NCBI GenBank assembly: GCA_964639985.1
Contig: CAZXHG010000012.1
Location: 1,254-65,253, forward strand
DNA length: 64,000 nt
Reading direction: 5' to 3'
DNA from: an uncultured Rickettsiales bacterium
Lineage (GTDB): Bacteria; Myxococcota_A; UBA796; UBA9615; CAYRNR01
In this document: in pieces, positions 1 to 64,000 of the stretch
How the letters are laid out: each line of letters begins with the position of its first letter
How positions within the stretch are numbered: position 1 is the first letter of the stretch
Program-made: the position numbers and the translations under genes
The notes under the pieces: model-generated
What the model was told of the DNA's origin: nothing
Database searches by the model: none
The model's input: the letters and a program-made list of their open reading frames with translations, nothing else

Positions 1-2598
1 ATCGCTTCGGCGATGTTCGAGGGATTCAGCGGCGATATCAACGCCTCGCTGTGCAACAAGGGCCCCGGTGTCAAGGAGATCGGCACGAACCAGGAACGCG
101 TGGGGCGCTACGCGCGCATGGGGCGAGCCTCCCTGCGGTTCCCGGTCGAGCGCATCGTGGCCTACCTGCAGCACTACTTCTGCTATCACGCGACCCTGGA
201 TCTCGTGGAGGGCCACCTCTCCCGCACGGACAAGCTCGAGGTGCTCGTCGAGCGGTTCACGGCAGACGCCTCGTCCTATGTGCGGCGGAACTTCACCACG
301 CCGGCACCGATCACCTTCGAGCAGCTCGGAGACAACGACTTCGACACGCCGTTCGACAGCGAGATGAAGGACCGGATCAACGCTGTCATCGACTCCATCC
401 ACTCCAACCACACCCAGATCGAGAAGCAGCTTCTGGGGTTGACCGGCTGTCGCGGGGAGTCGGGGCTGGAGATCCAGATCGGGCTGGCCAGGGAGCTGTT
501 GATCCAGCTCGTCGAGACCAACGGCATCGAGTACGCCTTGGCGGCCATCGACAACCTCATCCAGCAACTCCACCTCCGCGGTGCGGCCGCCCGCGGCCGC
601 ATCGGCGGCGTCCCCGCGGACCTGGGGCGCGAGGAGCACGGTCCCGCGCTCGAGGCGTACATCGAAGAGCTCTACGGAGTCGATTCGCAGCCCTACCGGG
701 ACGGGTCCCACGCCGGGTTCGAGAACATCCGCAGCCGGCTCGAGGCCGACCGGAAATCCTGGGAGAAGAAGCGGAACTTCATGCAGAAGCTGCGGCTCGT
801 CGGGAATCCGCCGCGGACAATCACCCAGGATTCCCAGCGGGCCATCGAGAGCCTGAACACCGACTTCCAGCAGAACGTGGTCACCAAGCTGTGCACGGCG
901 CTGGCCGTGCAGTGCGAGATCCAGTTCAACCTGCGGTTCGAGAGTGAGCTGAGCGGCTTTGCTGCCAACCTCCGCCAGAGCCTCGAGACGCTGAGGTGCG
1001 ACGACGAGTACAACCAGGAATTCGGACTGATCCGGGACTACCGCCGCGCCATGGACGAGGTGGCCCTCCGGCCCATGAATCCCACGGACATCTACGTGGA
1101 CTGCAAGAGCCGCGCTGAATGCGAGGCCTTCGCGGATGACTTCCGTCAGCGGTACTCCGACATCGAATCGGTGCTGCAGGCCGTGGTGAACGATGGCGTG
1201 GTGCCGGGCATCCTCGACGGAGCGATCTCCGCGGAGACGGTCCGGCGGGTGCTGGAACCCGCGGTGAAGCGGCAGGTCGCGGACAACGCCAAGGGACTCA
1301 GCATCTCGCACTACTTCAAGAGACTGTTCGAGAGCAACAGACGCGAGCGGATCGACCACCTCTGGGAGATGCTCTACCGCACCGGCGGCTGGATGGGCAC
1401 GGTGGACATGGCTCGAGTGAAGGCCGAGAGCAAGGCCCAGTCGAGCTTCAAGAAATTCGAGTTCCTGGAGATGGCCGACCCCGATCTGTTCCAGCAGGTT
1501 CGAGGTTCAGCGGGGCAGAGCTTTGGCAACCAGGTTCGCGTGCACGGCGACCCCGAGCTACGTGAGACCATCGTGTTCACGCGCTACCAGTTCGAGCTGC
1601 CGCTGTTCGTGATCGACTCGATCTACAACACCTGGGAGCGATACGATTCGCTGGTCCGAGGGCACGACGAGGTCGACCAGGCCGCGGCCGTGCTCGCGAT
1701 GTACCATACATCCAAGGACTACTTCTATCTGGACGAGCCCCTCGCTCGGGTCACCCTCATCCCCGAGTCCGAGGAGTCCTGCACGATCAACCTGATGCTG
1801 CACCTGGGAGTGCTCTCCTCCGACTCCGAAGGAGTACTCGTCTGTCCTCCCCGTGCATCGCGAGGCGCGTCCACCGTCGGGCGCTGGCTCGAGGACGAGC
1901 ACGATTCATCCAGTGGCCTGCTGTTCGACGTCTACAGCCAGAACACCGCGGCCTATCCGGATCTGACGCAGCACCTGCTCAACCAGACGGCCGAGCGGTT
2001 GTTCGAGCTGGCCGATCCGACCGAGGACGCGTATCGGGACGAGATGCACCGTCACCTCGACGGCTACCTGGTGGACATCAAGTACCCGCTGGTGCCGCAG
2101 ACCCTGCTGGAGAACCGCCTGCGCCGGCGGTCGAACCAGCCCGGCTTCCAGAACTTCTTCACCCAGCGGAAGGACAAGTATGCGCGCAAGCTCGTCAAGG
2201 CCATGAAGAAGAGCAACCTGATCCAGCTGTATCGGTCAAGCGACGAGCTGGTCGCGGCCGGCTTCGCGGATCCGGCGGACCTGCACGCCTACTTCCTCAA
2301 CCCGCTGGTCTCGGGGCTGTCCCGCGGAGTGGTGAACACGACGATCGAGGAGGAGGACACGTCGGAGCCGTCGCTCGTCCCCCCGAAGCTGGACGACGAG
2401 CCCTCACCCGATGCCGTCCCTCCCAAATCGGTTGATGGTGAGCCTGATGGCCCTGAGACCGTCCCCCCCCCCATCAACGATGTGATCGAACAGCTGGAGC
2501 GCCTCGTGAAGCTCAAGGCGGCCGGTGAGCTCGACGAGGACTCGTTCCAGCTGATGAAGGCGAGTCTGATGCAGTCGCTCACGGGAGGCGCGTCCTGA
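1..2598 (+). CDS. Large hypothetical protein, 5' end probably outside the window, with a C-terminal SHOCT-like short oligomerisation motif
   Basis: ORF 13-2598 is open back to nt 1 in the same frame. C-terminus DVIEQLERLVKLKAAGELDEDSFQLMKASLMQSL fits the SHOCT pattern. TGA stop lies 1 nt before the ATG of the next gene. No other recognisable motif. Confidence 0.5.
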   Translation: MASAMFEGFSGDINASLCNKGPGVKEIGTNQERVGRYARMGRASLRFPVERIVAYLQHYFCYHATLDLVEGHLSRTDKLEVLVERFTADASSYVRRNFTTPAPITFEQLGDNDFDTPFDSEMKDRINAVIDSIHSNHTQIEKQLLGLTGCRGESGLEIQIGLARELLIQLVETNGIEYALAAIDNLIQQLHLRGAAARGRIGGVPADLGREEHGPALEAYIEELYGVDSQPYRDGSHAGFENIRSRLEADRKSWEKKRNFMQKLRLVGNPPRTITQDSQRAIESLNTDFQQNVVTKLCTALAVQCEIQFNLRFESELSGFAANLRQSLETLRCDDEYNQEFGLIRDYRRAMDEVALRPMNPTDIYVDCKSRAECEAFADDFRQRYSDIESVLQAVVNDGVVPGILDGAISAETVRRVLEPAVKRQVADNAKGLSISHYFKRLFESNRRERIDHLWEMLYRTGGWMGTVDMARVKAESKAQSSFKKFEFLEMADPDLFQQVRGSAGQSFGNQVRVHGDPELRETIVFTRYQFELPLFVIDSIYNTWERYDSLVRGHDEVDQAAAVLAMYHTSKDYFYLDEPLARVTLIPESEESCTINLMLHLGVLSSDSEGVLVCPPRASRGASTVGRWLEDEHDSSSGLLFDVYSQNTAAYPDLTQHLLNQTAERLFELADPTEDAYRDEMHRHLDGYLVDIKYPLVPQTLLENRLRRRSNQPGFQNFFTQRKDKYARKLVKAMKKSNLIQLYRSSDELVAAGFADPADLHAYFLNPLVSGLSRGVVNTTIEEEDTSEPSLVPPKLDDEPSPDAVPPKSVDGEPDGPETVPPPINDVIEQLERLVKLKAAGELDEDSFQLMKASLMQSLTGGAS

Positions 2599-2599
2599 C

Positions 2600-5500
2600 A
2601 TGGCGCGGAAGGGCACGCTTCGAGGGCGACATGCGGCGCGGCTGGCCGGGGGCGTGCTGTCCGTTGCAGCTCTCCTGCTGTTGCCCTGGCCTGCGACCGC
2701 TGCGGCCAGCCGCATCGCGATCGTGGTCGACAACTCGGGCAGCATGTACGGGAATTGCTCGCCTGGTCCCTGCGAGGACATCTCGCCCGATGTCAAGCAC
2801 GCCCTGCGGATCATCCTCGAGCTGACCGACGCCTACAACGCCGACAAGGCCGAGGCAGACCAGGTCGATGTCGTGCTGACCCTGTTCGGCGGCGCGAAAT
2901 CCAAGGACGACCCGGGACAGCCAGAATTCCAGGAGGTGGAGCTGTCCGGTGTTCTCTCCACGGACCTGACCACCCTCGAGCGTGAGATCCAGCGCGACAG
3001 GGGATACCACGGCACGGACTTCACCACGGGCTTCCGGGGGACGGCAGAGGCCCTCGCGCGCCGTGGCCGTGCGGACACGAGCATCTTCCTGACCGATGCC
3101 AGGAACCACGGCACGGGAGCTGCGGACGGGATCGATCTCACGCTGTTCGGCAGGACATACCTCTACGGTTTCCGGGCGGAGGCCCGGACCCTGGACCAGT
3201 GGGAGGGGTATTTCGAGGACCAGGGAGGCCACGCCGAGGTACACCCCCTCAGGTACGGCTGGCAGGTCAGCGATTCGTTCATCACCGTGTTCGTGAAGCT
3301 GCTGGCGTCCCAGGCCGGCCAGCGGTACCTCACGAGGCAGGCGCTCGAGGTCGGTCCGGGCAACGCCCAGGTCGATGTTCGCAAGCTTGGTGACGGGGCG
3401 GCGACGCTGTTCCTCGTACACGCGCAGGAAGCACTTCGCCTCTCCGGCGTCCAGCGTGGCGATCAGCCTGTGGACCCTTCCGCCTACACCAGCCGTTCGG
3501 GCACGAGCCTGTTGACGCTCCAGCTGGCGGAAGGTTCGGAAGCCGGGGTGTACTCGCTGCTGTTCGAGTCGCCGAAGCACTCGCAGGTCGTGACCGCCAT
3601 CCTCATCGACGGAGTGTCCCTCGTCCTCGTCGACCGGCTCCATCTGCCGGGGACCGCGGAAGAGCACAAGCGGAACGAGGAGGTCGGGTTCCACTTCGGC
3701 TTCGCGGCTGCCTCGGCTCCCGAGGGCGTCCTGCTCGACGCCGAGAGCGAACGGTCGTTCCTCGACCTGATCGACATCCGGATCGTCGCGTCGGAGAGCG
3801 AAGGAACGGACCTGTGGGACGTCGAGGATCCCGGGTCGTCATTGCAGCGGACCCACGTGTTCGCCCCCTCCGTCACCGGGGATTCCCGCTACGCCGTGCA
3901 GACCGGATGGAGCTACGTGTCGGCCGTGCCCGAAGCGAGCTTCCAGGCTGGCGAGTTCGTCCTGTCGGAGTTCCCCGCTCAGGAGCTGAGGCTCTCCTTC
4001 GCCTCGGATCGTGGCGCTGACATCTGGGAGGCCCGCGACGTGCGCGCCTCGGCCCGCTGGGTCGAGGGGCCGGATCCGATAAGGGACGAACACCTCAACG
4101 CACGCGAGATTCGACTCCGGCACGAATCCAGCGGTAGGGAATTCGTCCTCTCTCGGTCCGACGACGAGTCGCCCTACAGCGGAGACCTGGGGGGAGACCT
4201 CGGCCCCGGGACACACACCTTTGCCTTGCTGGCGCCGGATCCTGGCGAGACCCCCGGAATCGTGCTGACTGGCCGGGAACTCAAGATCCAGCCGCGAGCC
4301 ATCCGGGTCAACCTCCGCGAGACCTTTGCGCGAGAGGCCCTCCCCGAAGAGGAGAAGCTGATCGCGCGCATCCGCGCCGGGTTGAGGTTCCTGCTGGGCA
4401 AGGCCGGGGGAGAGACCGAGACGCGGGAGGTCGTGCTCGACTCATTCCCCCAGGAGCTGGAAGTGCTGCTGCTGTACTACGGTGCAGCGGAACACGAGCT
4501 GGTGTTCAGCCTCGAGATCGATCCCGTGTTCGAGGACGAGACGCCGACCGTGGGCGCCGCCCTCTCCGGCAACCGTGCGTTCGACGCCAGGGACGCCTGG
4601 CAGCCTCGCCTGTTCGGCCTCTCGCGGGGACGAAAGACGACGGTCGAGGACGCGCTGGCCATCGATCTGGACCCGGATCCTCCCGCGGGGACCCCTGGCC
4701 AGACCACCACGGTCAAGCTGGTGAAGGCCAACTGCGACTGGAACATCAAGATCCCGCTCGCGCCCGCCCCGGAGCTGACGTACGAGCCCGCTCTGGAGCG
4801 TGCGGGCGTGGTCCGGGAGCTGGAACCGGCCGTGATCCGGCTCAGCGTGAAGACGCGCCCGCTCGATCAACAGATCATCAACGCCCTGCGCAAGTCGGCC
4901 ATCACGGCGCTGCTCTTCATCGCCCTGTTGATCGTGCTGACCATCCTCGCCCTGCTGATGGCCTGGCGTGCCCGTGACGTGTCCAAGATGGAGGTCTGGA
5001 ACGACCTCCTCAAGCGAGCCCCCTGGGACTTCTGCCGCCGCGAGCTGGTGGGGACACACTTCCCCAAGGGGGCCTTCCGGCGGCTCGAGAAGTTCGTGGA
5101 GGATGAGCCCTCCGAGAAGCCGTACCAGCGGATGCGCAAGCTGATCACGAGCAGCGATCCTGCCGACCGGAAGGAGCTGCGCCGGCTTCGCTGGGCGTCG
5201 CGCAAGAGCGAACTCGAGGCCCTGCGCGCGCGCTGCAAGCAGCAGAACCTCAAGGCCTCGTGGGAGTTCGACCTGGCACCGTCCCAGTCCGTGGCCGTCT
5301 GCGGGACGGACGCCGATCAGGACGAGCGGGCCGTGCGGTTGCGAGACCGACGGCACCTCCGGTCCGACCAGGGCCGGGTCGCCCTGGTCTCGGAGAGGGG
5401 GAGGGGCGGCGCTGCCCCGCGGTATCTCGTCTCGTACCACCCCAGCGAGCACGTCACCTGCCGCGTGAAGGGGGGTGAGGTCGAGGTCCCGCCGCACCGG

Positions 5501-5623
5501 GGGCCGCTGGAGATCGAACCGGGGTCCTACGTCGACATCGGTCCGGATGCCGCCAATCTCAGGATCCGCCTCTCGGCGTCCTACATCGACGGTCGCATCA
5601 CGGTGACCACCACTCCGCTCTGA
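2600..5623 (+). CDS. von Willebrand factor A (vWA) domain protein: signal peptide, extracytoplasmic vWA domain, C-terminal TM helix and cytoplasmic tail
   Basis: N-terminal signal-like LAGGVLSVAALLLLPWPATAAAS. MIDAS DxSxS motif IAIVVDNSGSMYG with downstream T and D residues (TDFTTGF, LTDARNHG). TM helix ITALLFIALLIVLTILALLMAW near residue 770. GGGAGG SD upstream of ATG 2600. Confidence 0.7.
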   Translation: MARKGTLRGRHAARLAGGVLSVAALLLLPWPATAAASRIAIVVDNSGSMYGNCSPGPCEDISPDVKHALRIILELTDAYNADKAEADQVDVVLTLFGGAKSKDDPGQPEFQEVELSGVLSTDLTTLEREIQRDRGYHGTDFTTGFRGTAEALARRGRADTSIFLTDARNHGTGAADGIDLTLFGRTYLYGFRAEARTLDQWEGYFEDQGGHAEVHPLRYGWQVSDSFITVFVKLLASQAGQRYLTRQALEVGPGNAQVDVRKLGDGAATLFLVHAQEALRLSGVQRGDQPVDPSAYTSRSGTSLLTLQLAEGSEAGVYSLLFESPKHSQVVTAILIDGVSLVLVDRLHLPGTAEEHKRNEEVGFHFGFAAASAPEGVLLDAESERSFLDLIDIRIVASESEGTDLWDVEDPGSSLQRTHVFAPSVTGDSRYAVQTGWSYVSAVPEASFQAGEFVLSEFPAQELRLSFASDRGADIWEARDVRASARWVEGPDPIRDEHLNAREIRLRHESSGREFVLSRSDDESPYSGDLGGDLGPGTHTFALLAPDPGETPGIVLTGRELKIQPRAIRVNLRETFAREALPEEEKLIARIRAGLRFLLGKAGGETETREVVLDSFPQELEVLLLYYGAAEHELVFSLEIDPVFEDETPTVGAALSGNRAFDARDAWQPRLFGLSRGRKTTVEDALAIDLDPDPPAGTPGQTTTVKLVKANCDWNIKIPLAPAPELTYEPALERAGVVRELEPAVIRLSVKTRPLDQQIINALRKSAITALLFIALLIVLTILALLMAWRARDVSKMEVWNDLLKRAPWDFCRRELVGTHFPKGAFRRLEKFVEDEPSEKPYQRMRKLITSSDPADRKELRRLRWASRKSELEALRARCKQQNLKASWEFDLAPSQSVAVCGTDADQDERAVRLRDRRHLRSDQGRVALVSERGRGGAAPRYLVSYHPSEHVTCRVKGGEVEVPPHRGPLEIEPGSYVDIGPDAANLRIRLSASYIDGRITVTTTPL

Positions 5624-5643
5624 GCGATGGGAGGGACAGCACG

Positions 5644-8166
5644 ATGAGTGCTCTGCTGGACAACAGGTACAGGCTGACCATCATCGCCGTCCTCGTCGGC
5701 CTGCTCGTGCTGTGCCTGCTGCTCGCGGTGGCTCTGTACCGACCCTGGGACTTCCGGCAGCCTCCTGAGGACGAGGGCCTGACGACGGAAGATGTGCAGC
5801 AGGCCATCGACGAGCGGGGGTACGAGTGGACGGCCGAGGACAACAAGTTCACGGACATGAGTGAGGAGGAACGACAGCGCTGGCTCGGTGTGTTGCCATC
5901 GGATGATGAGGTGCCCGTCGGGGATGATGACGACTCCAGTGAGGGCGAAGGGACTCCCGACGGCGACGATGACGACTCCTCCGAACCACCCCCGAGTGCG
6001 AGCATGCTGCCCCCGGCCCGGGACGCCCCGCCTGCGCTGGACTTCCGGCCGCTGGCGTCGCCGATCCGGAATCAGGCGGGCTGCGGCAGCTGCTGGGCCT
6101 ACTCCGCGCTGAGTCCGGTCGAATCCAAGTACAACGAGGCATGCGAGGCCGTGGGGCGAGGGCAGGCCGATCTCTCGGAGCAGTACCTCCTGTCCTGCGA
6201 GGGGAGCTGCCGGGGCCACTTCATGGTCCCCACCTTCGAGTACATGGAGGACGAGGGCTTTCCGCGCGAGCCCTGCTGCCCCTATCGAGCGCTGGGGGCC
6301 CGGTCGTACTGCTCCACCTCGTGTGACCCGGGCGAGCTGTACCGGATCACCGGCTTCACCAAGCACCGCGGTCGACCCTGGCCCGGGTTGACGGGCAACC
6401 CGGGGCCAGCGAGTCAGGAGTGGATCGACGGCGTGAAGGAACTTCTGGTCGAGCACGGGCCGCTTTCGACCACGTTGAGGGTGCAGGCAGATTTCTGGCA
6501 TTTTGGCGACGGCGTGGGCAGCAACGGTGTCTACCGGTCGACCACGCCGGTGACGAACGGCTACCACGCCGTCGCGCTGCATGGATACGACACCGCAGGC
6601 CGGTACTGGATCGCACGCAACAGTTGGGGGGAGGACTGGGGCGAGGACGGTTACTTCCGGATCAGCTGGGACGACGAGTACTCCGCCTTCGGCGCGGAAA
6701 TGTACTCTGTCGAGGTGGACACATCGGGGAACCTGCCGTGCAGCACCCCGCCCCCGCCGCCTCCGCCCCCGGATCCCTGTTCGGAGCACGCGGCAGACCT
6801 GCCGCGAGGTGTGGAGTTCTCGGACACCACGAAGGAGGCCATCGCGGGCTTCGGAGAGTCCATCCGGGTTCCGTGTACGGAGGAGGGGGCACGGGAGATC
6901 CCTGGCCTGGACATCGAGGCCGTGATCGATGGCGGGCCCGGTGACCGGGACGCGGTCGCTCGCGCGACCCGGACCGACCTCGTCGTGAACGGTGGCTTGG
7001 CCGTGGAACTCGAGCCCGACGGTGAGGTCCTGCGAGGAACCCTGACGTGGAACGATGCGCTGGTGCCCGTCAACGACATGGTGTTCGAGTTGCGGTCTCG
7101 CTACCGGCCCGACCCGGCCGAGGAGGCATGGTGCTCGTTGCCTCCGGATTCCCAGGCCATCACCCTTCCGTCGGCGCTGGAGAGGACCTCGGCGTCGGTC
7201 GAGCCGCTCTCGACCCGCATGCGTGTGGAGGATGGCATGCTCGTCGGCGAGGTGAGCGTGCCCGTCGCCGACTACCTGGACTGGGCGGACGACTGTGCGG
7301 ACCTCGAGATCTCGCCGCGACTGTCCCTCCCCGATGACGGCGTTTTCGTGCTGGGATCGGTCGTCCCGGATACCATCGGGCTGGCGCAGGGTGACATCGA
7401 CATCACCCTCGAGGCCCTTCCCAGTCGAGAGGGTGCGAGGCTCGGCGAGGCGACGGTCGTGCTGGTCCTCCCGCCGCCTGCGGGCGCTGGGGATGTCGAA
7501 CCGATCGAGATCCCGGTCGACGTCCGCTGGAGTGTGGGCTACACGCAGTACATCCTGCTGGGTGCCGCGTTGGTGTGGATCATCGTTGCCACACTGATCA
7601 TCATCCACGCGACCACGGTGGACAAACGCAACTACTGGTATCGCTACCTGCGGCCGAGGTGGCCGGAGGACTTCCGGGGTGATCCCGACGCCTTCCGCGG
7701 TGACAGCCTGGACGTGTTCGAGTCGGAAGACGAGCTGATCGCGGCGTTCCGCAACCCGGCCTTGCCGGTGATGATGAAGTTCCTGCGGCGGCAGCGCTGG
7801 AAGGACCTGCGCGCCCTGTTCGAGCGTTGTCGTCGGTCGTTCCCCGGTCCCCTGGTCTTCCCGAGGAACGGTGGCGCCGTGGAGCTGTCATCGACCACCG
7901 GGGGAGACCGGGTGTACCGCACGCGAATCCGCGAACTGCCCGGGCCGTTTGCCCGCATCGTGGACGACGGTTCGTCGGATGCGCCTTATCTGATGCCCCT
8001 GGAGGGGTACTTCGAGGATGTCGAGGGGCGGTTCCTGCAGCGGCGCACGCCCGTGCCGCTCGAGGGACAGCTCCAATTCAGGGTGGGGCTGTCCTCGGCC
8101 AACGTGGCTCTGATCAGCGTCGCAGTGGGGACGGATGTGATCACGGTGACGTGTACGGCGTTGTGA
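5644..8166 (+). CDS. Membrane-anchored papain-like cysteine peptidase (family C1) with poly-Pro linker, second TM helix and cytoplasmic tail
   Basis: N-terminal TM IIAVLVGLLVLCLLLAVALY. Catalytic Cys motif NQAGCGSCWAYSAL, His in GYHAVALHGYD, Asn/Trp in YWIARNSWGEDWGEDGYFRI. Linker PPPPPPPPDP. Second TM YILLGAALVWIIVATLIIIHA. GGGAGGG SD upstream. Confidence 0.75.
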   Translation: MSALLDNRYRLTIIAVLVGLLVLCLLLAVALYRPWDFRQPPEDEGLTTEDVQQAIDERGYEWTAEDNKFTDMSEEERQRWLGVLPSDDEVPVGDDDDSSEGEGTPDGDDDDSSEPPPSASMLPPARDAPPALDFRPLASPIRNQAGCGSCWAYSALSPVESKYNEACEAVGRGQADLSEQYLLSCEGSCRGHFMVPTFEYMEDEGFPREPCCPYRALGARSYCSTSCDPGELYRITGFTKHRGRPWPGLTGNPGPASQEWIDGVKELLVEHGPLSTTLRVQADFWHFGDGVGSNGVYRSTTPVTNGYHAVALHGYDTAGRYWIARNSWGEDWGEDGYFRISWDDEYSAFGAEMYSVEVDTSGNLPCSTPPPPPPPPDPCSEHAADLPRGVEFSDTTKEAIAGFGESIRVPCTEEGAREIPGLDIEAVIDGGPGDRDAVARATRTDLVVNGGLAVELEPDGEVLRGTLTWNDALVPVNDMVFELRSRYRPDPAEEAWCSLPPDSQAITLPSALERTSASVEPLSTRMRVEDGMLVGEVSVPVADYLDWADDCADLEISPRLSLPDDGVFVLGSVVPDTIGLAQGDIDITLEALPSREGARLGEATVVLVLPPPAGAGDVEPIEIPVDVRWSVGYTQYILLGAALVWIIVATLIIIHATTVDKRNYWYRYLRPRWPEDFRGDPDAFRGDSLDVFESEDELIAAFRNPALPVMMKFLRRQRWKDLRALFERCRRSFPGPLVFPRNGGAVELSSTTGGDRVYRTRIRELPGPFARIVDDGSSDAPYLMPLEGYFEDVEGRFLQRRTPVPLEGQLQFRVGLSSANVALISVAVGTDVITVTCTAL

Positions 8167-8244
8167 GCTGTGCGGTTCGCGGCAGGTGAACAGGCGGGGG
8201 GCCGGGATCGGGCGGAGGTCCGCCGGGAGGAGGGGAGCACACGC

Positions 8245-11200
8245 ATGAACAAGATCGTTGTAGCGGCCTGCCTGGTCTTCGTTTGCTCGTGCTTCGCCGT
8301 CGAGGTCCGTGCGGCCGATCTGTACCGGATTGCGGAGATCGTCGTTCGCGGTGAACCGAGGGACAGCTCCGACGCTGCCATCGTACTGGAGGGGGCGGAG
8401 GAAGTCGAAATCCACGTCGGTATGGAGCTGTATGGCGGCGACACGATCCGTGTCTGGGTGCCGGGCGTGCGTGTTCGGCTGGTTGGGGACGGTGGGGACA
8501 CGTTCGCCGTGGAGCACGGCCGAGATGGCCCGGCCGACTACACGGTCGGCGAGCCCGATAGTTGCTGGCAACGAGCGGGGAAGGTGACGTACGGCGTCTT
8601 CGAGCGAGCTGCGGAGACCTTCGAGTGCCTCGTCGGTCCAGAAGATCGGGCGATCCCGCTGGGGGTCGAGGGGACCCGCTTTTCGGTCGACGTACTCGAC
8701 AATGGACTGGAGGTGACGGTCGCCGACGGTGTGGTCGTCGTTGGTGAACCGGGGTCCCCGCTTCATCGACGGATCGAGAACGGCCGCTTGCTCCGGGTGC
8801 AGGGAGACGACCTGATCGAGGAGGAGGTCGACCGGGAGACGGTGGTCCGCGTTCGTGACTCGCTCGTGGAGGTGACCGTTCGCGAGACCGAGGGCGACGC
8901 GACCGGTTTTATCCTCCTGGGTGACAAGGGGGGATTCGAGCGACGGACCGTGGAGACGGTGCGCGTCGTGCGGTCGACCTTCGGCAATCCGGACAAGAGC
9001 GTGCACGCTGGTGACACTCTGGAACGCTACAGGCAAGAAGGGGTTCCGGGCGTCGACGCGTTCTCTGCGACGGAACTGTGGACCCTCGCTGATGCGCTGT
9101 TCGAGCAGGGGGACTTCGGCACCGCCCTGGAGATCTACACCCGAGCGCATGATTTCCATACGGGCGACGACGCAGGCAGAGCCAGGCTGAAGGCGAACCT
9201 GGGCATCTGCGCGCTCGAGTTGGGCGACTTGCAGGTGGCGGAGCAGCATCTCCTGGCGGCTGATGAGGTGGTCGCCGATGATTACACGGTTCTGGCAGCC
9301 CTGGTCGATCTCTACCAGGACCGCCGCAATCCGCGGCTCCGGCAGGCCAACGAGTTCATGGATCGCCTGCTGGCCGTGAGGGGGCGCAGTGCCCTGGAGT
9401 GCCGGATGGCCGGCCGGCAAGCCCTGGATCTGTGGAGGTTCGAGGAGGCCGCCGTCCTGTACGAGGAGGCGGCCAGCCATTACCAGGCGGTGGAGGATCG
9501 GCACGGGCTGATCTGGTCCTGGATCGGACTGGGTGATGCCGTTCGGGATGTCGGGCGATACGACGACGCTACGAGGTACTACCAGCGAGCTTGCGATCTG
9601 GCGGACAACACGGAGTGCGGATCGGAGGTCTCCGAGGAGATGGCTCGCGACGAGCTCGTGGCCCACGAGAGGATGGGGACGGTGCTCTGCTACCAGGGCA
9701 GGACCCGGGAAGGGCTGGAGCACTACCGTCTGGCCCTGGCCATCCAGCAGCAGGTCGTAGCGGCGGATCCAGACCGCGCGAAGCTGAGCCGGGAACTCAT
9801 GATCTCGTACGAGAACATGGGAGATGTACTTGCCGACCTTGGCGAGACGCAGCAGGCGCTGGAGTACTATGAAATCGCGGAGGACATCGCGGACCTAAGG
9901 TACCGGATTGTCCTTGCGTCGGAACTTGCCTGTCTCCGCCAAGAGGAGCGGACCGATGGGACAAAATTCAGCAGGAAGCGGAAGATCGATCCGCCTACGC
10001 CGGAGCTCAGGGCCCGGACTGGTAGGGACGCGTCACGTCTATTACGGAAGTCCGCCTCCGTCCACCAATCTCTGGGCCTGACGGAGGAGGCGATAGAGCG
10101 CCGCAGCTTGTCGCTGGAGATCATGCAGTGGCTGGCTTCCAGGGCGCCTGACGATGTGAAGACCCAGCTGGGGCTGGGGGCCGCGCACCTCGAACTGGGC
10201 AACACACTCGGACGGGCGGGCGACAGTGAGGGTTCGCTGGCCCACCACCGCTCGGCGCTGCAAATCACCCAGCAGCTGGTCCAGCAAGACCCCTGCGTGG
10301 ATCTGTTGCATGCACGACTCGCTACGCACCTCATGGCAACGGCCGATGTGATGGCCGAACTGGGTATGTCCGACGAGGCTCTCGAACACTACGAACGGTG
10401 TCTGGAGATCCGAGAGAGGCTGTCCGCGGCGTCTCCTCATCAGACAGGTCGTCTGGCACGGTTGGCCAACACGCACAGCGACATCGGCATCGCGAAGAGC
10501 AATGTCGGGCTGATGGATGCGGCACTGGATCACTATCGAAGGGCGATCGAAATCCGGCAGGGCCTGGCGGCGGTGGAGCCGGAACGAACCGACTTCCAGC
10601 TTTCACTCGCCCATGCTCATCGAGCCCTCGGCACCGCCCTGGAGCAGAAGGGCAGGACGAATGAGGCCCTGGTGCACTATCAACTCAGCCTGGAGGTCAC
10701 CGCGAGTCTGGTGGAGACGGAGCCGGAGCGGTCCGACTTCCAGGGCGCACTGGCCAGGTCGGCCATGAAGGTTGGCTGGGTACACGAGGTTCAGGGGGAA
10801 TCCCAGGCAGCTCTGGAACAGTACCTCCGTGCTCTCGAGATTCGCGGGCGACTGGTCGAATCCTCGCCTAGCAGGCAGGACTACAAGGAAGCGCTGGCCA
10901 GCGCTCACTGCAGTGTCGGTGAGGGTCATTTTCCCCAGGGATTGTACGAGGAGGGAATCTCGCACCTCAAGCACGCGCTGGCACTCCGCCAAGCGGTTGT
11001 GGATGCAGACCCGTTGAACACCGACTCGCAGCGAGTGCTAGCGGTCTCCCATGGCTTGCTCGGTTACCGCTTGGAAGACTTGGGCGAGGAGACGGCTGCT
11101 CTTACCCACTACCACAGCAGCGCGGGCATCCTAGCTCGCTTGGCCGAAGCCGAGCCAGATCGACGGGATTTCCAGTACGATCTAGCCATCTCTCTGGGGC

Positions 11201-12060
11201 AGATCGGGTACATCCTTCGTTGTCGAGGAGAGCTGGATGAAGCCCTGGGCCAATACGGACGTGCGCTGACGATTCGTGAGCGGCTCGTGAGCGACGAGCC
11301 GGATCGGCTCCGCAACCAAGTCCGGCTGACGATCTCGTACGAGGCCATCGGCGAGCTACACGAGATCGGGGGCGACCTGGAAACAGCGCTCGAACACTAC
11401 CTTCGTGCCCTGTCGATCCGTGAGGGCTTGGTCGAAGCGGAACCAGCCCGGACGGATCTCCAGTGGCGAGTCTCGCAGGTCGAGCAGAGGATCGGAAACC
11501 TCCAGGAGTCCATCGGGGACCGCGAGCTGGCCCTGGGGCATCACGGTCGAGGGCTCGCCATTCTCCAGGCGCTCACCCAGGCCGAGCCAGATCGGACAGA
11601 CTTCAAGGGGGATCTGGCATGGTTGCTTGCGGACATCTCCGCCGTGCAGGACCCGGAATCTGGTGAGGCGAGCCTGGCCAAGGCGGTGGCGATCAGCGGC
11701 CAGATCGTTGCGGCCGGCGGTGCCCCTCCAGCTATCCAACTGCGTCACGGCCACTACCTGCTCCTCGCAGGACGCCTGGAGGAGGCCCGCGAGCACATGG
11801 AGAGCCTGTACCAGCGCACTCCCGAGACAAACGCGATTCATGGTCAACTGGCTGGTCAGCTCGCCGTCTTGAACCTGCTCGAGGGGAACCTCGATCGCGT
11901 GTCGGACTACATGCAGCCGCTGGAGGACGAGCCCGTCATCCGCTGGCAGCTCGTCAGACAGCTTGCCCAGATGCGCCGGCGGGGGTTCCCTGACGAGGGT
12001 TTCGCGCAGTTCGAGGCGCAGCTGCTGGGCCTGGGGCCCTTGCCGACCTTCTCCGACTAG
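8245..12060 (+). CDS. Secreted FecR-like / tetratricopeptide-repeat (TPR) protein
   Basis: Probable true start ATG 8245 (MNKIVVAACLVFVCSCFAVEVRA signal peptide, GGAGG SD ~10 nt upstream); the ORF opens at 8170. N-terminal FecR-like beta region. Then >20 degenerate TPR-like 34-aa repeats (recurring Y-x-x-A-L-x-I and ALEHY motifs). Confidence 0.7.
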   Translation: MNKIVVAACLVFVCSCFAVEVRAADLYRIAEIVVRGEPRDSSDAAIVLEGAEEVEIHVGMELYGGDTIRVWVPGVRVRLVGDGGDTFAVEHGRDGPADYTVGEPDSCWQRAGKVTYGVFERAAETFECLVGPEDRAIPLGVEGTRFSVDVLDNGLEVTVADGVVVVGEPGSPLHRRIENGRLLRVQGDDLIEEEVDRETVVRVRDSLVEVTVRETEGDATGFILLGDKGGFERRTVETVRVVRSTFGNPDKSVHAGDTLERYRQEGVPGVDAFSATELWTLADALFEQGDFGTALEIYTRAHDFHTGDDAGRARLKANLGICALELGDLQVAEQHLLAADEVVADDYTVLAALVDLYQDRRNPRLRQANEFMDRLLAVRGRSALECRMAGRQALDLWRFEEAAVLYEEAASHYQAVEDRHGLIWSWIGLGDAVRDVGRYDDATRYYQRACDLADNTECGSEVSEEMARDELVAHERMGTVLCYQGRTREGLEHYRLALAIQQQVVAADPDRAKLSRELMISYENMGDVLADLGETQQALEYYEIAEDIADLRYRIVLASELACLRQEERTDGTKFSRKRKIDPPTPELRARTGRDASRLLRKSASVHQSLGLTEEAIERRSLSLEIMQWLASRAPDDVKTQLGLGAAHLELGNTLGRAGDSEGSLAHHRSALQITQQLVQQDPCVDLLHARLATHLMATADVMAELGMSDEALEHYERCLEIRERLSAASPHQTGRLARLANTHSDIGIAKSNVGLMDAALDHYRRAIEIRQGLAAVEPERTDFQLSLAHAHRALGTALEQKGRTNEALVHYQLSLEVTASLVETEPERSDFQGALARSAMKVGWVHEVQGESQAALEQYLRALEIRGRLVESSPSRQDYKEALASAHCSVGEGHFPQGLYEEGISHLKHALALRQAVVDADPLNTDSQRVLAVSHGLLGYRLEDLGEETAALTHYHSSAGILARLAEAEPDRRDFQYDLAISLGQIGYILRCRGELDEALGQYGRALTIRERLVSDEPDRLRNQVRLTISYEAIGELHEIGGDLETALEHYLRALSIREGLVEAEPARTDLQWRVSQVEQRIGNLQESIGDRELALGHHGRGLAILQALTQAEPDRTDFKGDLAWLLADISAVQDPESGEASLAKAVAISGQIVAAGGAPPAIQLRHGHYLLLAGRLEEAREHMESLYQRTPETNAIHGQLAGQLAVLNLLEGNLDRVSDYMQPLEDEPVIRWQLVRQLAQMRRRGFPDEGFAQFEAQLLGLGPLPTFSD

Positions 12061-12100
12061 CGGGAACCGGGTTCGCCCCGGGCCCTCCCACGCGGTGGCC

Positions 12101-14041
12101 CTACTCCCTCGTGTGTCCTTGCTCCTCCAGCCAGGCGGCGAGCCTGTCCAGGTAGTCGACACAGCCCCGTACCAGCGTGCGCTGCAGCGCGATCCGGCTC
12201 GCCGCGGTCGAGGCCTCGGGCTCGCCGCAACAGGCGCGAAGTGCATCGTGCCCCAGACGTGCGGCGTGGGGCTTGATCGCGCTGTGGGCCCACAGGTTGC
12301 GGATTCGGCGTAGAGCCGTACCGCAGAACGTCTCGCACAGCTCGTCCGCCTTTGCGACGGGCGCCTCGTCCCGTTCACGGCTGCCTCCGGGAGACTCTCC
12401 AGCGCCATGACCCGAGCTGCGGGTCCCCGCTTCGCCAGCCGTGGGCTCGAGCCAGCCGTGCTGCGCGAAGAACATCCGGGGGATGGCCTGCTGAAAGGTC
12501 CTGCCCGCGCGATCCTCGACCAGGGCGGCGTGCAGGCCGGAGACCACTGCGATGATGCCCTTGCGGTCGACCGCCGGGGAGGCGAGCACCTGGAACAGGC
12601 AATCCGGTCCCCCGGGGGGCAATCGGACCAGGGCTGACGAACCCTGTTGCCGTGTGAGATCGTCCACGCGAACCAGCGCATCCACCAGGCGGCGGGCGCG
12701 CCGGCGAACGGGCAGCCCCAGCAGGGACCATGAGAGCGCTGCCGCGAGTGCTGCGGCAATCACACCGGCCACCGGGTACACCACCGGTGAGGTCCATGTG
12801 GCGGCCACCGCCGCGATCACCATCCCCACACCCAGCAGCTGCGGCCATGGCCAGATGTGCATCACCGCCTCGAGCACGGATGCGGGTCGCGCAGAGGCGT
12901 AGATCTCGGGGAGCGAGCCTCTGCGTCGCGCCATCAGCGCCGGTGGCAAGGACGCCAAGACAGCCGCGACCACGATCAGGAGCAGCGACCAGGCTCCCGC
13001 CCGGCGGACGTAGGACCTGGCCTGCAGCTGGTTGAACGCGGCTGCCTGGACGAACACCCCGTAGGTGTCCCTCGCTGTACAGCCGTCCTCGACGCAGGTG
13101 AGTTGCCCCTCGGGCACGAACGGCAGCTGCCACACGTCGCTGGCCGCCCAGCGGCCGACCAGGCCGACGAACACGGTCCGTCCCCGGATATCCTCGATCA
13201 ACTTCTCGGGCTCGGCCAGCAGCACGTGGCTGTGGGGCAACACCCGGTGAGCGCGTCGAGGGTACCGGATCAGCAGCTCCGCACCGGTGGGGAGACCCGG
13301 GGGGGCGACGACCCGCCCCCATTCGGCGGTGGCCGGTGACCTCGTCTCCGCCAGCGAGAATGCCTGCAGGAAGAGGGAGGGTGCGGGCTGTCCGCCCAGC
13401 TCACCCAGCAGCGCCGTGGACGCCAGGAGGCCGGTTCGGCTGTCACGCCTCGCGTCCAGGATCGCCGCGTGGCTTCGCCCGGACTCGTAGAGCGCGTGCG
13501 GCGGCGCCCCCTGGTGCGTTCCGAGGACCACGGGCACGCCAGCGGCGGCAGCGCGATCGAGGGCTGCGATGAATTCGGTGGTCCGATCGGGGGCCGCGTC
13601 GGTGAAGTACATGTCGAAGGCAACGCACGCCGGTTCCGCGAGGACGAGCTGGTCGAGCAGGCGTGCGTGGAGCGCGCGCCAGGCGAGCGGGTCCTCGTCG
13701 AAGTCCGGGATGGGGATCGGACCCGCCGGCCCGGCCCGGACCGCCTGCGACGTCAGTACGCCCCTGTCCTCCTCGGACAGGGTGACGACCACGGCGCCGC
13801 CCAGGTCATCGATGCTCATGAACCGTTGCCGCGCAGCGTGGATCGAACTCTCCAGGGGGCGGGCAGCCACGGCTCCCGCGAGCGAGAGCGGAATGATCAG
13901 CAGGCCGAGCTTGACGTGGGGGTGCACGGTGCTGTCCCCTCCTGGGATCCAGTCGGTTTGAGAAGCCGTGGTGTCGAAGCACCGCGCATCACATGGCCAC
14001 CCCGATGCAGACGAACATCGCCAATACGCCGAACCAGACAA
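12101..14041 (-). CDS. CHASE2-like extracytoplasmic sensor membrane protein with short cytoplasmic C-terminal region
   Basis: N-terminal signal/TM HVKLGLLIIPLSLAGAVAA; a likelier start is the internal GTG near 13927. CHASE2-like features: VAFDMYF, TVFVGL, TCVEDGCTARDTYGVFVQAAAFNQL. Then 3-4 TM helices (WSLLLIVVAAVLASL, LLGVGMVIAAVAATW, VAGVIAAALAAALSW). Last gene of the long - strand array. Confidence 0.45.
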   Translation of the reverse strand: MSGSAYWRCSSASGWPCDARCFDTTASQTDWIPGGDSTVHPHVKLGLLIIPLSLAGAVAARPLESSIHAARQRFMSIDDLGGAVVVTLSEEDRGVLTSQAVRAGPAGPIPIPDFDEDPLAWRALHARLLDQLVLAEPACVAFDMYFTDAAPDRTTEFIAALDRAAAAGVPVVLGTHQGAPPHALYESGRSHAAILDARRDSRTGLLASTALLGELGGQPAPSLFLQAFSLAETRSPATAEWGRVVAPPGLPTGAELLIRYPRRAHRVLPHSHVLLAEPEKLIEDIRGRTVFVGLVGRWAASDVWQLPFVPEGQLTCVEDGCTARDTYGVFVQAAAFNQLQARSYVRRAGAWSLLLIVVAAVLASLPPALMARRRGSLPEIYASARPASVLEAVMHIWPWPQLLGVGMVIAAVAATWTSPVVYPVAGVIAAALAAALSWSLLGLPVRRRARRLVDALVRVDDLTRQQGSSALVRLPPGGPDCLFQVLASPAVDRKGIIAVVSGLHAALVEDRAGRTFQQAIPRMFFAQHGWLEPTAGEAGTRSSGHGAGESPGGSRERDEAPVAKADELCETFCGTALRRIRNLWAHSAIKPHAARLGHDALRACCGEPEASTAASRIALQRTLVRGCVDYLDRLAAWLEEQGHTRE

Positions 14042-14945
14042 GTGCCAGCCAGGCGGCAGCCGGGAGCAACTGGTTTTCGTGAAGGGCTGCCGCGCCGTCG
14101 GGCAGTGGCGCAGACGCGGCAGGCAGGTACGGTCTCAGCATCACGGATCCCATGGCCAGGTGCCTCACCCACCGGACCAGGACCGCCTCCACGAAGGCGA
14201 TCGCGATGCCCGCGGCGATCGACAGCACGAACACCAGCGTACTCGCGTGGTCCAGGATTTCCATGGGAGAGTGACCCTTCTCGAACAGCTCGTTCCAGCC
14301 CAGGATCCAGTCCGTCCACTCCAGCGCGGAATCGAGCACGCCGCCGCCGAGCATGGCGCCTGCACCCATGCCCAGGACGTCGCCCACCGCACCCAGGCCG
14401 CACAGCAGGACCGCGTATCCCACCACACCGATGCACCCGCAGCCCGTCCCCCCCGTGGCACAGCCCGCGCGCAGGTCGCCGGATTCCTCGGCCACGGCCA
14501 GCCCGCCCGCGATGCCCAGGGCCACGGCGACCACCGCGGGCAGGACGAATGACAACCAGATCACCACTTGGACGACGAAGGCCACCACCAGCACGACCAG
14601 CCACACGATCCAGCAGACCAGCGCCACCACCCACGAGGCCAGGTATCCGAGCACGAACAGGACGAACATCAAGGCTGCGGGAAGGAACACCACGAGCAGG
14701 GTGATCCCGGCCAGCTCGACATTGACGAGCAACTCGCCCCGGAACGTCTCCCTCGGTCTGATCGCAAGCCCGAGCACAGGCCCCACGGCCATGGGCAGCA
14801 GGATCACCGCCGTCCACCCGAGAAGCAGTGCGTCGAAACCGTCCAGGCTGAGAACGCACTCCCAGCCCATCCAGACCAGTCCCGTGACCACGACCACGGC
14901 GGTGATCAGGGCCAGCGTCCTCCGACGTGTCCAGGACCATTTCAC
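13989..14945 (-). CDS. Polytopic integral membrane protein, paralog A (about 8 TM helices), unknown function
   Basis: Highly hydrophobic 318 aa. Motif RPRETFRGELLVNVELAGITLL. C-terminal LRPYLPAASAPLPDGAAALHENQ. About 35% identical by eye to the 15270-16175 product. Confidence 0.55.
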   Translation of the reverse strand: MKWSWTRRRTLALITAVVVVTGLVWMGWECVLSLDGFDALLLGWTAVILLPMAVGPVLGLAIRPRETFRGELLVNVELAGITLLVVFLPAALMFVLFVLGYLASWVVALVCWIVWLVVLVVAFVVQVVIWLSFVLPAVVAVALGIAGGLAVAEESGDLRAGCATGGTGCGCIGVVGYAVLLCGLGAVGDVLGMGAGAMLGGGVLDSALEWTDWILGWNELFEKGHSPMEILDHASTLVFVLSIAAGIAIAFVEAVLVRWVRHLAMGSVMLRPYLPAASAPLPDGAAALHENQLLPAAAWLALVWFGVLAMFVCIGVAM

Positions 14946-14985
14946 GGTGTCGAGCAGACCTCCTCGGGCCGTCGCGCGAGCACGC

Positions 14986-15273
14986 TCATCCGCGTATGTG
15001 CAGCTCGACCGGCCTCACGCAGCGCGTGATCAGCAGCGCCGCGATCGCGATTGGATACAGCATCCAGTAGGCGCCCCAGAGCATCGCGAAGGCCCCGAAC
15101 GCGATGGGCAGTCCCCACCACGGGTGGCGCACGGCAAAGCGATCGATGCCGTGCTGGACCAGATGCACCTCGTAGTTGCCGCGGCGGAGAGCGAGCGAGA
15201 CGAGATCGAAGGACGTCTGCACGCCGAACCCGTCGATGATCGAACGATGGTCCTCTTGGTCGGATGCGCTCAT
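14986..15273 (-). CDS. Small membrane protein (~95 aa), translationally coupled to the upstream membrane protein
   Basis: Internal start MSASDQEDHRSIIDGF... of ORF 14986-15966. Its ATG overlaps the TGA of gene 15270-16175 (ATGA). C-terminal hydrophobic helices WWGLPIAFGAFAMLWGAYWMLYPIAIAALLI. Confidence 0.4.
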   Translation of the reverse strand: MSASDQEDHRSIIDGFGVQTSFDLVSLALRRGNYEVHLVQHGIDRFAVRHPWWGLPIAFGAFAMLWGAYWMLYPIAIAALLITRCVRPVELHIRG

Positions 15274-16175
15274 GCCTCTCCCCAGGTGGAAACGATGACC
15301 GTGGCCAGCGTGGCCGACCACACGAGCATCAGCCAGGCGGTCGCAGGAATGGACTGACGTTCGTCCAGCACGCTGACGCCATCGGGCAGCGGGGCGGATG
15401 CAGACGGCAGGAAGGGACGCAACCACAGCAACCGCATCATCGCGAGTCGCGCCCACCGCGACGACAGCGCCGCCGTGAAGGCGAGGGTCACGCCCAGTCC
15501 AGCGGTACACATCGCCGAGAAGATGGCGTGGTGGTTTGCCCTCGCGATGGTGCCCCTCATGAAATCGAACAGGAACCCCCACTCGGGTATCCAGCCCGTC
15601 CACTGGCGCGCGGCCACCACCACGTGTCCGTTGAAGGCATCCAGCCAGTGGCTGTCGAGGGAGGCCGTGACCCGGTGGGTGACAAGTGCGAGTAGCACAA
15701 CCCCGACGAGCGTGACCACGACGCCAATCCAGGGTTCCCCGGACCCATCCGATGCCAGGAACCCCGCCACGACGGAGCCGATGGCGGCCGCGTAGACCAG
15801 CAGCTGCAGCACCAGGGCGAGCAGCAGGACGATGATCCAGAACAGCCAGCAGGCAGCAACGGCGACGATCGAGCTGCCGTAGGTGAGCGCATAGACGACG
15901 AGGCCCAGCGCCCCTGGAGCGAAGATGGCCAGCAACGCCAGCTGCAGCAGCTCGAGGTTGACCCACGCCTCGCCGCGCACGGTCTCTCGGGGCCTCATGC
16001 TCAGCCCCATCAGCGCTCCGACGCCGGCGAGCGACACGACGATGCCGACGCCGATGCGGGGCGACATCATTCCCCCGCGGAGGTGATTCTCCAGGACGAG
16101 CCAGCCCATGCCCCCGCTCACGACGAGGATCGTCAGGATCGCCCAGTCGCGGTGGGAGGTGTGCCGGACGTTCAT
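15270..16175 (-). CDS. Polytopic integral membrane protein, paralog B
   Basis: 301 aa, about 8 TM helices. Motif RPRETVRGEAWVNLELLQLALL. C-terminal LRPFLPSASAPLPDGVSVLDERQ. Paralogous to 13989-14945. 4-nt overlap with upstream gene 16172-19105. Confidence 0.55.
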   Translation of the reverse strand: MNVRHTSHRDWAILTILVVSGGMGWLVLENHLRGGMMSPRIGVGIVVSLAGVGALMGLSMRPRETVRGEAWVNLELLQLALLAIFAPGALGLVVYALTYGSSIVAVAACWLFWIIVLLLALVLQLLVYAAAIGSVVAGFLASDGSGEPWIGVVVTLVGVVLLALVTHRVTASLDSHWLDAFNGHVVVAARQWTGWIPEWGFLFDFMRGTIARANHHAIFSAMCTAGLGVTLAFTAALSSRWARLAMMRLLWLRPFLPSASAPLPDGVSVLDERQSIPATAWLMLVWSATLATVIVSTWGEA

Positions 16176-19105
16176 CTCCAGTGCCTGTCGATCAATGCCC
16201 GAACCTCGCCCTTGCTCATGCGCTCGGTGGTGAAGCAGAGCAGCTCGAGCGGGGAGTCGATCTCCTGGCCGAACGGATCGTCGTCACCCAGCACCAGCGA
16301 ACCCAGCGATCGCGCAGCCCGGCCGAGGAGCGGTGGTTTCCTGAGACTCTCCCGGACCTCCCCGAGCGTCGTGCCTTCCCGGCGAACGCGGTGCAGAGCG
16401 AGCGCAGCCAGCCGCCTCAGCAGGTGATCTGCGTGCCTGCCGCGGGCCAGGCGGGCGAGCCAGGCCAGCTGATCGTAGTCGGGTGGGTGGTCGTACAGAT
16501 CCCGCCGGTTGATATGGTCGAGCTGGGCTCGCGGTGGGTAGTACCAGGCGCGTTGCAGGACGAGGAGCAACTGGGCGCCCGACAGGGAGTCCAGCGCACG
16601 TTGCTCCACAGCACACATGGATTCGTAGTCGTGTTCAGCGGCCCAGGCATCGGTCCTCGTGGCCAGGTTCCAGAGGAATCGCCATGCATTCCGATCCTGC
16701 AGCCCCTGCCTACGGATCGTGTCCTTCCAGTACTCTCGGACCTCTTCCGAGCCGACCATCCCCAGGATCAGCAGCTTCAGCGGCCCTGGCGGAGGCGTCA
16801 CGGGAGCATCGTCCGGCAGGAGCTCGAACACGGCTCGGAATCCTCCTTCCGAGTCAGCGTTGGCCAGCAGGACGCCGAGGTCGGGAGGGGAGGGCATCGC
16901 CCGGAACACCAGCGCGATCTGCGTCATCTCCTCGGCGGTGAGTGTGACCCTGGGCATCGGCCGACCTCGTAGCAGGGCGGACATCGCTCGGAAGATGTCG
17001 GGGAGCCCGGCCGTGGCGCGGCGCGAGGTTCCCAGCCACGCCTCGATCAGCTGAAGCGTCGCCCGCTCGCAGGATGCGGTCGGATGGGGTCCCGAACCAG
17101 AGCAACACTCGGCCAGCCGGCCAATGGTCGTCTCGTCCCGATCGCCAAGTCGCTGCAGGCACAGCTCGTTTCCCAGGGCTGCCAGGTCGCCGTTTTCGGC
17201 TCCGTCGCGCACGCCGAGCAGCAGCCACCGGATCGGCTGACCGAGCCGGGGTCCCAGGGCCGCGTCCACGCTCGCCTTCTGTCGTACGCCGAGCTCGCTC
17301 CATCCAGCCAGCAGTACCCGGGCCATGCCGGCGTCCATCTGTGGACTGCCGGCGTCAACGGCCTCAATCAGATTGCGTAGGACTCGCCTGAACCAGGCCT
17401 CCCTTGTGAGCGCCCGGGACGTCAGCTGCCTGAGGAGGAGCACGTCATGTCCAGCCCGACCGGCCAGGTCCGCCAGCACGAAGGCGCCGAGCGTGGAGCC
17501 GTCTCCGTCGCGCAGTGAGGCGATCAGGAAGTCGAGTTCGGGTGCCGAGCCTGTGCCGCCAGGCAATGCCTGGACGAGCGCGGCCCCGTCGGCGGCTTCC
17601 GGGGATCGCCCCTCGGAGAGGGTGAGGTACGCCCTGCCTGCGGGGGTTCCGCCGAGCGCCGAGAACAGACGAGTGCTGGTTCGTCCGTTCACGCGAGCGA
17701 CGCGTACCGCAGCCCAGAACAGCGTCCCGGCCGAGGCCTGGCGCCAGGCAGACAGCCAGGCCGCGTCGTCGGGATCGGGCAGGAACAGGTCCGCCCAGAT
17801 GTCGTGGGTCTCTCCCAGGGAGTGTCCTGCGGTCACGGCGGTATCGAGTCGCTGGCCTGCCTTGCGGGCCACGTGGTCCGGGAGGGGAAGGGTTCTCCAC
17901 AGGTTGGCTGCGTGCGGGACGCTGCCCTTGACCAGGCCGAGCAGGACGGCCAGCTCCTCGTGGTAGTTGTCGCGGTCTCGCGCGCAGGCCTCCAGCCAGG
18001 CGGGCTGCCAGGTGGTGTTCACCAGCTCAGGGAGGAAATCGCGGCCGCGGTCCTCGATGGCGTGGAGGATCGCGACGAGTGCCTCGACCTTCAGCACATC
18101 GAAGTCGAGGGCTGGTCGCTGATCGGTCGTGCGTGACAGCCATGCCTCGAGGTCCTGGAGCTGGGCCGACTCGCCGAGCACACCGCTGACGAGCCGGGCC
18201 GCCTCCTGCCACGACGCCTCGATGGGGATGGCGTCGTACGCCGCGTGCAACGGCAGGGCGGACGCCACGGCTTCGGTCAGCTGTCTGGGAGTCGAGCAGT
18301 CCCTGGCGACCTGCTCGAGCCATGCCACATACCGCCTGCCGGGCGTCAGGTCGATGTCATCGTCGCCGCGCCGCTCGCCTGCGATGACACGGACGCCGTC
18401 CATGGCCCGCATCCCGTTGGCGATGGCAACGGAGCCGTCCATCTCGATGAGCCCCGTTCCCACGGTCACGCGCCAGGCCATGGCGCGTGGCAAGGCGCAG
18501 AGGCACAGGCTGGCGAGATCCAGGAACTCCGCGTGTTCGCGCTTCCAGTCCTGCACGCTGAGCCCGTGGCCCGACATGAGCACTTCGAGCACGTCTCCGG
18601 CTTCAGTCAGCCAGTCCGGGGGCAGGTCGCCGTCCAGGAACATGTCGTCGTCGGTCGTGACAGCTGGAAGGTCCTTCTCGATCCCGGTGGTCGGTTCGGC
18701 ACGCAGGACCTGGTCGAGTTGGGAGGCCGAGGCGGCACTCCACGCCGACGCGGATACCACGAGGTAGTGGGCCTGCGTGAAGATCCTCCCCGGCAATCCC
18801 CTTCCCCCTTCGGACAGCCCACGAACCCGGCAGGCGACGACCCACGACGCCCCCTCGACCTCGAGGGGCTTCACGATGATGCCGCCACCGCGTTCGAACC
18901 AGGGGTGGTCCTGCCAGATGAACTGCTCGGATGCGCCGATGCCCACGACATCGGGACGGCAGTGGTCCTCCAGGGAACGAGCGAAGCCCACAGAGAATCC
19001 CGTGACGTCGTGCTCGGATCCCTTCACGATCGGACCATCGACGGTCTGGACGATCTTGCCGTATCGACACTGTTCCCAGATCACACGATCACTCCCTCGA
19101 AACAA
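16172..19105 (-). CDS. Large soluble hypothetical protein (977 aa), Ala/Leu-rich helical
   Basis: Long ORF with strong GC3 bias and no recognisable catalytic motif. Start lies just after the stop of GTPase gene 19110-19946. Confidence 0.55.
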   Translation of the reverse strand: MFRGSDRVIWEQCRYGKIVQTVDGPIVKGSEHDVTGFSVGFARSLEDHCRPDVVGIGASEQFIWQDHPWFERGGGIIVKPLEVEGASWVVACRVRGLSEGGRGLPGRIFTQAHYLVVSASAWSAASASQLDQVLRAEPTTGIEKDLPAVTTDDDMFLDGDLPPDWLTEAGDVLEVLMSGHGLSVQDWKREHAEFLDLASLCLCALPRAMAWRVTVGTGLIEMDGSVAIANGMRAMDGVRVIAGERRGDDDIDLTPGRRYVAWLEQVARDCSTPRQLTEAVASALPLHAAYDAIPIEASWQEAARLVSGVLGESAQLQDLEAWLSRTTDQRPALDFDVLKVEALVAILHAIEDRGRDFLPELVNTTWQPAWLEACARDRDNYHEELAVLLGLVKGSVPHAANLWRTLPLPDHVARKAGQRLDTAVTAGHSLGETHDIWADLFLPDPDDAAWLSAWRQASAGTLFWAAVRVARVNGRTSTRLFSALGGTPAGRAYLTLSEGRSPEAADGAALVQALPGGTGSAPELDFLIASLRDGDGSTLGAFVLADLAGRAGHDVLLLRQLTSRALTREAWFRRVLRNLIEAVDAGSPQMDAGMARVLLAGWSELGVRQKASVDAALGPRLGQPIRWLLLGVRDGAENGDLAALGNELCLQRLGDRDETTIGRLAECCSGSGPHPTASCERATLQLIEAWLGTSRRATAGLPDIFRAMSALLRGRPMPRVTLTAEEMTQIALVFRAMPSPPDLGVLLANADSEGGFRAVFELLPDDAPVTPPPGPLKLLILGMVGSEEVREYWKDTIRRQGLQDRNAWRFLWNLATRTDAWAAEHDYESMCAVEQRALDSLSGAQLLLVLQRAWYYPPRAQLDHINRRDLYDHPPDYDQLAWLARLARGRHADHLLRRLAALALHRVRREGTTLGEVRESLRKPPLLGRAARSLGSLVLGDDDPFGQEIDSPLELLCFTTERMSKGEVRALIDRHWR

Positions 19106-19109
19106 GCGA

Positions 19110-19946
19110 TCATCGGTTTAGACGCGAACGCCAGCATACGCCTCGGGCCAGGAACTCGATGGGCTCGTAGACCCGGTAGGGCCACCAATCCCGGTAGGCA
19201 TTCTCACCATCGAGGTGCCAGCCCTCCGGCCCCTGGATGGCCGCTCTCGCGCCCGTTCTCCGATCGAACCCGAACGCCGAGACCAGGAAGTAGCCGTCAC
19301 CCCCGGGCGCGACCGCATGGCGGACGACCTCGACGAAGGACTGCCCCAGCGCCTCGCGCACGGTCGATGCCGGCTTCAGCTGTTCCACCTTGCCGACGAC
19401 GTCCCGTGTGCCGGGGGCCACGTGCAGCTCGGCCATGGTCAGCGTGATCGCCATCCTGAGGAAGGCAGGGCGACCGCCCTGGATGCCCTTGCGCTCCCTG
19501 ACGAGATCGAGCAGCTCCGCGAAGCGGTCGATCAGGTTCGGGGGCCGCAGCTCCTGGTCTCCGGGAACCACGAAGAGCAAGGCGTCAGCCTGGGCCAGAT
19601 CGTCGAGCACGTCGTCGGAGAATCGCTGCTCCGGCGAGGGCACGCAGCCGCCTCCGGGCACGTCGACCATGGTCAGCTGGATGGATTCCTTGCCGAGTCC
19701 GAAGAACACGGAGCCAGGCAGGTCCGCGACGAACGAGTAGCGGTTCACCGCCGATGTGGCCACGATCAGCCTGCCCATCAGCACGTCGATCGCCCGGTCG
19801 TAGAGCCGGAACGCTGGCTCGTTGTCGGGTTCGGGCCGCACCTGCAGCGGCCTCGACGTCCTGCCCATGGCGTCGGACGCCAGCAGCAGGCTCGCGAGGT
19901 ACACGGTCTTGCCCGACCGTGTCGGGCCAGCGACGGCGACTCGCAT
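19110..19946 (-). CDS. P-loop GTPase (TRAFAC-like), first of a tandem pair
   Basis: Probable start MRVAVAGPTRSGKT (Walker A/G1 GPTRSGKT). G3-like MVDVPGGG. Start codon lies 2 nt after the stop of the preceding GTPase gene. Confidence 0.6.
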   Translation of the reverse strand: MRVAVAGPTRSGKTVYLASLLLASDAMGRTSRPLQVRPEPDNEPAFRLYDRAIDVLMGRLIVATSAVNRYSFVADLPGSVFFGLGKESIQLTMVDVPGGGCVPSPEQRFSDDVLDDLAQADALLFVVPGDQELRPPNLIDRFAELLDLVRERKGIQGGRPAFLRMAITLTMAELHVAPGTRDVVGKVEQLKPASTVREALGQSFVEVVRHAVAPGGDGYFLVSAFGFDRRTGARAAIQGPEGWHLDGENAYRDWWPYRVYEPIEFLARGVCWRSRLNR

Positions 19947-19948
19947 CG

Positions 19949-20889
19949 TCAGAGGTCCTTCGCCGCGATGACGGTGAAGCCCCTGCGACACACCAGCCCG
20001 GTCGCGACGTAGACGAACGGATCCAGCACCTGGAACGGTCTCCAGGCGTCGATCACGTCCTTGTAGTCACACGCCTCCTCCTGGACCACCAGCATCGAGT
20101 CCGTGGTCGGGTTGTAGTTGGGCAGACCGCTCTGATCCGGCAGGAAGCCGTACGCCGAGACGAAGCCGAGGGCGACCTGTGTTTCGGGCTGCAGCGAGTT
20201 GCGAAGCCTCGCCAGCGTTGGCTGGGCGAGCGTCTTCCTGAGGAACGCGACCGGGTCGGTGTCCCACACGTGCTCCAGCGCGCTGCACTTGCCCTGGGTC
20301 TCCTTCTGCGCCCACTTGTCGGCCTTGGTGAAGCAGATGGCGACGCGGTCGTATGGCAGCCGGTCGTACCCCACCTCGTAGATGAGCTTCGGCAGCTGGG
20401 TGAAGAAGGTCATCGCGTCGGGATCGTCAGCGCTGATGCAGAGGATCAGTCCATCGCCGTCATGCATCTCCGCGACGACCCGCTTCCTGAACTCCTCGAT
20501 CTGCTTGTGATCGACGTCCGCGGCGTTGGAGTCGGGGAACATCACGCCGCCGGGGCCGTCCCACATGACGAACGTCGTCTCGAGCTCCCTCTTGACCTTG
20601 GTGAAGAAACCACTCTCGACCCAGGAGACCGCCAGCTTGAAGGAGTACTTCTGCATACCCTGGGTCGCGCCCATGGGCAGTACGCCATTCCTCAGGGTGT
20701 TCTTCACCGTCGAGAACAGCTCCACCAGTTCGTCGGAGCGGGGGTACACGACCACGTTCTGGGGGTGGAACCTCCTGGGCTGGGTATCGCCGGCGAGCTC
20801 CAGTGTCGACAGCAGGCCGGTCTTCCCGACCTTGGTCGGACCGATGACGATGTAGCGCTTGGAGGACTCGATCTTCTCGACCTTCATGA
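19949..20889 (-). CDS. P-loop GTPase (TRAFAC class), second of the tandem pair
   Basis: Start MKVEKIESSKRYIVIGPTKVGKTG (G1). G3 WDGPGG. G4-like ICFTKADK (N/TKxD). ATG overlaps the TGA of the upstream radical-SAM-like gene (ATGA). Confidence 0.6.
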
Positions 20890-21600
20890 GTTCCCTCTTG
20901 TGATCTGTTCTTCGGTAGCGGGTGGGAGTCGCATCGCCACCATGGTTTCGACTCGCTTCGCAGCGTCTCTCGTCTGCAGTCCCGAGATCGACACGGCACC
21001 GGTAGGGTCGACCCGGATGGAGAAACCCTTGCGTTGCCGCTCCCAGGCCTCGTCCAGGGTGGCCTGGTCGTACCGGCTGCTCAGGCAGTGGATACGCTGG
21101 TTGGTGGAGCCTCGCCAGCGCGCCGTGTCGGCGTAGCTCCCCTGCTGGAACGGACCATCGACCAGCAGGTCGGTCGAGGCGAGCCAGCGCGCCGTGCCAT
21201 GGTCCGTCCTGCGGTTCAGCTGCTCGAGGGTGTATCCCGTGTAGACCATGCACGAGAGTCCCAGGGCCCGAGCGCCCTGGAGGAGTGTGGCCAGGGCCTC
21301 CGGCTGTTCGGACGGTTCCCCGCCGAGCACGGTGATGCCCTCGACCGGTCTGCCCGATTCGCGACACACGAGCCGTAGTCGGTCGAGGATGTCCGTGACG
21401 CGGATCTCGGACCCACCCGCCGGATCCAGCAGCCTCGGTGTGAGGCAGACCTCGGTGCACCTCGACGTGCAACCCTGGAACCACAGCGGGACCCTCCAGC
21501 CCGGCCCGTTGTGCAGGGTTGGCCGCAGGCTGTCGAGTCCATGTCCCAGGCGGACCGAATCGTCGGGGTCGTGAGCCTGATCGTGTGCCGCGTCCGTCAT
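20884..21600 (-). CDS. Radical-SAM-like 4Fe-4S single-cluster protein (NrdG/QueE activase-like) with atypical cysteine spacing
   Basis: VPLWFQGCTSRCTEVC resembles the NrdG/QueE cluster-binding loop but is spaced CX3CX3C. Size (238 aa) and the ITVLGGEP glycine-rich SAM-binding-like segment fit this family. Confidence 0.5.
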   Translation of the reverse strand: MTDAAHDQAHDPDDSVRLGHGLDSLRPTLHNGPGWRVPLWFQGCTSRCTEVCLTPRLLDPAGGSEIRVTDILDRLRLVCRESGRPVEGITVLGGEPSEQPEALATLLQGARALGLSCMVYTGYTLEQLNRRTDHGTARWLASTDLLVDGPFQQGSYADTARWRGSTNQRIHCLSSRYDQATLDEAWERQRKGFSIRVDPTGAVSISGLQTRDAAKRVETMVAMRLPPATEEQITRGNS

Positions 21601-21616
21601 GCCTCCCTCGCGCGGT

Positions 21617-23548
21617 CTAGGGTGTGAGCCCCACCTTTGGAGGCTGGTCTAGATCGATGGGCGGCCGCGCGTCGGTCCGGCTGAGCAGGGCCTCGCAGTC
21701 CTCCTCGAACGTCTCCTGCTCGTCGGCGAACTTCGCCACCAGGTTCCGGGTGTTGTCGTCCTGCGGGTTCCGCCGCATCCACCTCCGGACGTAGGCCTCG
21801 TCGATCTCCAGGGTGTCGTTGTAGAGCAGGTCGTCTTCCAGCTTGCCGAAGAACACCTTGACCATTCGCCGCGCTGACTGACCGGCCATCAGATCCGCCA
21901 AGCGGTCTTCGTCGAGTCCGCCCACCAGCTGCACGTCGCCCCCCAGCTTTCGAAGGCAGCCGTGGATGATCGCCAGCCTGCCGCGGCGCGAGGGCAGGCC
22001 GATGTAGAGGTGGGAGCGGAACCTCTCCTTGATCGCCGCGTCGATCCGTTCAGGGTCGTTGGTGTCGGCGATGTAGATGATGTTGGTGTCGATGCGTCCC
22101 GAGGGAGGCTCGAAGATGGTCTTGAACGCGTTGACCAGCCCCGCCATGTTCTCGTTGCGCTTGGAGAGGTACTCGTCGGCCTCGTTGAAGTAGACGATGA
22201 GCTGCTCCTTCTCCTTCCATCCCCGGTACAGGGCATCGAGCTTGTCCAGGCTGACATCTTGCAACCCCCCCGTGCTCAGGTCAGCGGCCTCGACCACCTC
22301 GATGGAGATCCGGCCCTCCAGCGCCGTCATCAGGGATTGCGCCAGCGTGGTCTTGCCGGTCCCCGGGGGTCCGTACACGAGCGCGGAGCATCGCTTGAAC
22401 GAGTTCTCGTAGGTCTTCAGGGTCTCCAGTCGGGCCTTCTCCGTCTCGCCGAACAGGCGTTGCTTCCGCTCGTGGATACGATCCATCACCTCCTCGCGAC
22501 GGAGCATCATGTGCCTGACCCGATGGATGTAATTCCAGACCTGTGACGGGGCGACGTACTCCTCGAGCGGGAAGCCCCTCATCTCGTCGCTCTCCACCTG
22601 TCCGGTTCGCCGCAGCGAGGGTGGGATCTCGCGCATGGCGGCGTACAGGGTGGAGTCGCTGGCCGATTTGGCGAACAGGGGGCCGTGGGGCTCCTGGACG
22701 GACAGCGGCTTGAGAAGCACCGGGATGCAGTGCTCGAGTCTCAGGTCTGGAAGCTGCTCCACCAGGTCCGGGGGGAGCCGGCGATCCTCCAGCCCCGCGC
22801 ACACGAACCCCCCCGTGGCCAGCCTCTCGACCGTTTCCTTCTCGCGCGTGAGGATGACGACATCGACCGGAGTGCTCTCGCACAACCCGGGGAGCTTGGA
22901 GAAGCGGTCCTCGAGCATGCCTCGTTCCCTGTGCTCGGGGATCTCCTGCTCCAGCCGGAACCTGTCCGGCATCAGGAACGCGTCGTCCACCAGCACGAGC
23001 GTGCGGCTCGTGGCCCCGTGAGGGATGGGATCGTGGTGCGAGAGGTTCCACTCCAGCCCGCAGCGCTCCTCCACGACCGCGAGCAGTTCCCTCAGCCGGT
23101 CCGGGAGCGTGTTGCCGTCGCGTGGCGGCGTCCAGATGATGCGGTCCGGGGTGCTGCGGATCCCCACGTCGCTCATCAGGCTGCCGAGGTCGAGGTCGTG
23201 CTCACGTCGATCCGCCGCGCCGGAGCGAGCCGTCGAATCATCGCGGCCCGCGGTCCCGTCCTCCTTCCCGCGGAAACGCCAGATCCCGGTCCAGGAGCGC
23301 AGCGCCGTCCGGGTGGCGATCGGGATGTCCGGCAGGTGGTTTCCACCGGTCGTGGCGACGACGATCTCGGTGTACGGGCAGGGCGCCAGGAAGGTCAGCA
23401 CGCACTCAAGCGGCGTCCTGGCCGGGGGACGGCGACAGCCCGCGTAGTGGAGGCCCTCCGCGCCGACGACGACCGCGACCCGTCCGCCCTCTCCCTCGCC
23501 GATGGAGCGCAGCTTGGTGAGACTCTGCCGGGTGTGCGCGTCGCTCAC
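21617..23548 (-). CDS. AAA+ ATPase (classical AAA family) with ~350-aa N-terminal domain
   Basis: Walker A VYGPPGTGKTTLAQSL. Walker B LIVYFNEADE. Classical AAA second-region-like IKERFRSHLYIGLPS. Confidence 0.7.
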   Translation of the reverse strand: MSDAHTRQSLTKLRSIGEGEGGRVAVVVGAEGLHYAGCRRPPARTPLECVLTFLAPCPYTEIVVATTGGNHLPDIPIATRTALRSWTGIWRFRGKEDGTAGRDDSTARSGAADRREHDLDLGSLMSDVGIRSTPDRIIWTPPRDGNTLPDRLRELLAVVEERCGLEWNLSHHDPIPHGATSRTLVLVDDAFLMPDRFRLEQEIPEHRERGMLEDRFSKLPGLCESTPVDVVILTREKETVERLATGGFVCAGLEDRRLPPDLVEQLPDLRLEHCIPVLLKPLSVQEPHGPLFAKSASDSTLYAAMREIPPSLRRTGQVESDEMRGFPLEEYVAPSQVWNYIHRVRHMMLRREEVMDRIHERKQRLFGETEKARLETLKTYENSFKRCSALVYGPPGTGKTTLAQSLMTALEGRISIEVVEAADLSTGGLQDVSLDKLDALYRGWKEKEQLIVYFNEADEYLSKRNENMAGLVNAFKTIFEPPSGRIDTNIIYIADTNDPERIDAAIKERFRSHLYIGLPSRRGRLAIIHGCLRKLGGDVQLVGGLDEDRLADLMAGQSARRMVKVFFGKLEDDLLYNDTLEIDEAYVRRWMRRNPQDDNTRNLVAKFADEQETFEEDCEALLSRTDARPPIDLDQPPKVGLTP

Positions 23549-25200
23549 AGGTCGTCCTCCAGCTTATCCAGCCCCTTGGTCACTCCTCGCCAGGCGTCCG
23601 CGTCGACCTGGTTGGCGGCTTCGGCGGCCGTGGTCACGCACGCCTCGGACCGGTTCTGGGTGTCCACCTGCTGCTCGGTGACCTCACCCTCGGCCTGCAT
23701 CGCCCGGACGACCGCCTGAGCGCGGCTGCCGCAGGTCCGGTTGGAGGCGTGACCGTAGCCGTCCACCGTGTAGGAGCCATCGATGTCGAGGTGGACGTCG
23801 ACTCCCACGCCATCGAAGTTGCACTCGACGATCTTGGCGGACTTGGGATCATGAGGGGTTGCGTAGCGCTGTTCCACGCCGGTCAGGGGGCCGTAGATGT
23901 CGGCGAGGCGCTTGACGACCGTTGGCGCCACCTCGGCCCGATCCCGTGCTTGCCTGCGGACGATGGGCGTGGTGGCGTTGATGACCAGCGCCTGCTCCTC
24001 GAGCTTGTCGAGCTGCCGCTCGTGCCGGTCGGCCTGCACATCCAGCCGGCCGTAGCGGTCGTAGCTCTCGGCGGCCTCGCGCTCGATCCGCGCGGCGATC
24101 CGCCGGGCCTGGCCGGCCTCGGCCTCGAAGTATTCCTGGATGGCCTCATCCTCCAGGGAGCCCGCGACCTCCTGTGATCGCTGCATGAGCCGCTCCCGCA
24201 TGTCCACCAGCTCCGCCTCTCGCCGCATGGCTCGATAGGTCAGGGAGCGGGCCCCCGTCATGGCGCCGTGGGCCGCTGCCAGGGCTGCGGCCGTGTTGTT
24301 GGTCTCCAGCAGCTCGAAGACCTCCAGCTGCTTCAGCTCCGCCTGGTTCCGCTCTCCATCGAGCCGCAGGCGCTGGCAGTGGGCGTCATCGTGCTGCTGC
24401 GTCTCCTCCTGCGCCATGGTGACCAGCACTCGCGCTCGTGAAGCCTCGTCCTGCTCCTTGGCGAGGCGCTCTGCCCGGTCCTTCTCCAGCTCTGCCTCCA
24501 CGCGGTCGATCTCGGCCTGGAGCCGTCGCTCGGTCTCCTCTCTGCGACGTTCGGCCTCCTCGAGCCCCTCGGCCATCTCGTGGCGGACGTCGACGAACTC
24601 CCGGCGCACGGCCTCGACGTGCTGCCGGTGCGCGACATCCAGCGCGTCGATCTCCGCGGCCTGCTGTTGCAGCTCGCCGTGCACGGCGCGGAACTCCTGC
24701 TCGGTCCAGCGGGCCACGCCCTCGATCTCGCTGCCGAGTGCCTGGATGTCGGCTCCCTGGCGCTCGATCTCGTCCGTGACCTCGCCGATGGCCTGGCGGG
24801 TGGATTCCCCGAGGGCGTCGAGATCCCCGGCCAGCTGGATCTGGTTCGCTGCCAGGCCATGCAGCTCACCCTGCTGTCGCGTGAGCTCGCTGCGGGTCTC
24901 CTGGTAGCGCCGGTTCGCCTGCTCCGTGGCCCGTTCCTGGGCTCGCGCCAGGCGGCTCTGCGTATCCGAGATGGCTCGAACGTCGTTCTGGACGCCCTGG
25001 TTGACGCGGATCTGTCTCTGCAGATCCCCGCGCGTCCGGCCGAGCTCCTCCATGCGATTCCGCAGCTGGTTGCCCAGCGAGGTCGCTCTGCGGCGATACT
25101 GCTCGGCCTCGGCAGCGGCCTCCTCCTCCGCCAGCCGCCGCCTTGCCGCATCCCGCTCGGCGATGGAGTGGTAGATACATCCGTTGACCGTGTAGCTCAT
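23545..25200 (-). CDS. Coiled-coil protein (~550 aa) with a C-terminal globular region
   Basis: Probable start MSYTVNGCIYHS at 25200, with AGGAAAGGAA SD; the ORF opens at 25254. Long heptad-like Q/E/R/L-rich stretch. 4-nt overlap with the AAA gene. Confidence 0.5.
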   Translation of the reverse strand: MSYTVNGCIYHSIAERDAARRRLAEEEAAAEAEQYRRRATSLGNQLRNRMEELGRTRGDLQRQIRVNQGVQNDVRAISDTQSRLARAQERATEQANRRYQETRSELTRQQGELHGLAANQIQLAGDLDALGESTRQAIGEVTDEIERQGADIQALGSEIEGVARWTEQEFRAVHGELQQQAAEIDALDVAHRQHVEAVRREFVDVRHEMAEGLEEAERRREETERRLQAEIDRVEAELEKDRAERLAKEQDEASRARVLVTMAQEETQQHDDAHCQRLRLDGERNQAELKQLEVFELLETNNTAAALAAAHGAMTGARSLTYRAMRREAELVDMRERLMQRSQEVAGSLEDEAIQEYFEAEAGQARRIAARIEREAAESYDRYGRLDVQADRHERQLDKLEEQALVINATTPIVRRQARDRAEVAPTVVKRLADIYGPLTGVEQRYATPHDPKSAKIVECNFDGVGVDVHLDIDGSYTVDGYGHASNRTCGSRAQAVVRAMQAEGEVTEQQVDTQNRSEACVTTAAEAANQVDADAWRGVTKGLDKLEDDL

Positions 25201-25273
25201 CTCGATTCCTTTCCTGACCGGCCAGGGGGGCGAGCGATGGGCCGCTCCGGGCAAGTCCGCCCCAGCATGGGTA

Positions 25274-25734
25274 TCAATCCTCGCTCGAGGACGGGGCGGC
25301 CGCGCGGCTGAGGCTGTCGAGGAGGTCCGTCCAGCCGACGAGGACAGTCACTCGCGAGTCGGTTCGCTCGCACTCGTCGTGGAGTTGCTCCCGGCGTCTG
25401 GCGGCATCGTCGACCTCTGCGGTGTACGCGGCGAGCTCTCCCTCGACGTCCTCGGCCAGCGTCGGGCCGATGATGCGGTCCGTCCACTGCCCGACGAGGT
25501 CGACGAGTCTGCGGTCACATCCCGTGGGTAGGGGCACATCGCCCAGCGTCATCTCCCGGCGGATCACCTCGGCGTTGACTCGTGCCGTACCATCGGGGAG
25601 CTGGCCGTCCATACCCTCGGTGGATTCGAAGACCTCACGCTCGAGCCGCAGCAGCGCGTCCTCGACATCCTCCCCGGACTGGAAACGACTCCTCAGCTCC
25701 TCGAATCGCGCCCGCAGCTTGTCAATCGTCATGA
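25274..25734 (-). CDS. Small acidic/coiled-coil hypothetical protein (~153 aa)
   Basis: Internal start MTIDKLRARFEELRSRFQSG of ORF 25274-26311; the N-terminal extension is arginine-rich artefact. Overlaps the stop of the upstream gene by ~13 nt. Confidence 0.4.
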
Positions 25735-26462
25735 CGCACCTCGGCCAGGACGTCCTTGGGGATGCTCCATGTCTCCTCCAGGTGTGCGTCGGCGAGGCGA
25801 GGCTCCACGAAATCGGACAGGAGGCGGCGGGCGTGCACATCCGGCAGGTCGGCCAGGGCCTGCATGACCGCCGGATCGATGCGGTGCCAGTCCTCAAGGC
25901 GGCTCCGGGTCTCCCTCTCCTCACGCTCCAGGCTCTGCTTGCGCTCCTCGAGCGCTTCCTCCTCGGCCAGGACATCCTGGATCTCGGCCGACCGTAGGGC
26001 AGCCGCTTGAACTCGGGAGGCGACTCGCGCACGGTACTCGCCCAGGACCGGGGCGAGCTGCGTGATGCGCGCCTCCACCATGGCGGCAGGTTGTCTGTCG
26101 ATGTCCCTCCATTCCAGGAACCGCCCGGCCTCCTCGACGATCTCGGCATCCAGCGCGGCCTGACAGGACGCCAATCGGTGCTCGATCCCATCCGCGACAG
26201 CCTGCGTCCGCGCGCGTATGGTCTGCTCCGCAGCCTGCTCGGTCTCGGCGATCGCCTCCACGAGTGATGCCCTGTCGATCCTCGTTTGCTGCAGCTCGCG
26301 CTGGAGAGCATCCCTGCGAGATTCCATCTCGTCGGGCCGTTGCAGCTCGCTCAGCCTCGCTCGCAGCTGGCTGACCTCGGCTTCGAGACGCTGTTCCACC
26401 TCCCGCGTCCGGCCTCCGAGCAGTGACGCGACCCGCTCCACCCAGGCTTCGGCCTCGCCCAT
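25722..26462 (-). CDS. Coiled-coil hypothetical protein (~246 aa)
   Basis: Start MGEAEAWVERV. Its ATG overlaps the TGA of the upstream gene (TGATG). E/R/A/L-rich heptads. Confidence 0.4.
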   Translation of the reverse strand: MGEAEAWVERVASLLGGRTREVEQRLEAEVSQLRARLSELQRPDEMESRRDALQRELQQTRIDRASLVEAIAETEQAAEQTIRARTQAVADGIEHRLASCQAALDAEIVEEAGRFLEWRDIDRQPAAMVEARITQLAPVLGEYRARVASRVQAAALRSAEIQDVLAEEEALEERKQSLEREERETRSRLEDWHRIDPAVMQALADLPDVHARRLLSDFVEPRLADAHLEETWSIPKDVLAEVRHDD

Positions 26463-26911
26463 CAGGTCCCCCCTTCCCCCCTCAACCGCCGCTGGATGGC
26501 CCCCAGCTTCGCGGTCAGGTCCGCGACCTCCAGCTTCGCCCTGTCCACGGAAGTCCTGAGCGCGTCGACCTCGGCCTCGATCCGCTTGGCTCGCTCCGAC
26601 GCGGCCAGGGCTCGCTCGATGCCCGCCTCGAGCTCGCGCCGCTCCCCGCGGAGCTGCGAGATCCGGGGCGTCTCCACGTGCGCCTCCGGTGCGCTGTCGC
26701 CTACTCCAGCCAGCGATATCAGCGCGCTGAACTCCCGGCTCTCCGAGGAGCTCATGAGGAACCCCTGCATCCACTTGACCGCCGACTTGTGCAGGTCGAC
26801 GTCGTCCGGGCCGGCTGCCGCGATCGACTCGCGCATCTGCGTCAGGCAGGCATCTGCACCCTCCTGCCGGTAGACCTCGACCCAGGCCGCAGCCATCTCC
26901 CTGTGTGTCAT
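26462..26911 (-). CDS. Coiled-coil hypothetical protein (~149 aa)
   Basis: Start MTHREMAAAWVEVYRQEG, directly after the stop of the upstream gene. C-terminal ELEAGIERALAASERAKRIEAEVDALRTSVDRAKLEVADLTAKL coiled coil. Confidence 0.4.
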   Translation of the reverse strand: MTHREMAAAWVEVYRQEGADACLTQMRESIAAAGPDDVDLHKSAVKWMQGFLMSSSESREFSALISLAGVGDSAPEAHVETPRISQLRGERRELEAGIERALAASERAKRIEAEVDALRTSVDRAKLEVADLTAKLGAIQRRLRGEGGT

Positions 26912-26913
26912 GG

Positions 26914-28536
26914 TCACCCCTCCAGCCCGACCACCTGGATCGCGCTCGTCTGATCCGGGGAACGGCTGATCCGCTCCACGGCCAGCCGCATCCCCTCGTG
27001 CACTCCGCTGCGATCGGCGGCCGCGCTGATCAGGTACACCGTCGCTGCCAGGGCATCGCGGACCCGGGCCTGCACCCTCTTGTACGTCTCGAAATTCTTG
27101 GCAGCCTTGTCGTCGCAGTGGTCGTGCTGCAGGAACAGGTAGACGACGGGGATGCCGATTTCTCGGGCGAGCCTCAGCTGGTCCTTCCACACCGTCGACG
27201 TGTGTCGAACCGAGGTCATGAAGCCGAGGGAGTTCGCCACGGGCAGGAACGGATCGTCCCTCGTCAACAGCGGGGTGGGTGGTGAATTCCCCACGATCAC
27301 GATGCCGCATTCGTGCGCCCGGGTGTGGGAGAGGGTTTCGACCGCCTGCGCCAGTCCCTCCTCCATCGGATCCCAGATGTCGAGCCCTGGAGACCACGAC
27401 GCCTGGCCCAGCAGGCGGTCGGTGTCGCCGGCCTTGCCCTCGCCCGCCGGGGCCACGGCGAAGTCCGGTAGGACCACTCCTTGGGGCTGCGCCATTCCAC
27501 GCCCGGCCGTGTCTGCGACCCACCACACGTGCACCCTGTCCACGTCCTCGAGCAGGGTCTCGGTGGCCTCGGCCAGCGCCGTCCGGATCTCGAGGTTGAA
27601 GTCCTGCCAGGGCGTGGGACCGTTGGCCGAGTCGTCCCGGGGGCCCTCGGCGTTGGCCGGCGAGGCCTTGTACTCGTCGTGCACCTCGCTCGACGAGCCC
27701 CCGGACAGCATCGTCTCCCATGCTGCCGTCCAGTGCCTGCCATCCACGCAGGTGCGGTCGAACACCAGCGCCACACGATCCAGGGATCGTCTGGGCCGCT
27801 TCCTCGTCGTCGGGTCCTGGATCCTGCGGGGTGTTCGTGCCTCGCCGTTCAGTGCGACGATGGACAGGTGCCAGCGGTCCACGCCCTGTGCGCGTGGACG
27901 GAGATCCACGACGAGGGTTCCCCGACCGTGCGCCGGTATCCGAATCCAGATCGGTTTCGGCAGATGAGCGTGCTCCGACTCTGCCTCGATGCCGATGATC
28001 AGGGGCGCCTCGTCTGACGGTTCCGAGTCGATCCGTACCCGGAGGGGCAGGTCCTGGTTGTCGAACTGGCGCGTCTGCCTGCCGTGCACGCGCACCGTGG
28101 TCGAACGGCTCAAGTCGATGGATGCCAGGGCATCGAATTCCAGGCTCATGCCACGATCGAGGAGCGTTCCGTGCTCGTCGCACGAGAGGATCACGGTACC
28201 TTCGGCGCGCACCAGCTCGCTCGCCAGCTCGATGTGGGCGTCGGCCTCTACACCCGCGCCGGCAACGTCTCGCACCATGACGATGCGCGTGTCGAACCTC
28301 ATGATGTCGGCGGCCATCACGCGGGGATTCGGCTGCTCTCCCTCGAACAGGCGCTCGGCTCGATACCCGCCGACGGCCCAGGGACGACAGAAACCCTGGT
28401 AGACCGCGACGGTCGTCCCCCGGAGATCCACGATGATGAAGAACTCGCCGAGTTCGAATTCCTCGGCCAGCATGCGGAGGATGATCGGCGCATCGATCGG
28501 CGCTCTTCCTTCCGCGCTCTCACAACCTGGAGTCAC
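26914..28536 (-). CDS. Hypothetical protein (~520-540 aa), unknown domains
   Basis: C-terminal part of ORF 26914-30102; the >500-aa R/G-rich N-terminal extension is rejected. Start is ATG 28473 (MLAEEFELGEFF) or GTG 28536, directly after stop 28542 of the upstream gene. Confidence 0.45.
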   Translation of the reverse strand: MTPGCESAEGRAPIDAPIILRMLAEEFELGEFFIIVDLRGTTVAVYQGFCRPWAVGGYRAERLFEGEQPNPRVMAADIMRFDTRIVMVRDVAGAGVEADAHIELASELVRAEGTVILSCDEHGTLLDRGMSLEFDALASIDLSRSTTVRVHGRQTRQFDNQDLPLRVRIDSEPSDEAPLIIGIEAESEHAHLPKPIWIRIPAHGRGTLVVDLRPRAQGVDRWHLSIVALNGEARTPRRIQDPTTRKRPRRSLDRVALVFDRTCVDGRHWTAAWETMLSGGSSSEVHDEYKASPANAEGPRDDSANGPTPWQDFNLEIRTALAEATETLLEDVDRVHVWWVADTAGRGMAQPQGVVLPDFAVAPAGEGKAGDTDRLLGQASWSPGLDIWDPMEEGLAQAVETLSHTRAHECGIVIVGNSPPTPLLTRDDPFLPVANSLGFMTSVRHTSTVWKDQLRLAREIGIPVVYLFLQHDHCDDKAAKNFETYKRVQARVRDALAATVYLISAAADRSGVHEGMRLAVERISRSPDQTSAIQVVGLEG

Positions 28537-28541
28537 GAGCC

Positions 28542-31130
28542 TCAAGCCTGGTCCTCCCCGGGAGTCGTCTCCTGTTCGTCTGTCTCCGTTTCGCCGCCGG
28601 CCCGCTTCCACGACTCCCAGCCGGGGAGCTCGGCGACCGCCGCGATCCAGTCGGGACGAAGCCGGCACCAGCGTGCTGTCGGTGGCGGTGGTGCTGCCAT
28701 GGCGGTCGACGTGGCGAGTCGCGGTACGAGCTGGTCCAGCAGGTCTGCTTCCGACTCGTGGAGGCCGGGATCGTGGAGGATGGGCCTCAGTACGTCCCGC
28801 ACAGGATCGAGCAGGGGCAGCAGCGCCAGCATCTCGTCCGCGCCCATGGGCGGGATCGGCCCGTGGGGCGCGCAGGCCGTGAGCTCGGCCCTCAGCCACC
28901 GGCCGAGCGAATCGCGCAATCCCCTCGCGCCGAGGATTGCCTCGATGGCCTCGTCGCGTTCCGCCCCCCGTGTACCGGCCCACTGCACGGCCTGAGCACA
29001 CAGGGCGGTGCCAGGCAAGGCATGGACGCAGATCCGGAGAGCCCGCAGGGACAGCCGGTGACGCGAGGCAAGGGCGCGTCCTATCTCGTCGACCAGCGCT
29101 GCATTGCGCTGGCCAGCCAGCTCGCTGACGAGCCAGTTCACGAGATCCGCGCGGATTCCGCCTGACCAGCGCCGCCAGAAGGTCTCCTCCTCGACCTGTC
29201 GAGCCAGCGCAGGCGTCAGCTGCGCGGGCCAGTCCCTGGGAGGCCTCGCCGGTGGGAACGCGCCGGTGTCGAGCAGCGCGATGGCCTCGCCCGGCATGTC
29301 GATCGCCCGTAGCACGTCGCAGGGCGCGCCATGCTCCACCGCGTCGTAGATGTCGGTTGCCCGCAGGGCGCCGACATGGACGAAGAGCCGCAGGTTCTCG
29401 AGATCCCGCTCCTGCGCCGCAGAGGCATCGAGGTTCCGACCTTGCGCCTCCATCACCCGGATCCCGAGCACTGCGCGGACCATCCTGCCCGGCTGCATCC
29501 CGATCGCGCACAGAAGCTTGACCAGCGCGGGCCCATCGGGCGATGGATCGCCCGCAAGCTGGGCCTCCCTCCACCATCGCACGAACGTCGCCGTCGCCTG
29601 CTCGCGGGTCACCTCCGCATCGGCGAACGCGGCGAGGAGCCACGTGGCTGCGATCTCGGACCAGGCCCCGTCGAGCGAGGGGATCTGACGTGGCTCGATG
29701 CCCGGATGGATCGCCAGCGCCTGCAGCCACCACGTCCTTGTCTCTCGCTGTCCACACAGGTGACGACCCGCCTCCAGCAACTCCTCGGCGGTGAAGCCGG
29801 ACACCCACAGCGGTTCGGGAGCGGGGAGGGCTGCCGGCGTGGCAGGTAGCGGGGGGGCGGTGAATGGCACGCCGCGGCAGAGGGTGGCCACCAGCGGGGC
29901 GGACAGCCCGGCGTCCTCCAGCGCCCGCTCGAAGCGGGGTTCGACCCAGGCGAGCCGAGCGCGAGCACGCAGCTTCGCCAGGGCGTGCAGCTCGATCCGG
30001 TCCAGCAGCCCGGCATCGGCCAGGCAACGGAGATCCTCGCCTTCGTCCTCGAACGTCCGGCCGTTGGCGTCGGTCCACTCGCCATGGGATAGCCTGTCCC
30101 ACGTCTCCCGCGCGGCAGGCGGAAGGAGCCGGTCTGCGCCCGGTGCTTCCGGGCCCACCAGGTCGATGAAGCGGTCGAGTGCGCGCGGCTCACCGGCGAG
30201 CACGGCCGCCAGATGGGGGCCGTCCTCGGCCTCGATCCGCCCCTGGACCGCCGGTAGGTCCGCGGCGGTCAGCAGGCCCCGCTTCAGCCAGCTGGAGACC
30301 CTGCTGGCATCCGCCTCCGCCAGCGCGTTCGCCCGACCGTTCCTCGTCGTGATCAGCCAGTCGAGCGCCCCGGGGAGAGCGGCGATCGCGGGCGTCAACT
30401 GCTTTCCTGCGGCGAACCCGAGCAGGTCCATTCGCTGCGCCGCCGTGGTCCGTGTACCCGCCAGCGCCGCGAGGTCGGCCTCGGCCAGTGCCGTGCGGGC
30501 GTCCGGCCTGGCGATGAGTCGCTGCACGGCGCGGGGGGGAGACCACGGGGTCGTCGAGATGACGAGACCGGGTTCGGCTGGAAATCTCGGAGGCAGCCGC
30601 TTGGGCAGGAGCGCGACGAACGTCACCGGACCATCGGCCCCCAGGGCCTGCAGGATCCTCGATGCGGTCCCCGCACGCCGTACCACGACCAGCGGTGCCG
30701 CCGCGGTCAGCAGGCATATCGCCGCGCCGAGGTATTGCTCGAGGTCTGCCTCGTCGGCGGCCGGGAGCACCACGGAGTCCCCGTCGCGCGTGGTCCGGCC
30801 GGGTTCGTCGACCTGGTAGGCGCCATGGACCAGCAGGGGCAGGTCTTCGGGGGCGAGCGGCACGGCCACGCGGGCGAACGCGAGGTGGCACAGCTGGCGG
30901 CCGGCGTTGTCCGTGCCCGCCTCGTCGCAGGCTCGCAGCAACCACCACGCGTCGTCGACGAATGCCACGGTCACCGACTGCGGATTCCCGGCGCTGATGT
31001 GCACCTGCAGCCACTCCCCGGCGATCCGGAGGACCTCCCTGGATGCGTGGGTGCCGGCGATCTGCTGGAAGTCCTCCGCCGGAGACGGCTTGGCCAACAG
31101 CCCGACCGAGTCGAGAATCACTCTGGCCAT
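28542..31130 (-). CDS. Large Ala/Leu-rich helical-repeat hypothetical protein (~863 aa)
   Basis: Start MARVILDSVGLL at 31130, 7 nt after the stop of the Ras-like GTPase gene, with a G-rich SD. Long alpha-helical repeat-like sequence. Confidence 0.5.
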   Translation of the reverse strand: MARVILDSVGLLAKPSPAEDFQQIAGTHASREVLRIAGEWLQVHISAGNPQSVTVAFVDDAWWLLRACDEAGTDNAGRQLCHLAFARVAVPLAPEDLPLLVHGAYQVDEPGRTTRDGDSVVLPAADEADLEQYLGAAICLLTAAAPLVVVRRAGTASRILQALGADGPVTFVALLPKRLPPRFPAEPGLVISTTPWSPPRAVQRLIARPDARTALAEADLAALAGTRTTAAQRMDLLGFAAGKQLTPAIAALPGALDWLITTRNGRANALAEADASRVSSWLKRGLLTAADLPAVQGRIEAEDGPHLAAVLAGEPRALDRFIDLVGPEAPGADRLLPPAARETWDRLSHGEWTDANGRTFEDEGEDLRCLADAGLLDRIELHALAKLRARARLAWVEPRFERALEDAGLSAPLVATLCRGVPFTAPPLPATPAALPAPEPLWVSGFTAEELLEAGRHLCGQRETRTWWLQALAIHPGIEPRQIPSLDGAWSEIAATWLLAAFADAEVTREQATATFVRWWREAQLAGDPSPDGPALVKLLCAIGMQPGRMVRAVLGIRVMEAQGRNLDASAAQERDLENLRLFVHVGALRATDIYDAVEHGAPCDVLRAIDMPGEAIALLDTGAFPPARPPRDWPAQLTPALARQVEEETFWRRWSGGIRADLVNWLVSELAGQRNAALVDEIGRALASRHRLSLRALRICVHALPGTALCAQAVQWAGTRGAERDEAIEAILGARGLRDSLGRWLRAELTACAPHGPIPPMGADEMLALLPLLDPVRDVLRPILHDPGLHESEADLLDQLVPRLATSTAMAAPPPPTARWCRLRPDWIAAVAELPGWESWKRAGGETETDEQETTPGEDQA

Positions 31131-31137
31131 CGCCCCC

Positions 31138-31947
31138 TCACCCCTTCTCGTTTCCCGGCCGGCACACACCCAGCTCCCCCAGGAGGTACGCCAGCGGAGC
31201 GGCCACGCCCTGGGGCCGCACCCCGAACGGGAGTGCCTGACCGAACTCGCTGAGGATGATGGCGGGATCGCCGGTGGACCCGCTGTATCCATAGGCGGTC
31301 GACGGCCAGATCCTGTCGTCGAACCACTCCTTGAGTTCATCTTCCCGGCGCAGGCACCACTCCTCCCCGTGCCACCAATCCTGGGTCCGCGACCACGCCG
31401 GGTGGTTCTGGGGCAGGTGACGCTCGCACTTGGTGAAGGTCAGCGCTCGAGGCTTGGTACCCCAGAACTGGTGGCTGTTACGGATCGCGTCGATCTGCCG
31501 GGCGACCTCCCGGGCTCTCCATTCGAGCAGGAACAGGAACGCGTCGGCCTCCTCGAGCTGTTCCTGGACCCAGGGTTGCTGGATCTCCTGGGTGATCTGG
31601 CCGCGGACGTCGCGGATACGGACGATGCCGCCGTCACTCAGCGTGAGATCGAGATCGATGTGCTCCTCGCTCGTGGGTCGGACCCACCGCTCGGTGTTGA
31701 GCCGTTGCCAGTGCTGGGCGACGACGCGGACCGTGGCGCCACCGCACCGCGACCAGTCGATCCCCGGGAGCTTCACCTTCTGGTCGGTGTGGTACAGCGC
31801 GGTCGCGAGCAGGGACGTCTTGCCCACCTGGGTGTCCCCCCAGAGCAGGATCGTCCGTACTTCGCCGTCTGGGTCTCGAGCCGCTGCCGCGGCTTTTCGT
31901 GTCGACTTGGTTCTTGCCCTGGTCACAGCTCTATCCCGGCTCCCCAC
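31138..31947 (-). CDS. Ras/Roc-like small GTPase
   Basis: G1 LLWGDTQVGKTSLL. G3 DVRGQ (canonical DxxGQ of Ras-like GTPases). G4-like FTKCE. 269 aa. Confidence 0.65.
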   Translation of the reverse strand: MGSRDRAVTRARTKSTRKAAAAARDPDGEVRTILLWGDTQVGKTSLLATALYHTDQKVKLPGIDWSRCGGATVRVVAQHWQRLNTERWVRPTSEEHIDLDLTLSDGGIVRIRDVRGQITQEIQQPWVQEQLEEADAFLFLLEWRAREVARQIDAIRNSHQFWGTKPRALTFTKCERHLPQNHPAWSRTQDWWHGEEWCLRREDELKEWFDDRIWPSTAYGYSGSTGDPAIILSEFGQALPFGVRPQGVAAPLAYLLGELGVCRPGNEKG

Positions 31948-32026
31948 TGCCCTGTGGCGCAGTCCTGATCATTCAGCTCGATTCCCGCGACCCCACGAAC
32001 CGCCGCGACACCGCCTCGGTACCGGA

Positions 32027-32056
32027 GCAGGGCTCCCGTCCCCGGCGGTACCGGAG
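32027..32056. promoter_or_regulatory. Two direct copies of CGGTACCGGAG (each holding the palindrome CGGTACCG) 19 bp apart, upstream of the Ras-like GTPase gene
   Basis: Copies at 32027-32037 and 32046-32056, in the 144-bp intergenic gap between 32092 and 31947. This is the only sizeable gap inside the long - strand array. Confidence 0.35.
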
Positions 32057-32091
32057 GGCGAGCACCATCGTACACGCGCACCTGCGGGCTC

Positions 32092-35000
32092 TCAAACGAC
32101 GCGAAGATGCGCCCTGGCGGCGGCCGCGCCGGGAGGAACCAGACCGTGCTGGTCGAGCAGCTGGTGGAGAGCCTCCCCTTGATGAGTCCCTTCCACTTCC
32201 AGGGCCTGGGGAGGTTGCCCAGGGGCCAGAACCGACGGCTCGATTCCCAGCGCTGCCCAGGCGCTGTTCAACCAGGCGAGGGTCTGCTCGAACCCGCCCC
32301 CGCGCGGTAGAGCCTCCGGGGGCAGGCTCGAGCGGGCTGCCTCCTGGAGGTCCGAGACGCGCTGCTGCAGGATGCCGCGGAGCTGCCGCAGGACATCCGT
32401 GGTCGAATGGAAGCTACCTGTACCCGCCTCCAGCACCTCCAGCGCCCGGTCCGTGGCCTCGCTCGCGGCGGCAAGACCCTCGAGCGAGCCGAGCGGGTCG
32501 GTCAGCAGGTGCCGACTGCTCTGGTCGGCTTCCATGAGGGACATCATCGGCTCATCGTCCGGGCACAGCCACAGGAAGTCCTTGAGCGGCGGCTTCTGGG
32601 GTCCGTCGAGCGCGAGGCGAGAACGCCTGTCGAGGATCGCCTCGATGGCCTGGCTCGACTCCAGGGCGACGGCCAGGTCGTCCCAGTGGCGTTCGACGAG
32701 GAGCGCCTCGAGGAATGCGGAGTAGCTGTCGCGTCGATGGGTCGGGATGGCCTCGAGCACGGTCGACATTCGCTTCCGAGCGTGCTGGGTCAGCTCCATC
32801 CTCACCTTGTCGACCGACTGCTGGAGCTTGCTCACCCCGCGATGTGAAGCGAGGATCACGTTCGTCGTGTCCCGGGCCTGGCTTGCCTCGAGGGCGTCCC
32901 CGAGGTCGAACAGGTCCAGCGTGCCCTTGCGAGCTCGCGTCAGCCGGTTGGCCAGTCGCTTCACACCGAGCACCCGGCTGCCGGCCACCAGTGTTGCGAG
33001 ATCCTCCAGCAGCGGCGTGGCCCGTTCCCTGATCTCCTCGAGCACGGCCTCGGCCCGTGCGAGGATTCGAGCCTCGATCTGATCCACGGGCATGCTGCGA
33101 TCGATCTCGAGGCCATCGCGAATCTCCGCGGGGACCGATTCGAGATGAGCCATCCAGTCCGCCTGCTTCTCCGCATCCTGGATGATCGCCCGATCTGCAC
33201 TGGAGCAGAGCCGCTCACCACCCGCGAGACTCTGCACGCCGCTGTAGTTCTCGGCGATCAGCTCTTCCAGCCTGGGAGCCCACCGTGTCCGCGTGGTTTC
33301 GGTGGCGAACCGCAGGCGGTCGGTCAGGTCCCGGGCCCGGCCCCGCAGGTGATCCCAGGCCGCCGGGCCGAGATGCCGGACCACGAAGCGCCCCGCGGAG
33401 CCCTCCAGCCATCGAGTGCAGTCTCCGATCCCCTCGGTGGCAGCCCCATACCAGGCCTCGGCCGGAAAGGACGTCAGGGCTGTCGCAGCCGATCGACACC
33501 GCTTCATGCCATCCAGCAGCAGCGCCTGCGCCAGGTCACTCTGCGCGTCGAGGCCCATGGTGGCCAGGTGCTCGACAGCAGGGGCAGCGGGGATCCCCTC
33601 CCATGCCTGCTGGAGGCTGCCGAGCAGGGCTTTCGGGTCGATATCCTGCTCGGTGTCGCGTCCCGTGGAGGGCCACGGCGGAATCCGGCTCTCGCCGGCC
33701 AGCGTATCCAGCCAGCACAGGGCCTCGTGGGCCAGGCGGTCGTGCCGCTCCAGCTCCGCCCGGTGGCGAGTGAACGTGAGTCCGTCGACCCGGAGGTGGA
33801 CGTCATCCGCTCCATCGGTGACCGGTGGAGCCCCGTGGGCAACCTCCGTCGCGTGTCTCTCCGCAGCCGTCAGCGCCTCGAATCCCTGCGAGGCCGAGAT
33901 GCGCAGCCGCCTGGAGACCTGCCCCAGGTCCCCCCACCACGAGGGAAACGGAGGCCGACGGCCCGCGAGATCTTCGATTTCCAGCGCCGTGGCATGGGCC
34001 AGTTGCGCGACCTGATCTCGTGCCCCGATGACCTCGTCGCCCGATCCTCCTTCCTCGATGACTCGCCGTCTCCTCGCATCGCAGGCCTCGGCGTCCGCCC
34101 TCGGACGGCAGCCTAGGAGATAGTGCTCGGGCAGGCCGTCCAGCGCCGGGTCGATCAGCAGTCGGTACGCCTCCTGCACGCAGAGAAAGTCGTCGGGCTC
34201 CACCTGGATCCGGCGTGTTACGAGCTCCGGCAAGGAGCCCAGGCTTGCACCGCTCGTGGCCAGCGACAGCCACCGCTCGACCTCCGTGGGAGGGAGGCCC
34301 TCGAGCCACGCCGCGACATCTGCCGAGTCGTCCCCGATGGCGTGGCGCAGCATCGCCGGGGCATCCAGCGGGCCCGCTCCGGCTGGAAGTCCCAGCAGAC
34401 CCACCGGGCCGCACAGATCGGGATTCCAGATGAGCCCCTGAACCACCTGCGGGTGGGCCCACAACGCCGCCAGCAGATCGCCGATCGTGTCGTCGACCTC
34501 GAGGATGTCCGCCACGTCGGACCGCTCGCCCGATTCGAGGACCTCCAGCAGGATCTCCAGCGCGGCCGTGGGTGTCCTGGCGAGCGCCTGGCAGAGGTCG
34601 GGATCTCCCAGCTGATCCGCCAGCTCGAGCTCGATCAGCCGGCGCACGAATCCTGGAATGCGCACACACAGGTCGACCACGGTCTGGCCTGGATCGGCGA
34701 TGAGCTGCTCCAGCTCCCGGAGCAGCGCCTGGATGTCGGGTGGGAGAGGCGGCTCACATGACGAGGGGCGCCAGTCGTCCAGCGAGACGAAGGGGACCTT
34801 GCCGATGGTCGACAGGTACTCGACGAAGGGTCCGGGGAGCTCGACACAGCGCCCCGCCGCTGCGTCGACGCCGACGGTCAACAGCACGCTGGCCGGCGCG
34901 ATGATCGCCACGCGGTCCTTGAAATGCAGCCCGTCCAGGGGGAGGGTGTGGGAGCCAGCGCCCAGCTGATGGCTCCACAGGCTCTCCGCACCGCCGGCCT

Positions 35001-35667
35001 GGAGGCGCCAGCGCACGATGGTCAGGGGCACCCCGAGGTCACCGGCCGAGGCGTCGACCCTCGCCTTGATGTGGGGCGGCCGTCCGCCGATACCAGCATG
35101 GAAGTGCGCGTGGATGGTGCAGGCCGCCGGCCCGAGCCAGCTCGCGGCCGAGGGTCCCACCACGCCGTCGCGGATCGGGGTGGCGACCTCTTCCCTCCAG
35201 CCGCCTCGTTCCCACGCGAGCGGGTCTTCTTCGCAAGGCAGGTCGGTGGGCGGGACGACGCCGTCCAGCGTGAACCACCGTTGCTCGACGGAACCGAGGG
35301 GCCACCGCGTCATGCAGACGCTGCCCGGGATACCTCCAGCGATCACCCCTTCCGGTTCGTCCGTGGTGTCGATCTCCGCCTGCGTCGAGAAATCGAACCG
35401 CCATCGCTCCAGACATCGATGGTTCGAACGCAGCTCCACCTCGAACGGGCCCGAACCGGGGGCCGGTAGCAGTGCCAGGGTTCGACCACTCGGGAGCGAA
35501 AGCGCTTCTTCGAGATCGCCGTCGGGAACCGGCAGCCTGGCACCACTCTTCCCGCCAGCCCACCGTGTGCCCCGAACCCAGATCGACAGGGGAATGTCCA
35601 CCGCCCCGGGCAAGCGCATCACCAGGACGCCGAGGTCACGGTGCCAGTGCCATCGCGCGTAGGTCAT
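32092..35667 (-). CDS. Very large hypothetical protein (1191 aa), first gene of the GTPase-centred array
   Basis: Uninterrupted ORF with strong GC3 bias. Helical Ala/Leu-rich C-terminal two thirds. No recognisable catalytic motif. Confidence 0.55.
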   Translation of the reverse strand: MTYARWHWHRDLGVLVMRLPGAVDIPLSIWVRGTRWAGGKSGARLPVPDGDLEEALSLPSGRTLALLPAPGSGPFEVELRSNHRCLERWRFDFSTQAEIDTTDEPEGVIAGGIPGSVCMTRWPLGSVEQRWFTLDGVVPPTDLPCEEDPLAWERGGWREEVATPIRDGVVGPSAASWLGPAACTIHAHFHAGIGGRPPHIKARVDASAGDLGVPLTIVRWRLQAGGAESLWSHQLGAGSHTLPLDGLHFKDRVAIIAPASVLLTVGVDAAAGRCVELPGPFVEYLSTIGKVPFVSLDDWRPSSCEPPLPPDIQALLRELEQLIADPGQTVVDLCVRIPGFVRRLIELELADQLGDPDLCQALARTPTAALEILLEVLESGERSDVADILEVDDTIGDLLAALWAHPQVVQGLIWNPDLCGPVGLLGLPAGAGPLDAPAMLRHAIGDDSADVAAWLEGLPPTEVERWLSLATSGASLGSLPELVTRRIQVEPDDFLCVQEAYRLLIDPALDGLPEHYLLGCRPRADAEACDARRRRVIEEGGSGDEVIGARDQVAQLAHATALEIEDLAGRRPPFPSWWGDLGQVSRRLRISASQGFEALTAAERHATEVAHGAPPVTDGADDVHLRVDGLTFTRHRAELERHDRLAHEALCWLDTLAGESRIPPWPSTGRDTEQDIDPKALLGSLQQAWEGIPAAPAVEHLATMGLDAQSDLAQALLLDGMKRCRSAATALTSFPAEAWYGAATEGIGDCTRWLEGSAGRFVVRHLGPAAWDHLRGRARDLTDRLRFATETTRTRWAPRLEELIAENYSGVQSLAGGERLCSSADRAIIQDAEKQADWMAHLESVPAEIRDGLEIDRSMPVDQIEARILARAEAVLEEIRERATPLLEDLATLVAGSRVLGVKRLANRLTRARKGTLDLFDLGDALEASQARDTTNVILASHRGVSKLQQSVDKVRMELTQHARKRMSTVLEAIPTHRRDSYSAFLEALLVERHWDDLAVALESSQAIEAILDRRSRLALDGPQKPPLKDFLWLCPDDEPMMSLMEADQSSRHLLTDPLGSLEGLAAASEATDRALEVLEAGTGSFHSTTDVLRQLRGILQQRVSDLQEAARSSLPPEALPRGGGFEQTLAWLNSAWAALGIEPSVLAPGQPPQALEVEGTHQGEALHQLLDQHGLVPPGAAAARAHLRVV

Positions 35668-35708
35668 GGAGCCATCCTACCGCATGCCGGCCGAGGGCTG
35701 ACCCGGTC

Positions 35709-35729
35709 GGGTTGGCAGACTGGCAACCC
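35709..35729. promoter_or_regulatory. Imperfect 10-bp inverted repeat GGGTTGGCAG-A-CTGGCAACCC between the ABC operon and the first gene of the GTPase array
   Basis: Seen in the 137-bp intergenic region 35668-35804. One mismatch. Could be a terminator stem for the ABC operon or an operator for the downstream array. Confidence 0.3.
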
Positions 35730-35804
35730 TCGGACAGGGCCTGTTGATCATGGGGGTGTCATGTGGATCGTACGGCCCCGGCTTTTTAGGTAGCGGCTCG
35801 TGAT

Positions 35805-36575
35805 TCAGAGAGATCGGAATCGATGGATCAGGTCGGCTCGGTGCCGAATGAACTCGGGGTCGAAGCGCATGTCGGGGTCACGCGGACCTGACAGGGGATT
35901 CACCGCCTGATGAGCGACGCGAGCTGGCCGGGGTCCGAGCATCACGATGCGGTCCCCGAGGAACAGCGCCTCCTCGATGTCGTGGGTGACGAACAGCATC
36001 ATCTTCGGCTCTTCGTCGAGCAGCGCGCAGAGCTCTTCCTGGATGCGCTGCTTGGTGTGCGTGTCGAGCGCCCCGAAGGGCTCGTCCATCAGCAGGATGC
36101 GTGGCCCACTGGCCAGCGTGCGGGCCAGCGCAACCCGCTGGCGCATGCCGCCGGAGAGCTGGTCGGGATACTTGTCCTCGTGACCGGTCAGCCCCACGAG
36201 GTCGATGTACCGGCGAATCCGATCCTCGACTTCGGGTGAGGGAGCTCCCTGCATGGACAGCCCGAAAGCCACGTTCTGCCGCACGTCGAGCCACGGAAAC
36301 GACGTGTAGGCCTGGAACACCATCCCCCTGTCCGTACCGGGTTCCGTGATGGTCTTGTCATCCAGGCGCACCCGGCCCCGTGTAGGTGTCTGCAGTCCGG
36401 CGACCAGATACAGCAAGCTGCTCTTTCCACACCCCGATGGACCGAGGATGACCAGCGTCTCGGTGCCCGACACCTCGAGGTCGATGTCCTGGAGGACGAA
36501 GTCCTCCGACCTGGCCCCATCCTCGTAGGTGAACCAGACAGATTCGAAACCCAGCCTCGGCGTCTGTTCGCTCAT
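35805..36575 (-). CDS. ABC transporter ATP-binding protein (nitrate/sulfonate/taurine SsuB/TauB family)
   Basis: Walker A GPSGCGKSS. Signature LSGGMRQRVALARTL. Walker B LLMDEPFGALD. H-loop VTHD. Confidence 0.85.
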   Translation of the reverse strand: MSEQTPRLGFESVWFTYEDGARSEDFVLQDIDLEVSGTETLVILGPSGCGKSSLLYLVAGLQTPTRGRVRLDDKTITEPGTDRGMVFQAYTSFPWLDVRQNVAFGLSMQGAPSPEVEDRIRRYIDLVGLTGHEDKYPDQLSGGMRQRVALARTLASGPRILLMDEPFGALDTHTKQRIQEELCALLDEEPKMMLFVTHDIEEALFLGDRIVMLGPRPARVAHQAVNPLSGPRDPDMRFDPEFIRHRADLIHRFRSL

Positions 36576-37339
36576 CGTTGCCGCACCGCCCAGGGAAAGA
36601 ACACGCCCTTGAGTGCGTTGAAGATCTGGTCGTAGAGAACCCCGATCAACCCGATGGTCAGGATCGCGGCGAACACCTCCGCGGTGTTCAGGTACCTCTG
36701 CGACTCGATGATGACGTGGCCAATTCCGCTCGCCGCTGCCACCAGTTCAGCGACCACCAGGTAGGACCAGGCCCAGCCGATACACACACGTAGCGCGTCG
36801 TAGATGCCGGGGAGAGACGCCGGCAGCATGACGTGGGTCAGGCGCTGCAGCGGGGTCAGCCCGAGGGTCGACGACAGGTCCAGGTAGGTCCTGGGCACGG
36901 CCAGTGCCGCGTCTCGGACCATGACGGTCAGCTGAAAGAACACCCCTAGGAAGATCACCGCGATCTTCTGGGGGTTGCCGATACCGATCCACAGGATGCA
37001 CAACGGGACCAGGGCGGGCACGGGCAGGTAGCGGAGAAATCCGACCAGGGGATCGACGAACCGCTGAGCGCGGACGGAGGAGCCCGTCCAGAGACCGAGG
37101 GGCACTGCCAGCAAGGCGGCGAGAATGAAACCCGCCTGCACGCGGTAGATGCTGGCGCCGATGTCGTACAGGAAGTGCTCGTCGACGAAGAGCCGGAGCA
37201 GCGCCTGCACCACGGAGAGGGGGCTGGGCAGGAAGGTGGGCGGGATGGTGCCCGAAAGGGTGAGCGCCGTCCACACGACGAGCACCACACCGAACGCCAC
37301 GACCGCGCTGATCCTGTTGCTGTCGAGTCGCCGCGTCAT
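36572..37339 (-). CDS. ABC transporter permease (SsuC/TauC-like)
   Basis: Six hydrophobic segments. EAA-like region ALAVPRTYLDLSSTLGLTPLQRLTHVMLPASLP. 4-nt overlaps with neighbours. Confidence 0.8.
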   Translation of the reverse strand: MTRRLDSNRISAVVAFGVVLVVWTALTLSGTIPPTFLPSPLSVVQALLRLFVDEHFLYDIGASIYRVQAGFILAALLAVPLGLWTGSSVRAQRFVDPLVGFLRYLPVPALVPLCILWIGIGNPQKIAVIFLGVFFQLTVMVRDAALAVPRTYLDLSSTLGLTPLQRLTHVMLPASLPGIYDALRVCIGWAWSYLVVAELVAAASGIGHVIIESQRYLNTAEVFAAILTIGLIGVLYDQIFNALKGVFFPWAVRQR

Positions 37340-37351
37340 CTCCGTACACCC

Positions 37352-38341
37352 CTAGAGGTAGTCATGGGCCACCACCTCGGGCAGGGGATGGAAGGCGACG
37401 GTGACGCCGTTGTTGAGGTAGATGCGGTTGATCGAGGCCACCAGATCGAGGATCTCACCCGGGGCGTCCAGCGTGCCCATGATCGCCGCGCTGTCGACCG
37501 TGTCGAGGTAGCGCAGTCCACTGATCATGGCGGCGAATTCCTCCGTTTCCAGGCCGTAGTGTGCGGCCATCAGGGCGTTTGCCTGATCGGGGTTTTCGCG
37601 CCAGAAATGGACCGCGTCGTTCCAGCTGGCCACCACCGCCCGTACGTCGTCGCCGCGATCGCGGAGCGTGGATGGTCGGAAGGCGAGGACGTCGACGATC
37701 ACCGTGTCGCGTCCGGCTGAGGAGGCCAGCAGATGGCCTCCCTCGCGCTGCGCTGCGTTGGTCAGCCAGGGCTCCCAGGTCACCGCGGCATCGACCTTGC
37801 CGGCCACGAATGCGGCCCCGGCATCGCCGGAGTCCATGTGGCGGCCGTCGATGTCGTCGATGGTCATGCCCCCACGATCCAGGTGGTATAGCAGGAAGAA
37901 GTGGCTGGGTGTGGCGGGCTGAAAGGCAACCGTCCTGCCTCGCAGCGAGCCCACCGAACGGATTTCTTCCGCAGCGACGATGCCGTCGCCGCCCTTGCTG
38001 CGGTCCAGCAGCAGCACGGCCACCGACTCGATCCCCTGGTCCACCTGCATCAGGATCGTGTCCAGCGAGGTGGTCTGGCCGTCCACCTCGCCGGCGGCGA
38101 GGGCAGCCCGCATCTCCTCCGCGCCCTTCATCGTGAGCAGCTCGACCTCGACGCCGTGTGATCCGTAGTACCCCTGGTCCTGGGCCAGGTACAGGGGCGC
38201 GAACCCAACCCAGATGTCCGTCGCGATGCGGATCGGCCGGGCGCGGCCCGAGCAACCGTAATCCTCGTAGAGAACGGACAGTCCGAAGGTCCCGAGGACC
38301 GCGGTGAGGGCGAGGAACAGGGCCAAGCGACGGTGACGCAT
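37352..38341 (-). CDS. Periplasmic substrate-binding protein (NMT1/SsuA/TauA-like)
   Basis: Start MRHRRLALFLALTAVLGTFG (signal peptide) inside ORF 37352-38545. NMT1-like fold hallmarks IRIATDIWVGFAPLYLA... Confidence 0.7.
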   Translation of the reverse strand: MRHRRLALFLALTAVLGTFGLSVLYEDYGCSGRARPIRIATDIWVGFAPLYLAQDQGYYGSHGVEVELLTMKGAEEMRAALAAGEVDGQTTSLDTILMQVDQGIESVAVLLLDRSKGGDGIVAAEEIRSVGSLRGRTVAFQPATPSHFFLLYHLDRGGMTIDDIDGRHMDSGDAGAAFVAGKVDAAVTWEPWLTNAAQREGGHLLASSAGRDTVIVDVLAFRPSTLRDRGDDVRAVVASWNDAVHFWRENPDQANALMAAHYGLETEEFAAMISGLRYLDTVDSAAIMGTLDAPGEILDLVASINRIYLNNGVTVAFHPLPEVVAHDYL

Positions 38342-38609
38342 CGGGATTTCTCGGACAGGAGGATTCAGATCTCTTCCAGGTCGCCCTAGCGACGAGGGTT
38401 GCGCGCAGCATACATCGGGCTGGTGCGGGTTGCATCCAGCGCTGATCGACCCCCTCGAATCCCGCTCTCCCCCCGAGGAGTCGACGTCTGTTCTCCGGTA
38501 TACTGCCGCGGGCGAGGTGCGTGGGCGAGGGGCAGCCGTGGCCACGGTTGGCCGGATGCCGGAGCCTCAACCCCAGTGCCTCTCGTCAGGCGGGCGGATA
38601 CTACCGACG

Positions 38610-40480
38610 TGAAAGACCGACCGACCATACTCGGATTGAATGCCGTCTACGGCCAGAGTTCTGCGGCCCTGGTGCGGGACGGTCAACTTGTGGCCGCCGT
38701 GGAGGAGGAGCGGTTCAACCGGATCTCCCACGCCAAGGCAGCCGAGGTGGACAACACCCCCGACCTCCCCTATGCCTCCATCGACTACTGCCTGGACGAG
38801 GCGGGGATCGAGTTCGAGGACATCGATCTGATCGGCTACTCCTTCGACGTCGGTGTGCGCCGTGAGCAGCGAAGTCGGTTGATGGAGTACGGCCCGGTGC
38901 TGCCCGGGGGGTACAAGACACCGGAGGGCGAGCGACGATTCGAGTCGTTCGTGATGCTGGTGCCGGAACTGCTGGCCGCACGCTACGGCTTGCACCCCGG
39001 TGACGTCTGGCGCCGCTTTCGGTTTCTCGAGCACCACCTCTGTCACCTGGCAGCCGCGTACTACGCGTCCCCGTACGACAGCGCCGCGGTAATGGCGATC
39101 GACGGTATCGGCGAGGCTGCCACCGTCTCTTTCGCACGGGCCGAGGGAAACGCACTGACGATCCTGCGCCAGATCGACTACCCCCACTCCGTCGGGTTCA
39201 TCTGGGAGCTGATTACGTCGTTCCTTGGCTTCAGGGGGGACCACGACGAGAGCAAGGTGATGGGACTGGCAGCCTACGGGGATCCTGAGCGGTTTGCCCG
39301 CCAGCTGTCCACGTTCCTGCGCATCACCGCGACCGGAGTCGAGGTGAGCGGATTCAAGCGACAGGACCGGCAGGAACTGCTTCGCCGTGACTACCACGCA
39401 CTGGAACGATATCTCGGTATCCAGCGCCGCCTACCCTACGAACCGTTGGCCTTCGAGGGGTCGAAGCGCGATCACGCCGATCTGGCTGCGGCCTTGCAGC
39501 GGCGGACCGAGGAGGTCTTCCTGCACCTCGGTGGCCTGCTGCACCGGGAGACCGGCGAGAGCCGGCTGGCCATGGCTGGCGGCGTCGCCCTCAACTGCGT
39601 GGCCAATGCACGGTTGGCCGAAGAGGGGCCGTTCGACGAGTTGTGGGTCCAGCCAGCGGCTGGCGACGCCGGGACGAGCCTGGGCGCTGCCTTGCTACTG
39701 CATTGCCATCCCGATCCCCGTCTGGGCGCTGGTGCGGGCCGCGTCCGGATGGACAGCGTCTACCTTGGCCCCGAATTCTCCGATGCCGAGATCAGCAACA
39801 CGTTGTGGCGCTATCGTCTGGTCCACCAGCGAGTGGACGATCCGGCCCGGACCGCAGCCGAGTTGCTCGCCGATGGCAAGATCATCGGCTGGTTCCAGGG
39901 GCGGATGGAATTCGGACCGCGGGCGCTGGGCAACCGCTGCCTGCTCGCGCATCCGGGTCGATACGAGATGCGCGAACGGCTCAACCTGCGCGTCAAGCAT
40001 CGCCACCCTTTCCGTCCATTCTGCCCTACCATGCGCGCCGAAGTGGCGTCCGAGTGGCTCCAATCGAGCCGGCCGGCATGCGACGCGGCGCAGTACATGC
40101 TCGCCGCCTACGCGATCAAGGAGGGACGCCGGGCCGAGATCCCGGCCGTGGTACACGCCGATGGCACGGCCCGGCTACAGGTGCTCCAACGAGAGCAGAA
40201 CCCGCTGTACTACGAACTGATCCGGCACTTCGAGCGGCTGACCGGCCTGCCTTTCGTGCTGAACACTTCGTTCAACGACCGCGAGCCCATCGTCTGTTCG
40301 CCGGATCATGCGGCTGAGTGCTTCCTCAAGACCGACTTCAGCGCCATGTTCCTTGGCCACTACCTTGTCGAGGGCCCCAAGCCCTGGGAGCGAGAGGAGG
40401 GAGAGAGCGCCACTTTCAGCGAGGTGCTCGAGGACTTCTACCGCAGTGGCCACAAGAATCGTGGGGGGGGGGAGCTACCG
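38610..40480 (+). CDS. Carbamoyltransferase (NodU/CmcH family); as given it reads through in frame into the next gene
   Basis: Probable GTG start 38610 (VKDRPTILGLNAVYGQSSAALVRDGQLVAAVEEERFNRISH, the NodU/CmcH N-terminal signature); ORF opens at 38399. C-terminal carbamoyltransferase region ...VLNTSFNDREPIVCSPDHAAECFLKTDFSAMFLGHYLVEG. No stop before ATG 40481 because of a G10 tract. Confidence 0.8.
40463..40472 (+). repeat. G10 homopolymer tract at the carbamoyltransferase / HEPN-kinase junction
   Basis: Ten consecutive G read as GGG GGG GGG G-AG. With G9 the frame becomes ...AGC TAC CGA TGA, placing a TGA stop overlapping ATG 40481. Confidence 0.9.
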
Positions 40481-43174
40481 ATGAGCGATGAACGCTTCGT
40501 GGTCAGTGATCATGCGATGTTCACGGTCGAGCAGTATCCCTTGCCGATCGGGGACGCTGCCAGGGATTTCAATCAGGGTTTCAGGAGTCTGAGCGACCGG
40601 GAACTTCAGAAGCAATGGCGAGACCAGTTCCTCGACTACGTCAACATCGCGGAGGATTGTTTCAGGCTGGCAACCAACGTGATGTTGGCCGAACTGTCCG
40701 TACGAGGTGACCTGGCCGATCTGAGGGAGTTCTTCACCAGCTACATGACCGAGACCATGACACTCGGCAGGTGGATTGACTCCACGTTCATGCTGGCGCA
40801 GAAGCCCACGGCTGACCAGGCGCGGAGTGAGCTGGCCGGAGGACGCTCCAGCGAACCTCGCTTCAGGAACCTGGTCGTCATCGGGTTCCCACGGAAGCAC
40901 AGCCGGCGGCAACATGCCCTCAAGATGCGTGACTATCGCAACAAGGTCGCTCACCGAAAGGGAAAGAGACAGAAAGCCAGACAAACCCCGCTGACAGATA
41001 TCCTGCGGATGCGTGACATCATGCTGGACGTGATGTCCGGCGGATTCTCCTTCCTTCGGCACTTCACACTCATTCAGGTATGCGCAAACGGGCAATGCAG
41101 GTTCATCTCCGACCTGGGTTCCTTCAGGGAATCACCCGTGCCCATCGAGAAGTTGTTCAAACACAATGATCTTGAGGAACTGATCGACGTCAGCAGGAAT
41201 GATGATCTTCTGCTGTTCGACGCCGTCCATAACTCGATCATGACCTTGTTTCCGTTCGTGGTTCTGAATCCGGCAAACAAGAAGGTGCCTGCGGTTTCCT
41301 GTTTGCATACGATTCATGGCATCGATGATCCTGCAGGAGCGACCTTCAGGTATTTCGATGGCGAGACGGACGGAGAGGACTGGCGACCCTCGACTGACCA
41401 GGAGGATCGCGCCCGAGGGTGGTTGCGAACCGTACTGCAAGCGAAGGCGCCGCCCGCAACACGGGGGGTCTTCCTGAGAAATGACCGCTGGCGAGTGCCC
41501 GGGCTCTTCGAACAGAAGATGTACGATACCAGTAGGAGGCAGAACAGGGAGTTGGCGACTCTCACCAGCGATGTTATCCCGGAAGGTACTGATGAGGCAG
41601 ATGTTGTTGGAAAGCCGTACAGGGTTGACGAGTACTTGGGGGAAGGCGCGCACGCGATAGTGTGGGGTGTCAGTGAGGTCGACGACCTCAGTAAGCGCTA
41701 TGCACTCAAGGTACTGCGACTGTGCTACGGGGAGGACAAGGTGCTCTCCCGATTCAAGCGGGAGGCCCGTGTGTTGCGCCGGTACACCATGGACGACAGG
41801 TGGTCTCCCTATCTCATCGATTGCTATGATCACGGATTCAACGAGAATGGCATGCAATGTCAATTGCTCGAAAAGGCGAAGTGGTCTCTCAAGGACAAGA
41901 TCGAGGAGTACGACCGAAGAGGAAACGAGTTGGCGGGGTGGAGCATCCCGCGGTGCATCCGTGAGTTCGATCGGTGCCGGTCAGAGCATCACGCGCGAAA
42001 CGTCGACCTTCTCGTGTCGGTTTTCTTGCGGCTGATGTTCGCCCTGTCGTGTGTCCGGAACATCCTGAGTGCGCTGGAGAAACTGCACGAAGGTGGCGTC
42101 GTGCACAGGGATATCAAGCCAGCGAATATCCTGTTCCTCCAGAGAGGCCAGATCAAGCTTGCCGATCTCGGCGCGTTGCACATTGAGAAGGAGGACTTTG
42201 AACAGACGCCTCTGGACAACATGGGGTCGACCCAGAGAAGCGAGATCATTGGGACCCATGGCTACATGCCACCGAACAGTTTCGAGTTGGCCGAGCCCAG
42301 GAATTTCAAGGCGGATGTCTTCTCTACAGGTGTCGTATTTCGAGAGATCCTGTTCGGGCTGCGTGTTACACCTGAGACCTATTTCAGCGACAGTGAAAAG
42401 GAGGTCAGGGAGTTCGGCAAGCTAGATGACCTGATCGTGGAGCAACTCGCATGGGACGGCGAGATGCTCGTCAGCGGGCTCGTCCAGAGCGCCACCAACC
42501 GCAACAAGGAGCGGCGGTGGAGTTCAACGCGGTTCCTCGACGAGGTCGTTGAATTCGAGAAGAAGTACTGCAAGAAGCTGATGCTGTGGGCAAAACGTCT
42601 GGGGTACTCCCAAGAGGGTACGGGGGCCCTGTTCGTCAGGGCGCTCACCAAGATTGGATTCGAGAACAAGACAGGACGCAATCACTGTTTCCTGTTGCCC
42701 AAGCACCCCGAAAGGGGCGAAACCAGGGAGTGTGTATTCAGGAGGAATGTCTCCAGCTTGAAGTCAACCAGTGTTGCCGCCAGGTTGTACACAAAATACA
42801 ATGTTGGCTCGCAGCAAGGACAGTTGCCACCGGACGCTGACGAACTGGACGTTCTCGAATACCTGGTCGAACACTCGGAAGAGTGCTTCACCGACCTGAT
42901 CGAGCTGGTCACCTATATGTTGGACACCTGTACCGGCTTCTACAATGACTGTCCGGCGCATGAGAAGTCCCGGAGGAACATCTCCAGGCTGCTTAAGAAC
43001 AGGAAGTACACGGACACGAATCCCGCGAAGGAAAGGGTGCGGGAAGTGATCGAGCCCGAGTCCGATGTGCATGGATACCAAGACAGACACCCGCGGCAGG
43101 AGGCCGGCGAAGCCCTCATCCACGCCGTGATGTTCGGCGGTCTCGACCAATCCGTCGAGCCGCAGGAGAGATGA
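40481..43174 (+). CDS. HEPN-like (Rx4H) domain fused to a Ser/Thr protein kinase domain, with unknown middle and C-terminal regions (897 aa)
   Basis: ATG 40481 (MSDERFVV). N-terminal ~165 aa helical with MRDYRNKVAHRKG (Rx4H, as in Abi_2/Swt1/KEN HEPN nucleases). Kinase: glycine loop LGEGAHAIVWG, Lys in YALKVLRL, catalytic HRDIKPANILF, DLG, GTHGYMPPN. Markedly lower GC than flanks. Confidence 0.6.
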   Translation: MSDERFVVSDHAMFTVEQYPLPIGDAARDFNQGFRSLSDRELQKQWRDQFLDYVNIAEDCFRLATNVMLAELSVRGDLADLREFFTSYMTETMTLGRWIDSTFMLAQKPTADQARSELAGGRSSEPRFRNLVVIGFPRKHSRRQHALKMRDYRNKVAHRKGKRQKARQTPLTDILRMRDIMLDVMSGGFSFLRHFTLIQVCANGQCRFISDLGSFRESPVPIEKLFKHNDLEELIDVSRNDDLLLFDAVHNSIMTLFPFVVLNPANKKVPAVSCLHTIHGIDDPAGATFRYFDGETDGEDWRPSTDQEDRARGWLRTVLQAKAPPATRGVFLRNDRWRVPGLFEQKMYDTSRRQNRELATLTSDVIPEGTDEADVVGKPYRVDEYLGEGAHAIVWGVSEVDDLSKRYALKVLRLCYGEDKVLSRFKREARVLRRYTMDDRWSPYLIDCYDHGFNENGMQCQLLEKAKWSLKDKIEEYDRRGNELAGWSIPRCIREFDRCRSEHHARNVDLLVSVFLRLMFALSCVRNILSALEKLHEGGVVHRDIKPANILFLQRGQIKLADLGALHIEKEDFEQTPLDNMGSTQRSEIIGTHGYMPPNSFELAEPRNFKADVFSTGVVFREILFGLRVTPETYFSDSEKEVREFGKLDDLIVEQLAWDGEMLVSGLVQSATNRNKERRWSSTRFLDEVVEFEKKYCKKLMLWAKRLGYSQEGTGALFVRALTKIGFENKTGRNHCFLLPKHPERGETRECVFRRNVSSLKSTSVAARLYTKYNVGSQQGQLPPDADELDVLEYLVEHSEECFTDLIELVTYMLDTCTGFYNDCPAHEKSRRNISRLLKNRKYTDTNPAKERVREVIEPESDVHGYQDRHPRQEAGEALIHAVMFGGLDQSVEPQER

Positions 43175-43177
43175 CCG

Positions 43178-45193
43178 ATGCTGAATACACGTGGAATCCA
43201 GTACCCGGATGACTACCCGCTCGCGATCCAGCGCCTGCAGCAGGCTTTGGTGATGCTGCGCGAGACGAGGGTCGCCCTGCTGGACAAATGGAAGCGCGAC
43301 AACCAGAAATTCCAGGACGAGTTCGTGGTAAAGGAGTCCGGCGGCACGGGTGGCGAGGACGTGCTGCACCTGCCCTTCATCTACGGACTCGAGACGCTGC
43401 TCATGCCCATCGGGTTGATCACGGCGGAGTGCGCAAAGCGCAAGCGGTTGGTGGAAAGCCTGGATGTGCTTGTGCCTGCGCTGAAGGACTTCCGAGTCGA
43501 CGACATCGACGAGAACACGATCAATGATATCAACGGCCTCGTGAAGCAGTTCGACCGGGAGATCGGACCGGCTGTACGCGCCGTCGACTACGAAGGTCTC
43601 AACGCACAGCCGTACTTCAACAAGTGGAACGACGATGCCAACGCATGGGCTACTGCGCTGTTTTTCGATGCCACGGACTACTTGAACTCGGCGGGCCTGA
43701 TCAACCCCGAGCAGTACATCGAACGGGTGAACAACCTATCGATGCTGCTCAAGAAATTTCTCTTTGCGAAGTACGTTGTCGAGTGGAAATCTGACCTGGA
43801 CGAGAACGTCCAGTTGTTCGGATTGACCTGGTACTTCAGCGACGAGTCCCGGCGACGGATCAGTCGATATTTCCAGAAAAGCGGATCCGACTTCGACGGC
43901 CCCGTGGTCCAGGCGTTCATCGAGGACTATTTCGTCTGCGAGACGCGGGCATTCTGCTCCAGGGCCGTCCTGGCGGTCTACGATGTGATCTACGACACCT
44001 TCGGCGATTCGGACATCGCGACCGACGAGATCAAGAAGCTGGTAGGCAGGATCGGGGCGAGGTTCGCCAAGGACCTAGCTCACCGCTATCTCCAGGACAT
44101 GGATAACTCCATCGAGCGAGCCTACTTCGACGATCTGTACCGCACCGACTATCTGGTACAGCTGTGGGGCGTGTACACGTCCTGCCTACACACGGGCATC
44201 ATTGCCGAGAGCCAGGGAGGGGAGGTCGAGATCGATTTGCTCGTCCGCTACCACGACGAGTTCTTGAAGCCTCTGCTCAAGACCATTCGGAGGGAGATTC
44301 GGGACGATCACTCACCCCTGTTCACGACGGTGAAGCCGTTCCTGATCTGGCTGGACGAGCCTGCAGAGATAGAGCCCGCGGACGTCCATCCGGAAGAGAC
44401 GGTGGAGAAGTTGGGGGAGGACCGTTGCCTGGTATTCCCCTACGTCTCCCTGCTCCCGATCATGTTGCGGTCGCTGGCCAACTACGCTGGTGCCCTGAAG
44501 GACATCAAGGATCCGGGGGGCAAGCAGAACGTCCGTCGGATGAGGAACGAAGCCCTCGATTGGATGCACGAGGTCCTGGAAGGTATGACCCAATTCGCCA
44601 TCTCGGACGGGGACGAAGCGGGGCTGTGGGCGTTTTCCGGGCAGTACGAACTGGCCTACACCGCATCCATCGCCGAGGCGCTGACGACCTATGCTTCGCA
44701 GTGTTTCAACGAGGTGGTGGATCTGGGGAGGACCCGGATCGTGGACTTGGCAGAGCCGTTGAGGAAGGCAGGATCGGCAGCTGGAGCGGTCGTATCCGAG
44801 GCAGACTCGGAGGCCGTGCGCGCGTTCAAGGAATTCCGCAAGGTTCTCGACCTGCAGGTCCGACGGATCGTTGCCGAGGAGTTGGACGGTCGTGATCTCC
44901 AGGGGCGGTCAGGTGGGAGCAGCCAGTGGATGGAGATATTCTTCGATATCATCGAGAACAAGGGCAACATGGCGCCTCACTCCAACGACGCCCTGCAGGC
45001 GATGAGGGATCTCATCAGGCTGTCCAAGCGGCTGGATCGGCTGCGGGGGCGCGGAGAACCGGAATGGGAGCAGCTGCGGGATAAGATCAAGTCGGGCTAC
45101 TTCAACAACGAGATAGCCTATGACGTGCTGACCCGGGAGTACCATGGCGACATCGACGACCTGCTGAAGAACAAGACGGACAAGACGAAGTGA
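43178..45193 (+). CDS. Hypothetical protein (671 aa), no recognisable domain; middle gene of the low-GC island
   Basis: Starts 4 nt after the stop of the HEPN-kinase gene. Uninterrupted ORF in the low-GC region. Its TGA overlaps the GTG of the next gene. Confidence 0.55.
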   Translation: MLNTRGIQYPDDYPLAIQRLQQALVMLRETRVALLDKWKRDNQKFQDEFVVKESGGTGGEDVLHLPFIYGLETLLMPIGLITAECAKRKRLVESLDVLVPALKDFRVDDIDENTINDINGLVKQFDREIGPAVRAVDYEGLNAQPYFNKWNDDANAWATALFFDATDYLNSAGLINPEQYIERVNNLSMLLKKFLFAKYVVEWKSDLDENVQLFGLTWYFSDESRRRISRYFQKSGSDFDGPVVQAFIEDYFVCETRAFCSRAVLAVYDVIYDTFGDSDIATDEIKKLVGRIGARFAKDLAHRYLQDMDNSIERAYFDDLYRTDYLVQLWGVYTSCLHTGIIAESQGGEVEIDLLVRYHDEFLKPLLKTIRREIRDDHSPLFTTVKPFLIWLDEPAEIEPADVHPEETVEKLGEDRCLVFPYVSLLPIMLRSLANYAGALKDIKDPGGKQNVRRMRNEALDWMHEVLEGMTQFAISDGDEAGLWAFSGQYELAYTASIAEALTTYASQCFNEVVDLGRTRIVDLAEPLRKAGSAAGAVVSEADSEAVRAFKEFRKVLDLQVRRIVAEELDGRDLQGRSGGSSQWMEIFFDIIENKGNMAPHSNDALQAMRDLIRLSKRLDRLRGRGEPEWEQLRDKIKSGYFNNEIAYDVLTREYHGDIDDLLKNKTDKTK

Positions 45194-46224
45194 ACATCGT
45201 CGCGTATTCGTACAAGGGCGGCTCCGGAAGGACGACCGCGGCGATGAACATCGCCGCCAACCTCTTCCGCCGGGGCAAGATCGTTTGCTGCATCGACTTC
45301 GACATCGGTGCGCCAGGCATGCACATGATCCTGGAAACGACCATTCCGCCGAGGGAAGGCGAAACCGACCTGATCGCTCGGCGGCTCGGTGACGTCTCCC
45401 CGCTTGGAGTGCAGCATTTCTTCAACAACCGTTACCCGCGCCCCGGCGTGGACGAGAGTACGTTCGTCGAGCAGGCGGTGGTCGACTACAAGGAGCATTA
45501 CGCCCAGCTCGCCTGGACGGAAGACGATGCACTCAACAAGAGAGACATGACGCAGGACGCCTTCGACCAGGGCGAGTTGCTGTACCTGGTCGCCTCCCCG
45601 GTTGCCGAATCGATTCGAGCCCTGGATGCCCAGAAGTTCGACATGATGGGATTCCGGCGCCGCTACCGTTCCCTGATGGAGCGGGTCGCCGACTACATCA
45701 ACGACAAGCGCGGCACCGACGAGGTGAGTGCCGAGGACATCTACTTCGTTCTGGATTCGGCGAGTGGCTTGACGCCGTTCAGCCTGCCGGTCCTCTTCCT
45801 GGCGCACGTGGTGCTCGTGTTCTTCCGGTGGAGCCACCAGCACATCGTCGGTACCGAACAGAATGCCGAGATCCTGCACCACAACCTCGACGAGCGGGTC
45901 GACTACTCGAACTGCCGCATCTACAAGGTGGGCTCCTGTTATGTCCCGGCCGGGGACAGCGATACGCTGAATCAGATGAAAGAAGAAGGGGATCTGGCGG
46001 CACGCCGCATCTTCGATCGGGAGACAGAACTTCGGACGGCCCTGGAGTCCGACCGGATGATCCGCTTTATCGATAGCATCCCCGAGCACCCCGCGTTGAA
46101 GTACTACGAGCGAATCGTCGCGCTGGCGATCGACGCGAAGACGAACTACGGCGGTGTCCGCGAGGCGCTGGACAACATCTGCGCACAGCTGGAAGACGAC
46201 CGACTGGTGCTCGACATCGATTGA
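45190..46224 (+). CDS. ParA/MinD-like (SIMIBI) ATPase with degenerate P-loop
   Basis: Deviant Walker A YKGGSGRTTAAMN (KGGxGKT expected; P-loop Lys replaced by Arg). A-prime-like CCIDFDIGAPGMH. GTG start overlaps the upstream TGA (GTGA). Confidence 0.6.
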   Translation: MNIVAYSYKGGSGRTTAAMNIAANLFRRGKIVCCIDFDIGAPGMHMILETTIPPREGETDLIARRLGDVSPLGVQHFFNNRYPRPGVDESTFVEQAVVDYKEHYAQLAWTEDDALNKRDMTQDAFDQGELLYLVASPVAESIRALDAQKFDMMGFRRRYRSLMERVADYINDKRGTDEVSAEDIYFVLDSASGLTPFSLPVLFLAHVVLVFFRWSHQHIVGTEQNAEILHHNLDERVDYSNCRIYKVGSCYVPAGDSDTLNQMKEEGDLAARRIFDRETELRTALESDRMIRFIDSIPEHPALKYYERIVALAIDAKTNYGGVREALDNICAQLEDDRLVLDID

Positions 46225-46253
46225 ACTCGACGACTCTAGCCAGTCGTACTATC

Positions 46254-47282
46254 TCAGCGGACAAAACGGCCCCCCTGGCCGACGTCGTCCGGCGGCGGAT
46301 CCACGCGGTGCAAGCCGCTATCGGCGGCCGCGGCCGCCAGCGTGGCCACCAGTTCGTCGGCGGCGGCAGGCAGGTCGTCGAACAGGTAGCGAGGCAGGAA
46401 CGGGATCAGCTTGAGGGTCAGGTCGGCGTCGATGGCCGCCAGTCGGGCGGCCACAGCTCGGACCTCGAACACGTCGATGTAGCCGGGGACGACCAGGAGT
46501 GAAGGGCGGATCAACTCGACCCGCTCCGCGGGACCGAATTCCGCCCGAAGCCGCTCGATGTTGCGCCACACGCGAGTGTTACCTGTACCGGTGAGGGCAA
46601 GATGGACGGGTTCGGTGCCAGCCTTGAGACCGATGTTGAAGCCACCGCCCGAGTCGTGGACCAGGTGGGCGAATGGCAGCAGGAGATCCCCCGGCGCCGT
46701 CAGGTTGGTCTCGGCGCAGATACGCATCACCCGGTCGGCGTAGCGTTCCCGAACGAGCACGGCGATGCGTGTCACGGCCGCCAGCTGGACATCTGGTGTG
46801 CCCCCACAGAAGCAGACGCACGTCGTACGGTCGTCGATCCAGTCGAGGATCTCGTCGTCGGTGAATCGGGGCTTGGCCGTCTCGGCCATCGTCTTGTGGA
46901 TCCAGTCCTGGCAGAACAGACAGTCGAAGTTGCATCCCGCGGTGAACACCGCGAGGTTACGGCAGCCTGCCTCGACACCGGGACTGACCGCGAAATCAGG
47001 GTACCCGCAACCTGTGGTTCCGGGACACTGCCACGAGGCGATGCAGTTCGCCGGGTGATCGTCGTAGAACCCCATGGCGACCAGCATGTCGTCTTCCGGC
47101 ACAGGTCGTACCGGATCCGGCATGTCGCCAGATTGCCTCAGAGCCTGCCTTCGAGCCTGCTCCACGAGGGGAAGGGCCTGCTTAGGGTCGGTGCGCACGC
47201 AATCGACGCAGCATCCCACCGATCGAGCCACGATCACATCGTGACGACCGCACAGGGCACAGGGGAGAGGGGGGGCGTCCAT
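46254..47282 (-). CDS. Radical SAM enzyme (PflA-activase-like) with N-terminal Cys-rich zinc-ribbon-like motif
   Basis: Start MDAPPLPCALCGRHDVIVARSVGCCVDC. Radical SAM CX3CX2C in AVFTAGCNFDCLFCQDW. Glycine-rich VCFCGGTP. Confidence 0.7.
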   Translation of the reverse strand: MDAPPLPCALCGRHDVIVARSVGCCVDCVRTDPKQALPLVEQARRQALRQSGDMPDPVRPVPEDDMLVAMGFYDDHPANCIASWQCPGTTGCGYPDFAVSPGVEAGCRNLAVFTAGCNFDCLFCQDWIHKTMAETAKPRFTDDEILDWIDDRTTCVCFCGGTPDVQLAAVTRIAVLVRERYADRVMRICAETNLTAPGDLLLPFAHLVHDSGGGFNIGLKAGTEPVHLALTGTGNTRVWRNIERLRAEFGPAERVELIRPSLLVVPGYIDVFEVRAVAARLAAIDADLTLKLIPFLPRYLFDDLPAAADELVATLAAAAADSGLHRVDPPPDDVGQGGRFVR

Positions 47283-47286
47283 CGAT

Positions 47287-47979
47287 CTACCAGAATCCCT
47301 TCCACCACATCGCGAAGATGCTCTGCCACCAGTAGTCCAGGGCCTGGAAGTTCGGCGTGCCGGGAACGCCGGACGTTGCTTCGATGGCAGTCGCAGTTGC
47401 GGCCGTGTCGGCGCCTGCGAGCAGTCGTGTCGGGATGGCAGCGTGTCCGGGATACGGCTCGAACCGGGTGTCCTCGTCCGAATCGAGTTCGGCGCGGGTC
47501 GCCGAACCGAAGAAACGGAAGACGAGCTCGCGCATCTCGCCGTGCAGCTGCGTACGCCGGGCACGGCGCATCGCCGACCACCGCGGTATCTCAGCGCAGA
47601 TCAGATCTGCCAGCCGGCGCGCGGCGAGGTCGCGACGGCCTGGGCGGTATCGCCACTGGTCGGCGACGGAGGCGGTCGCGATGAGGCCGCCCGTCTCGCT
47701 GGCCTGTGAAGCGAGGTCCTGGACGAATTCCGGCCAGGGGCCGCATACGATCCAGGCGCCAGTGTCCGAGAGGTAGGACCGGGTGTTTGTTCCGTGGTCG
47801 AGTGTCACCCGGCCCGGTCCGTCGAGTACCTGTTCCGCAGAACACGCCGATGCCCATGCGCCGGGATCTTCGAGCAACAGGGTCGTCAGATGATGATTGG
47901 CCACCACGACGTGTCGGACGTCATCGTGGTCTATGACCTCGTAACGGCGCCCCTCAACCTTGACTAGGCGAAGCGGCAT
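47287..47979 (-). CDS. Hypothetical protein (230 aa), Trp-rich C-terminus
   Basis: ORF between two radical SAM genes, overlapping both by a few nt. No recognisable motif. Confidence 0.45.
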   Translation of the reverse strand: MPLRLVKVEGRRYEVIDHDDVRHVVVANHHLTTLLLEDPGAWASACSAEQVLDGPGRVTLDHGTNTRSYLSDTGAWIVCGPWPEFVQDLASQASETGGLIATASVADQWRYRPGRRDLAARRLADLICAEIPRWSAMRRARRTQLHGEMRELVFRFFGSATRAELDSDEDTRFEPYPGHAAIPTRLLAGADTAATATAIEATSGVPGTPNFQALDYWWQSIFAMWWKGFW

Positions 47980-49415
47980 GCATCCACCTCGGCGCCGGGG
48001 CCTCTCTCCAGCCGTTGCAGTCGGCCTAGTTCTTCCCGTGCCCTTTTTCGGAGCAAGCCCACGTCCAGATTCGGTCCGTCACCCGTCTGGCTGGTGAACA
48101 GGTTGGCTCTTCCGGTAGTGCTCACCCATCGCTTCGAGAGGATCGATCCAGTGTAGGCCTCGAAGAAGAGCTTCTCCACGTCAGACGGATCGATGCCTGG
48201 ATAGCGAACTACCGACCGCACACCGCTGTACAGCCGGAGGTCGGTGGAGGCCAGGCGGTCCTCGGCCAGGAGAGCCTGGAAGAGCGGCGTTCCGGGAACC
48301 GGGATGAGCAGCGTGAACACGTTGACGCAACCGCGATCCGTGAATTTTTCGGTAGCCCTCAGGCGGCGGTCGAGGCTGGTAGCATCGTCATCGGGCTCGC
48401 CGAGCAGGAACGATGTGGTGGGGAGCATGTCTGCCGCGACGAGCCGGTCCACAGCTCTGAGTGCGGTATCTGCGGCGAGTCCCTTGCTGTACCTGGCCAG
48501 GTTGGACTCCTCCAGCGACTCCACCCCGATCCACATCATCCGGCACCCAGCCTCGTGCAGGAGGGGGAGTAGATCCGCGTGTTGGACCACCCAGGCCGCA
48601 TGCCCGAAACACCACCAGCGGATCTCAAGCGACCGGTCGATCAGACCGCGGCAGATCGCCTCGACGCGGTCGGCACGGACGGTGAACGTGTCGTCCCAGA
48701 TAGACCAGTCGTGGATACCGTGCGTGACCACGCCGTGTTCGACTTCATCCAGCACGGCATCGATCGGTCGGGAGACATACCGTCCCTTGAAGTGTGCCGG
48801 TGTCGCGCAGAACACGCAGCGATGTGGGCAGCCTGTCGCGGTCAGGATGGGGAGGACCGGGAAGACCTCGCTTCCGGGGTCGTCGAGATAGAGGGAACGG
48901 GCGATGCCATAGCTCTCGATCCCTGGAACCAGGCAGGAGAGGCCATCCGCGCGTCGAAATCGAGGGCCATTCACGGGGCTGGGGGCCAGGTGGGAATCCA
49001 TGGCGGCTTCATCTGGAACCAGCCCATCCACGCTCCGGGCATCCTCTGCCGCCAGATCGGGAAAGCGGCGCGGCATGTATCCACCGAGCAGGATCTTCAC
49101 CGTGGGCAGCACCTCTCGTATACCGTGGGACAACTCGAGGTCGTAGGGATATGCTGCGGCGCCCATGAACACGTGTAGGTGGAGTTCCGGGAACGCTCCG
49201 ACGAGCACCAGGTCCGGATCAAGATCCGCCACGCGACTCGCGAGTGTCGGTGCGTCCTCGCGGAGCATCTGCCCGTCGAGGACCGTGACGTCGTGACCAC
49301 GATCCGTCAGCTTGGCGGCAACGCGGCAGGCGCCGTACGGCGGGCTGCTCATCCCCTGCGCGTAGTAGAACCACGAGAGGGCGCGGTTCCAGGCGTTGAC
49401 GAAGACGATCCTCAA
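47964..49415 (-). CDS. B12-binding-domain radical SAM protein (class B)
   Basis: N-terminal Rossmann-like B12-binding region (RIVFVN..., DLVLVGAF, KILLGG). Radical SAM motif LTATGCPHRCVFCATP. Confidence 0.75.
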   Translation of the reverse strand: MRIVFVNAWNRALSWFYYAQGMSSPPYGACRVAAKLTDRGHDVTVLDGQMLREDAPTLASRVADLDPDLVLVGAFPELHLHVFMGAAAYPYDLELSHGIREVLPTVKILLGGYMPRRFPDLAAEDARSVDGLVPDEAAMDSHLAPSPVNGPRFRRADGLSCLVPGIESYGIARSLYLDDPGSEVFPVLPILTATGCPHRCVFCATPAHFKGRYVSRPIDAVLDEVEHGVVTHGIHDWSIWDDTFTVRADRVEAICRGLIDRSLEIRWWCFGHAAWVVQHADLLPLLHEAGCRMMWIGVESLEESNLARYSKGLAADTALRAVDRLVAADMLPTTSFLLGEPDDDATSLDRRLRATEKFTDRGCVNVFTLLIPVPGTPLFQALLAEDRLASTDLRLYSGVRSVVRYPGIDPSDVEKLFFEAYTGSILSKRWVSTTGRANLFTSQTGDGPNLDVGLLRKRAREELGRLQRLERGPGAEVDACRFA

Positions 49416-50326
49416 CGACCATCCCCCTCGGGACCAGGAACAGCTGCCAGCCAGGACCGACTGAAGGCCAGCGTCTCGTCGCGACGGGGGTAGAGACGGC
49501 GGAAGTCGGCCCCCCGCGCGACGACGGCCTCCCGGGCGATGTGTCCGGGAAGCAGGGACCGGATCTCCCGTTTGATCCTCTCCTCGTCGAACGGTCGACA
49601 GGAGAAGAGATCGAGGTAGGCTTCGTCGCGTTCGGGATAGGCGTGCAACGTGATGTGGCTCTCGGCGATCATCGTCATCGCACTGAGCACCGGTCCGTGG
49701 GATGCTGTCTGGTTTCGCACCAGGTACGGGCGCATGATCGGCGTCATGCCCACGGCAGAGGGCAGCCGGTCGAACAGGTCGAAGAGCCGGTCCATGTCGT
49801 CGGGGCCATCGTACTCCTCGATATCCAGGAACAGGTGGGGTCCGAAATCGCTCGCGGGTTGGTGCGGTCGTTCGCTAGGGCTGTTCTGGGTCCGATCGAG
49901 CACGCCAAATTTCACATGTCGGCACGGGAACGCGTCCTGTAGGGCTGAGGCCACCTCCTCCTCGTCGTAGGGATCGGCGCTCACGAGGTCGAAGAAGAAT
50001 TCCTCGCGAAAGGGGAAGGTGTGCAACGTGATGTGCCCTCCGGCCAGGAACAAGAACGAGGAGATGCCTGCGTCCTCCGGCACGACCCCGTTGTAATAGG
50101 GGAGTATGAACGGCGGCATGGCCGGCCGTAGCCCCAATTCGGGGGGGACCTCTTCGAGGAATTCGTACACCAGATGGATGTCGTCGAAACGGGATCGGTA
50201 CCCCTGGATGCCGTCGTAGTGGAGGTGCTTCAAGTCGGTCTCCAGGCTGGGCGTGATCCGGCTGGATGCTGGGCGGCGGTAGGGCCTCGGTTGCCCGGGG
50301 GGTGGTGTCTGGTGAAGCCTGCCCAC
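49412..50326 (-). CDS. Tandem-duplicated S-adenosylmethionine decarboxylase-like (pyruvoyl-dependent) protein
   Basis: Two AdoMetDC(SpeH)-like halves. Half 1 has LFLAGGHITLHTFPF and lacks the processing Ser. Half 2 has MIAESHITLHAYPE, the canonical ES-H self-cleavage/pyruvoyl site. Confidence 0.6.
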   Translation of the reverse strand: MGRLHQTPPPGQPRPYRRPASSRITPSLETDLKHLHYDGIQGYRSRFDDIHLVYEFLEEVPPELGLRPAMPPFILPYYNGVVPEDAGISSFLFLAGGHITLHTFPFREEFFFDLVSADPYDEEEVASALQDAFPCRHVKFGVLDRTQNSPSERPHQPASDFGPHLFLDIEEYDGPDDMDRLFDLFDRLPSAVGMTPIMRPYLVRNQTASHGPVLSAMTMIAESHITLHAYPERDEAYLDLFSCRPFDEERIKREIRSLLPGHIAREAVVARGADFRRLYPRRDETLAFSRSWLAAVPGPEGDGR

Positions 50327-50404
50327 GGCTGGTTCATCGCAGCTTCGCCTTGGTCGGCATTCGCCAGGATGATCGGTGAGGCCATGTCGCGTCTGGCACC
50401 GGGA

Positions 50405-50550
50405 TCAGTCGTCGTACCACAGCGGTATCGAATCGGCCCTCAGGTCGTGCTTGGTGAACCCTGCCAGTTTGGCGTGATCGAAGTGCCAGCGCCGATCAGC
50501 CCTCCGCGCTAGGTCCAGGTGCAGGTAGCCAGCGTCAACGAAGATCATCC
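50405..50550 (-). CDS. Candidate small peptide (47 aa), possible leader/precursor of the radical-SAM cluster
   Basis: ATG preceded by AGGAGGAGG. Peptide MIFVDAGYLHLDLARRADRRWHFDHAKLAGFTKHDLRADSIPLWYDD. The ORF also opens further upstream at GTG 50641. GC3 bias weaker than in neighbours. Confidence 0.25.
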
Positions 50551-50637
50551 TCCTCCTCATACACGATCTCCCAGCGAAGCCCTCGGCGGGTCCGCCACTG
50601 TTGCGAGCTGCAGTATAGACAAGGTCCGGGGAGAGGT

Positions 50638-50907
50638 TCACCCCTCCTGGCTACGGTCAGGAGGAGAGGAGCCTGGAGTACCGCCCAGCCACTCCACAAC
50701 CACCAACCCCAACGGCCCCGCCATCGTCCACACCCCATCCGTGACCATGTCCCACACCTGGTAGCCCAGCCCGAAGTCCTTCCCCACGGCCCAGAAGTCC
50801 CACCAGTCGCGGGCCTCGCTCACGGACTGGATCAGCATCGCCGCCCCGAGCGCCCACAAACAGGTATGGGCGTGCCTCCATGCGACAGCGCGCACCAGCA
50901 GGTACAC
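50638..50907 (-). CDS. Small Trp-rich hypothetical protein (89 aa)
   Basis: Strong GC3 bias. One hydrophobic segment. Its stop overlaps GTG 50641 of the next ORF (GTGA). Confidence 0.3.
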   Translation of the reverse strand: MYLLVRAVAWRHAHTCLWALGAAMLIQSVSEARDWWDFWAVGKDFGLGYQVWDMVTDGVWTMAGPLGLVVVEWLGGTPGSSPPDRSQEG

Positions 50908-50998
50908 CGCCAGTCCGATGATCGCGTGCAGCAGCGGGTCGTCGAGTCCGGTTCTGCTGACCAGCTCCTTGACGTCGGTGATCAGCGCGCCCCCCCCC

Positions 50999-51739
50999 TC
51001 ACCGCACGATCTCGTGTCCCAGGATGGCCACGGTGTCCACGCGCAGGCGCAGGCGCATGTTCTTCTTCTGATCGGTCTCGAACAGCAGGTCGGGGCAGGC
51101 GGACAGGCGCTGGCCCTCGCGCTCCAGCAGGCGGGTCCACCATTGCCGCAGGCGGCTGCGGCTGGTGTAGACGCGGCTGCCCGGGTTGGCCGTGGGGCTG
51201 GTGGGGCCGCCGTAGGCCTCGAGCACCTCGAGCTCGTCCTCCCACGACAGCCAGCCGAAGTCGCGCTGGCCGTCGTAGCACGACGCCAGGGAGCGCAGCA
51301 GGGTCCACTGCTGGCGGCGGATGGTGTTGTCCTCCACCGGGTGGGCGCCGATGGCGATGCGGACCAGGCCGGGCTCGGGCAGGCTGAGGCGGCGGATGCG
51401 GGTGCGGCGGGCGGTGGACTCCACGCCCTGCGGCTCGGGCAGGCCGCGCAGCACGAGCCGGTGGGAGCCGAGCTCGACCACGTCGTCCGGACCCACGTAC
51501 ACGGTAGCGGCCTCCAGCCAGTTGCCGTTGTACAGCGAGCCGTTGGTGGAGATGTCCTGCAGGCACCAGCCGTTGCTCCAGCGCAGCACCAGGTGCAGGT
51601 GGGACACCGTGCGGCCGTCCAGGCGGATGTCCGCGCGCGCGGACCGTCCCATCAGCAGGTAGGGATCGTCCTGTGGGACGCGCCACTCCTCCAGCTCTCC
51701 GTCGACCTCGATCTCGACCACCATGTCCATGGGCTTCAC
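50999..51739 (-). CDS. FHA domain protein
   Basis: FHA core LLMGRSARADIRLDGRTVSHLHLVLRWSNGWCLQDISTNGSLYNGNWL. Confidence 0.75.
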   Translation of the reverse strand: MKPMDMVVEIEVDGELEEWRVPQDDPYLLMGRSARADIRLDGRTVSHLHLVLRWSNGWCLQDISTNGSLYNGNWLEAATVYVGPDDVVELGSHRLVLRGLPEPQGVESTARRTRIRRLSLPEPGLVRIAIGAHPVEDNTIRRQQWTLLRSLASCYDGQRDFGWLSWEDELEVLEAYGGPTSPTANPGSRVYTSRSRLRQWWTRLLEREGQRLSACPDLLFETDQKKNMRLRLRVDTVAILGHEIVR

Positions 51740-51754
51740 CCCTCCTGTCGTTCG

Positions 51755-53857
51755 TCAGCGTCGGTCCAGCTCGCATTCGCGCGCTGACGCGGTTCGTTGC
51801 AGGCTCTTGGCCTCACCCCACGGTACGCCGCGCTGCTCGACGTACTTCAGGCAGCGGTCGCTCTCGCTGTGCTCGCAGGCGAGGAAGGACTCGGCCACGT
51901 CGTCGCACCCCAGCGCGACCATGGTCATGTAGCCGCACATCTCGGCCGTGCCGCCCACGGGCTCGTCCGGGGGCACCGGGATGGCCGGGCCGCCCAGGGC
52001 GCTGCACTCGCGGTGGCCGGAGCGGTGGATGTGGGAGACCACCCGGTCGAAGGTACGGCCGCTACCGTCCCAGTTGTCCAGCATCCAGCGGCTCCAGTGA
52101 AGCCATGCGTCCATGTCCCGGGCGGACGCGGCCGCGCGGGTGCAGTCCTCCACCAGCTCCAGTCCGTTGATGGGGGCGGAGGGCAGCGCAGGTTCGGCCG
52201 CGTCGCAGGCGTCGAGCGCTGCGCTGGCGTGGGCCAGGGCGGCGGCCGCGTTGCCGTCGATCCACTGGCGGTTGGCCTCCGAGGCCTCCATCATCACCAG
52301 CACCCACCACGCCTCCACCTGCAGCCACTCGTCGTCGGTCAGCTCGATCGCGGCCGTGGCCCTCTCCCGCGCCTCGTCGCACCAGGCGCTGCGGTCGTCT
52401 ACCCCGGACTTCAGCAGGCGGCAGGCAGCGCCTGTCAGGGTGGCACGGGCCAGCAGGGCCTCGGGGGTCTCGCCCGCCTCCAGGGCGGCGAGGGTGAGCA
52501 GGTCGCCCTCCTCGAAGCGCTCCTGGGCCCAGCGCGCGTTGGTCAGGTGCCAGCCCTGCTGCCAGATCCGCGCCAGGGTGAGCATGCCCTGGACCTCGGC
52601 CGGAGCCTGCTGGATTGCGCTGGCCTCGGTGTCCGCGATCAGGCTGGCGAGGTACGTGGCGCCGTTGTGCTCGTACACGGTCTTGTGCTCCTCCAGCCTC
52701 GCCTGCAGCGTGTCCACCTGCGCCTGCGCCTCCTGCTCGTGGCGGTGCCGGTCCTGGTCCCGGGCCGCGCCGTGGCCGGCGAGGAACGCCGCGACCACGG
52801 CTGGCGGCGCCAGCAGGACCAGGCCGACCAGCAGCCGGACGGCCCAGCGGGCCAGGCCGGTTGCGGGTTCGTGAACCGTGGATTCACGGGGTTCTTCGTG
52901 CGCGGGTGTCTCGCCGCTGTGCAGCGAGCGGTCGTCGACCGGGTCCGTGTCCGTGCCCGCGGACGGTGGTGTGCGCGGGTCAGGGACCCGGGTGGTGAGC
53001 GCCTCCACCGAGTCGTTGGCCGGATCGCCGAGGTCCGCAGCCTCGCCCGCGGCAGCCCGGAGCACCTCGGCCGTGGGTGGGCGGTCCTGCGGCTTCTCCC
53101 GCAGGCAGGCCCGCATGATGCGATCCCAGGGGGACTGCAGCGGAGGCGGGAAGCCGGGATCGCCCGGGGGCTTCTCGCCCATCAGCAGCGCGACCATGCA
53201 GCCGAACGAGAACAGGTCCGAGGCCAGGTAGGCCATGGACTTGAAGTTCTGCTCGGGTGCGCCGTATCGGCGGGTGAGCAGGAAGATGGGCGACGGCTGG
53301 CCCGCGTGGCCGACCTGGCGCATGGTGTCGAAGTCGATCAGGTGCACGCCGTGGGCGGTCACGATCACGTTCTCGGGCTTGACGTCGCCGTGCAGGGCGT
53401 TGAGCGCGTGTAGCCGGTCGAGCACGGCCGCGAGCTGGCGCAGGATCTCGCCCCGCTGGTCGCGAGCCATGCCCATCCACACGCGGTGCAGGCTCTGGCC
53501 CTCGACCCAGGCCAGGGTGACGTAGGGCAGACCGGTGCCATCACCCAGCGGGGCCAGTCCGCCGTCCAGGATCGGGGGCAGCCCCTCGATATCGCCGATG
53601 GCGGCCCGGACGCGGTAGCCCTCGAAGATCTGGGGGAGGTCGGCCGGGAGGGACGCGGTGGCCCTGGACTCGCCGCGGGCTGCACTGCGCACGAGGGGCT
53701 CGAGCTGCATGTCCAGGGGTACGTGCGTGATCCGGGTCAGGGCGTCCCCGCCCTGGAATCGGGTGCGCAGCACGTCCCGTCCCTGGTCCATGTCGCGCTT
53801 GACGATGTCCAGCAACCCGTAGCGGTCGTCGAGCTGGTAGGGCAGCAACGTCTTCAT
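51755..53857 (-). CDS. Ser/Thr protein kinase (non-RD), single TM, large C-terminal extracytoplasmic helical domain
   Basis: Catalytic loop HGDVKPENVIV. IDFD. YGAPEQ. TM LLVGLVLLAPPAVVAAFLA. Confidence 0.8.
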   Translation of the reverse strand: MKTLLPYQLDDRYGLLDIVKRDMDQGRDVLRTRFQGGDALTRITHVPLDMQLEPLVRSAARGESRATASLPADLPQIFEGYRVRAAIGDIEGLPPILDGGLAPLGDGTGLPYVTLAWVEGQSLHRVWMGMARDQRGEILRQLAAVLDRLHALNALHGDVKPENVIVTAHGVHLIDFDTMRQVGHAGQPSPIFLLTRRYGAPEQNFKSMAYLASDLFSFGCMVALLMGEKPPGDPGFPPPLQSPWDRIMRACLREKPQDRPPTAEVLRAAAGEAADLGDPANDSVEALTTRVPDPRTPPSAGTDTDPVDDRSLHSGETPAHEEPRESTVHEPATGLARWAVRLLVGLVLLAPPAVVAAFLAGHGAARDQDRHRHEQEAQAQVDTLQARLEEHKTVYEHNGATYLASLIADTEASAIQQAPAEVQGMLTLARIWQQGWHLTNARWAQERFEEGDLLTLAALEAGETPEALLARATLTGAACRLLKSGVDDRSAWCDEARERATAAIELTDDEWLQVEAWWVLVMMEASEANRQWIDGNAAAALAHASAALDACDAAEPALPSAPINGLELVEDCTRAAASARDMDAWLHWSRWMLDNWDGSGRTFDRVVSHIHRSGHRECSALGGPAIPVPPDEPVGGTAEMCGYMTMVALGCDDVAESFLACEHSESDRCLKYVEQRGVPWGEAKSLQRTASARECELDRR

Positions 53858-53870
53858 CGGAGACCCTCCC

Positions 53871-55640
53871 TCACTGCAGGTACCCCAGGTCGTGAGCCGC
53901 CTCGATGATGCGAATGGCGGCCGGGCCTGCCGCCTCTGCGCCCCCGCCGCCCCGTGGAACGACCACCGCGATGGCCAGCCGACCGGGGGCGTGGGCGCCG
54001 CAGGCCTCGGCGTCGGCGGGTTCGGCCAGGGCCACGAACCACGAGTGGGGACGAAGACCGGTGGCGCCGGGCTCGTACCCGAAGACCTGTTCGTCGACCA
54101 TGCCCGCGGCGTCGGCGGTGCCGGTCTTGCCGTAGATGCGTACCCCGTCCACGCGGTCGAGCCGGTGGGCGGTGCCGTGTGTCATGGCCCGGCTCATGCC
54201 CGCCAGTACGGCCTGCAGCCCGGGCTCGTGGTCCGTGACCAGGGTCTCCTCGCAGGCGGCGTCGAGCGCGAGGTCCGGCGGGCAGCGCCGATACACACCA
54301 CCGCTGCCGATCGTGGCCACGAGGCGGGCAGCCTGCGACACGTTCAGCGCGGCCGCGCCCTGGCCGAAGGCCGTGGACGCCAGCTGCCTGGAGCCGGCGG
54401 GGCCGGGCTCGAACGTGGTATCCCAGCCCATGTCCACGCCGTCGGCGACCAGCGACTGGAAGGAGGCGGGGCCCAGGTCCAGGCCGAGCTGCCCGAAGTA
54501 CACGTTGCAGCTGTCCTCGAGCGCGCCCACCAGCTCCAGGTCCGCGCCGTGGTTGGCGTCGAGGTGGTGGTCGTGAACCGGCCGCGGCCAGCCCGGTGTG
54601 GTGAAGTAGGGGCCGTCCGCGTCCCTCAGCGTGCACGGGAAGACCCAGCCGGTGCGCACGGCGCAGCCCTGGCCGTGCACGGGGATGCCGTTGCGGACCG
54701 CGGCCAGCGCGGTGAACAGCTTGGCGGCCGAGCCCGCCTGGAAGAACCCCCGCACGCCGGTCTTGTCGGGCCAGGGGCCGTAGATGCCCACGAAGCGCGG
54801 CTCGCCGGCCTCCAGCCGGTCGATCCACGTGCCGCTGGACAGGTCCACGTCCGGGACCTGGACCCGGGCCAGGATCCGGCCGGTGTGAACGTCGAGCACC
54901 ACGGCCGCGGCCGCCTCGCCCTGCTCGGCGGCCTCGTCGAGGATCGCGGCGATCCGGGCCACCAGCCGGGCGTCCAGGGACAGCCGCACCGAGCGCGACG
55001 CCTTGTCCTGGACCACCGCGTCGATCGCGGCCTCGCGATCGACGGGGCGCAGGTGCAGCAGGGGCACGAACGCGGTCAGGTCGGCGGCTGCGTGGGCCAC
55101 CGGCCGCACGGCCGCGCCGTCGGCCAGGGCCTCGGCGCGCTCGCGGCCGTCGTCGGGTTCGGTGCCCTGCTCGACCGCGAGCACCAGGCGCTCGCGGCCG
55201 TCGGGCCCGCGGGTCTTCCACGCGATCACGGGCCGTGCCCGGTCCGGGTACCCGCGCAGGACCGTCTCGTACTGCCGTTCGAGCATCCACGGCTGCCGCA
55301 GGGTGAGGTCGCCGTCCGGGGGTCCCAGCAGGGTACCGATGTCGTCGCCCAGCGGCCAGGTCCTGCTGCCGTCCGGCGCGGTCCCCGCGAGGACCTCGTC
55401 GTTGCGGTCCAGGATCTCGCCGCGCAGCAACTGGCCGCTGATCGCCTCCAGCCGGGGATCGTTGTCCAGGCGCACGGTGCCGTCGCGCAGGGTGGTGACC
55501 ACGGCCCGCGCCGAGGTGGCCGGTCCGTTCATGACCCCGAGCCACGCCAGCCAGCCCCCGGCCGCCGCCAGGGTGAGCACGCTGGCGACGAGCAGCACCG
55601 ACAGGGTGGCTCGCAGCTCGCGCAGCTCGCGGGTGACCAC
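53871..55640 (-). CDS. Class B penicillin-binding protein (transpeptidase); in frame with the upstream RodA-like gene, boundary approximate
   Basis: TM LSVLLVASVLTLAAAGGWLAWL. SxxK in GSAAKLFTA. SxN in DSCNVYF. KTG in IYGKTGTAD. Confidence 0.7.
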   Translation of the reverse strand: MVTRELRELRATLSVLLVASVLTLAAAGGWLAWLGVMNGPATSARAVVTTLRDGTVRLDNDPRLEAISGQLLRGEILDRNDEVLAGTAPDGSRTWPLGDDIGTLLGPPDGDLTLRQPWMLERQYETVLRGYPDRARPVIAWKTRGPDGRERLVLAVEQGTEPDDGRERAEALADGAAVRPVAHAAADLTAFVPLLHLRPVDREAAIDAVVQDKASRSVRLSLDARLVARIAAILDEAAEQGEAAAAVVLDVHTGRILARVQVPDVDLSSGTWIDRLEAGEPRFVGIYGPWPDKTGVRGFFQAGSAAKLFTALAAVRNGIPVHGQGCAVRTGWVFPCTLRDADGPYFTTPGWPRPVHDHHLDANHGADLELVGALEDSCNVYFGQLGLDLGPASFQSLVADGVDMGWDTTFEPGPAGSRQLASTAFGQGAAALNVSQAARLVATIGSGGVYRRCPPDLALDAACEETLVTDHEPGLQAVLAGMSRAMTHGTAHRLDRVDGVRIYGKTGTADAAGMVDEQVFGYEPGATGLRPHSWFVALAEPADAEACGAHAPGRLAIAVVVPRGGGGAEAAGPAAIRIIEAAHDLGYLQ

Positions 55641-56975
55641 CGCGGCGGGCCCGCGCTCGGCCACGTGCAGCGGCAGCACCGCGGCCACGAGCACCATGGC
55701 CATGCTGCTCTTACCGAACGAGAGGAAGGGGACCACGACCCCGGTGAGCGGCAACAGGCCAGTGGTGCCGCCGAAGATCACGACCCACTGTGCGAGCAGC
55801 AGCAGGGAGCAGCCGCCGGCCAGCAGCGCCCGCTCGGGCGTGCCCGTGCGGGCCGCGACCCACAGCCCGTGCACCACGACCGCGCCGAGCAGGCCCAGGT
55901 AGGTCAGCCCGCCCCACAGCCCGGTCTCCTCGGCGAGGTGGGCGAGGGCCAGGTCGGTGTGGCCGGCCTCCAGCGCGCCGATCATGGCGTGGCCCAGGCC
56001 GCGGCCGTGCAGTCCGCCCGCGGCGATGGCCCACAGGGAGTGGGCGAGCTGGGATCCGAACCGGCGTCCGTTGAGCCACGGGTCGAGCCACATCTGGAAA
56101 CGGGTCTCGAGGGTCGTCGAGCCCGTGATCGACGGATCGGCCGCGATCAGGGCGGTCGCGGCGGCCACGAGCGCGAAGGCCACGACCACCCAGCCCGCGG
56201 ATCGCGTGGCCGCGTAGAACACGCCCAGGAACACCAGCGCCAGGATCAGGGAGGGGCCGAGGTCGTTGACCAGCACCAGCCCGCCGAACACGGCCAGCAG
56301 GAACAGCAGGGAGCCGACGAACAGCGCTGGCCGTGGCACGCGCAGCGGCCCCACCTTGATCCGGTGCCAGCGCAGCCGGGCCGCGCGGCGGCCCAGGGTG
56401 ACCCCCAGCAGCGCCACGAACAGCAGCTTGACCGCCTCCAGCGGCTGCACCATGGCGCCGCCGAGGGCCAGGTTGATGTGCGTGTCCGTTCCCGCGGGGC
56501 CGGTGCCGGCGAAGCGAAGCAGCACGGCGCCGATCCCGGCGGTGACGGCCAGGGGGACGCGGAAGCGGTGCAGGACCTCGGTGAGGTCCCAGGGCTGTAC
56601 GACCAGGGCCGCGGCCAGCAGGCAGGCCAGCCCCACGCCGTGGGCGAACCCGGGACCGGGCCAGTCCTGGGCGTGGATCGGGTCGCCGTAGCCCATCTGC
56701 ACGATCAGGCCCAGCCCGGCTGCGCCCGCGACCGCGGGCAGGAACAGGGGCACGGCCAGCGGCGATGCTGCCCGCCGCAGGCTCCAGGCGCGGGCCCCGG
56801 CGAGCACGGCGAAGCCCGCGGCAAAGGCGAGCATCGCGAGCCGGGCCTCGGCCTCGGCCGCGGCCGCGTCGCGCACCAGCGGCCCGGCGCGCAGGGCGGC
56901 CTGCTCCAGCGTGCGATCCAGGGCGATGTCGGCGCCGACGCACGCGCCGATCACGACCAGGGCCAGGGCGACCAT
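55640..56975 (-). CDS. SEDS-family RodA/FtsW-like peptidoglycan polymerase
   Basis: Start MVALALVV near 56975; upstream ORF sequence to 57554 is R/G-rich artefact. About 10 TM helices. Conserved SEDS segments (GLGHAMIGALEAGHTDLALAHLAEETG, PLTGVVVPFLSFGKSS). Confidence 0.7.
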
Positions 56976-56989
56976 CTCGCCGATGCGGA

Positions 56990-58438
56990 TCACGGTCGTC
57001 CCTCCTCGTCGAGTGCGGCCACCCTCAGCCCCGTGGGGCGGACCGCCGGCTCCAGGTTGGTGGAACCGACGAACACGTCGCCCCCGGCGACGACCAGCGC
57101 GCCGTCGACGTGGCCGAACACGTCGAGGGACGCGAGGTCGAGGGTGCAGTCCAGGAGCTGCACGGCGCTGTCCGCGCCCAGCAGGTCGATGGTGACGGCG
57201 GTCTGCGGCGCACGGATCAGGGCCTGGCGCAGCACCAGCGTGGCTCCGGGCTCGACCGCGATGTCCCAGGCATGATCCCCCTGGGGCGGGAACGCCAGCT
57301 CCAGCCCGCGGATCTCCACGGGCTCGGCCTCCGTGTCCTCGAGGGTGTCGGTGTGCCGGGGCCGGGCCACGGTGGTCTGGTGGTGGCCTGCTGCGGCCTC
57401 GAGCCGACCGAGCGGGACCAGCGGGCCGGGGGACAGCACGCCGTCCAGTCCAGCCGGCCCGGGCAGCACCAGGCCGAACCCGTGCGACGCCGTGACCAGG
57501 CCCGCGTCCGCGGGCACGAGCTCCCGGGGTGCCTGCACCGGGGTGCGGGGCCACAGCAGGTGTCCGGCGACGAATGCCAGCGCCCCGGCCAGGGCCGTCA
57601 GGCCCCAGCGCCGGGCGGCCCGCAGGACGCGGGGGGGGGCATGGTCCGCCGGGCTACCGACCTTGTCGGGCACGACGACCGTGTCTGGACGGGACGGGCG
57701 CATGACCACCACGGCGGTGACGTTGTCCCGCCCGCCCCGCTCCAGGGCCAGATCCACCAGCGAGTCGACCACCTCGATGGCGGTGCGATCGTCCTGGTGG
57801 GCCTCCTGCAACCACGGGTACAGCTCGCTGCTGGGTACCAGGTCGTGCAGACCATCGCTGCACAGCAGCAGCAGGTCCCCCGGCCCGAAGGGCACCGTGC
57901 TACGGTCGATCCACGAGGCGTCCATGGCCGCGTCGCCGCCCACGTCCCGGGTGACCTGGTGCTGGTCGGGCAGCTGCCGGGCCGCGGCCTCGGTGAGCGC
58001 GAGTCGCTCCTGCTCCTCGGCCACCACGGTGTGGTCGCGGGTCAGCAGCTGGCACCCCGAGTCGCGGACGAGGTAGGCGCGGGTGTCGCCCACGTGGGCC
58101 AGATCGAGTTGGTCGTCGGTCAGCAGCGCGGCAGTCACCACACAGCCCATGCCCTGCTGCTCGGGATTCTCGTGGCCGCGCTGCACGATCTGGCGGTTGG
58201 CCTCGAGGATGGCCTCGCCGAGGTCGGGCGAGGCCAGCAGGCAATCCCGGGTGATCTCGGCGGCCACGTCTCCGGCTTGCTCGCCGCCCATGCCGTCGAT
58301 CACGGCGAACAGGCCGAGCTCCTCGTCGCTGACGTACCGGTCCTCGTTGAGCTTGCGCACGCGTCCGGCGTCGGTCCGCGCGGCCGACTCCATGTCCGTG
58401 GCGGGCTCGCGTTCTCCCTGCTTGAACAGGCTGCTCAT
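56990..58438 (-). CDS. PP2C-family Ser/Thr phosphatase with TM and extracytoplasmic C-terminal domain
   Basis: TDAGRVRKLNEDRY. FAVIDGMGG. GDTRAYLV. LLLCSDGL. DNVTAVVV. Then TM GLTALAGALAFVAGHLLW. Confidence 0.8.
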   Translation of the reverse strand: MSSLFKQGEREPATDMESAARTDAGRVRKLNEDRYVSDEELGLFAVIDGMGGEQAGDVAAEITRDCLLASPDLGEAILEANRQIVQRGHENPEQQGMGCVVTAALLTDDQLDLAHVGDTRAYLVRDSGCQLLTRDHTVVAEEQERLALTEAAARQLPDQHQVTRDVGGDAAMDASWIDRSTVPFGPGDLLLLCSDGLHDLVPSSELYPWLQEAHQDDRTAIEVVDSLVDLALERGGRDNVTAVVVMRPSRPDTVVVPDKVGSPADHAPPRVLRAARRWGLTALAGALAFVAGHLLWPRTPVQAPRELVPADAGLVTASHGFGLVLPGPAGLDGVLSPGPLVPLGRLEAAAGHHQTTVARPRHTDTLEDTEAEPVEIRGLELAFPPQGDHAWDIAVEPGATLVLRQALIRAPQTAVTIDLLGADSAVQLLDCTLDLASLDVFGHVDGALVVAGGDVFVGSTNLEPAVRPTGLRVAALDEEGRP

Positions 58439-58439
58439 C

Positions 58440-59327
58440 TCAGATCACGTCCAGGATCAGCCGCACGTGCCTGGTCAGCAGGATCTCGGCGGGGAAGCGG
58501 TCCACGTGCATCTGCCGGCCCTTGGCCACCATCTCACCGTTGACCTGCAGGGCGTTGGCCGTGTCGTGTTCGGGGCGGGTGATCATGGCGCCCGTCTCGA
58601 GCACCTCGATGCGGAATGCCTGCCGGCTGACCGTGGTGGTGTCCACCGGGATGCCCACGTGGTTGGCTGACGGGGGCGGCGTGTGCTCGCGGCCCACGGT
58701 CCACAGCACGCCCTTGCCCAGCGCGAAGCTGTGCTGTCTGTCCTCGGTGTGCAGCACGAGGCCGGGCAGGGGGCCCTCGGGGATCACGGACGGCGCGGTT
58801 GCAACCGCTGGGGCTGACGGCGCCGGGGGCGTGGCCGGCGGTGGGGCCAGCGGTCGCTGCCGGGCGCGCACCGTGTACTCGCCGTCCAGGGGATCCGCCA
58901 GGTCCAGGTCCGGGTTGTCCTTGCACGCGGTGTGCACGATGCCGTGGTGCGGCAGGACCTCCTCTCCCTCGTCCGACACCAGCCGCAGCACGAAGTCGCC
59001 GATGGGCTTCGCGCGCAGGCGCCGAGCCACCTTGCCCAGGTGTTCGCCACACTGCGCCTCGAGCCGCCGTCCAAGGTAGGCGAAGTCGTCGTGATCATCT
59101 GGGGTGAGGAAGATCAGGAACTCGTTCCACACCAGCCGGCCGTCCGAGTCGGCCATGTCGCAGTGCTTCATCACCTCGGTCAGGGCGTCGAGAACGAGCT
59201 TCGGGTCGAGCTCGAGGGTCTCCGGATCCACGGCGCGCCAGCGCCGGTACCACGGCCGGGTCTGTTGCTTGAGGGCCAGGAAGTCCACCTCGAACGTGCG
59301 CTTGCCGGTCTGGATCACGGCGGGCAT
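58440..59327 (-). CDS. FhaA-like protein (DUF3662-like N-terminal domain plus C-terminal FHA)
   Basis: N-terminal VWNEFLIFLTPDDHDDFAYLGRRLEAQCGEHL...GDFVLRLVSDEG resembles the FhaA N-domain. Pro-rich linker. FHA WTVGREHTPPPSANHVGIPVDTTTVSRQAFRIEV...QVNGEMV. Confidence 0.65.
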   Translation of the reverse strand: MPAVIQTGKRTFEVDFLALKQQTRPWYRRWRAVDPETLELDPKLVLDALTEVMKHCDMADSDGRLVWNEFLIFLTPDDHDDFAYLGRRLEAQCGEHLGKVARRLRAKPIGDFVLRLVSDEGEEVLPHHGIVHTACKDNPDLDLADPLDGEYTVRARQRPLAPPPATPPAPSAPAVATAPSVIPEGPLPGLVLHTEDRQHSFALGKGVLWTVGREHTPPPSANHVGIPVDTTTVSRQAFRIEVLETGAMITRPEHDTANALQVNGEMVAKGRQMHVDRFPAEILLTRHVRLILDVI

Positions 59328-59331
59328 CCGG

Positions 59332-60066
59332 TCACCTCCCCTCGGCGTCGGGCACGGAGCCGAGCACCTTCAGCACCAGGTGCTCCTCCTCGGCGTCGCC
59401 GAGGATCTCGATCCGGCCTTCCATGCCGATCTCGGCCCGACCCGAGGGCACCCGCGCGGGACGGACCGTGCGGCCGTTCCAGAGCACGCAGAGGCGGTCA
59501 TCCTGGTCCAGCGCGGTCACGATGAGCCGGGAGCCGCACCGCTCGAGTCGCGCTGCGCGGCGGCTGACGAAGCGGGCGGAGGTCGGGAGTTGCAGGTCGT
59601 TGCGCTGCTGGTCGCCGCGGCCGTGCCATGGCCCGCGTCCCAGCGTGAACACCCGCCGTCCGGTCGGCAGGTCCAGGGAGTCGTCGTCCCACGTGTACGG
59701 GGCGCCGTGGTCCGAGGCGAGCAGGTACAGCTCGTCGGGCATCGCCGTGGGGCTGTCGTCGATCTCCACCCCGTCGCGGTCCGCGGGCACGGCCCGGAAC
59801 TCCAGCATCGGAAGGCTGGCCGGGGTGGCGCGCGTGAGCCGGTTGAGCAGGGCCTCCCGCACATCCCGCGCGAATGCCGGATCGTCGGCGAACCGCTGCG
59901 CGGTTGCCGCCGGCCCCGTGCCGACCAGGAACAGCACGGAGAGGAACGGGGGGAACATCTCCACCCCCGCCGGATCGTAGGCCTTCTGTTGCAGGATCCT
60001 GGCCACGGCCATGGACCGCATGCCGTCCCAGCTCCAGTCCTTCTTCTTGGCGAACCAGTGCACCAC
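59332..60066 (-). CDS. FHA-domain protein (degenerate FHA), second FhaA/FhaB-like gene
   Basis: C-terminal FTLGRG...NDLQLPTSARFVSRRAARLE...LWNGRTV. Confidence 0.55.
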   Translation of the reverse strand: MVHWFAKKKDWSWDGMRSMAVARILQQKAYDPAGVEMFPPFLSVLFLVGTGPAATAQRFADDPAFARDVREALLNRLTRATPASLPMLEFRAVPADRDGVEIDDSPTAMPDELYLLASDHGAPYTWDDDSLDLPTGRRVFTLGRGPWHGRGDQQRNDLQLPTSARFVSRRAARLERCGSRLIVTALDQDDRLCVLWNGRTVRPARVPSGRAEIGMEGRIEILGDAEEEHLVLKVLGSVPDAEGR

Positions 60067-60170
60067 CGACCTCCTCGCTGTCCATCCTTACATCGCTTTC
60101 CGGCGTTTCTTCCGGTGGTCAGGTGGCGGTCAGGAATAAGCGACGAATGGTGCAGTAACCTCGGAGGCGC

Positions 60171-62780
60171 ATGGGGTTCAGGGACCAGCGGGGCATCGAG
60201 TACACACCGGACGGCGGCATCGTCCGTACCGGGGGGCAGGCGATCGTCCACAAGGCCACGGCTCCCGACGGTAGACCCTGGGCCATCCGCCAGGCCCGCG
60301 AGTCCGACGACAACGAGTGGTTCGCGCGAGAGCGGGACGAGCTGCTGCGCGTGCACGCCGCGGATCCCCTGCTGCGCGAACACCTGGTCGAGGTGGTCGA
60401 CTGGGGCGTCACCGACGACGGCCTGATCTTCCTGGTGCTGCCGTGGTTCGAGCACGACATGGTGCACTGGCTGGAGGGCAAGGGGGGGCCTCCCGGTAGC
60501 GTAGGGCCGCCCGGCCTCGAACGACGGTTGCTCGCCGCGGAGCTGGCCGCGCGGGCCGTGGTCCGTTGCCACGCCGCCAACGCGGAGTCGGGCGCCGTGC
60601 TGGTCCACCGCGACGTCAAGCCGAGCAACCTGCTGGTCGTGGACGACGGCGACCAGCTGAGGGTGGTGCTGGCGGACTTCGGCTACTCCAAGCGGATCGC
60701 CGCGGACTCCACCGGGCGCCACACCACCGTCTTCCAGCCCGGCTACTCGCCGCCGGAACAGGCGCTGCAGCTCGGCCTGAGACCCGCGCCCGAGGGGGAT
60801 ACCTTCGCGCTGGCCGCCACGGTGTTCACCATGATCACGCACCGGCGGCTGTCCGCGGCCGAGCGGGCCCAGGACATCGACCTGCTCACGCCGACCGGGC
60901 GGCAGCTGCACGACCTGGCGCGGCGGGCCCAGGGGGGAGAGCAGCTGGCCGATGGCGACGCGCAGCGGCTGCGGACGATGGTGAAGCAGCCGCTGGCGTC
61001 CCTGATCGAGCTGCACCGGGTCCCGCACCTGCTGACCGTGGACCACGAGCGTATCGAGCGCGCGTTCCGCGCCGGCCTGCCCGGGGAGCATCCGGACCGC
61101 GACCGCGCGGCGCGCGCGCTGCGAGACCAGGCCATGGGCTGGATGTGGCACTTCACCCACCCCGAGCCCTGGCGTCGTGGTTCGCCCGCCATGGTGCTGA
61201 CCTGCTGCCAGCAGCTGCGCCGGCGCCTGCGCTGGGAGTGTCGCGGATCGGCCAGCGACTCGTCCGTCGCCGATCCGGTCACGGTGGTCGAGCTGCCGGA
61301 GGAGACCACGCAGGTCGTGCACGACCTGCCCTCGGGATCGCAGCGGCTGGGGATCGTGCTGGCGCTGTGCATCCTCGCGATCATCGTCGCGTGTGCGGTC
61401 CAGAGACACCTGCAGAACCACGCCCCCAGGGACGTGACCGTGCACTACCCCGGCCTGTTCGGCGGGACGCCCGTGGCGTTGCAGCTGCCGGGCCGGGAGT
61501 GGACGTCGCTGCAGCCGGGGAGCACGATCCTCGAGGCCGTGCCCGTGGGAGACGTGGACTACGTCCTGCTCGCCGGGGAGGGGTGCAGCATCGACCTGTG
61601 TCCGGGCGACGAGTGCCCCCTGTGCTGTTCCACGACCGCGGGCGTGCTGTCGGTTCCCCCGGGCATGGGCACCATCGACCTGGAGGTGGCCGTTCCCGCG
61701 CCGCCCGGGGTCTGCCAGGTCGAGCTGACGCTGCCGTACCTGTCGCCCGAGCACGGGACGGTCACGTTGCTGGACGGGGAGCCACCGGTCACGACCACCG
61801 GTCCCGATCTGCTCTTCGGGCCCCAGCACGGCGGTACACGCCAGCTGAGCTACCGCGCAGGCGTGCGTTGCGAGGCGTGCGTGGATGCGTCTCGCCGGCA
61901 CTGCTGTCCCACCCACCTGATCCCGGTGGAGATCACCGGCCAGTGGACGCCGTACGAGCTGATCGTGGGCTTCCCACCCGCGCCTCCGCCGTGTCCGACC
62001 GTGGTGCAGGACTACCGGATGGTGGAGATCCCCGCGGGGCAGCTCGAGCGCGAGGCTGGCGATGCTCGGCAGACCATGCGTTTCGCGGAGCCGTTCTGGC
62101 TGGGCGAGACCGAGGTGACCGAGGCGCTCTGGGCCGATGTGATGGACGAACCGGTGCGGGCCGGGGCTGCGCCGACGTGGCCCCGCCACAGCATCACCCG
62201 CGACCGGGCCATCGAGCTGTGTAACCGGCTGTCGGCGCGGGAGAGGCTGGCTCCCGCCTACGTGGAGAAGGGGGGCGAGTGGCACTGGGACCCGTCGGCC
62301 GAGGGGTACCGACTCCCCACGGACGCGGAGTGGGAGTACGCGTCCCGCGCGCGACCCGACTCGACCTTCGCAGGCACCGACGATCCCGAAGCATTGTGCG
62401 AGTTCTCCAACATCTCCAACACCCCCACCGATGGGGGGCAGCCGCTGTGCGTCGATGGGTACGGTGGAGTCGCGCCGGTCAAGTCCTTCCAGCCCAACGG
62501 TCGCGGCCTGTTCGACATGACGGGCAACCTGCGCGAGTGGGTCTGGGACTCCGAGATGACCTACCTCGCGGGTGATCACGACAGCCACGAGCGGTGGACC
62601 GGCGGCAAGGCCAACGTCACGCGTGGAGGATCCCATGGTCACTCCAGGCCCGAACATCTCGCGCTGTCGGTCAGGCACGCCCCGCCCACGGAGCCGAACT
62701 CGATGGGCTGGGGATTCGTCGGTGTCCGCCTGGCGCGAAACGCACGCGGAGCCGCGTCCGGACACCAGCCCGTCGAGTAG
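60171..62780 (+). CDS. Ser/Thr protein kinase fused to a C-terminal formylglycine-generating-enzyme (FGE-sulfatase/SUMF1-like) domain
   Basis: HRDVKPSNLLV, ADFG, PGYSPPEQ. TM LGIVLALCILAIIVACAV. FGE domain RMVEIPAG..., YRLPTDAEWEYASRAR, GNLREWVWD, RGGSHGHS. GGAGG SD upstream. Confidence 0.8.
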   Translation: MGFRDQRGIEYTPDGGIVRTGGQAIVHKATAPDGRPWAIRQARESDDNEWFARERDELLRVHAADPLLREHLVEVVDWGVTDDGLIFLVLPWFEHDMVHWLEGKGGPPGSVGPPGLERRLLAAELAARAVVRCHAANAESGAVLVHRDVKPSNLLVVDDGDQLRVVLADFGYSKRIAADSTGRHTTVFQPGYSPPEQALQLGLRPAPEGDTFALAATVFTMITHRRLSAAERAQDIDLLTPTGRQLHDLARRAQGGEQLADGDAQRLRTMVKQPLASLIELHRVPHLLTVDHERIERAFRAGLPGEHPDRDRAARALRDQAMGWMWHFTHPEPWRRGSPAMVLTCCQQLRRRLRWECRGSASDSSVADPVTVVELPEETTQVVHDLPSGSQRLGIVLALCILAIIVACAVQRHLQNHAPRDVTVHYPGLFGGTPVALQLPGREWTSLQPGSTILEAVPVGDVDYVLLAGEGCSIDLCPGDECPLCCSTTAGVLSVPPGMGTIDLEVAVPAPPGVCQVELTLPYLSPEHGTVTLLDGEPPVTTTGPDLLFGPQHGGTRQLSYRAGVRCEACVDASRRHCCPTHLIPVEITGQWTPYELIVGFPPAPPPCPTVVQDYRMVEIPAGQLEREAGDARQTMRFAEPFWLGETEVTEALWADVMDEPVRAGAAPTWPRHSITRDRAIELCNRLSARERLAPAYVEKGGEWHWDPSAEGYRLPTDAEWEYASRARPDSTFAGTDDPEALCEFSNISNTPTDGGQPLCVDGYGGVAPVKSFQPNGRGLFDMTGNLREWVWDSEMTYLAGDHDSHERWTGGKANVTRGGSHGHSRPEHLALSVRHAPPTEPNSMGWGFVGVRLARNARGAASGHQPVE

Positions 62781-62786
62781 CCGGGA

Positions 62787-63455
62787 TCACCGCCCCACGT
62801 AGTCGCCGCCGTTCTGCTGGGCCAGATCGTGGAGGAAATCGTACAGCTCGTTCACGTTGTTCTCGGGCAGCCCCACCATGACCACGTCGATCTGCACGTC
62901 GCGCACGTTGGCTGCGGCCACGTCGTCCAGGATCTGCTGGGGTCTCTGCACCCCCGCGCTGGGTGCGCCGTCGGTGATCAGGAAGATGACCTCCACCTCG
63001 GGTTCGGCCAGGGCCCACATCAACGCCTCGTGGGTGTCGGTCATGCCCGGTGGCTCGTCGACCAGCCGGTCGATCCGGTAGCGCAGCCGGTCGGCGGTCA
63101 TCTCCTTGTTCGCCCGCGTGCCCTCGAGCCAGCCGTGGGGCCAGTGGGGCGCGTCGGAGTACACCTCGCTGTCGAAGAACGCGAACCGGAAACGGTCCAG
63201 CTCCAGGTTGGTCACCAGGGACATGGCCGTGTCCACCAGCCGCTCCTCCTGGCCCTCCATGCTCTGGGACACGTCCACCAGGAACAGCGCATCCTCGGTC
63301 TCCAGGGGGATGCCGAACAGCATGGGGTCGCCCTTGCTGGCCGTGGTCGCCACCAGCACGAACAGGATCACCACCGCCCCCAGCGCGGATGTGATCACGT
63401 CCAGCATGGACAGGTTGAAGACCTGGATGTCCTCGGCACGGCGGATCTTCATCGG
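62787..63455 (-). CDS. Small membrane-anchored vWA domain protein
   Basis: Start MKIRRAEDIQ (ORF opens at 63683). TM VITSALGAVVILFVLVATT. MIDAS LFLVDVSQSMEG. Confidence 0.6.
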   Translation of the reverse strand, partial: PMKIRRAEDIQVFNLSMLDVITSALGAVVILFVLVATTASKGDPMLFGIPLETEDALFLVDVSQSMEGQEERLVDTAMSLVTNLELDRFRFAFFDSEVYSDAPHWPHGWLEGTRANKEMTADRLRYRIDRLVDEPPGMTDTHEALMWALAEPEVEVIFLITDGAPSAGVQRPQQILDDVAAANVRDVQIDVVMVGLPENNVNELYDFLHDLAQQNGGDYVGR

Positions 63456-63991
63456 TTCGCACCCCCACGGCGCACGGTGAGCCGGGCCGCGCCGTCGCCG
63501 ATCTCCAGTTCCAGACCCCCTGCGATGGCCGTCCACTCGCCGGCCCGCAGCGGACGGCCGCCGAGCCGGCTGCCGCACTCCGACCAGGTGTCCCGGACCT
63601 CGGGCAGTCCGTGGGGTCCGATCCGGACCTCGGCGTGGCGCAGGGCCACGGACGACTCGTCGGCCGGCACGAGCACGTCGCACACGTCCGCAGAGCGGCC
63701 GAGGGTGATCGGCGCGTGGCCCACGGGTGTGTCCAGGTGCCGCAACGCGCCGGATACACCCCGCAGGCGCCAGCCCGGGGGCGCGGGGCCCGTGCCTGGC
63801 CCCACGATGCCCTGGGCCACGCCAGGATTGCCGAGGCCGTCCAGGGCCCGCCGCCCCACGGATACGACTCCCAGCGCGATCAGCCCGACCAGCGCGCCCA
63901 GCAGGGCGCCGGGGAAGCCTCGCGTGGCCCCGGCCTGGCAGCGGGTGCCGTCCACGTCCACGCTGGTCTCGTGCTCTGCCAGCAGGTCCAT
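63449..63991 (-). CDS. FHA-domain membrane protein (start at or beyond the window edge)
   Basis: TM GALLGALVGLIALGVVSV. FHA ITLGRSADVCDVLVPADESSVALRHAEVRIG. 7-nt overlap with the vWA gene. Confidence 0.55.
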   Translation of the reverse strand: MDLLAEHETSVDVDGTRCQAGATRGFPGALLGALVGLIALGVVSVGRRALDGLGNPGVAQGIVGPGTGPAPPGWRLRGVSGALRHLDTPVGHAPITLGRSADVCDVLVPADESSVALRHAEVRIGPHGLPEVRDTWSECGSRLGGRPLRAGEWTAIAGGLELEIGDGAARLTVRRGGANR

Positions 63992-64000
63992 CAGCTCGCT

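Follow-up and report, generated by a model that had tools for sequence, protein, structure and literature searches.

A ParA/MinD-like ATPase with arginine at the P-loop lysine position belongs to a conserved 11-gene cluster

The closest described relatives of the ATPase reported here are the ParA/Soj partition ATPases, the MinD-type regulators (MinD, FlhG and FleN) with BcsQ, and the MinD/ParA-like domains of conflict systems. For canonical ParA, a precedent exists for Arg at the P-loop Lys position: the F-plasmid ParA K120R protein binds ATP but does not hydrolyze it, and its ATP-driven conformational change is blocked as well (bioRxiv 10.1101/2024.03.17.585406). Kaur, Burroughs, Iyer and Aravind (2020) described MinD/ParA-like domains which are "predicted to be inactive", are coupled to S/T/Y kinase domains and, in the ternary vWA-MoxR systems, form fusions with vWA or AP-ATPase proteins (PMC7159879). 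In addition, annotation databases contain NF047398 ("KGGVGR-motif variant AAA ATPase"), a family name without a tested function, and NF040564 ("SCO2523 family variant P-loop protein"), a curated ParA-like family with a variant P-loop.

We analyzed a gene for such a protein in a 64,000-nucleotide stretch of DNA (the window). The gene and its motifs are as follows.

45190–46224, plus strand: P-loop protein of ParA/MinD fold, KGGxGR clade; 344 aa, GTG start, pI 4.9, acidic C-terminus
45214–45237, plus strand: deviant Walker A motif KGGSGRTT, residues 9–16; K9 is the signature Lys and R14 stands at the P-loop Lys position
45295–45303, plus strand: switch I, D36-F-D38, equivalent to the MinD DxD (aligned to MinD DADIG)
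45745–45768, plus strand: Walker B/switch II, FVLDSASG (D189, G193), aligned to MinD ILVDSPAGI
45820–45855, plus strand: clade-specific motif FFRWSHQHIVGT (R213, Q217, H218, G221, T222), in the strand and helix that follow Walker B

In a profile alignment to the solved MinD structure 4v03, R14 coincided with the P-loop Lys, D36 and D38 with the switch-I DxD, and D189 with the Asp of Walker B. Of the features which characterize the ParA/MinD superfamily, the protein has the three-dimensional fold, the signature Lys, the switch-I DxD and the Walker B Asp but lacks the Lys of the GK[ST] P-loop, where R14 (codon AGG, 45229–45231) is found. The first-pass annotation had read the Walker A as KGGSGRTT, with the signature Lys kept and Arg in place of the P-loop Lys, and both the sequence and the MinD alignment agree with this reading. 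It had also considered that the real Walker A might lie elsewhere in the protein; this was ruled out because the 4v03 alignment puts R14 on the P-loop Lys.

The identical ATPase protein was recovered from no fewer than three independent assemblies, namely an NCBI/ENA contig and two JGI samples. All 88 relatives detected in a word-seeded search had Arg at the P-loop Lys position. In an exhaustive, index-free HMMER search, KGGxGR was present in 145 of the 150 nearest 50%-identity cluster representatives; the other five were four fragments lacking the N-terminus and a single protein reading RGGTGKTT. A sequencing error in a canonical GKT, the other possibility raised at first pass, was ruled out because the same protein occurs in three assemblies and its relatives also carry Arg. 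The gene is real and its Arg defines a large clade rather than a one-off; judging from the aligned sequences, the Arg state is not peculiar to the window gene.

Arg for Lys in the P-loop is in fact the signature of a very large ParA/MinD-like branch, which is named in annotation databases and already catalogued as NF047398. This family was the top-scoring one for the window ATPase (74.6 bits, E 1.3e-20), with the match spanning profile positions 5–184 of 190, and it matched 21 of 21 aligned relatives. Since the score of this best family is still under the curated cutoff of 90 bits, we treat the window protein as a divergent relative and not as a certified member. It shares with NF047398 the KGGxGR motif with the signature Lys kept and the same fold class, but is approximately 60 residues longer than the stand-alone proteins of ∼285 aa that pass the cutoff and contains extra helical inserts. 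For example, the stand-alone KGGxGR protein of locus L019 scored 97.4 bits. The likeness to NF040564 involves the N-terminal 50 residues (E 1.3e-10); the alignment covers residues 1–50 only, its 41 bits compare with a 200-bit cutoff, and the gene neighborhoods differ.

Scores against models of the better-known families were much lower. The ParA_partition model (NF041546) gave 29 bits versus a 180-bit cutoff, with the match confined to the N-terminus, and minD_bact (TIGR01968) gave 28 bits versus a 213-bit cutoff. A search of the 64-kb window that allowed up to two mismatches found no parS-like site, none of the genes called up to 10 kb to either side of the ATPase encodes a ParB family protein, and no repeat array was found around the ATPase gene. 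The first-pass statements that parS and ParB are missing nearby and that the protein does not serve partitioning are both upheld by these data. Weak N-terminal matches to ParA and MinD models are the one point in favor of a canonical partition ParA, whether genuine or altered by a sequencing or assembly error; this explanation is refuted by the low scores, by the absence of ParB and parS, by the recurrence of the same sequence in three assemblies and by the Arg in relatives. With parS, ParB and repeats not found, a partition system was ruled out, and the ATPase gene should not be labelled as a partition protein.

The window ATPase also differs from ParA/Soj proteins in being acidic (56 acidic versus 38 basic residues). 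This composition bears only indirectly on non-specific DNA binding by an ATP dimer of the ParA type. Compared with MinD-type regulators and BcsQ, it has Arg for the P-loop Lys. Its C-terminus (...AQLEDDRLVLDID) lacks the MinD-type amphipathic membrane helix, and instead of minC, minE or flagellar genes its neighbors are a helical orphan and a radical SAM enzyme.

Conservation within the clade was examined in 133 representatives. Residues S7, K9, G10, G11, G13, R14, D38 and D189 were unchanged in all of them, and D36 and G193 were each retained in 132. The invariance of K9, D38, D189 and R14, together with the near-invariance of D36, indicates that the nucleotide pocket is under selection and not decaying. 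By these alignments the pocket appears to be selected and working, which fits the nucleotide sensing suggested at first pass and is compatible with catalysis being either kept or lost. In the clade-specific motif, Q217 was conserved in 123 of 133 representatives, G221 in 129, H218 in 92 and R213 in 87. From the order of secondary structure elements, we infer that the face carrying R213, Q217 and H218 corresponds to the partner-binding face of MinD and Soj.

The first-pass annotation had assigned the ATPase to an "island trio". This grouping was too small, as the gene is one of 11 in a conserved cluster (35805–50233) that is unrelated to DNA partitioning. Besides the ATPase, the cluster contains the following features.

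35805–38326, minus strand: NMT1/NitT-TauT-type ABC importer (Pfam), comprising binding protein (37352–38326), permease (36572–37339) and ATPase (35805–36575)
38636–40484, plus strand: NodU/TobZ-type carbamoyltransferase, 615 aa in the JGI copy (Carbam_trans_N, E 1e-57; Carbam_trans_C, E 1e-63)
40463–40472, plus strand: G10 homopolymer
40481–43174, plus strand: Ser/Thr protein kinase, 897 aa in the JGI copy (Pkinase, E 3e-22); a separate gene on the JGI contig
43178–45193, plus strand: orphan acidic protein of 671 aa, predicted to be all-helical, directly upstream of the ATPase gene and translationally coupled to it
46254–47123, minus strand: activase-like radical SAM enzyme (Radical_SAM), 289 aa by the JGI call; the open frame extends to 47564
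47287–47979, minus strand: conserved 230-aa protein between two radical SAM genes; no family match
47964–49415, minus strand: B12-binding radical SAM enzyme (B12-binding and Radical_SAM)
49412–50233, minus strand: AdoMet-decarboxylase-like (AdoMetDC-like) protein (PF02675; AdoMet_dc, E 4e-22)

In the window, the carbamoyltransferase frame reads through into the kinase gene. The JGI copy has nine G residues in the homopolymer, which makes the carbamoyltransferase and the kinase two overlapping genes (ATGA), and the window and contig L051 were identical across 21 kb save for a single G of this homopolymer. Third-position GC was 0.73–0.88 over the whole cluster and uniform across its members; in the two flanking genes for which it was computed, the FHA gene and a second kinase gene, both downstream, it was 0.92–0.96. 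Because of this uniformity, the GC dip over the trio reflects amino acid composition and not separate acquisition.

The TGA stop of the 671-aa protein overlaps the GTG start of the ATPase by 4 nt (GTGA). This upstream partner had no match in Pfam (E up to 10), NCBIfam or PADLOC, and a 5.8-billion-protein index, queried once with its sequence and once with a profile built from six sequences, yielded no match besides the protein itself and P0231. Seven homologs of the partner family were identified in all, solely directly upstream of window-type ATPases. Its AF2 model, based on a three-sequence alignment, was of too low confidence for use (pLDDT 38.5) and contained helices only. A large upstream ORF is also common elsewhere in the branch: of about 33 independent KGGxGR loci with a stand-alone ATPase, approximately 24 have a same-strand ORF of 500 aa or more whose end lies no more than 160 nt before the Walker A. 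In hhalign comparisons, the partner profile showed no detectable homology (probability <10%) to four other upstream-ORF families; the shared feature may represent analogy only. Two of the upstream-ORF families align to the same region of the partner with a faint repeat-like motif, (G)W...Y.T.R.IEAL, too weak for use.

Such a neighbor could serve as an activator if the ATPase were fully competent, with Arg doing the job of Lys and MinD/MinE-like cycling positioning or pacing the enzymes of the cluster. The strict conservation of the remaining catalytic machinery, the possibility that R213, Q217 and H218 beside Walker B compensate, and the frequency of adjacent large upstream ORFs are consistent with this explanation, which we consider rather unlikely. 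Against it, the engineered Lys-to-Arg change in canonical ParA abolishes hydrolysis. Within this family, fast P-loop ATPases in which Arg occurs naturally are not known, and the literature searched gave no example.

The 11-gene cluster recurs in Proteobacteria and Aminicenantes. The order carbamoyltransferase, kinase, partner and ATPase was observed in all loci for which upstream DNA was available (the window, L004/L005, L013/L016, L015 and L017). The carbamoyltransferase is 52–58% identical to its counterparts in L004, L013 and L015–L017, and homologous ABC transporters adjoin the cluster in L004, L015 and L017. The activase-like radical SAM enzyme is 44–58% identical in L001, L004, L013, L014 and L020, the B12-binding radical SAM enzyme 35–47% identical in L001, L004, L014, L015 and L020, and the AdoMetDC-like protein 45–49% identical in L004 and L020. 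Homologs of the 230-aa protein occupy the equivalent position in L001, L004, L014 and L020. AdoMetDC-like homologs also follow KGGxGR ATPases at a distance of approximately 3 kb in three Firmicutes loci (L031, L041 and L046). The literature searched for the combination of carbamoyltransferase, radical SAM and AdoMetDC genes yielded no paper.

In the window, L001, L004, L014 and L020, the ATPase gene adjoins the B12-radical-SAM and radical SAM genes, as would be expected if it delivered a cofactor or metallocluster to the two enzymes in the manner of NifH, BchL, ApbC/Mrp, Cfd1 or CooC. This is very improbable. The family has no conserved Cys pair and no Cys at 60% conservation; the semi-conserved C250 (in GSC) is missing in P0003, which belongs to the same cluster type. 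In L017 the core genes are present and no radical SAM gene was found within 10 kb, most other KGGxGR subfamilies likewise lack a radical SAM gene, and ParA/MinD relatives outscore Fe-S carriers. An Fe-S carrier or reductase (ApbC/Mrp/NBP35, NifH/BchL) was ruled out, as the cluster-ligating Cys residues are not conserved.

Taken together, the analysis makes it somewhat probable that the protein is an ATP-latched dimer switch which acts on its upstream partner within a mobile conflict or specialized-metabolism system, and not a DNA-partition ATPase. The soluble, acidic ATPase of ParA/MinD fold would bind ATP and form a nucleotide-sandwich dimer through K9. R14 would make ATP hydrolysis slow or trigger-dependent, giving a long-lived ATP latch and not a fast cycling motor, and the output of the latch would be the binding, assembly or gating of the co-translated helical protein of ∼670 aa. 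Within a four-gene core completed by the carbamoyltransferase and the Ser/Thr kinase, the partner and the ATPase would be the two non-enzymatic members. This core travels with the NMT1-type ABC importer, often with the B12-radical-SAM enzyme, the 230-aa protein, the second radical SAM enzyme and the AdoMetDC-like protein, and in some genomes with TIR, KAP-NTPase or FGE-sulfatase proteins. Such a pattern of gene association suggests a horizontally mobile conflict or specialized-metabolism system; the ABC importer and the enzymes of the cluster suit metabolism as well as conflict.

The literature searched for KGGxGR variants and SCO2523 yielded no relevant paper, no experimental data on members of the branch and no biochemical study of a KGGxGR protein; for this reason, slow hydrolysis, dimerization and partner binding are all features that we infer. 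The first-pass view that Lys-to-Arg usually abolishes hydrolysis has a precedent in F ParA K120R, an engineered loss-of-function mutant, whereas the Arg of the window clade has been fixed by selection. Because the ATP-driven conformational change is also blocked in K120R, Arg could prevent switching altogether. If the latch exists, a natural family selecting the very substitution that kills hydrolysis in the laboratory would provide a test case for re-tuned deviant Walker A switches, and the conserved pairing with the large upstream protein would represent a concrete, testable interaction.

Several of the related loci contain genes of the kinds present in the systems described by Kaur et al. 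L013 carries a fusion of TIR_2 with the kinase, TIR and FGE genes follow the ATPase in L017, KAP genes occur in L004/L020, and in L012 a different KGGxGR protein is located directly behind two TIR proteins. The kinase-associated MinD/ParA-like module and the TIR, FGS/FGE and pentapeptide/KAP-type components of these loci resemble the Kaur systems, and the "inactive" domains of that study may correspond to the KGGxGR clade, although the text of PMC7159879 does not state the motif. Unlike those domains, the window ATPase is a stand-alone protein with its own upstream partner.

By analogy with the proposal of Kaur et al. for ternary conflict systems, the ATPase could have lost catalysis and serve as a decoy or dominant-negative effector, an inactivated version of a division or partition ATPase with which a conflict system jams host MinD or ParA. 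The kinase gene located two genes upstream, the TIR, KAP and FGE genes of related loci, the TIR-linked protein of L012, the kinase coupling and predicted inactivity of the published domains, and the K120R precedent all point in this direction. Nevertheless, we regard a decoy as unlikely: unlike in a dead site, K9, D38 and D189 are invariant and D36 nearly so in 133 divergent representatives; an acidic protein without the MinD membrane helix would hardly pass for MinD or for a DNA-binding ParA; the ATPase has a dedicated, co-translated partner; and the genes called up to 10 kb away include neither vWA nor MoxR.

A broader form of the latch model, which we offer only tentatively and consider doubtful, is that the ATPase and its helical partner are the regulatory core of an undescribed inter-phylum system built on the carbamoyltransferase and the kinase with swappable accessories, serving either immunity and conflict or a route to a modified metabolite, with Arg as an evolved latch or slow clock. 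If the latch reading is right, the recurring core of carbamoyltransferase, kinase, partner and ATPase, sometimes with TIR, KAP or FGE, would qualify as a candidate conflict or biosynthetic system that is unstudied so far.

In PADLOC-DB 2.0, the non-transporter proteins of the cluster had no single-system match. The partner, carbamoyltransferase, both radical SAM enzymes, 230-aa protein and AdoMetDC-like protein were unmatched, the kinase had generic matches (PD-T4-6 and mad6), and the matches of the ATPase were N-terminal only (candidate PDC-M28B, E 4e-11; mad8, E 0.004). A search of plasmids and phages gave no phage matches and a sole plasmid match, a distant 624-aa "ParA family protein" from a Rhizobium plasmid.

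The first-pass annotation had placed the ParA/MinD-like ATPase of the window in an island trio. This unit was too small, and the trio lies inside a larger conserved gene cluster.

Genes of the cluster around the ATPase
35805..38326, minus strand: NMT1-type ABC importer
38636..40484, plus strand: carbamoyltransferase (615 aa in the version of locus L051)
40481..43174, plus strand: Ser/Thr kinase (897 aa in the L051 version)
43178..45193, plus strand: 671-aa protein with no family match (the partner)
45190..46224, plus strand: ParA/MinD-like ATPase (344 aa, GTG start)
46254..47123, minus strand: radical SAM enzyme, convergent to the ATPase
47287..47979, minus strand: 230-aa protein without a known family
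47964..49415, minus strand: B12-radical-SAM enzyme
49412..50233, minus strand: AdoMetDC-like protein

A G10 homopolymer at 40463..40472 joins the carbamoyltransferase and kinase of the window into a 1591-aa ORF (38399..43174). In the otherwise identical L051 (a 21-kb JGI contig) the run is G9, and carbamoyltransferase (615 aa) and kinase (897 aa) are encoded by separate genes that overlap in ATGA. The two genes are also separate in every locus other than the window; the fusion is either an assembly artifact or slipped-strand variation. Third-position GC was uniform (0.73–0.88) over all eleven cluster genes (35805..50233), which did not bear out the trio as a separate island; the GC dip across kinase, partner and ATPase reflects amino-acid composition, not a separate origin. 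The FHA and second kinase genes on the downstream side (50999..53857), the sole flanks computed, had higher values (0.96 and 0.92), suggesting that the whole 14.5 kb, and not the trio alone, was acquired horizontally. These two genes, the latter encoding a 700-aa Ser/Thr kinase, are followed by an FtsW/RodA-transpeptidase gene (50999..57554, minus strand); the three resemble a cell-wall and signalling operon of the host that has no relation to the cluster. Two small called ORFs between the AdoMetDC-like and FHA genes (50405..50560 and 50638..50838, minus strand; 51 and 66 aa, the latter rich in Trp) may encode substrates of the radical SAM enzymes or be artifacts of gene calling. The ABC importer is flanked by a 1191-aa ORF (32092..35667, minus strand) without a Pfam match.

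The nearest relatives of the ATPase, P0002 (39–42% identity) and P0003 (34–38%, from an Aminicenantes MAG), were encoded in loci that matched the window in gene content and gene order, with the genes on a single strand; the P0003 locus additionally contained the ABC importer together with a KAP-NTPase/pentapeptide gene. Further clusters came from scanning the species genomes of GTDB: three Alphaproteobacteria MAGs (one of them assigned to Hyphomicrobiaceae), one MAG of Sedimenticola, one unclassified proteobacterium and another Aminicenantes MAG had it. The order carbamoyltransferase, kinase, partner, ATPase was present in all loci with upstream DNA (the window, L004/L005, L013/L016, L015 and L017). 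Radical SAM genes were frequent but not universal, L017 having none within 10 kb. Other additions were of the conflict-system type: a TIR_2 domain at the N-terminus of the kinase protein in L013/L016 (L013 3926..7051), a TIR_2+FGE-sulfatase protein after the ATPase in L017 (11064..12356), and a pentapeptide-repeat KAP NTPase in L004 (14429..16207). Thus, the four-gene core is conserved, and the enzymes and TIR/KAP/FGE accessories vary. A literature search found no published description of this gene combination, and PADLOC assigned the ATPase, kinase, partner, carbamoyltransferase, both radical SAM enzymes, the 230-aa protein and the AdoMetDC-like protein to no known defence system. This uncharacterized, cross-phylum cluster is a more interesting result than the Arg P-loop itself.

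Residues 9–16 of the ATPase read KGGSGRTT, with R14 encoded by AGG at 45229..45231. When a profile of 21 relatives was aligned with solved MinD (4v03), R14 corresponded to the P-loop Lys, D36/D38 to the switch-I DxD, and D189 in FVLDSASG to the Walker B ILVDSPAG. The first-pass reading, with the signature Lys kept and Arg at the P-loop Lys, was therefore correct, and a Walker A elsewhere in the protein was ruled out. Base-calling error was also ruled out, as the identical protein occurred in two JGI metagenome samples and one NCBI/ENA contig. The GTG start is correct because homologs retain the N-terminus; a public gene call (P0233, 326 aa) begins at an internal ATG (45244, Met19) and loses the whole Walker A, and automated annotation can hide the motif in this way. 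No parS-like site was detected in the window, no repeat array near the gene and no ParB within 10 kb. These absences argue against a partition ATPase; as already proposed from the sequence, the gene does not encode a partition protein, and this alternative, together with sequence error, has a negligible probability.

KGGSGR was present in 88/88 relatives from a word-seeded search over 5.8 billion proteins. Since such a search is biased towards relatives with shared words, an index-free HMMER search was run against 1.84 billion cluster representatives and gave 979 matches (E ≤ 0.001). KGGxGR occurred in 145 of the best 150 of these; the remaining five were four fragments without the N-terminus and one RGGTGKTT. 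The top family was NCBIfam NF047398 ("KGGVGR-motif variant AAA ATPase"; E 1.3e-20, profile positions 5–184 of 190), at 74.6 bits, below its 90-bit cutoff. This model matched 21/21 aligned relatives, and a ~285-aa Coriobacteriia member cleared the cutoff (97.4 bits). The "SCO2523 family variant P-loop protein" model matched the N-terminus only. The Arg state, whose conservation in a subfamily had been put forward as a check, is thus not peculiar to this gene. It is the hallmark of a clade already catalogued, so the ATPase is a new, divergent member. We found no paper naming the KGGxGR motif or SCO2523, and the searchable literature holds no experimental data on any clade member.

In an alignment of 133 representatives (one per 50%-identity cluster), S7, K9, G10, G11, G13, R14, D38 and D189 were invariant, and D36 and G193 were retained in 132/133. 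A clade-specific motif, FFRWSxQHxxGT, follows Walker B (Q217 in 123/133, G221 129/133, H218 92/133, R213 87/133). The nucleotide pocket is intact and strongly selected, with Arg in place of Lys, in a ParA/MinD fold (confident AlphaFold2 model, pLDDT 86, pTM 0.89). The loss of several motifs would be expected in a dead ATPase; here they are fixed and the site is not decaying, all but the Lys being kept and the Arg fixed as well. Kaur, Burroughs, Iyer and Aravind (eLife 2020, PMC7159879) counted MinD/ParA-like domains, "predicted to be inactive" and coupled to S/T/Y kinase domains and TIR-AP-ATPases, as effectors in NTP-dependent conflict systems. The kinase, TIR, KAP and FGE associations fit this theme. 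No vWA-MoxR core, the defining feature of those systems, lies within 10 kb of the window ATPase. A dead decoy is an unlikely reading of such a pocket. An ATPase that cycles normally is also unlikely. With a pI of 4.9 the protein is acidic, and its C-terminus (...AQLEDDRLVLDID) lacks a MinD-type basic amphipathic helix; non-specific DNA binding is unlikely.

The 671-aa partner is acidic, predicted to be all-helical, and matched no family in Pfam, NCBIfam or PADLOC even at E ≤ 10; its structure model was of too low confidence to use (pLDDT 38.5). BLAST and jackhmmer identified seven homologous sequences, only at the corresponding place in clusters of this type. Its TGA stop shares GTGA with the GTG start of the ATPase; this orphan is translationally coupled to it. 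At ~24 of the ~33 independent stand-alone KGGxGR loci retrieved, the Walker A is preceded on the same strand by an ORF of at least 500 aa that ends no more than 160 nt before it. The several families of these large proteins had no detectable mutual similarity, so the rule is positional and not proof of a common partner. We lean towards a latch-and-partner model. Binding of ATP would produce a sandwich dimer of the usual kind through K9, and the Arg may make hydrolysis slow or trigger-dependent. The dimer could bind or gate the upstream helical protein and might thereby organize or license the carbamoyltransferase and kinase, and the radical SAM enzymes where present. Delivery of a cofactor seems very improbable.

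Other KGGxGR subfamilies had different contexts. In Acidobacteria/Thermoplasmata the order was AraC, NMT1 binding protein, ABC ATPase, ~700-aa ORF, ATPase, Peptidase_C25-like protein, permease and methyltransferases; a ~285–320-aa subfamily had this AraC/NMT1/Peptidase_C25-like context (L011 2741..13288, L027, L045, L018, L025). One importer type (NMT1) therefore travels with different ATPase subfamilies. Firmicutes loci (L031 6454..14047; L041 and L046 alike) contained a TIR-like protein, ~820-aa ORF, KGGAGR ATPase, ~770-aa ORF and an AdoMetDC-like protein 28–32% identical to that of the window, so the AdoMetDC-ATPase link recurs beyond the cluster type of the window. In another context, a 496-aa KGGSGRTQ protein came immediately after two TIR proteins. 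No members were found in the phage collection, and the family was nearly absent from sequenced plasmids, the sole match being on Rhizobium phaseoli plasmid pRphaN831c (L053 8495..10872). The gene for this 624-aa "ParA family protein" comes immediately behind one for an MqsA-family antitoxin and adjoins an SbcCD-like pair.

What the first reader, a model, noticed from the sequence alone, without database searches (positions are those of the whole stretch)
46254..50641. Radical SAM, unknown, B12-radical-SAM, fused AdoMetDC-like cluster with a possible upstream precursor peptide. Candidate novel modification or natural-product pathway
Four overlapping - strand genes combine a PflA-like radical SAM with a Cys-rich N-terminus, a class-B (cobalamin) radical SAM and a pyruvoyl-dependent AdoMetDC-like enzyme. 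The AdoMetDC-like enzyme would make decarboxy-SAM, an aminopropyl donor.

They are preceded by a ~310-bp leader region that can encode a 47-aa peptide with a perfect AGGAGGAGG SD.

Two radical SAMs plus a short upstream peptide is the classic RiPP layout. Adding an AdoMetDC homolog is unusual and could indicate aminopropylation chemistry. The cluster lies between the carbamoyltransferase-side island and the kinase/FHA cluster.
Basis: partly seen in the sequence, partly recalled or inferred. Interest (0 to 1): 0.65.

Follow-up and report, generated by a model that had tools for sequence, protein, structure and literature searches.

The report
Radical-SAM system around a Trp-tailed protein
The four genes are real, but they are the core of a larger, rare, horizontally spread gene system that appears undescribed, whose likely target is the "unknown" protein's invariant tryptophan-rich C-terminal tail rather than the small upstream ORF, and whose decarboxylase more likely makes agmatine than decarboxy-SAM.

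Summary
The four minus-strand genes exist as described. They are a fused AdoMetDC-like decarboxylase, a B12-radical SAM, an unknown 230-aa protein, and a PflA-like radical SAM with a Cys-rich N-terminus.

The upstream 47/51-aa ORF is not supported as a precursor. Its AGGAGGAGG abuts the ATG, and it has no relative in any of eight syntenic lineages.

The unknown protein defines a very rare family, about 17 clusters among 1.84 billion proteins. Its last six residues, WWKGFW-COOH, are invariant, while the body averages about 25% identity. Its gene always lies between the two radical-SAM genes, so it is the likelier substrate.

The decarboxylase is present in every lineage. It is AdoMetDC-like in four and a non-homologous pyruvoyl arginine decarboxylase in four, which suggests agmatine rather than dcSAM.

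The neighbouring genes are conserved with the core: carbamoyltransferase, kinase, a 650-aa helical protein, a KGGSGR ParA-like ATPase and an ABC importer. A variable slot holds TIR, KAP or ROCO-TIR genes, which is typical of conflict systems. I found no matching literature or curated family. The chemistry remains inferred.

The parts
49412..50233 (-). Fused double AdoMetDC-fold pyruvoyl decarboxylase (273 aa, TTG start). The N-domain is catalytically dead (GGH...A). The C-domain keeps the Ser, His(+5) and Cys(+20) triad. Probable arginine decarboxylase.
   Evidence: Pfam PF02675, 2 stretches. Alignment and motifs. Replaced by PvlArgDC in L016, L021, L022 and L024. Start supported by orthologues.
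47964..49415 (-). Class-B (B12-binding) radical SAM enzyme, 483 aa, with a CPHRCVFC cluster motif. Overlaps the decarboxylase stop by 4 nt.
   Evidence: PF02310 + PF04055. NCBIfam hits to BchE, HpnJ, PhpK and others are all far below their cut-offs. 35-50% identical orthologues in every lineage.
47287..47979 (-). 230-aa 'tail protein'. It has a folded alpha/beta body, a variable linker and an invariant C-terminal 17-mer. This is the signature protein of the system and the probable radical-SAM target.
   Evidence: No Pfam, NCBIfam, PADLOC or PDB sequence hit. Only 17-18 clusters in 1.84e9 proteins. Alignment A2. AF2 pLDDT 89.7. Always lies between the two radical-SAM genes.
47290..47343 (-). 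Codons for the C-terminal 18 residues, ALDYWWQSIFAMWWKGFW-COOH. The motif is L-x-Y-[WY]-W-[QE]-S-x-F-x-x-W-W-K-G-F-W.
   Evidence: The last 6 residues are invariant in 16 of 16 sequences. Tail pairwise identity is 74% against 25% for the body, and it is the lowest-entropy 18-mer in the protein. pLDDT for the last 10 residues is 56.
46254..47282 (-). PflA/NrdG/QueE-like radical SAM, 342 aa. It has an N-terminal CxxC...CCxxC ribbon, a GCNFDCLFC cluster motif and five further invariant Cys (C80, C86, C155, C159, C189).
   Evidence: Pfam and NCBIfam. Alignment A5. Orthologue N-termini fix the start at ATG 47282. No PDB relative by sequence.
45190..46224 (+). ParA/MinD-like ATPase with a variant Walker A, YSYKGGSGRT (P-loop Lys replaced by Arg). 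Convergent with the radical-SAM operon, with 29 nt between the stops.
   Evidence: NCBIfam NF047398, KGGVGR-motif AAA ATPase, 74.6 bits against a 90-bit cut-off. The same KGGSGR motif occurs in all 6 lineages checked. 30-34% identical orthologues.
43178..45193 (+). 671-aa all-helical protein of unknown function. Conserved in position but fast-evolving (about 21% identity).
   Evidence: Orthologues in L006, L017, L019 and L021. No family or PDB hit. Single-sequence AF2 failed.
40481..43174 (+). Ser/Thr protein kinase (897 aa in the JGI call) with HRDIKPAN and a DLG motif. Best defence-library match is MADS MAD6.
   Evidence: Pfam Pkinase. PADLOC and NCBIfam. Positional orthologues.
38609..40484 (+). 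NodU/CmcH-type carbamoyltransferase. In this assembly it is fused in frame to the kinase by a G10 tract at 40462-40471. The start coordinate is approximate.
   Evidence: PF02543 + PF16861. NodU 146 bits. 51-58% identical orthologues. Poly-G comparison.
35805..38326 (-). ABC importer: SsuA/NMT1-type binding protein (37352-38326), permease (36572-37339) and ATPase (35805-36575). Divergent from the carbamoyltransferase gene.
   Evidence: Pfam. NCBIfam SsuA_fam 132 bits. Permease and ATPase are 43% identical to genes directly upstream of the carbamoyltransferase in L019 and L021.
50405..50560 (-). Not supported as part of the system.
   Evidence: No tblastn relative in any syntenic locus. Only same-organism copies exist. 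No Pfam hit even at E<=10. The SD-like run abuts the ATG. Its coding-like GC3 periodicity remains unexplained.

Best explanation
The four genes are the enzymatic core of a conserved, horizontally transferred system of about 12 genes, at window ~35.8-50.2 kb.

**Composition of the system (shown)**
- Core: B12-radical SAM, a ~220-aa 'tail protein' and a PflA-like radical SAM, always in that order and tightly coupled.
- A pyruvoyl-dependent decarboxylase.
- A carbamoyltransferase, a Ser/Thr kinase, a ~650-aa helical protein and a ParA-like ATPase with KGGSGR.
- An SsuA-type ABC importer.
- In most lineages, one variable TIR, KAP or ROCO-type gene.

**Mechanism (inferred)**
- The tail protein is the substrate or carrier.
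- Its flexible, invariant C-terminal peptide (...Y-W-W-Q/E-S-x-F-x-x-WWKGFW-COOH) is modified by the two radical-SAM enzymes. Possible chemistry is C-methylation and/or C-C or C-H chemistry on Trp, Lys or Gly.
- The tail's invariant Ser and Tyr may also be targets of the kinase and the carbamoyltransferase.
- The decarboxylase supplies agmatine from arginine, not dcSAM. Agmatine could be a co-substrate or a signal.
- The matured, strongly membrane-seeking tail would then act as effector or signal in a conflict or immunity-type system gated by the kinase, ATPase and TIR or KAP components.
For: **Conservation of the gene set**
- The B12-rSAM / tail / rSAM order, with overlapping or abutting genes, holds in all 8 lineages: window, L006, L016/L017, L018, L019, L021, L022 and L024.
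- These lineages span GC 39-68% and include Sedimenticola, Aminicenantes and Acidobacteria MAGs.
- The enzymes stay 35-58% identical. The tail body, kinase and 650-aa protein drift to about 21-39%.

**The tail**
- WWKGFW-COOH is invariant in 16 of 16 sequences, down to 18% overall identity.
- Tail identity is 74% against 25% for the body.
- AF2 gives a confident body (pLDDT 89.7) but a low-confidence terminal decapeptide (56). This fits an exposed tail.

**Rarity**
- The tail family has 18 hits in 1.84e9 representatives.

**The decarboxylase**
- It is present in 8 of 8 lineages.
- It is the AdoMetDC-fused form in four and PvlArgDC in four. L021's copy passes the TIGR00286 equivalog cut-off, and the SS cleavage motif is present.
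- SpeDA and pyruvoyl ADC are likewise interchangeable in agmatine-using SpeY clusters (PMC13625781).
- A family member (P0067) is fused to a deoxyhypusine-synthase/SpeY-type domain.

**Conflict-system flavour**
- The variable slot holds TIR, TIR-FGE, LRR-Roc-COR-TIR or a QatA-like KAP NTPase.
- The kinase's best match is MAD6.
- The KGGSGR ATPase resembles the 'inactive MinD/ParA' of the peptide-processing conflict systems described in PMC7159879.

**Horizontal origin**
- Island GC3 is 0.73-0.88, against 0.92-0.96 in the flanking genes.
Against: - No modification has been observed. All of the chemistry is inferred.
- No peptidase, RRE or SPASM domain is in the conserved set. Release of a peptide is therefore unsupported.
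- An invariant core is atypical of RiPP antibiotics. It resembles cofactor precursors or docking motifs instead.
- The tail is predicted to partition strongly into the membrane interface (about -7 to -13 kcal/mol). It could simply be an anchor.
- The decarboxylase family also occurs with KGGxGR ATPases in loci that lack radical SAMs. It may serve the ATPase/kinase side rather than the radical-SAM side.
- An ABC importer is unusual in a defence system.
- The window's own copy lacks any TIR or KAP gene.
- The AdoMetDC-like enzyme's substrate was not determined. Characterised SpeD fusions are AdoMetDC + ODC (PMC10407285).
Confidence: 0.45

Rival explanations
1. Small-molecule pathway. The two radical SAMs, the carbamoyltransferase, the kinase and the decarboxylase tailor an arginine/agmatine-derived (or imported) metabolite. 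The tail protein is a non-substrate subunit, scaffold or regulator. Its Trp-rich C-terminus is a membrane anchor or docking motif.
For: - A commodity-type decarboxylase has been swapped repeatedly. In-system copies are not each other's nearest relatives.
- The ABC importer and an O-carbamoyltransferase of the natural-product type (NodU/CmcH) are conserved.
- No protease, RRE or SPASM domain is present.
- The tail has a very favourable predicted interfacial partitioning energy.
- The tail protein has a confident globular fold.
Against: - Membrane-targeting helices usually conserve amphipathicity, not sequence. Here six terminal residues are invariant across phyla.
- The gene is always wedged between, and translationally coupled to, the two radical-SAM genes.
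- The PflA-like enzyme's nearest families mostly act on proteins.
Confidence: 0.27
2. Protein-derived cofactor or radical carrier. The invariant tail is converted into a fixed redox or quinone-type cofactor, in the manner of PQQ, mycofactocin or CTQ/TTQ, or it carries a stable radical. The system would then be metabolic rather than conflict-related.
For: - An invariant core peptide at the exact C-terminus is the pattern seen in cofactor precursors such as MftA and PqqA (established knowledge).
- The motif is rich in Trp and Lys.
- The radical SAM is a PflA-like, activase-type enzyme.
Against: - No partner oxidoreductase or dehydrogenase is conserved in the locus.
- The neighbours are a kinase and ParA-like, TIR and KAP types.
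- From memory, the glycyl-radical fingerprint is RVxG[FY]. Only G-F matches here.
- The family is extremely rare and patchy, which is unlike a cofactor.
Confidence: 0.1
3. This is a RiPP cluster whose precursor is the 47-aa ORF upstream of the AdoMetDC-like gene, and dcSAM provides aminopropyl groups.
For: - The ORF exists and has a coding-like GC3 pattern.
- Two gene callers predict it, at 47 or 51 aa.
Against: - It has no relative in any of the syntenic loci.
- The decarboxylase gene it precedes is downstream, or on the opposite strand, in other lineages.
- The SD-like run has zero spacing from the ATG.
- PvlArgDC cannot make dcSAM.
Confidence: 0.03
4. Chance adjacency. The decarboxylase is a housekeeping polyamine gene that merely neighbours an unrelated radical-SAM operon.
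For: - The fused AdoMetDC family is large, with 469 hits.
- In L005 it sits next to argininosuccinate synthase, with no radical SAMs nearby.
Against: - A pyruvoyl decarboxylase of one or the other fold is present in 8 of 8 lineages, despite rearrangements.
- It overlaps the B12-radical-SAM gene by 4 nt in the window.
Confidence: 0.02

Closest known systems
FxSxx-COOH (FxsA/FxsB/FxsC) and related peptide-processing modules of NTP-dependent conflict systems (Haft and Basu 2011; Kaur et al. 2020, PMC7159879)
   Same: - A small protein with a variable body and a conserved extreme C-terminal motif, encoded beside a radical-SAM maturase.
- Linked to TIR and NTPase genes and to an 'inactive MinD/ParA-like' ATPase.
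- One described subtype uses a Memo/AMMECR1-type (PflA-like) radical SAM.
   Different: - The motif is WWKGFW-COOH, not FxSxx.
- No zincin peptidase and no SPASM domain are present.
- It has two radical SAMs, one of them B12-dependent.
- It adds a pyruvoyl decarboxylase, a carbamoyltransferase, a kinase and an ABC importer.
- The carrier is a folded protein of about 220 aa.
- No NCBIfam Fxs model matches.
SpeD-SpeD fusion decarboxylases and the SpeDA / pyruvoyl ADC enzymes of polyamine metabolism (Li et al. 2023, PMC10407285; PMC13625781)
   Same: - Two class-1b AdoMetDC folds in one chain of about 270 aa.
- A Ser, His and Cys catalytic triad.
- AdoMetDC-fold and PvlArgDC-fold arginine decarboxylases are interchangeable in gene clusters.
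   Different: - Here the N-domain is the dead one and the C-domain is active. Characterised fusions have an active N-terminal AdoMetDC, with a C-terminal ODC that is active or degraded.
- No SpeE, SpeB or SpeY is in the locus.
- The score is below the TIGR03330 cut-off, 50.6 against 75.65.
Class-B radical SAM enzymes acting on peptide or protein residues (TsrM, Mmp10, PoyB/C type)
   Same: A B12-binding domain plus a CX3CX2C radical-SAM core. There are weak hits to TsrM, AprD4 and the MCR Gln C-methyltransferase.
   Different: All matches are far below the family cut-offs. The substrate and the reaction type are unknown.
AmmeMemoRadiSam and glycyl-radical activase (PflA/NrdG/YjjW) radical SAMs
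   Same: A small PflA-like radical-SAM core with a Cys-rich N-terminal extension.
   Different: - It scores 19-31 bits against cut-offs of 131-250.
- No AMMECR1, Memo or glycyl-radical enzyme is present.
- It carries five additional invariant cysteines.
Anti-phage systems with KAP, TIR or kinase components (Qat, Thoeris, MADS)
   Same: The variable-slot genes match QatA-like KAP ATPases and TIR_2. The kinase matches MAD6, and the ParA-like ATPase matches PDC-M28B.
   Different: None of the four core genes matches any PADLOC model. No complete known system is present.

Membership tests
Radical-SAM RiPP / 'tail-COOH' maturation system | A genetically encoded substrate with a conserved motif, lying adjacent to the maturase | tested here: met
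   The tail protein is always between the two radical-SAM genes. WWKGFW-COOH is invariant in 16 of 16 sequences.
Radical-SAM RiPP / 'tail-COOH' maturation system | SPASM or twitch auxiliary-cluster domain, or an RRE, in the maturase | tested here: not met
   No SPASM or RRE Pfam/NCBIfam hit at E<=0.01 in either enzyme. Extra invariant Cys exist but are not in a SPASM arrangement.
Radical-SAM RiPP / 'tail-COOH' maturation system | A leader peptidase or other means to release the core | tested here: not met
   No peptidase domain occurs among the conserved genes in any locus.
Radical-SAM RiPP / 'tail-COOH' maturation system | Covalent modification of the peptide | not testable with these tools
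   Requires expression and mass spectrometry.
   tblastn against all loci finds only same-organism copies. The cluster look-up agrees.
AdoMetDC / SpeD (class 1b) | PF02675 fold with the self-processing Ser, plus His and Cys | tested here: met
   Two PF02675 stretches. The C-domain ESH..H..C aligns to T. maritima S63/H68/C83. The N-domain lacks the Ser and the Cys.
AdoMetDC / SpeD (class 1b) | Equivalog-level score and SAM as substrate | tested here: not met
   TIGR03330 scores 50.6 bits against a 75.65 cut-off. Displacement by PvlArgDC argues for Arg. Substrate not assayed.
Pyruvoyl arginine decarboxylase (PvlArgDC) in sister loci | Curated family score and the SS cleavage motif | tested here: met
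   L021 scores 136.7 bits against the TIGR00286 cut-off of 106.95. L016, L022 and L024 match PF01862. The SS motif is present.
Class-B (cobalamin) radical SAM | N-terminal B12-binding domain plus a CX3CX2C radical-SAM core | tested here: met
   PF02310 scores 32.2 (cut-off 32.1) and PF04055 is present. The motif is CPHRCVFC. No specific subfamily cut-off is reached.
Glycyl-radical enzyme / activase pair | Activase equivalog score, and an RVxG[FY] motif in the partner | tested here: not met
   PflA, NrdG and YjjW score 20-31 bits against cut-offs of 131-250. The tail has only G-F of the motif (motif recalled from memory).
AmmeMemoRadiSam system | TIGR04337 radical SAM plus AMMECR1 and Memo genes | tested here: not met
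   19.4 bits against a 220 cut-off. No AMMECR1 or Memo in any locus.
Known anti-phage defence systems (PADLOC 2.0) | Core genes match the system's models | tested here: not met
   No hit for any of the four core genes. Only generic kinase, KAP, ParA-like and TIR matches among the neighbours.
KGGVGR-motif variant AAA ATPase (NF047398) | ParA-like fold with the Walker A Lys replaced by Arg | tested here: inconclusive
   74.6 bits against a 90-bit cut-off. The motif YSYKGGSGR[ST]T is invariant in 6 lineages.

The most novel reading that the evidence does not exclude
This is a previously unrecognised class of bacterial conflict or signalling system. A dedicated carrier protein's invariant Trp-rich C-terminus (WWKGFW-COOH) is rebuilt by a B12-radical SAM and an activase-like radical SAM. 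It may be further carbamoylated, phosphorylated or capped with agmatine. The product would be a membrane-active effector or a fixed-structure signal, deployed under the control of the kinase, the KGGSGR-ATPase and the TIR or KAP components. More broadly, pyruvoyl arginine decarboxylases paired with KGGxGR ATPases may mark an agmatine-dependent branch of prokaryotic immunity.
Probability: 0.25. Interest if true: 0.88.

Novelty: new variant of a known kind. Interest (0 to 1): 0.7.

Why it matters
If the tail is the radical-SAM substrate, this defines a new post-translational chemistry on a Trp, Lys and Gly motif. The enzyme pairing, class-B plus activase-like with no SPASM domain, has not been linked to protein maturation before.

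It would also link radical-SAM protein modification, and probably agmatine supply, to TIR, KAP and kinase-type conflict machinery. That extends the FxSxx-COOH paradigm.

The analogous displacement of an AdoMetDC-fold enzyme by a PvlArgDC-fold enzyme gives a concrete, testable functional assignment for a large unassayed subfamily of fused SpeD homologues, those with a dead N-domain and an active C-domain.

The system is compact, has a unique searchable signature (WWKGFW-COOH), and is directly testable by co-expression and mass spectrometry.

Tried and rejected
- **Upstream ORF as precursor:** rejected. No conservation, no family hit, poor SD geometry.
- **Riboswitch or other RNA in the 765-nt leader:** no Rfam hit at gathering score in the whole window, nor at E<=1 in 50150-51100.
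- **Glycyl-radical protein idea:** the motif does not fit.
- **Structure of the 671-aa protein:** The single-sequence model was unusable (pLDDT 38.8). The profile search against PDB found nothing.
- **AFDB Foldseek:** library unavailable.
- **Plasmid and viral collections:** no relatives of the tail protein or the PflA-like radical SAM.
- **Literature searches:** WWKGFW, KGGVGR and the gene combination returned nothing relevant.
- **tRNAs, sigma-70 promoters, island-flanking elements:** nothing informative.
- **Homology between the 650-aa protein and the 666/700-aa proteins of the second decarboxylase-containing locus type:** none.
- **Limitation of the GTDB scan:** it used patterns specific to the window's subclade. 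The count of lineages is therefore a lower bound.

Full report
**1. What is in the sequence**

The region holds four co-directional minus-strand genes.

- The first gene (49412-50233, TTG start, 273 aa) has two AdoMet_dc (PF02675) stretches.
- The second (47964-49415, 483 aa) has a B12-binding domain and a Radical_SAM core (CPHRCVFC). Its weak best matches are BchE, HpnJ, PhpK and other class-B enzymes, all far below their family cut-offs.
- The third (47287-47979, 230 aa) matches nothing in Pfam, NCBIfam or PADLOC, and nothing in PDB sequences.
- The fourth is a Radical_SAM protein most similar to NrdG, YjjW-activase, QueE, PflA and AmmeMemoRadiSam enzymes, at 16-31 bits against cut-offs of 126-260.

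Orthologue N-termini place the fourth gene's start at ATG 47282 (342 aa). That start keeps the CxxC...CCxxC ribbon. The longer 436-aa reading overlaps the third gene and has a non-coding codon-position GC pattern.

The first three genes overlap by 4 nt and 16 nt. The fourth starts 4 nt after the third gene's stop.

**2. The proposed precursor peptide**

The sequence upstream of the decarboxylase reads ...GTATGAGGAGGAGGATGATC....

- AGGAGGAGG touches the ATG of the 47-aa ORF, so there is no spacer for a Shine-Dalgarno function.
- The same bases are read as Arg-Arg-Arg in the 51-aa ORF that JGI calls from 50560.
- tblastn of this ORF, and of the next small ORF (50638-50907), against all fetched loci finds only identical copies from the same organism.
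- The exact-sequence cluster look-up shows only alternative start calls.
- Pfam finds nothing even at E<=10. Rfam finds nothing in the leader.
- In other lineages the decarboxylase gene lies downstream of the radical-SAM genes or on the opposite strand. There is therefore no conserved 'leader' position.

Both small ORFs do show coding-like GC3 periodicity, and that stays unexplained.

**3. The 'unknown' protein is the signature of the system**

A word-indexed search of 5.8 billion proteins found only four relatives. An exhaustive profile search of 1.84 billion representatives found 18 hits, one of them spurious.

Sixteen members were aligned (A2).
- The body averages 25% pairwise identity, with a minimum of 10%.
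- The last 18 residues average 74%.
- The last six, WWKGFW, are invariant and always end the protein. Y216, S220 and F222 are also invariant.
- This is the lowest-entropy 18-residue window in the protein.

AlphaFold2 gives a confident alpha/beta body (mean pLDDT 89.7, pTM 0.86). The final ten residues drop to 56, as expected for an exposed tail.

Fold searches give only weak similarities.
- Foldseek: TBP-like hits, TM ~0.24.
- Profile-profile comparison with the decarboxylase family is negative.

Using Wimley-White values recalled from memory, the tail's predicted interfacial partitioning energy is -7 to -13 kcal/mol. It should therefore bind membranes avidly unless it is sequestered or modified.

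**4. The cluster is conserved and larger than the finding**

Contexts were recovered for eight lineages.

| Lineage | Source |
|---|---|
| window organism | this window |
| L006/L013 | GC 58% |
| L016/L017 | Sedimenticola MAG and a relative |
| L018 | metagenome contig |
| L019 | Aminicenantes MAG |
| L021 | GCA_024449895.1 |
| L022 | Acidobacteria MAG |
| L024 | Logan assembly |

In all eight, the order is B12-radical SAM, tail protein, PflA-like radical SAM, with overlapping or abutting genes.

Wherever the contig reaches far enough, the same neighbours appear: a NodU/CmcH-type carbamoyltransferase, a Ser/Thr kinase, a ~650-aa helical protein, and a ParA-like ATPase.
- These correspond to window 38609-46224 on the plus strand.
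- Identities to the window are 51-58% for the carbamoyltransferase, 30-34% for the ATPase, and about 21-28% for the kinase and the helical protein.
- The ATPase carries YSYKGGSGR[ST]T in every lineage checked, with the P-loop lysine replaced by arginine. It matches NCBIfam's KGGVGR-motif ATPase.

An ABC importer also belongs to the system.
- It comprises an SsuA/NMT1-type binding protein, a permease and an ATPase, at window 35805-38326 on the minus strand.
- Its permease and ATPase are 43% identical to genes directly upstream of the carbamoyltransferase in L019 and L021.

The island's GC3 is 0.73-0.88, against 0.92-0.96 in the flanking FHA and kinase genes. Overall GC also dips across the island. 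Both indicate horizontal acquisition.

No relatives were found in the plasmid or viral collections.

**5. The decarboxylase**

A pyruvoyl-dependent decarboxylase is present in all eight lineages, but it comes in two unrelated folds.
- The fused AdoMetDC type occurs in the window, L006, L018 and L019.
- PvlArgDC (PF01862) occurs in L016, L021, L022 and L024.
- L021's enzyme passes the TIGR00286 equivalog cut-off (136.7 against 106.95). All four PvlArgDC copies keep the Ser-Ser cleavage site.

The activity the two folds are known to share is arginine decarboxylation.
- AdoMetDC-fold SpeDA enzymes are described in PMC10407285.
- PMC13625781 documents the same interchange in agmatine-using SpeY clusters.
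- One family member (P0067) is fused to a deoxyhypusine-synthase/SpeY-type domain.

In the window enzyme, and across its whole family, the N-domain lacks the processing Ser and the catalytic Cys (GGH...A). The C-domain keeps the Ser, His+5 and Cys+20 triad. This is the reverse of the characterised SpeD1-SpeD2 fusions.

In-system decarboxylases are not each other's closest relatives, which suggests repeated recruitment.

I therefore infer agmatine rather than dcSAM as the product, with a probability of about 0.6. No assay was possible.

**6. Conflict-system flavour**

A variable gene occupies a slot between the radical SAM and the decarboxylase, or next to them.
- TIR_2 in L006.
- TIR-FGE-sulfatase in L016.
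- LRR-Roc-COR-TIR in L018.
- A QatA/PifA-like KAP NTPase with pentapeptide repeats in L019, L021, L022 and L024.
- None in the window.

The kinase's best defence-library match is MADS MAD6, and the ATPase's is PDC-M28B. None of the four core genes matches any PADLOC model.

The nearest described concept is the peptide-processing modules of NTP-dependent conflict systems in Kaur et al.. Those have a small protein with a conserved C-terminal motif (FxSxx-COOH and others), a radical SAM (SPASM-type or Memo/AMMECR1-type), TIR-NTPase genes and an inactive MinD/ParA-like domain.

The present system shares that logic but differs in nearly every component.

**7. Most likely mechanism and its rivals**

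*Shown:*
- the gene set and its conservation;
- the invariant tail;
- the displacement between decarboxylase folds;
- the compositionally foreign island.

*Inferred, confidence about 0.45:*
- the two radical SAMs modify the tail of the carrier protein;
- the kinase and the carbamoyltransferase may act on the tail's invariant Ser and Tyr;
- agmatine is a co-substrate or signal;
- the product acts as a membrane-directed effector or signal in a conflict-type system.

*Main rival, about 0.27:* a small-molecule pathway in which the tail protein is a membrane-anchored subunit.

*Further rivals:*
- a protein-derived cofactor, about 0.1;
- chance adjacency of a housekeeping polyamine gene, about 0.02.

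*Evidence against my reading:*
- there is no peptidase, RRE or SPASM domain;
- an importer is unusual in a defence system;
- the window copy lacks a TIR or KAP gene;
- the same decarboxylase family is paired with a KGGAGR ATPase in loci without radical SAMs, so the decarboxylase may serve the ATPase/kinase side of the system.

**8. Novelty**

No curated family, defence model or paper in the searchable library covers the tail protein or this gene combination.

I classify it as a new variant of a known kind: radical-SAM maturation of a conserved C-terminal tail embedded in conflict-type machinery. I give a 0.25 chance that it is a genuinely new class with agmatine-linked chemistry.

Noticed in passing
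window 40462-40471: There is a homopolymeric G tract at the carbamoyltransferase/kinase junction. It is G10 in the window, which fuses the two genes into one 1591-aa ORF. It is G9 in the JGI contig of the same organism (L009), which gives two genes with an ATGA overlap, as in all other lineages. This is either an assembly error or slippage-prone variation.
   Followed up: partly
L027 4891-8711; L028 3009-6829; L025 7384-8819; L026 3402-5465: Close relatives (51-55% identity) of the fused decarboxylase sit in different NTPase-rich loci that have no radical SAMs. Those loci hold a HerA/TrwB-like ATPase, large unknown proteins and a CxxCxxCC protein. L027 and L028 also carry a ParA-like ATPase that again has KGGAGR, with the P-loop Lys replaced by Arg. 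The decarboxylase + KGGxGR-ATPase pair may be a recurring module.
   Followed up: partly
window 50405-50560 and 50638-50907 (minus strand): Two small ORFs lie in the 765-nt gap between the FHA gene and the decarboxylase. Both show coding-like GC3 periodicity but have no detectable relatives or family matches. They could be orphan genes or remnants of a lost variable-slot gene.
   Followed up: partly
L018 8495-9672; L019 14267-14809; L021 14022-15165: A family of small proteins (about 150-215 aa) is conserved downstream of the system in the low-GC lineages, in tandem pairs in L018 and L021. The one L018 copy read has an N-terminal hydrophobic, TM-like segment. The family is absent from the window, L006 and L016 and has no Pfam match.
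   Followed up: partly
window 50999-57554 and beyond (minus strand): The flank is a cell-wall and signalling cluster. It holds an FHA protein, a 700-aa Ser/Thr kinase, a fused FtsW/RodA-transpeptidase, a PP2C phosphatase and a kinase-FGE-sulfatase protein. Its GC3 is very high (0.92-0.96), so it is probably native chromosome bordering the island.
   Followed up: no
window 32092-35667 (minus strand): A 1191-aa ORF with no Pfam match lies just beyond the ABC transporter genes, with GC3 0.82. I did not test whether it is a real gene or belongs to the island.
   Followed up: no
window 46257-46281 (minus strand): This is the only terminator-like hairpin in 45.9-51.1 kb (GGCCAGGGGGGCCG followed by a T-run). 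It overlaps the last codons of the PflA-like radical-SAM gene, in the 29-nt convergent junction with the ParA-like gene. The count is not above shuffled expectation.
   Followed up: no

Follow-up and report, generated by a model that had tools for sequence, protein, structure and literature searches.

The decarboxylase gene and its surroundings

The window (the whole stretch of DNA that was analysed, 64,000 nucleotides) carries a gene for a tandem-domain protein of the S-adenosylmethionine decarboxylase (AdoMetDC) fold, referred to here simply as the decarboxylase. It encodes 273 amino acids on ORF translation, from a TTG start to a TGA stop (Table 1). The earlier note had described this protein as an open reading frame of 304 amino acids at 49412-50326 (minus strand). 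When that frame was translated, the motifs quoted for its first and second halves, AGGHITLHTFPF and AESHITLHAYPE, were both found as given, and the protein is real; its 5′ boundary, on the other hand, was corrected to 50233. The correction was made because GGAG sits 6 nt upstream of the TTG, because this TTG lines up with the Met of the homologues in an alignment of 34 of them, and because the JGI gene call gives the identical 273 residues with the same start. The TTG at 50233 is almost certainly the true start, and the 31 additional N-terminal codons are probably not translated. Residue numbering throughout is that of the 273-residue protein.

The decarboxylase is the first gene of an operon that continues with a B12-binding radical SAM gene, a gene for a 230-residue protein ending in WWKGFW, and a second radical SAM gene. 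Its stop codon overlaps the TTG start of the B12-radical SAM gene as TTGA, which points to translational coupling of the two. Alongside the operon lie genes for a KGGVGR ATPase, a carbamoyltransferase and a large kinase. No tRNA genes were found in the window.

Table 1. Positions of the features in the window, with the evidence for each.
Feature	Position	Strand	Evidence
Tandem-domain AdoMetDC-fold proenzyme gene	49412..50233	-	ORF, JGI call, PF02675 E=3.9e-22, Met alignment with 34 homologues
GGAG, ribosome-binding-site-like motif	50240..50243	-	Sequence reading
Half 1 (aa 1-118), AdoMetDC-fold domain without processing site	49880..50233	-	Profile match to 1tmi/1tlu
G65-G66-H67 in place of Glu-Ser-His	50033..50041	-	Homologue alignment
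His71 of half 1, proposed trans-acting active-site His	50021..50023	-	Conservation; analogy with human His243
Half 2 (~aa 125-244), catalytic AdoMetDC-fold domain	49502..49861	-	Best Pfam stretch, 1tlu profile match, TIGR03330
Glu191-Ser192, predicted self-cleavage site	49658..49663	-	Codons gag agc
Cys212, predicted proton donor	49598..49600	-	Conservation; Ser+20 spacing
B12-binding radical SAM gene, TTG start	47964..49415	-	PF02310 + PF04055
230-aa protein, very rare family, invariant tail ...YWWQSIF.MWWKGFW-COOH	47287..47979	-	Tail alignment
Second radical SAM gene, 289 aa, PflA/AmmeMemoRadiSam-like, GCNFDCLFCQDW	46254..47123	-	PF04055
KGGVGR-motif ParA/MinD-like ATPase, convergent with decarboxylase operon	45190..46224	+	NF047398 E=1.3e-20
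671-aa protein, upstream of ATPase	43178..45193	+	Weak homologue in L034
NodU/TobZ-type carbamoyltransferase, to ~40484, then kinase	38637..43174	+	PF02543, PF16861
Ser/Thr-kinase-domain protein, 897 aa	40481-43174	+	PF00069

Two halves of one fold and a single predicted processing site

The earlier note had taken the protein for a fused pseudo-dimer of the AdoMetDC fold, and profile searches bore this out. Pfam PF02675 (AdoMet_dc) matched it in two stretches, significantly (79.1 bits, cut-off 25). Each half was also matched separately to T. maritima AdoMetDC: the profile of half 1 alone matched 1tmi/1tlu at full length (E=1.5e-4, residues 6-113) and that of half 2 alone matched 1tlu (E=1.2e-5), while the TIGR03330 alignment covered residues 131-221. 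When the two halves were compared by hhalign, a probability of 96.9% was obtained (E=1.7e-10, 27% identity). The structure prediction that the note had proposed agreed as well, since the strands and helices of half 1 repeat those of half 2 in the AF2 model. The two-layer alpha/beta domains are predicted to pair, so that the proenzyme would fold as one four-layer alpha-beta-beta-alpha sandwich.

Conservation was counted over 51 diverse representatives of the tandem family at 50% identity. Half 2 of the window protein keeps E191-S192-H193, H197 and C212. Ser192, His193 and Cys212 were each invariant (51/51), His197 was present in only 40 of the 51, and the position of Glu191 held Glu in 46 and Gln in five. 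The spacing of Ser192, His197 and Cys212 (+5, +20) is that of T. maritima Ser63, His68 and Cys83, Cys212 being the equivalent of Cys83; the Ser192/Cys212 pair thus matches the published S63/C83 spacing (PMC10407285). In half 1, GGH stands at the Glu-Ser-His position and the catalytic Cys is absent. GGH was near-universal among 120 homologues; at the position of G66, where a pyruvoyl-forming Ser would otherwise stand, Gly was found in 43/51 representatives, and neither a Glu-Ser pair nor a Cys at the Cys-equivalent position occurred in any (0/51 for both). The observation of the earlier note that only half 2 keeps Glu-Ser is confirmed. Half 1 is the more conserved of the two (70% vs 62% mean column identity), with His71, the equivalent of T. 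maritima His68, found in all 51 representatives and Ser/Thr58 in 50.

The invariance of Ser192, His193 and Cys212 in half 2, together with that of His71 in half 1, suggests a single active site composed by both halves, on the pattern of eukaryotic AdoMetDC but with the order of the halves reversed. In human AdoMetDC, Ser68 and Cys82 lie in the N-terminal half, and Ser229 and His243 in the C-terminal half. By analogy with His243, His71 may act on the active site in trans. Glu191-Ser192 is located in a turn between strands E180-189 and E192-199 of the AF2 model. Self-cleavage there would give a large beta chain (residues 1-191, including all of half 1; predicted 21.7 kDa) and a small alpha chain (192-273; 9.5 kDa), whose N-terminal Ser192 would become the pyruvoyl cofactor. 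Judging from conservation, the site at the interface of the halves would be built of pyruvoyl-192, His193 and Cys212 from half 2 and of His71 and Ser58 from half 1, and the symmetry-related second site, with Gly66 and no Cys, would be dead. The data show complementary degeneration: the dead half retains precisely the His that it would need to donate, and Ser and Cys are retained by the live half, which can do without its own copy of that His. The conserved dead half (GGH and its flanking motifs) may also be a ligand-binding regulatory site, comparable with the putrescine site or the prozyme logic of eukaryotic AdoMetDC.

The parallel with the eukaryotic fused dimer and with archaeal arginine decarboxylases, drawn in the earlier note, was upheld, the order of the halves being the reverse of that in eukaryotic AdoMetDC. 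Identity to the eukaryotic class 2 enzymes (human 1msv/1jl0, potato 1mhm) and to T. brucei AdoMetDC/prozyme is ~11%, and the eukaryotic insertions are lacking. The active half is N-terminal in eukaryotic AdoMetDC and C-terminal here, and the likely substrate also differs. Moreover, in the class 2 enzymes the beta chain is the small one and the alpha chain the large one, whereas the reverse is predicted for the window protein.

The tandem family is large, with members in at least 293 species genomes, and its only annotation is "S-adenosylmethionine decarboxylase". Its genes are found in Methylomirabilota, Myxococcota including Sorangium, Bacillota and Aminicenantes. No description of it was found in the literature searched, and it is absent from PMC10407285 and PMC13625781. 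Its two halves share the motif G[LM]xPxMxP[FY], and a single-domain subfamily shares motifs with both halves (MTKIMPPYV...IAESHISIHTF). These common motifs and the hhalign match between the halves suggest that the tandem family arose by an independent internal duplication.

Arginine as the probable substrate

The earlier note had left the substrate as SAM or a different one. The genomic context of relatives favours a different substrate, and L-arginine rather than SAM is the most likely one. In 19 Rokubacteria/Methylomirabilota loci (tblastn counts), a SpeY-type deoxyhypusine-synthase homologue starts 6-57 nt downstream of the tandem gene, and in one protein (P0067) the tandem decarboxylase is fused to such a homologue. 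SpeY condenses two agmatines, and an arginine decarboxylase is always its partner (PMC13625781). A divergent tandem member (P0384) is fused to agmatine deiminase (PF04371, E=2.2e-79; TIGR03380, E=5.9e-102), and argG lies immediately downstream of the tandem gene in five Myxococcota loci. Lastly, in one version of the gene cluster (L098) the slot of the tandem gene is taken by the gene of a pyruvoyl arginine decarboxylase of the PdaD type, which is intact (PF01862, with the VSS cleavage motif) and whose stop overlaps the B12-radical SAM start as ATGA. PdaD is not homologous to the tandem decarboxylase, its fold and its Ser-Ser cleavage motif both being unrelated; since it fills the corresponding place of the cluster and is coupled to the B12-radical SAM gene in the same way, it is considered a functional analogue. 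It is for these reasons, namely the SpeY neighbours, the agmatine deiminase fusion, the argG neighbours and the PdaD swap, that arginine was chosen as the substrate. We therefore put the probability at about two in three that the window protein, a single-chain class 1b pseudo-dimer, converts L-arginine to agmatine as a pyruvoyl arginine decarboxylase of the SpeDA type with tandem domains.

It may be noted that most of the context evidence for arginine comes from other clades of the tandem family, and that the agmatine deiminase fusion belongs to a distant subfamily. The agmatine-consuming partners (SpeY, AguA) are present at the level of the family and absent from the window, for which the PdaD swap in L098 provides the support.

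The SpeDA enzymes that have been characterised consist of one domain each and pair as homodimers, in which both active sites work. The window protein is instead a tandem chain in which one site is live and the other dead; common to both are the class 1b AdoMetDC fold, the ES-H...H...C motif and, at the level of the family, the partnership with SpeY and agmatine genes. SpeDA proteins are AdoMetDC/SpeD homologues that became pyruvoyl-dependent L-arginine decarboxylases by neofunctionalisation (Li et al. 2023, PMC10407285; crenarchaeal ArgDC), and the window protein would be a variant of them in architecture.

An unlikely alternative is that the decarboxylase acts not on plain L-arginine but on a product of the radical SAM enzymes, be it a modified arginine (such as a C-methylated one) or some other amino acid. 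The B12-radical SAM enzyme to which it is coupled is of a type that is usually a C-methylase, and the cluster-linked members of the family fall into two clades apart from the SpeY-linked clade. The window protein also carries two rare substitutions at well-conserved positions of half 1, C55A and S74P, where Cys is kept in 94% and Ser in 99% respectively, and these could mark a shift in specificity. Yet it departs from the ≥90% consensus at only 4/83 columns and, with 79 of these highly conserved columns kept, is a typical family member. Furthermore, a standard-looking PdaD takes the same slot in L098, and the decarboxylase is the first gene of the operon. Its closest sampled relative with known context (P0003; 54% identity, same NJ clade) lies between genes for a metallophosphoesterase and a CxxCxxCC protein, outside the cluster, which argues against a cluster-specific lineage. 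The idea that the window clade is uniformly cluster-linked was rejected on the same ground.

Slightly less probable is a bona fide AdoMetDC, supplying decarboxylated SAM for aminopropyl transfer or as co-substrate of the adjacent radical SAM enzymes. The only family models that match the decarboxylase are AdoMetDC models (PF02675, TIGR03330), its ESH...H...C motif resembles that of true SpeD and not that of ETS-type ornithine decarboxylases (ODC), two SAM-using enzymes are co-transcribed with it, and the public annotation of the family is that of an AdoMetDC. However, the TIGR03330 equivalog score of 51.1 bits is below the cut-off of 75.65, no spermidine synthase (SpeE, Spermine_synth domain), the obligatory and typically adjacent partner of AdoMetDC, was seen within the annotated neighbourhoods inspected, the partners in the family use agmatine or make arginine, and the slot of the gene in the cluster can hold a PdaD arginine decarboxylase. 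Li et al. 2023 (PMC10407285) showed, moreover, that annotations of this kind frequently fail where a homologue has been neofunctionalised.

An ornithine (or lysine) decarboxylase of the SpeDC type is very improbable, in spite of the fact that published tandem SpeD fusions have an ODC as their C-terminal half. The bacterial SpeD1-SpeD2 (SpeD-SpeDC) fusions do resemble the window protein in having two AdoMetDC-fold domains in one chain of ~270 aa. In these fusions the live AdoMetDC is the N-terminal half (AESH), and the C-terminal half either serves as an ODC (ETS) or is dead, as in the Victivallis vadensis SpeD fusion, in which the C-terminal half is degraded and only one half self-processes (Li et al. 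2023, PMC10407285). In the window protein the order is reversed, with a dead N-terminal half (GGH) and a live C-terminal half that has AESH where SpeDC halves have the ETS cleavage site (Fig. S5, PMC10407285). Four residues, Gln, Thr, Phe and Tyr, are named as diagnostic of SpeDC (PMC10407285), with exact positions inferred from Fig. S5. SpeY pathways run on agmatine and not on putrescine, and the agmatine deiminase fusion, like the PdaD swap, points to arginine. A non-catalytic pseudo-enzyme or scaffold of AdoMetDC-like shape is barely credible: one half is catalytically dead already, but invariant Ser192, His193 and Cys212 would not be expected without catalysis.

The gene cluster and what the family may mean

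Orthologues of the B12-radical SAM enzyme occur in all six versions of the cluster (39-52% identity), and the second radical SAM enzyme belongs to an orthologue group of ~19 clusters (47-68%). Homologues of the ATPase were found in L034, L098 and L100, and carbamoyltransferase orthologues in L095, L098 and L100 (48-65% identity); carbamoyltransferase and kinase are conserved cluster members. Two further versions of the cluster, L034 (Aminicenantes) and L094/L097, also contain the tandem gene, although their gene order differs. L098, with PdaD in its place, contains the B12-radical SAM enzyme, the tail protein, the second radical SAM enzyme, the convergent ATPase, the kinase and the carbamoyltransferase. 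In the other two of the six versions (L095 and L100), no decarboxylase was present within the sequence available.

Radical SAM context as a trait of the whole tandem family was considered and rejected, as the cluster accompanies the family gene only in the window, L034 and L094/L097 among 98 loci. In Sorangium, Phosphitispora and most other loci the gene stands alone or has other neighbours.

Several members of the cluster resemble little that is known. Relatives of the 230-residue tail protein numbered only 14 among 5.8 billion proteins, and it had no Pfam, NCBIfam or PADLOC match; its AF2 model has a pLDDT of 86.3. The 671-residue protein had no Pfam match. The B12-radical SAM enzyme showed just remote similarity to AprD4/TsrM, the second radical SAM enzyme matched no solved structure, and the ATPase matched MinD/Soj at the P-loop level only. 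In the literature searched, nothing relevant was found on KGGVGR, or on clusters of radical SAM, carbamoyltransferase and arginine decarboxylase genes. A known anti-phage system was also considered and found no support, PADLOC having no match for the decarboxylase, both radical SAM enzymes, the tail protein or the 671-residue protein; it gave weak ATPase matches only, plus a QatA-like KAP NTPase in L034. Several copies of the cluster adjoin genes for NLR-like, TIR or KAP NTPase proteins, so that the cluster may have a part in conflict or signalling.

If the decarboxylase makes agmatine, it would presumably supply it to the gene cluster of the window. We tentatively propose, at less than even odds, that it provides agmatine as the entry enzyme of a rare pathway, not described before and shuffled horizontally. 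The product would be either a small molecule derived from agmatine or a protein tail that is cross-linked or modified with agmatine. The B12-radical SAM enzyme, the second radical SAM enzyme, the WWKGFW-COOH protein, the KGGVGR ParA-like ATPase, the TobZ/NodU carbamoyltransferase and the giant kinase would be the other members of the pathway. The cluster would then recruit arginine decarboxylases of two unrelated folds, which points to a novel agmatine-based chemistry.

If the assignment to arginine is true, several hundred bacterial "S-adenosylmethionine decarboxylase" genes are mis-annotated, and they would in fact encode the arginine decarboxylase that has been missing from polyamine pathways dependent on agmatine. 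The tandem family would, in addition, be an independent repeat of the origin of eukaryotic AdoMetDC, by duplication, fusion and loss of one site, with the polarity reversed. The long-standing duplication-fusion model would then be testable directly with simple bacterial proteins.

Architecture and active site of the tandem decarboxylase

Translation of the open reading frame at 49412-50326 (minus strand, 304 aa) reproduced exactly what the earlier note had reported, with AGGHITLHTFPF in half 1 and AESHITLHAYPE in half 2. The N-terminus, however, was over-extended in that description. The true start is likely the TTG at 50233, since a GGAG lies 6 nt upstream of it, every homologue begins there with M-x-H-F/L, and the protein called by JGI on a near-identical contig has 273 aa. 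Residues are numbered here according to the 273-aa protein. The note had made its fused, two-half AdoMetDC-like architecture depend on profile similarity to the AdoMetDC fold; when the profile search was run, Pfam AdoMet_dc (PF02675) matched the protein in two stretches (E=3.9e-22). Profiles of the two halves (22 sequences each) were run separately, and both matched T. maritima AdoMetDC (half 1, E=1.5e-4, full length; half 2, E=1.2e-5). The halves also matched each other by hhalign (probability 96.9%, E=1.7e-10, 27% identity).

In T. maritima AdoMetDC, Ser63, His68, and Cys83 are essential (Li et al., PMC10407285). Conservation of the active site was counted over 51 diverse tandem representatives.

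Active-site positions of T. maritima AdoMetDC and their equivalents in the two halves
Position	Half 1	Half 2
Ser63 (pyruvoyl)	G66: Gly 43/51, never in a Glu-Ser pair	S192: Ser 51/51
Residue after Ser63	H67: His 45/51	H193: His 51/51
His68	H71: His 51/51	H197: His 40/51
Cys83	A86: never Cys	C212: Cys 51/51
Ser55	S58: Ser/Thr 50/51	S184: Ser 32/51

It is clear that only half 2 keeps the Glu-Ser site, as had been claimed. The half-2 His68 equivalent was replaced by Tyr, Phe, Val, Thr, or Gln in 11 of the 51 (e.g., the relatives P0306, P0315, P0317, P0318, P0320, P0384, and P0392), and the half-1 His was lost in none; hence the half-1 His is proposed for the live site. Several representatives with the replacement are low-GC-looking sequences. 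Such complementary conservation is the pattern expected if there were one composite site, to which half 2 would contribute the pyruvoyl group and Cys, and half 1 the His (with Ser). Human AdoMetDC is arranged likewise: its N-terminal half supplies Ser68 and Cys82, and its dead C-terminal half Ser229 and His243. The predicted processing products are a beta chain (1-191, 21.7 kDa) and an alpha chain (192-273, 9.5 kDa). The suggested parallel with the eukaryotic fused dimer thus applied to the architecture but not to its polarity: eukaryotic AdoMetDC has a small beta and a large alpha chain, and the tandem protein is predicted to have the reverse.

The tandem family and its origin

A word-indexed search with the tandem protein returned 469 clusters. 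The best 120 were 262-299 aa long (except P0067, a 522-aa fusion) and 46-57% identical; the half-2 AESH site was present in 120/120, and the half-1 GGH in all but two (EGH, QGH). An exhaustive HMMER search gave 55 representatives (50% identity, E<1e-30), along with more divergent tandem forms. Half 1 is more conserved than half 2 (mean column identity 70% versus 62%). The window protein is typical of the family, departing from the consensus of at least 90% at 4 of 83 columns (C55A, S74P, F214P, Y244F). When one genome per species was scanned, 293 genomes carried the family, the main carriers being Rokubacteria/Methylomirabilota, Myxococcota, Bacillota (Thermincola, Phosphitispora), and Aminicenantes; every sampled Sorangium genome carries it. 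This large tandem family is probably mis-annotated as AdoMetDC.

In the known SpeD1-SpeD2 fusions, a live AdoMetDC forms the N-terminal half, and the C-terminal half is either an ornithine decarboxylase or, as in the Victivallis fusion, degraded; AESH is N-terminal and the ETS cleavage site C-terminal (Li et al. 2023, PMC10407285, including Fig. S5). In contrast, the tandem family has GGH N-terminally and AESH C-terminally. The tandem family is thus a different construction, apparently of independent origin. Its lineages and architecture are mentioned neither by Li et al. 2023 nor in that laboratory's 2026 paper (PMC13625781).

Single-domain AdoMetDC homologues of 130-150 aa (P0341, P0354, P0369, P0371, P0411, P0336, P0347, P0358) gave good scores with the tandem profile. 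Their sequences contain motifs found in both tandem halves (MTKIMPPYV, VPEDWGISGFVLIAESHISIHTF, DxFSCKxFD), which suggests that the tandem form arose by internal duplication of this subfamily; they likely represent its ancestral homodimeric form. The three that were tested (P0341, P0336, P0354) narrowly exceeded the NCBIfam AdoMetDC cut-off. By association, the single-domain homologues may be arginine decarboxylases.

Some tandem proteins carry further domains: an MSMEG_0568-family radical SAM domain (P0392), an N-terminal CxxCxxCC zinc/iron domain (P0379), or an N-terminal domain of 245-335 aa without family (P0315, P0320). A CxxCxxCC protein also adjoins P0003, a near relative of the window protein (loci L104-L106).

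Substrate of the decarboxylase

The reaction is most likely L-arginine to agmatine, with a probability of about two in three, as judged from four independent lines of genomic context. A deoxyhypusine synthase (DHS) homologue starts 6-57 nt 3' of the tandem gene in 19 Rokubacteria/Methylomirabilota loci, and in P0067 both are joined in one protein. The 2026 JBC paper (PMC13625781) shows that SpeY, the bacterial DHS homologue, condenses two molecules of agmatine and invariably has an arginine decarboxylase as its partner, which may have any one of three folds. The 602-aa chain of P0384, a divergent tandem protein, also includes an entire agmatine deiminase as fusion partner (PF04371, E=2.2e-79; TIGR03380, E=5.9e-102). 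In five Myxococcota loci, argininosuccinate synthase lies directly 3' of the tandem gene. Finally, locus L098 has the same cluster as the window with an intact PdaD-type pyruvoyl arginine decarboxylase in the tandem gene's slot, its stop overlapping the B12-radical SAM start as ATGA; this is a non-homologous displacement.

Were SAM the substrate, the protein would be an AdoMetDC proper; however, it scored 51.1 bits against the NCBI AdoMetDC equivalog (cut-off 75.65), and spermidine synthase occurred in none of the annotated neighbourhoods inspected. Ornithine fits poorly, the cleavage site being ES here as against ETS in the halves of SpeDC, the AdoMetDC-derived ornithine decarboxylase. The protein would be best described as a tandem-domain, single-site pyruvoyl decarboxylase resembling SpeDA, the AdoMetDC-derived arginine decarboxylase. 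This kind of enzyme is already known; the architectural variant is new.

The radical-SAM cluster and its surroundings

In the window, a B12-binding radical SAM gene (B12-rSAM) begins with a TTG that overlaps the decarboxylase stop as TTGA. A 230-aa protein (the tail protein) and a PflA/AmmeMemoRadiSam-like second radical SAM gene (rSAM2) follow. Genes for a KGGVGR-type ParA-like ATPase, a 671-aa protein, a kinase, and a carbamoyltransferase converge on these, and further out lies an NMT1-like binding protein. This context was missing from nearly all loci of family members inspected. Orthologues of rSAM2 make up only about 19 clusters, and among 5.8 billion proteins only 14 belong to the tail-protein family. 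Six distinct retrievable versions of the cluster were compared.

Order of genes in the six cluster versions
Version	Genes	Decarboxylase
Window	decarboxylase, B12-rSAM, tail protein, rSAM2; convergent ATPase, 671-aa protein, kinase, carbamoyltransferase	tandem AdoMetDC-fold
L034/L093 (Aminicenantes)	533-aa protein, ATPase, B12-rSAM, tail protein, rSAM2, KAP NTPase, decarboxylase	tandem AdoMetDC-fold
L094/L097	B12-rSAM, tail protein, rSAM2, decarboxylase, LRR-Roc-COR-TIR	tandem AdoMetDC-fold
L098/L099	PdaD, B12-rSAM, tail protein, rSAM2; convergent ATPase, kinase, carbamoyltransferase	PdaD-type (PF01862)
L095/L096	B12-rSAM, tail protein, rSAM2, 592-aa protein, carbamoyltransferase, kinase	none seen
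L100-L102	523-aa protein, B12-rSAM, tail protein, rSAM2, carbamoyltransferase, kinase, 731-aa protein, ATPase, methyltransferases	none seen

A predicted pyruvoyl arginine decarboxylase occurs in four of the six versions, where its fold is one of two unrelated ones and the order of genes differs; this argues that the cluster would use agmatine or an arginine derivative. In a neighbour-joining tree the cluster-linked tandem genes fell into two separate clades, and P0003 lies outside the cluster; the tandem gene therefore seems to have been recruited more than once. The tail protein has an invariant C-terminus (L.YWW[QE]S[IV]F..WWKGFW-COOH), and its predicted fold gave weak, generic matches only. 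The radical SAM enzymes could act on this tail as a substrate, or it could anchor the protein to a membrane or a partner. PADLOC recognised none of the core cluster genes.

Coordinates of features in the window and in compared loci
Locus	Position	Strand	Feature
Window	49412-50233	-	tandem decarboxylase
L098	6325-6843	+	PdaD-type gene, head of cluster; 172 aa, PF01862, VSS motif intact
L097	8176-8466	+	96-aa ORF, weak PvlArgDC (PF01862) match, just 3' of LRR-Roc-COR-TIR gene
L094	4572-8012; 10266-12776		conflict-system-like genes
L034	6102-7880		conflict-system-like
L098	3720-6098		conflict-system-like
Window	37352-38545	-	NMT1/THI5-like ABC substrate-binding protein, adjoins carbamoyltransferase
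L098	17926-18915		same, with permease
L095	2-319		ABC ATPase gene, flanks B12-rSAM end of cluster
Window	40463-40472	+	poly-G tract, carbamoyltransferase/kinase junction
Window	50405-50560; 50638-50838	-	small ORFs (51 and 66 aa, JGI call) between FHA-domain gene and decarboxylase
Window	50999-62000	-	actinobacterial-style cell-wall signalling cluster, upstream, same strand
Window	5644-8166		papain-like protease
Window	8170-12060		1296-aa TPR protein

The L097 cluster, which already holds a tandem decarboxylase, has a 96-aa ORF that may be the remnant of a displaced PdaD gene. The conflict-system-like genes adjoining cluster copies (LRR-Roc-COR-TIR, NACHT-pentapeptide, HNH, HepT-like, QatA-like KAP NTPase with pentapeptide repeats, ABC/SMC-like ATPase) suggest that the copies are located in variable islands. 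A transporter may belong to the cluster, given the ABC-type genes beside the copies in the window, L098, and L095. With G10 in the window, the poly-G tract fuses both ORFs into one 1591-aa frame; with G9, the JGI contig keeps the two genes apart, overlapping as ATGA. The two sequences differ nowhere else in 20.8 kb (99.995% identity); either the assembly is wrong here or the tract is phase-variable. The signalling cluster contains a PP2C phosphatase, a fused FtsW/RodA-transpeptidase, a 700-aa Ser/Thr kinase, and an FHA protein. The window (GC 67%) has several large ORFs without family assignment, and no tRNA genes were found in it.

The most novel lead is this rare radical-SAM/carbamoyltransferase/kinase cluster, able to swap in an unrelated arginine decarboxylase.
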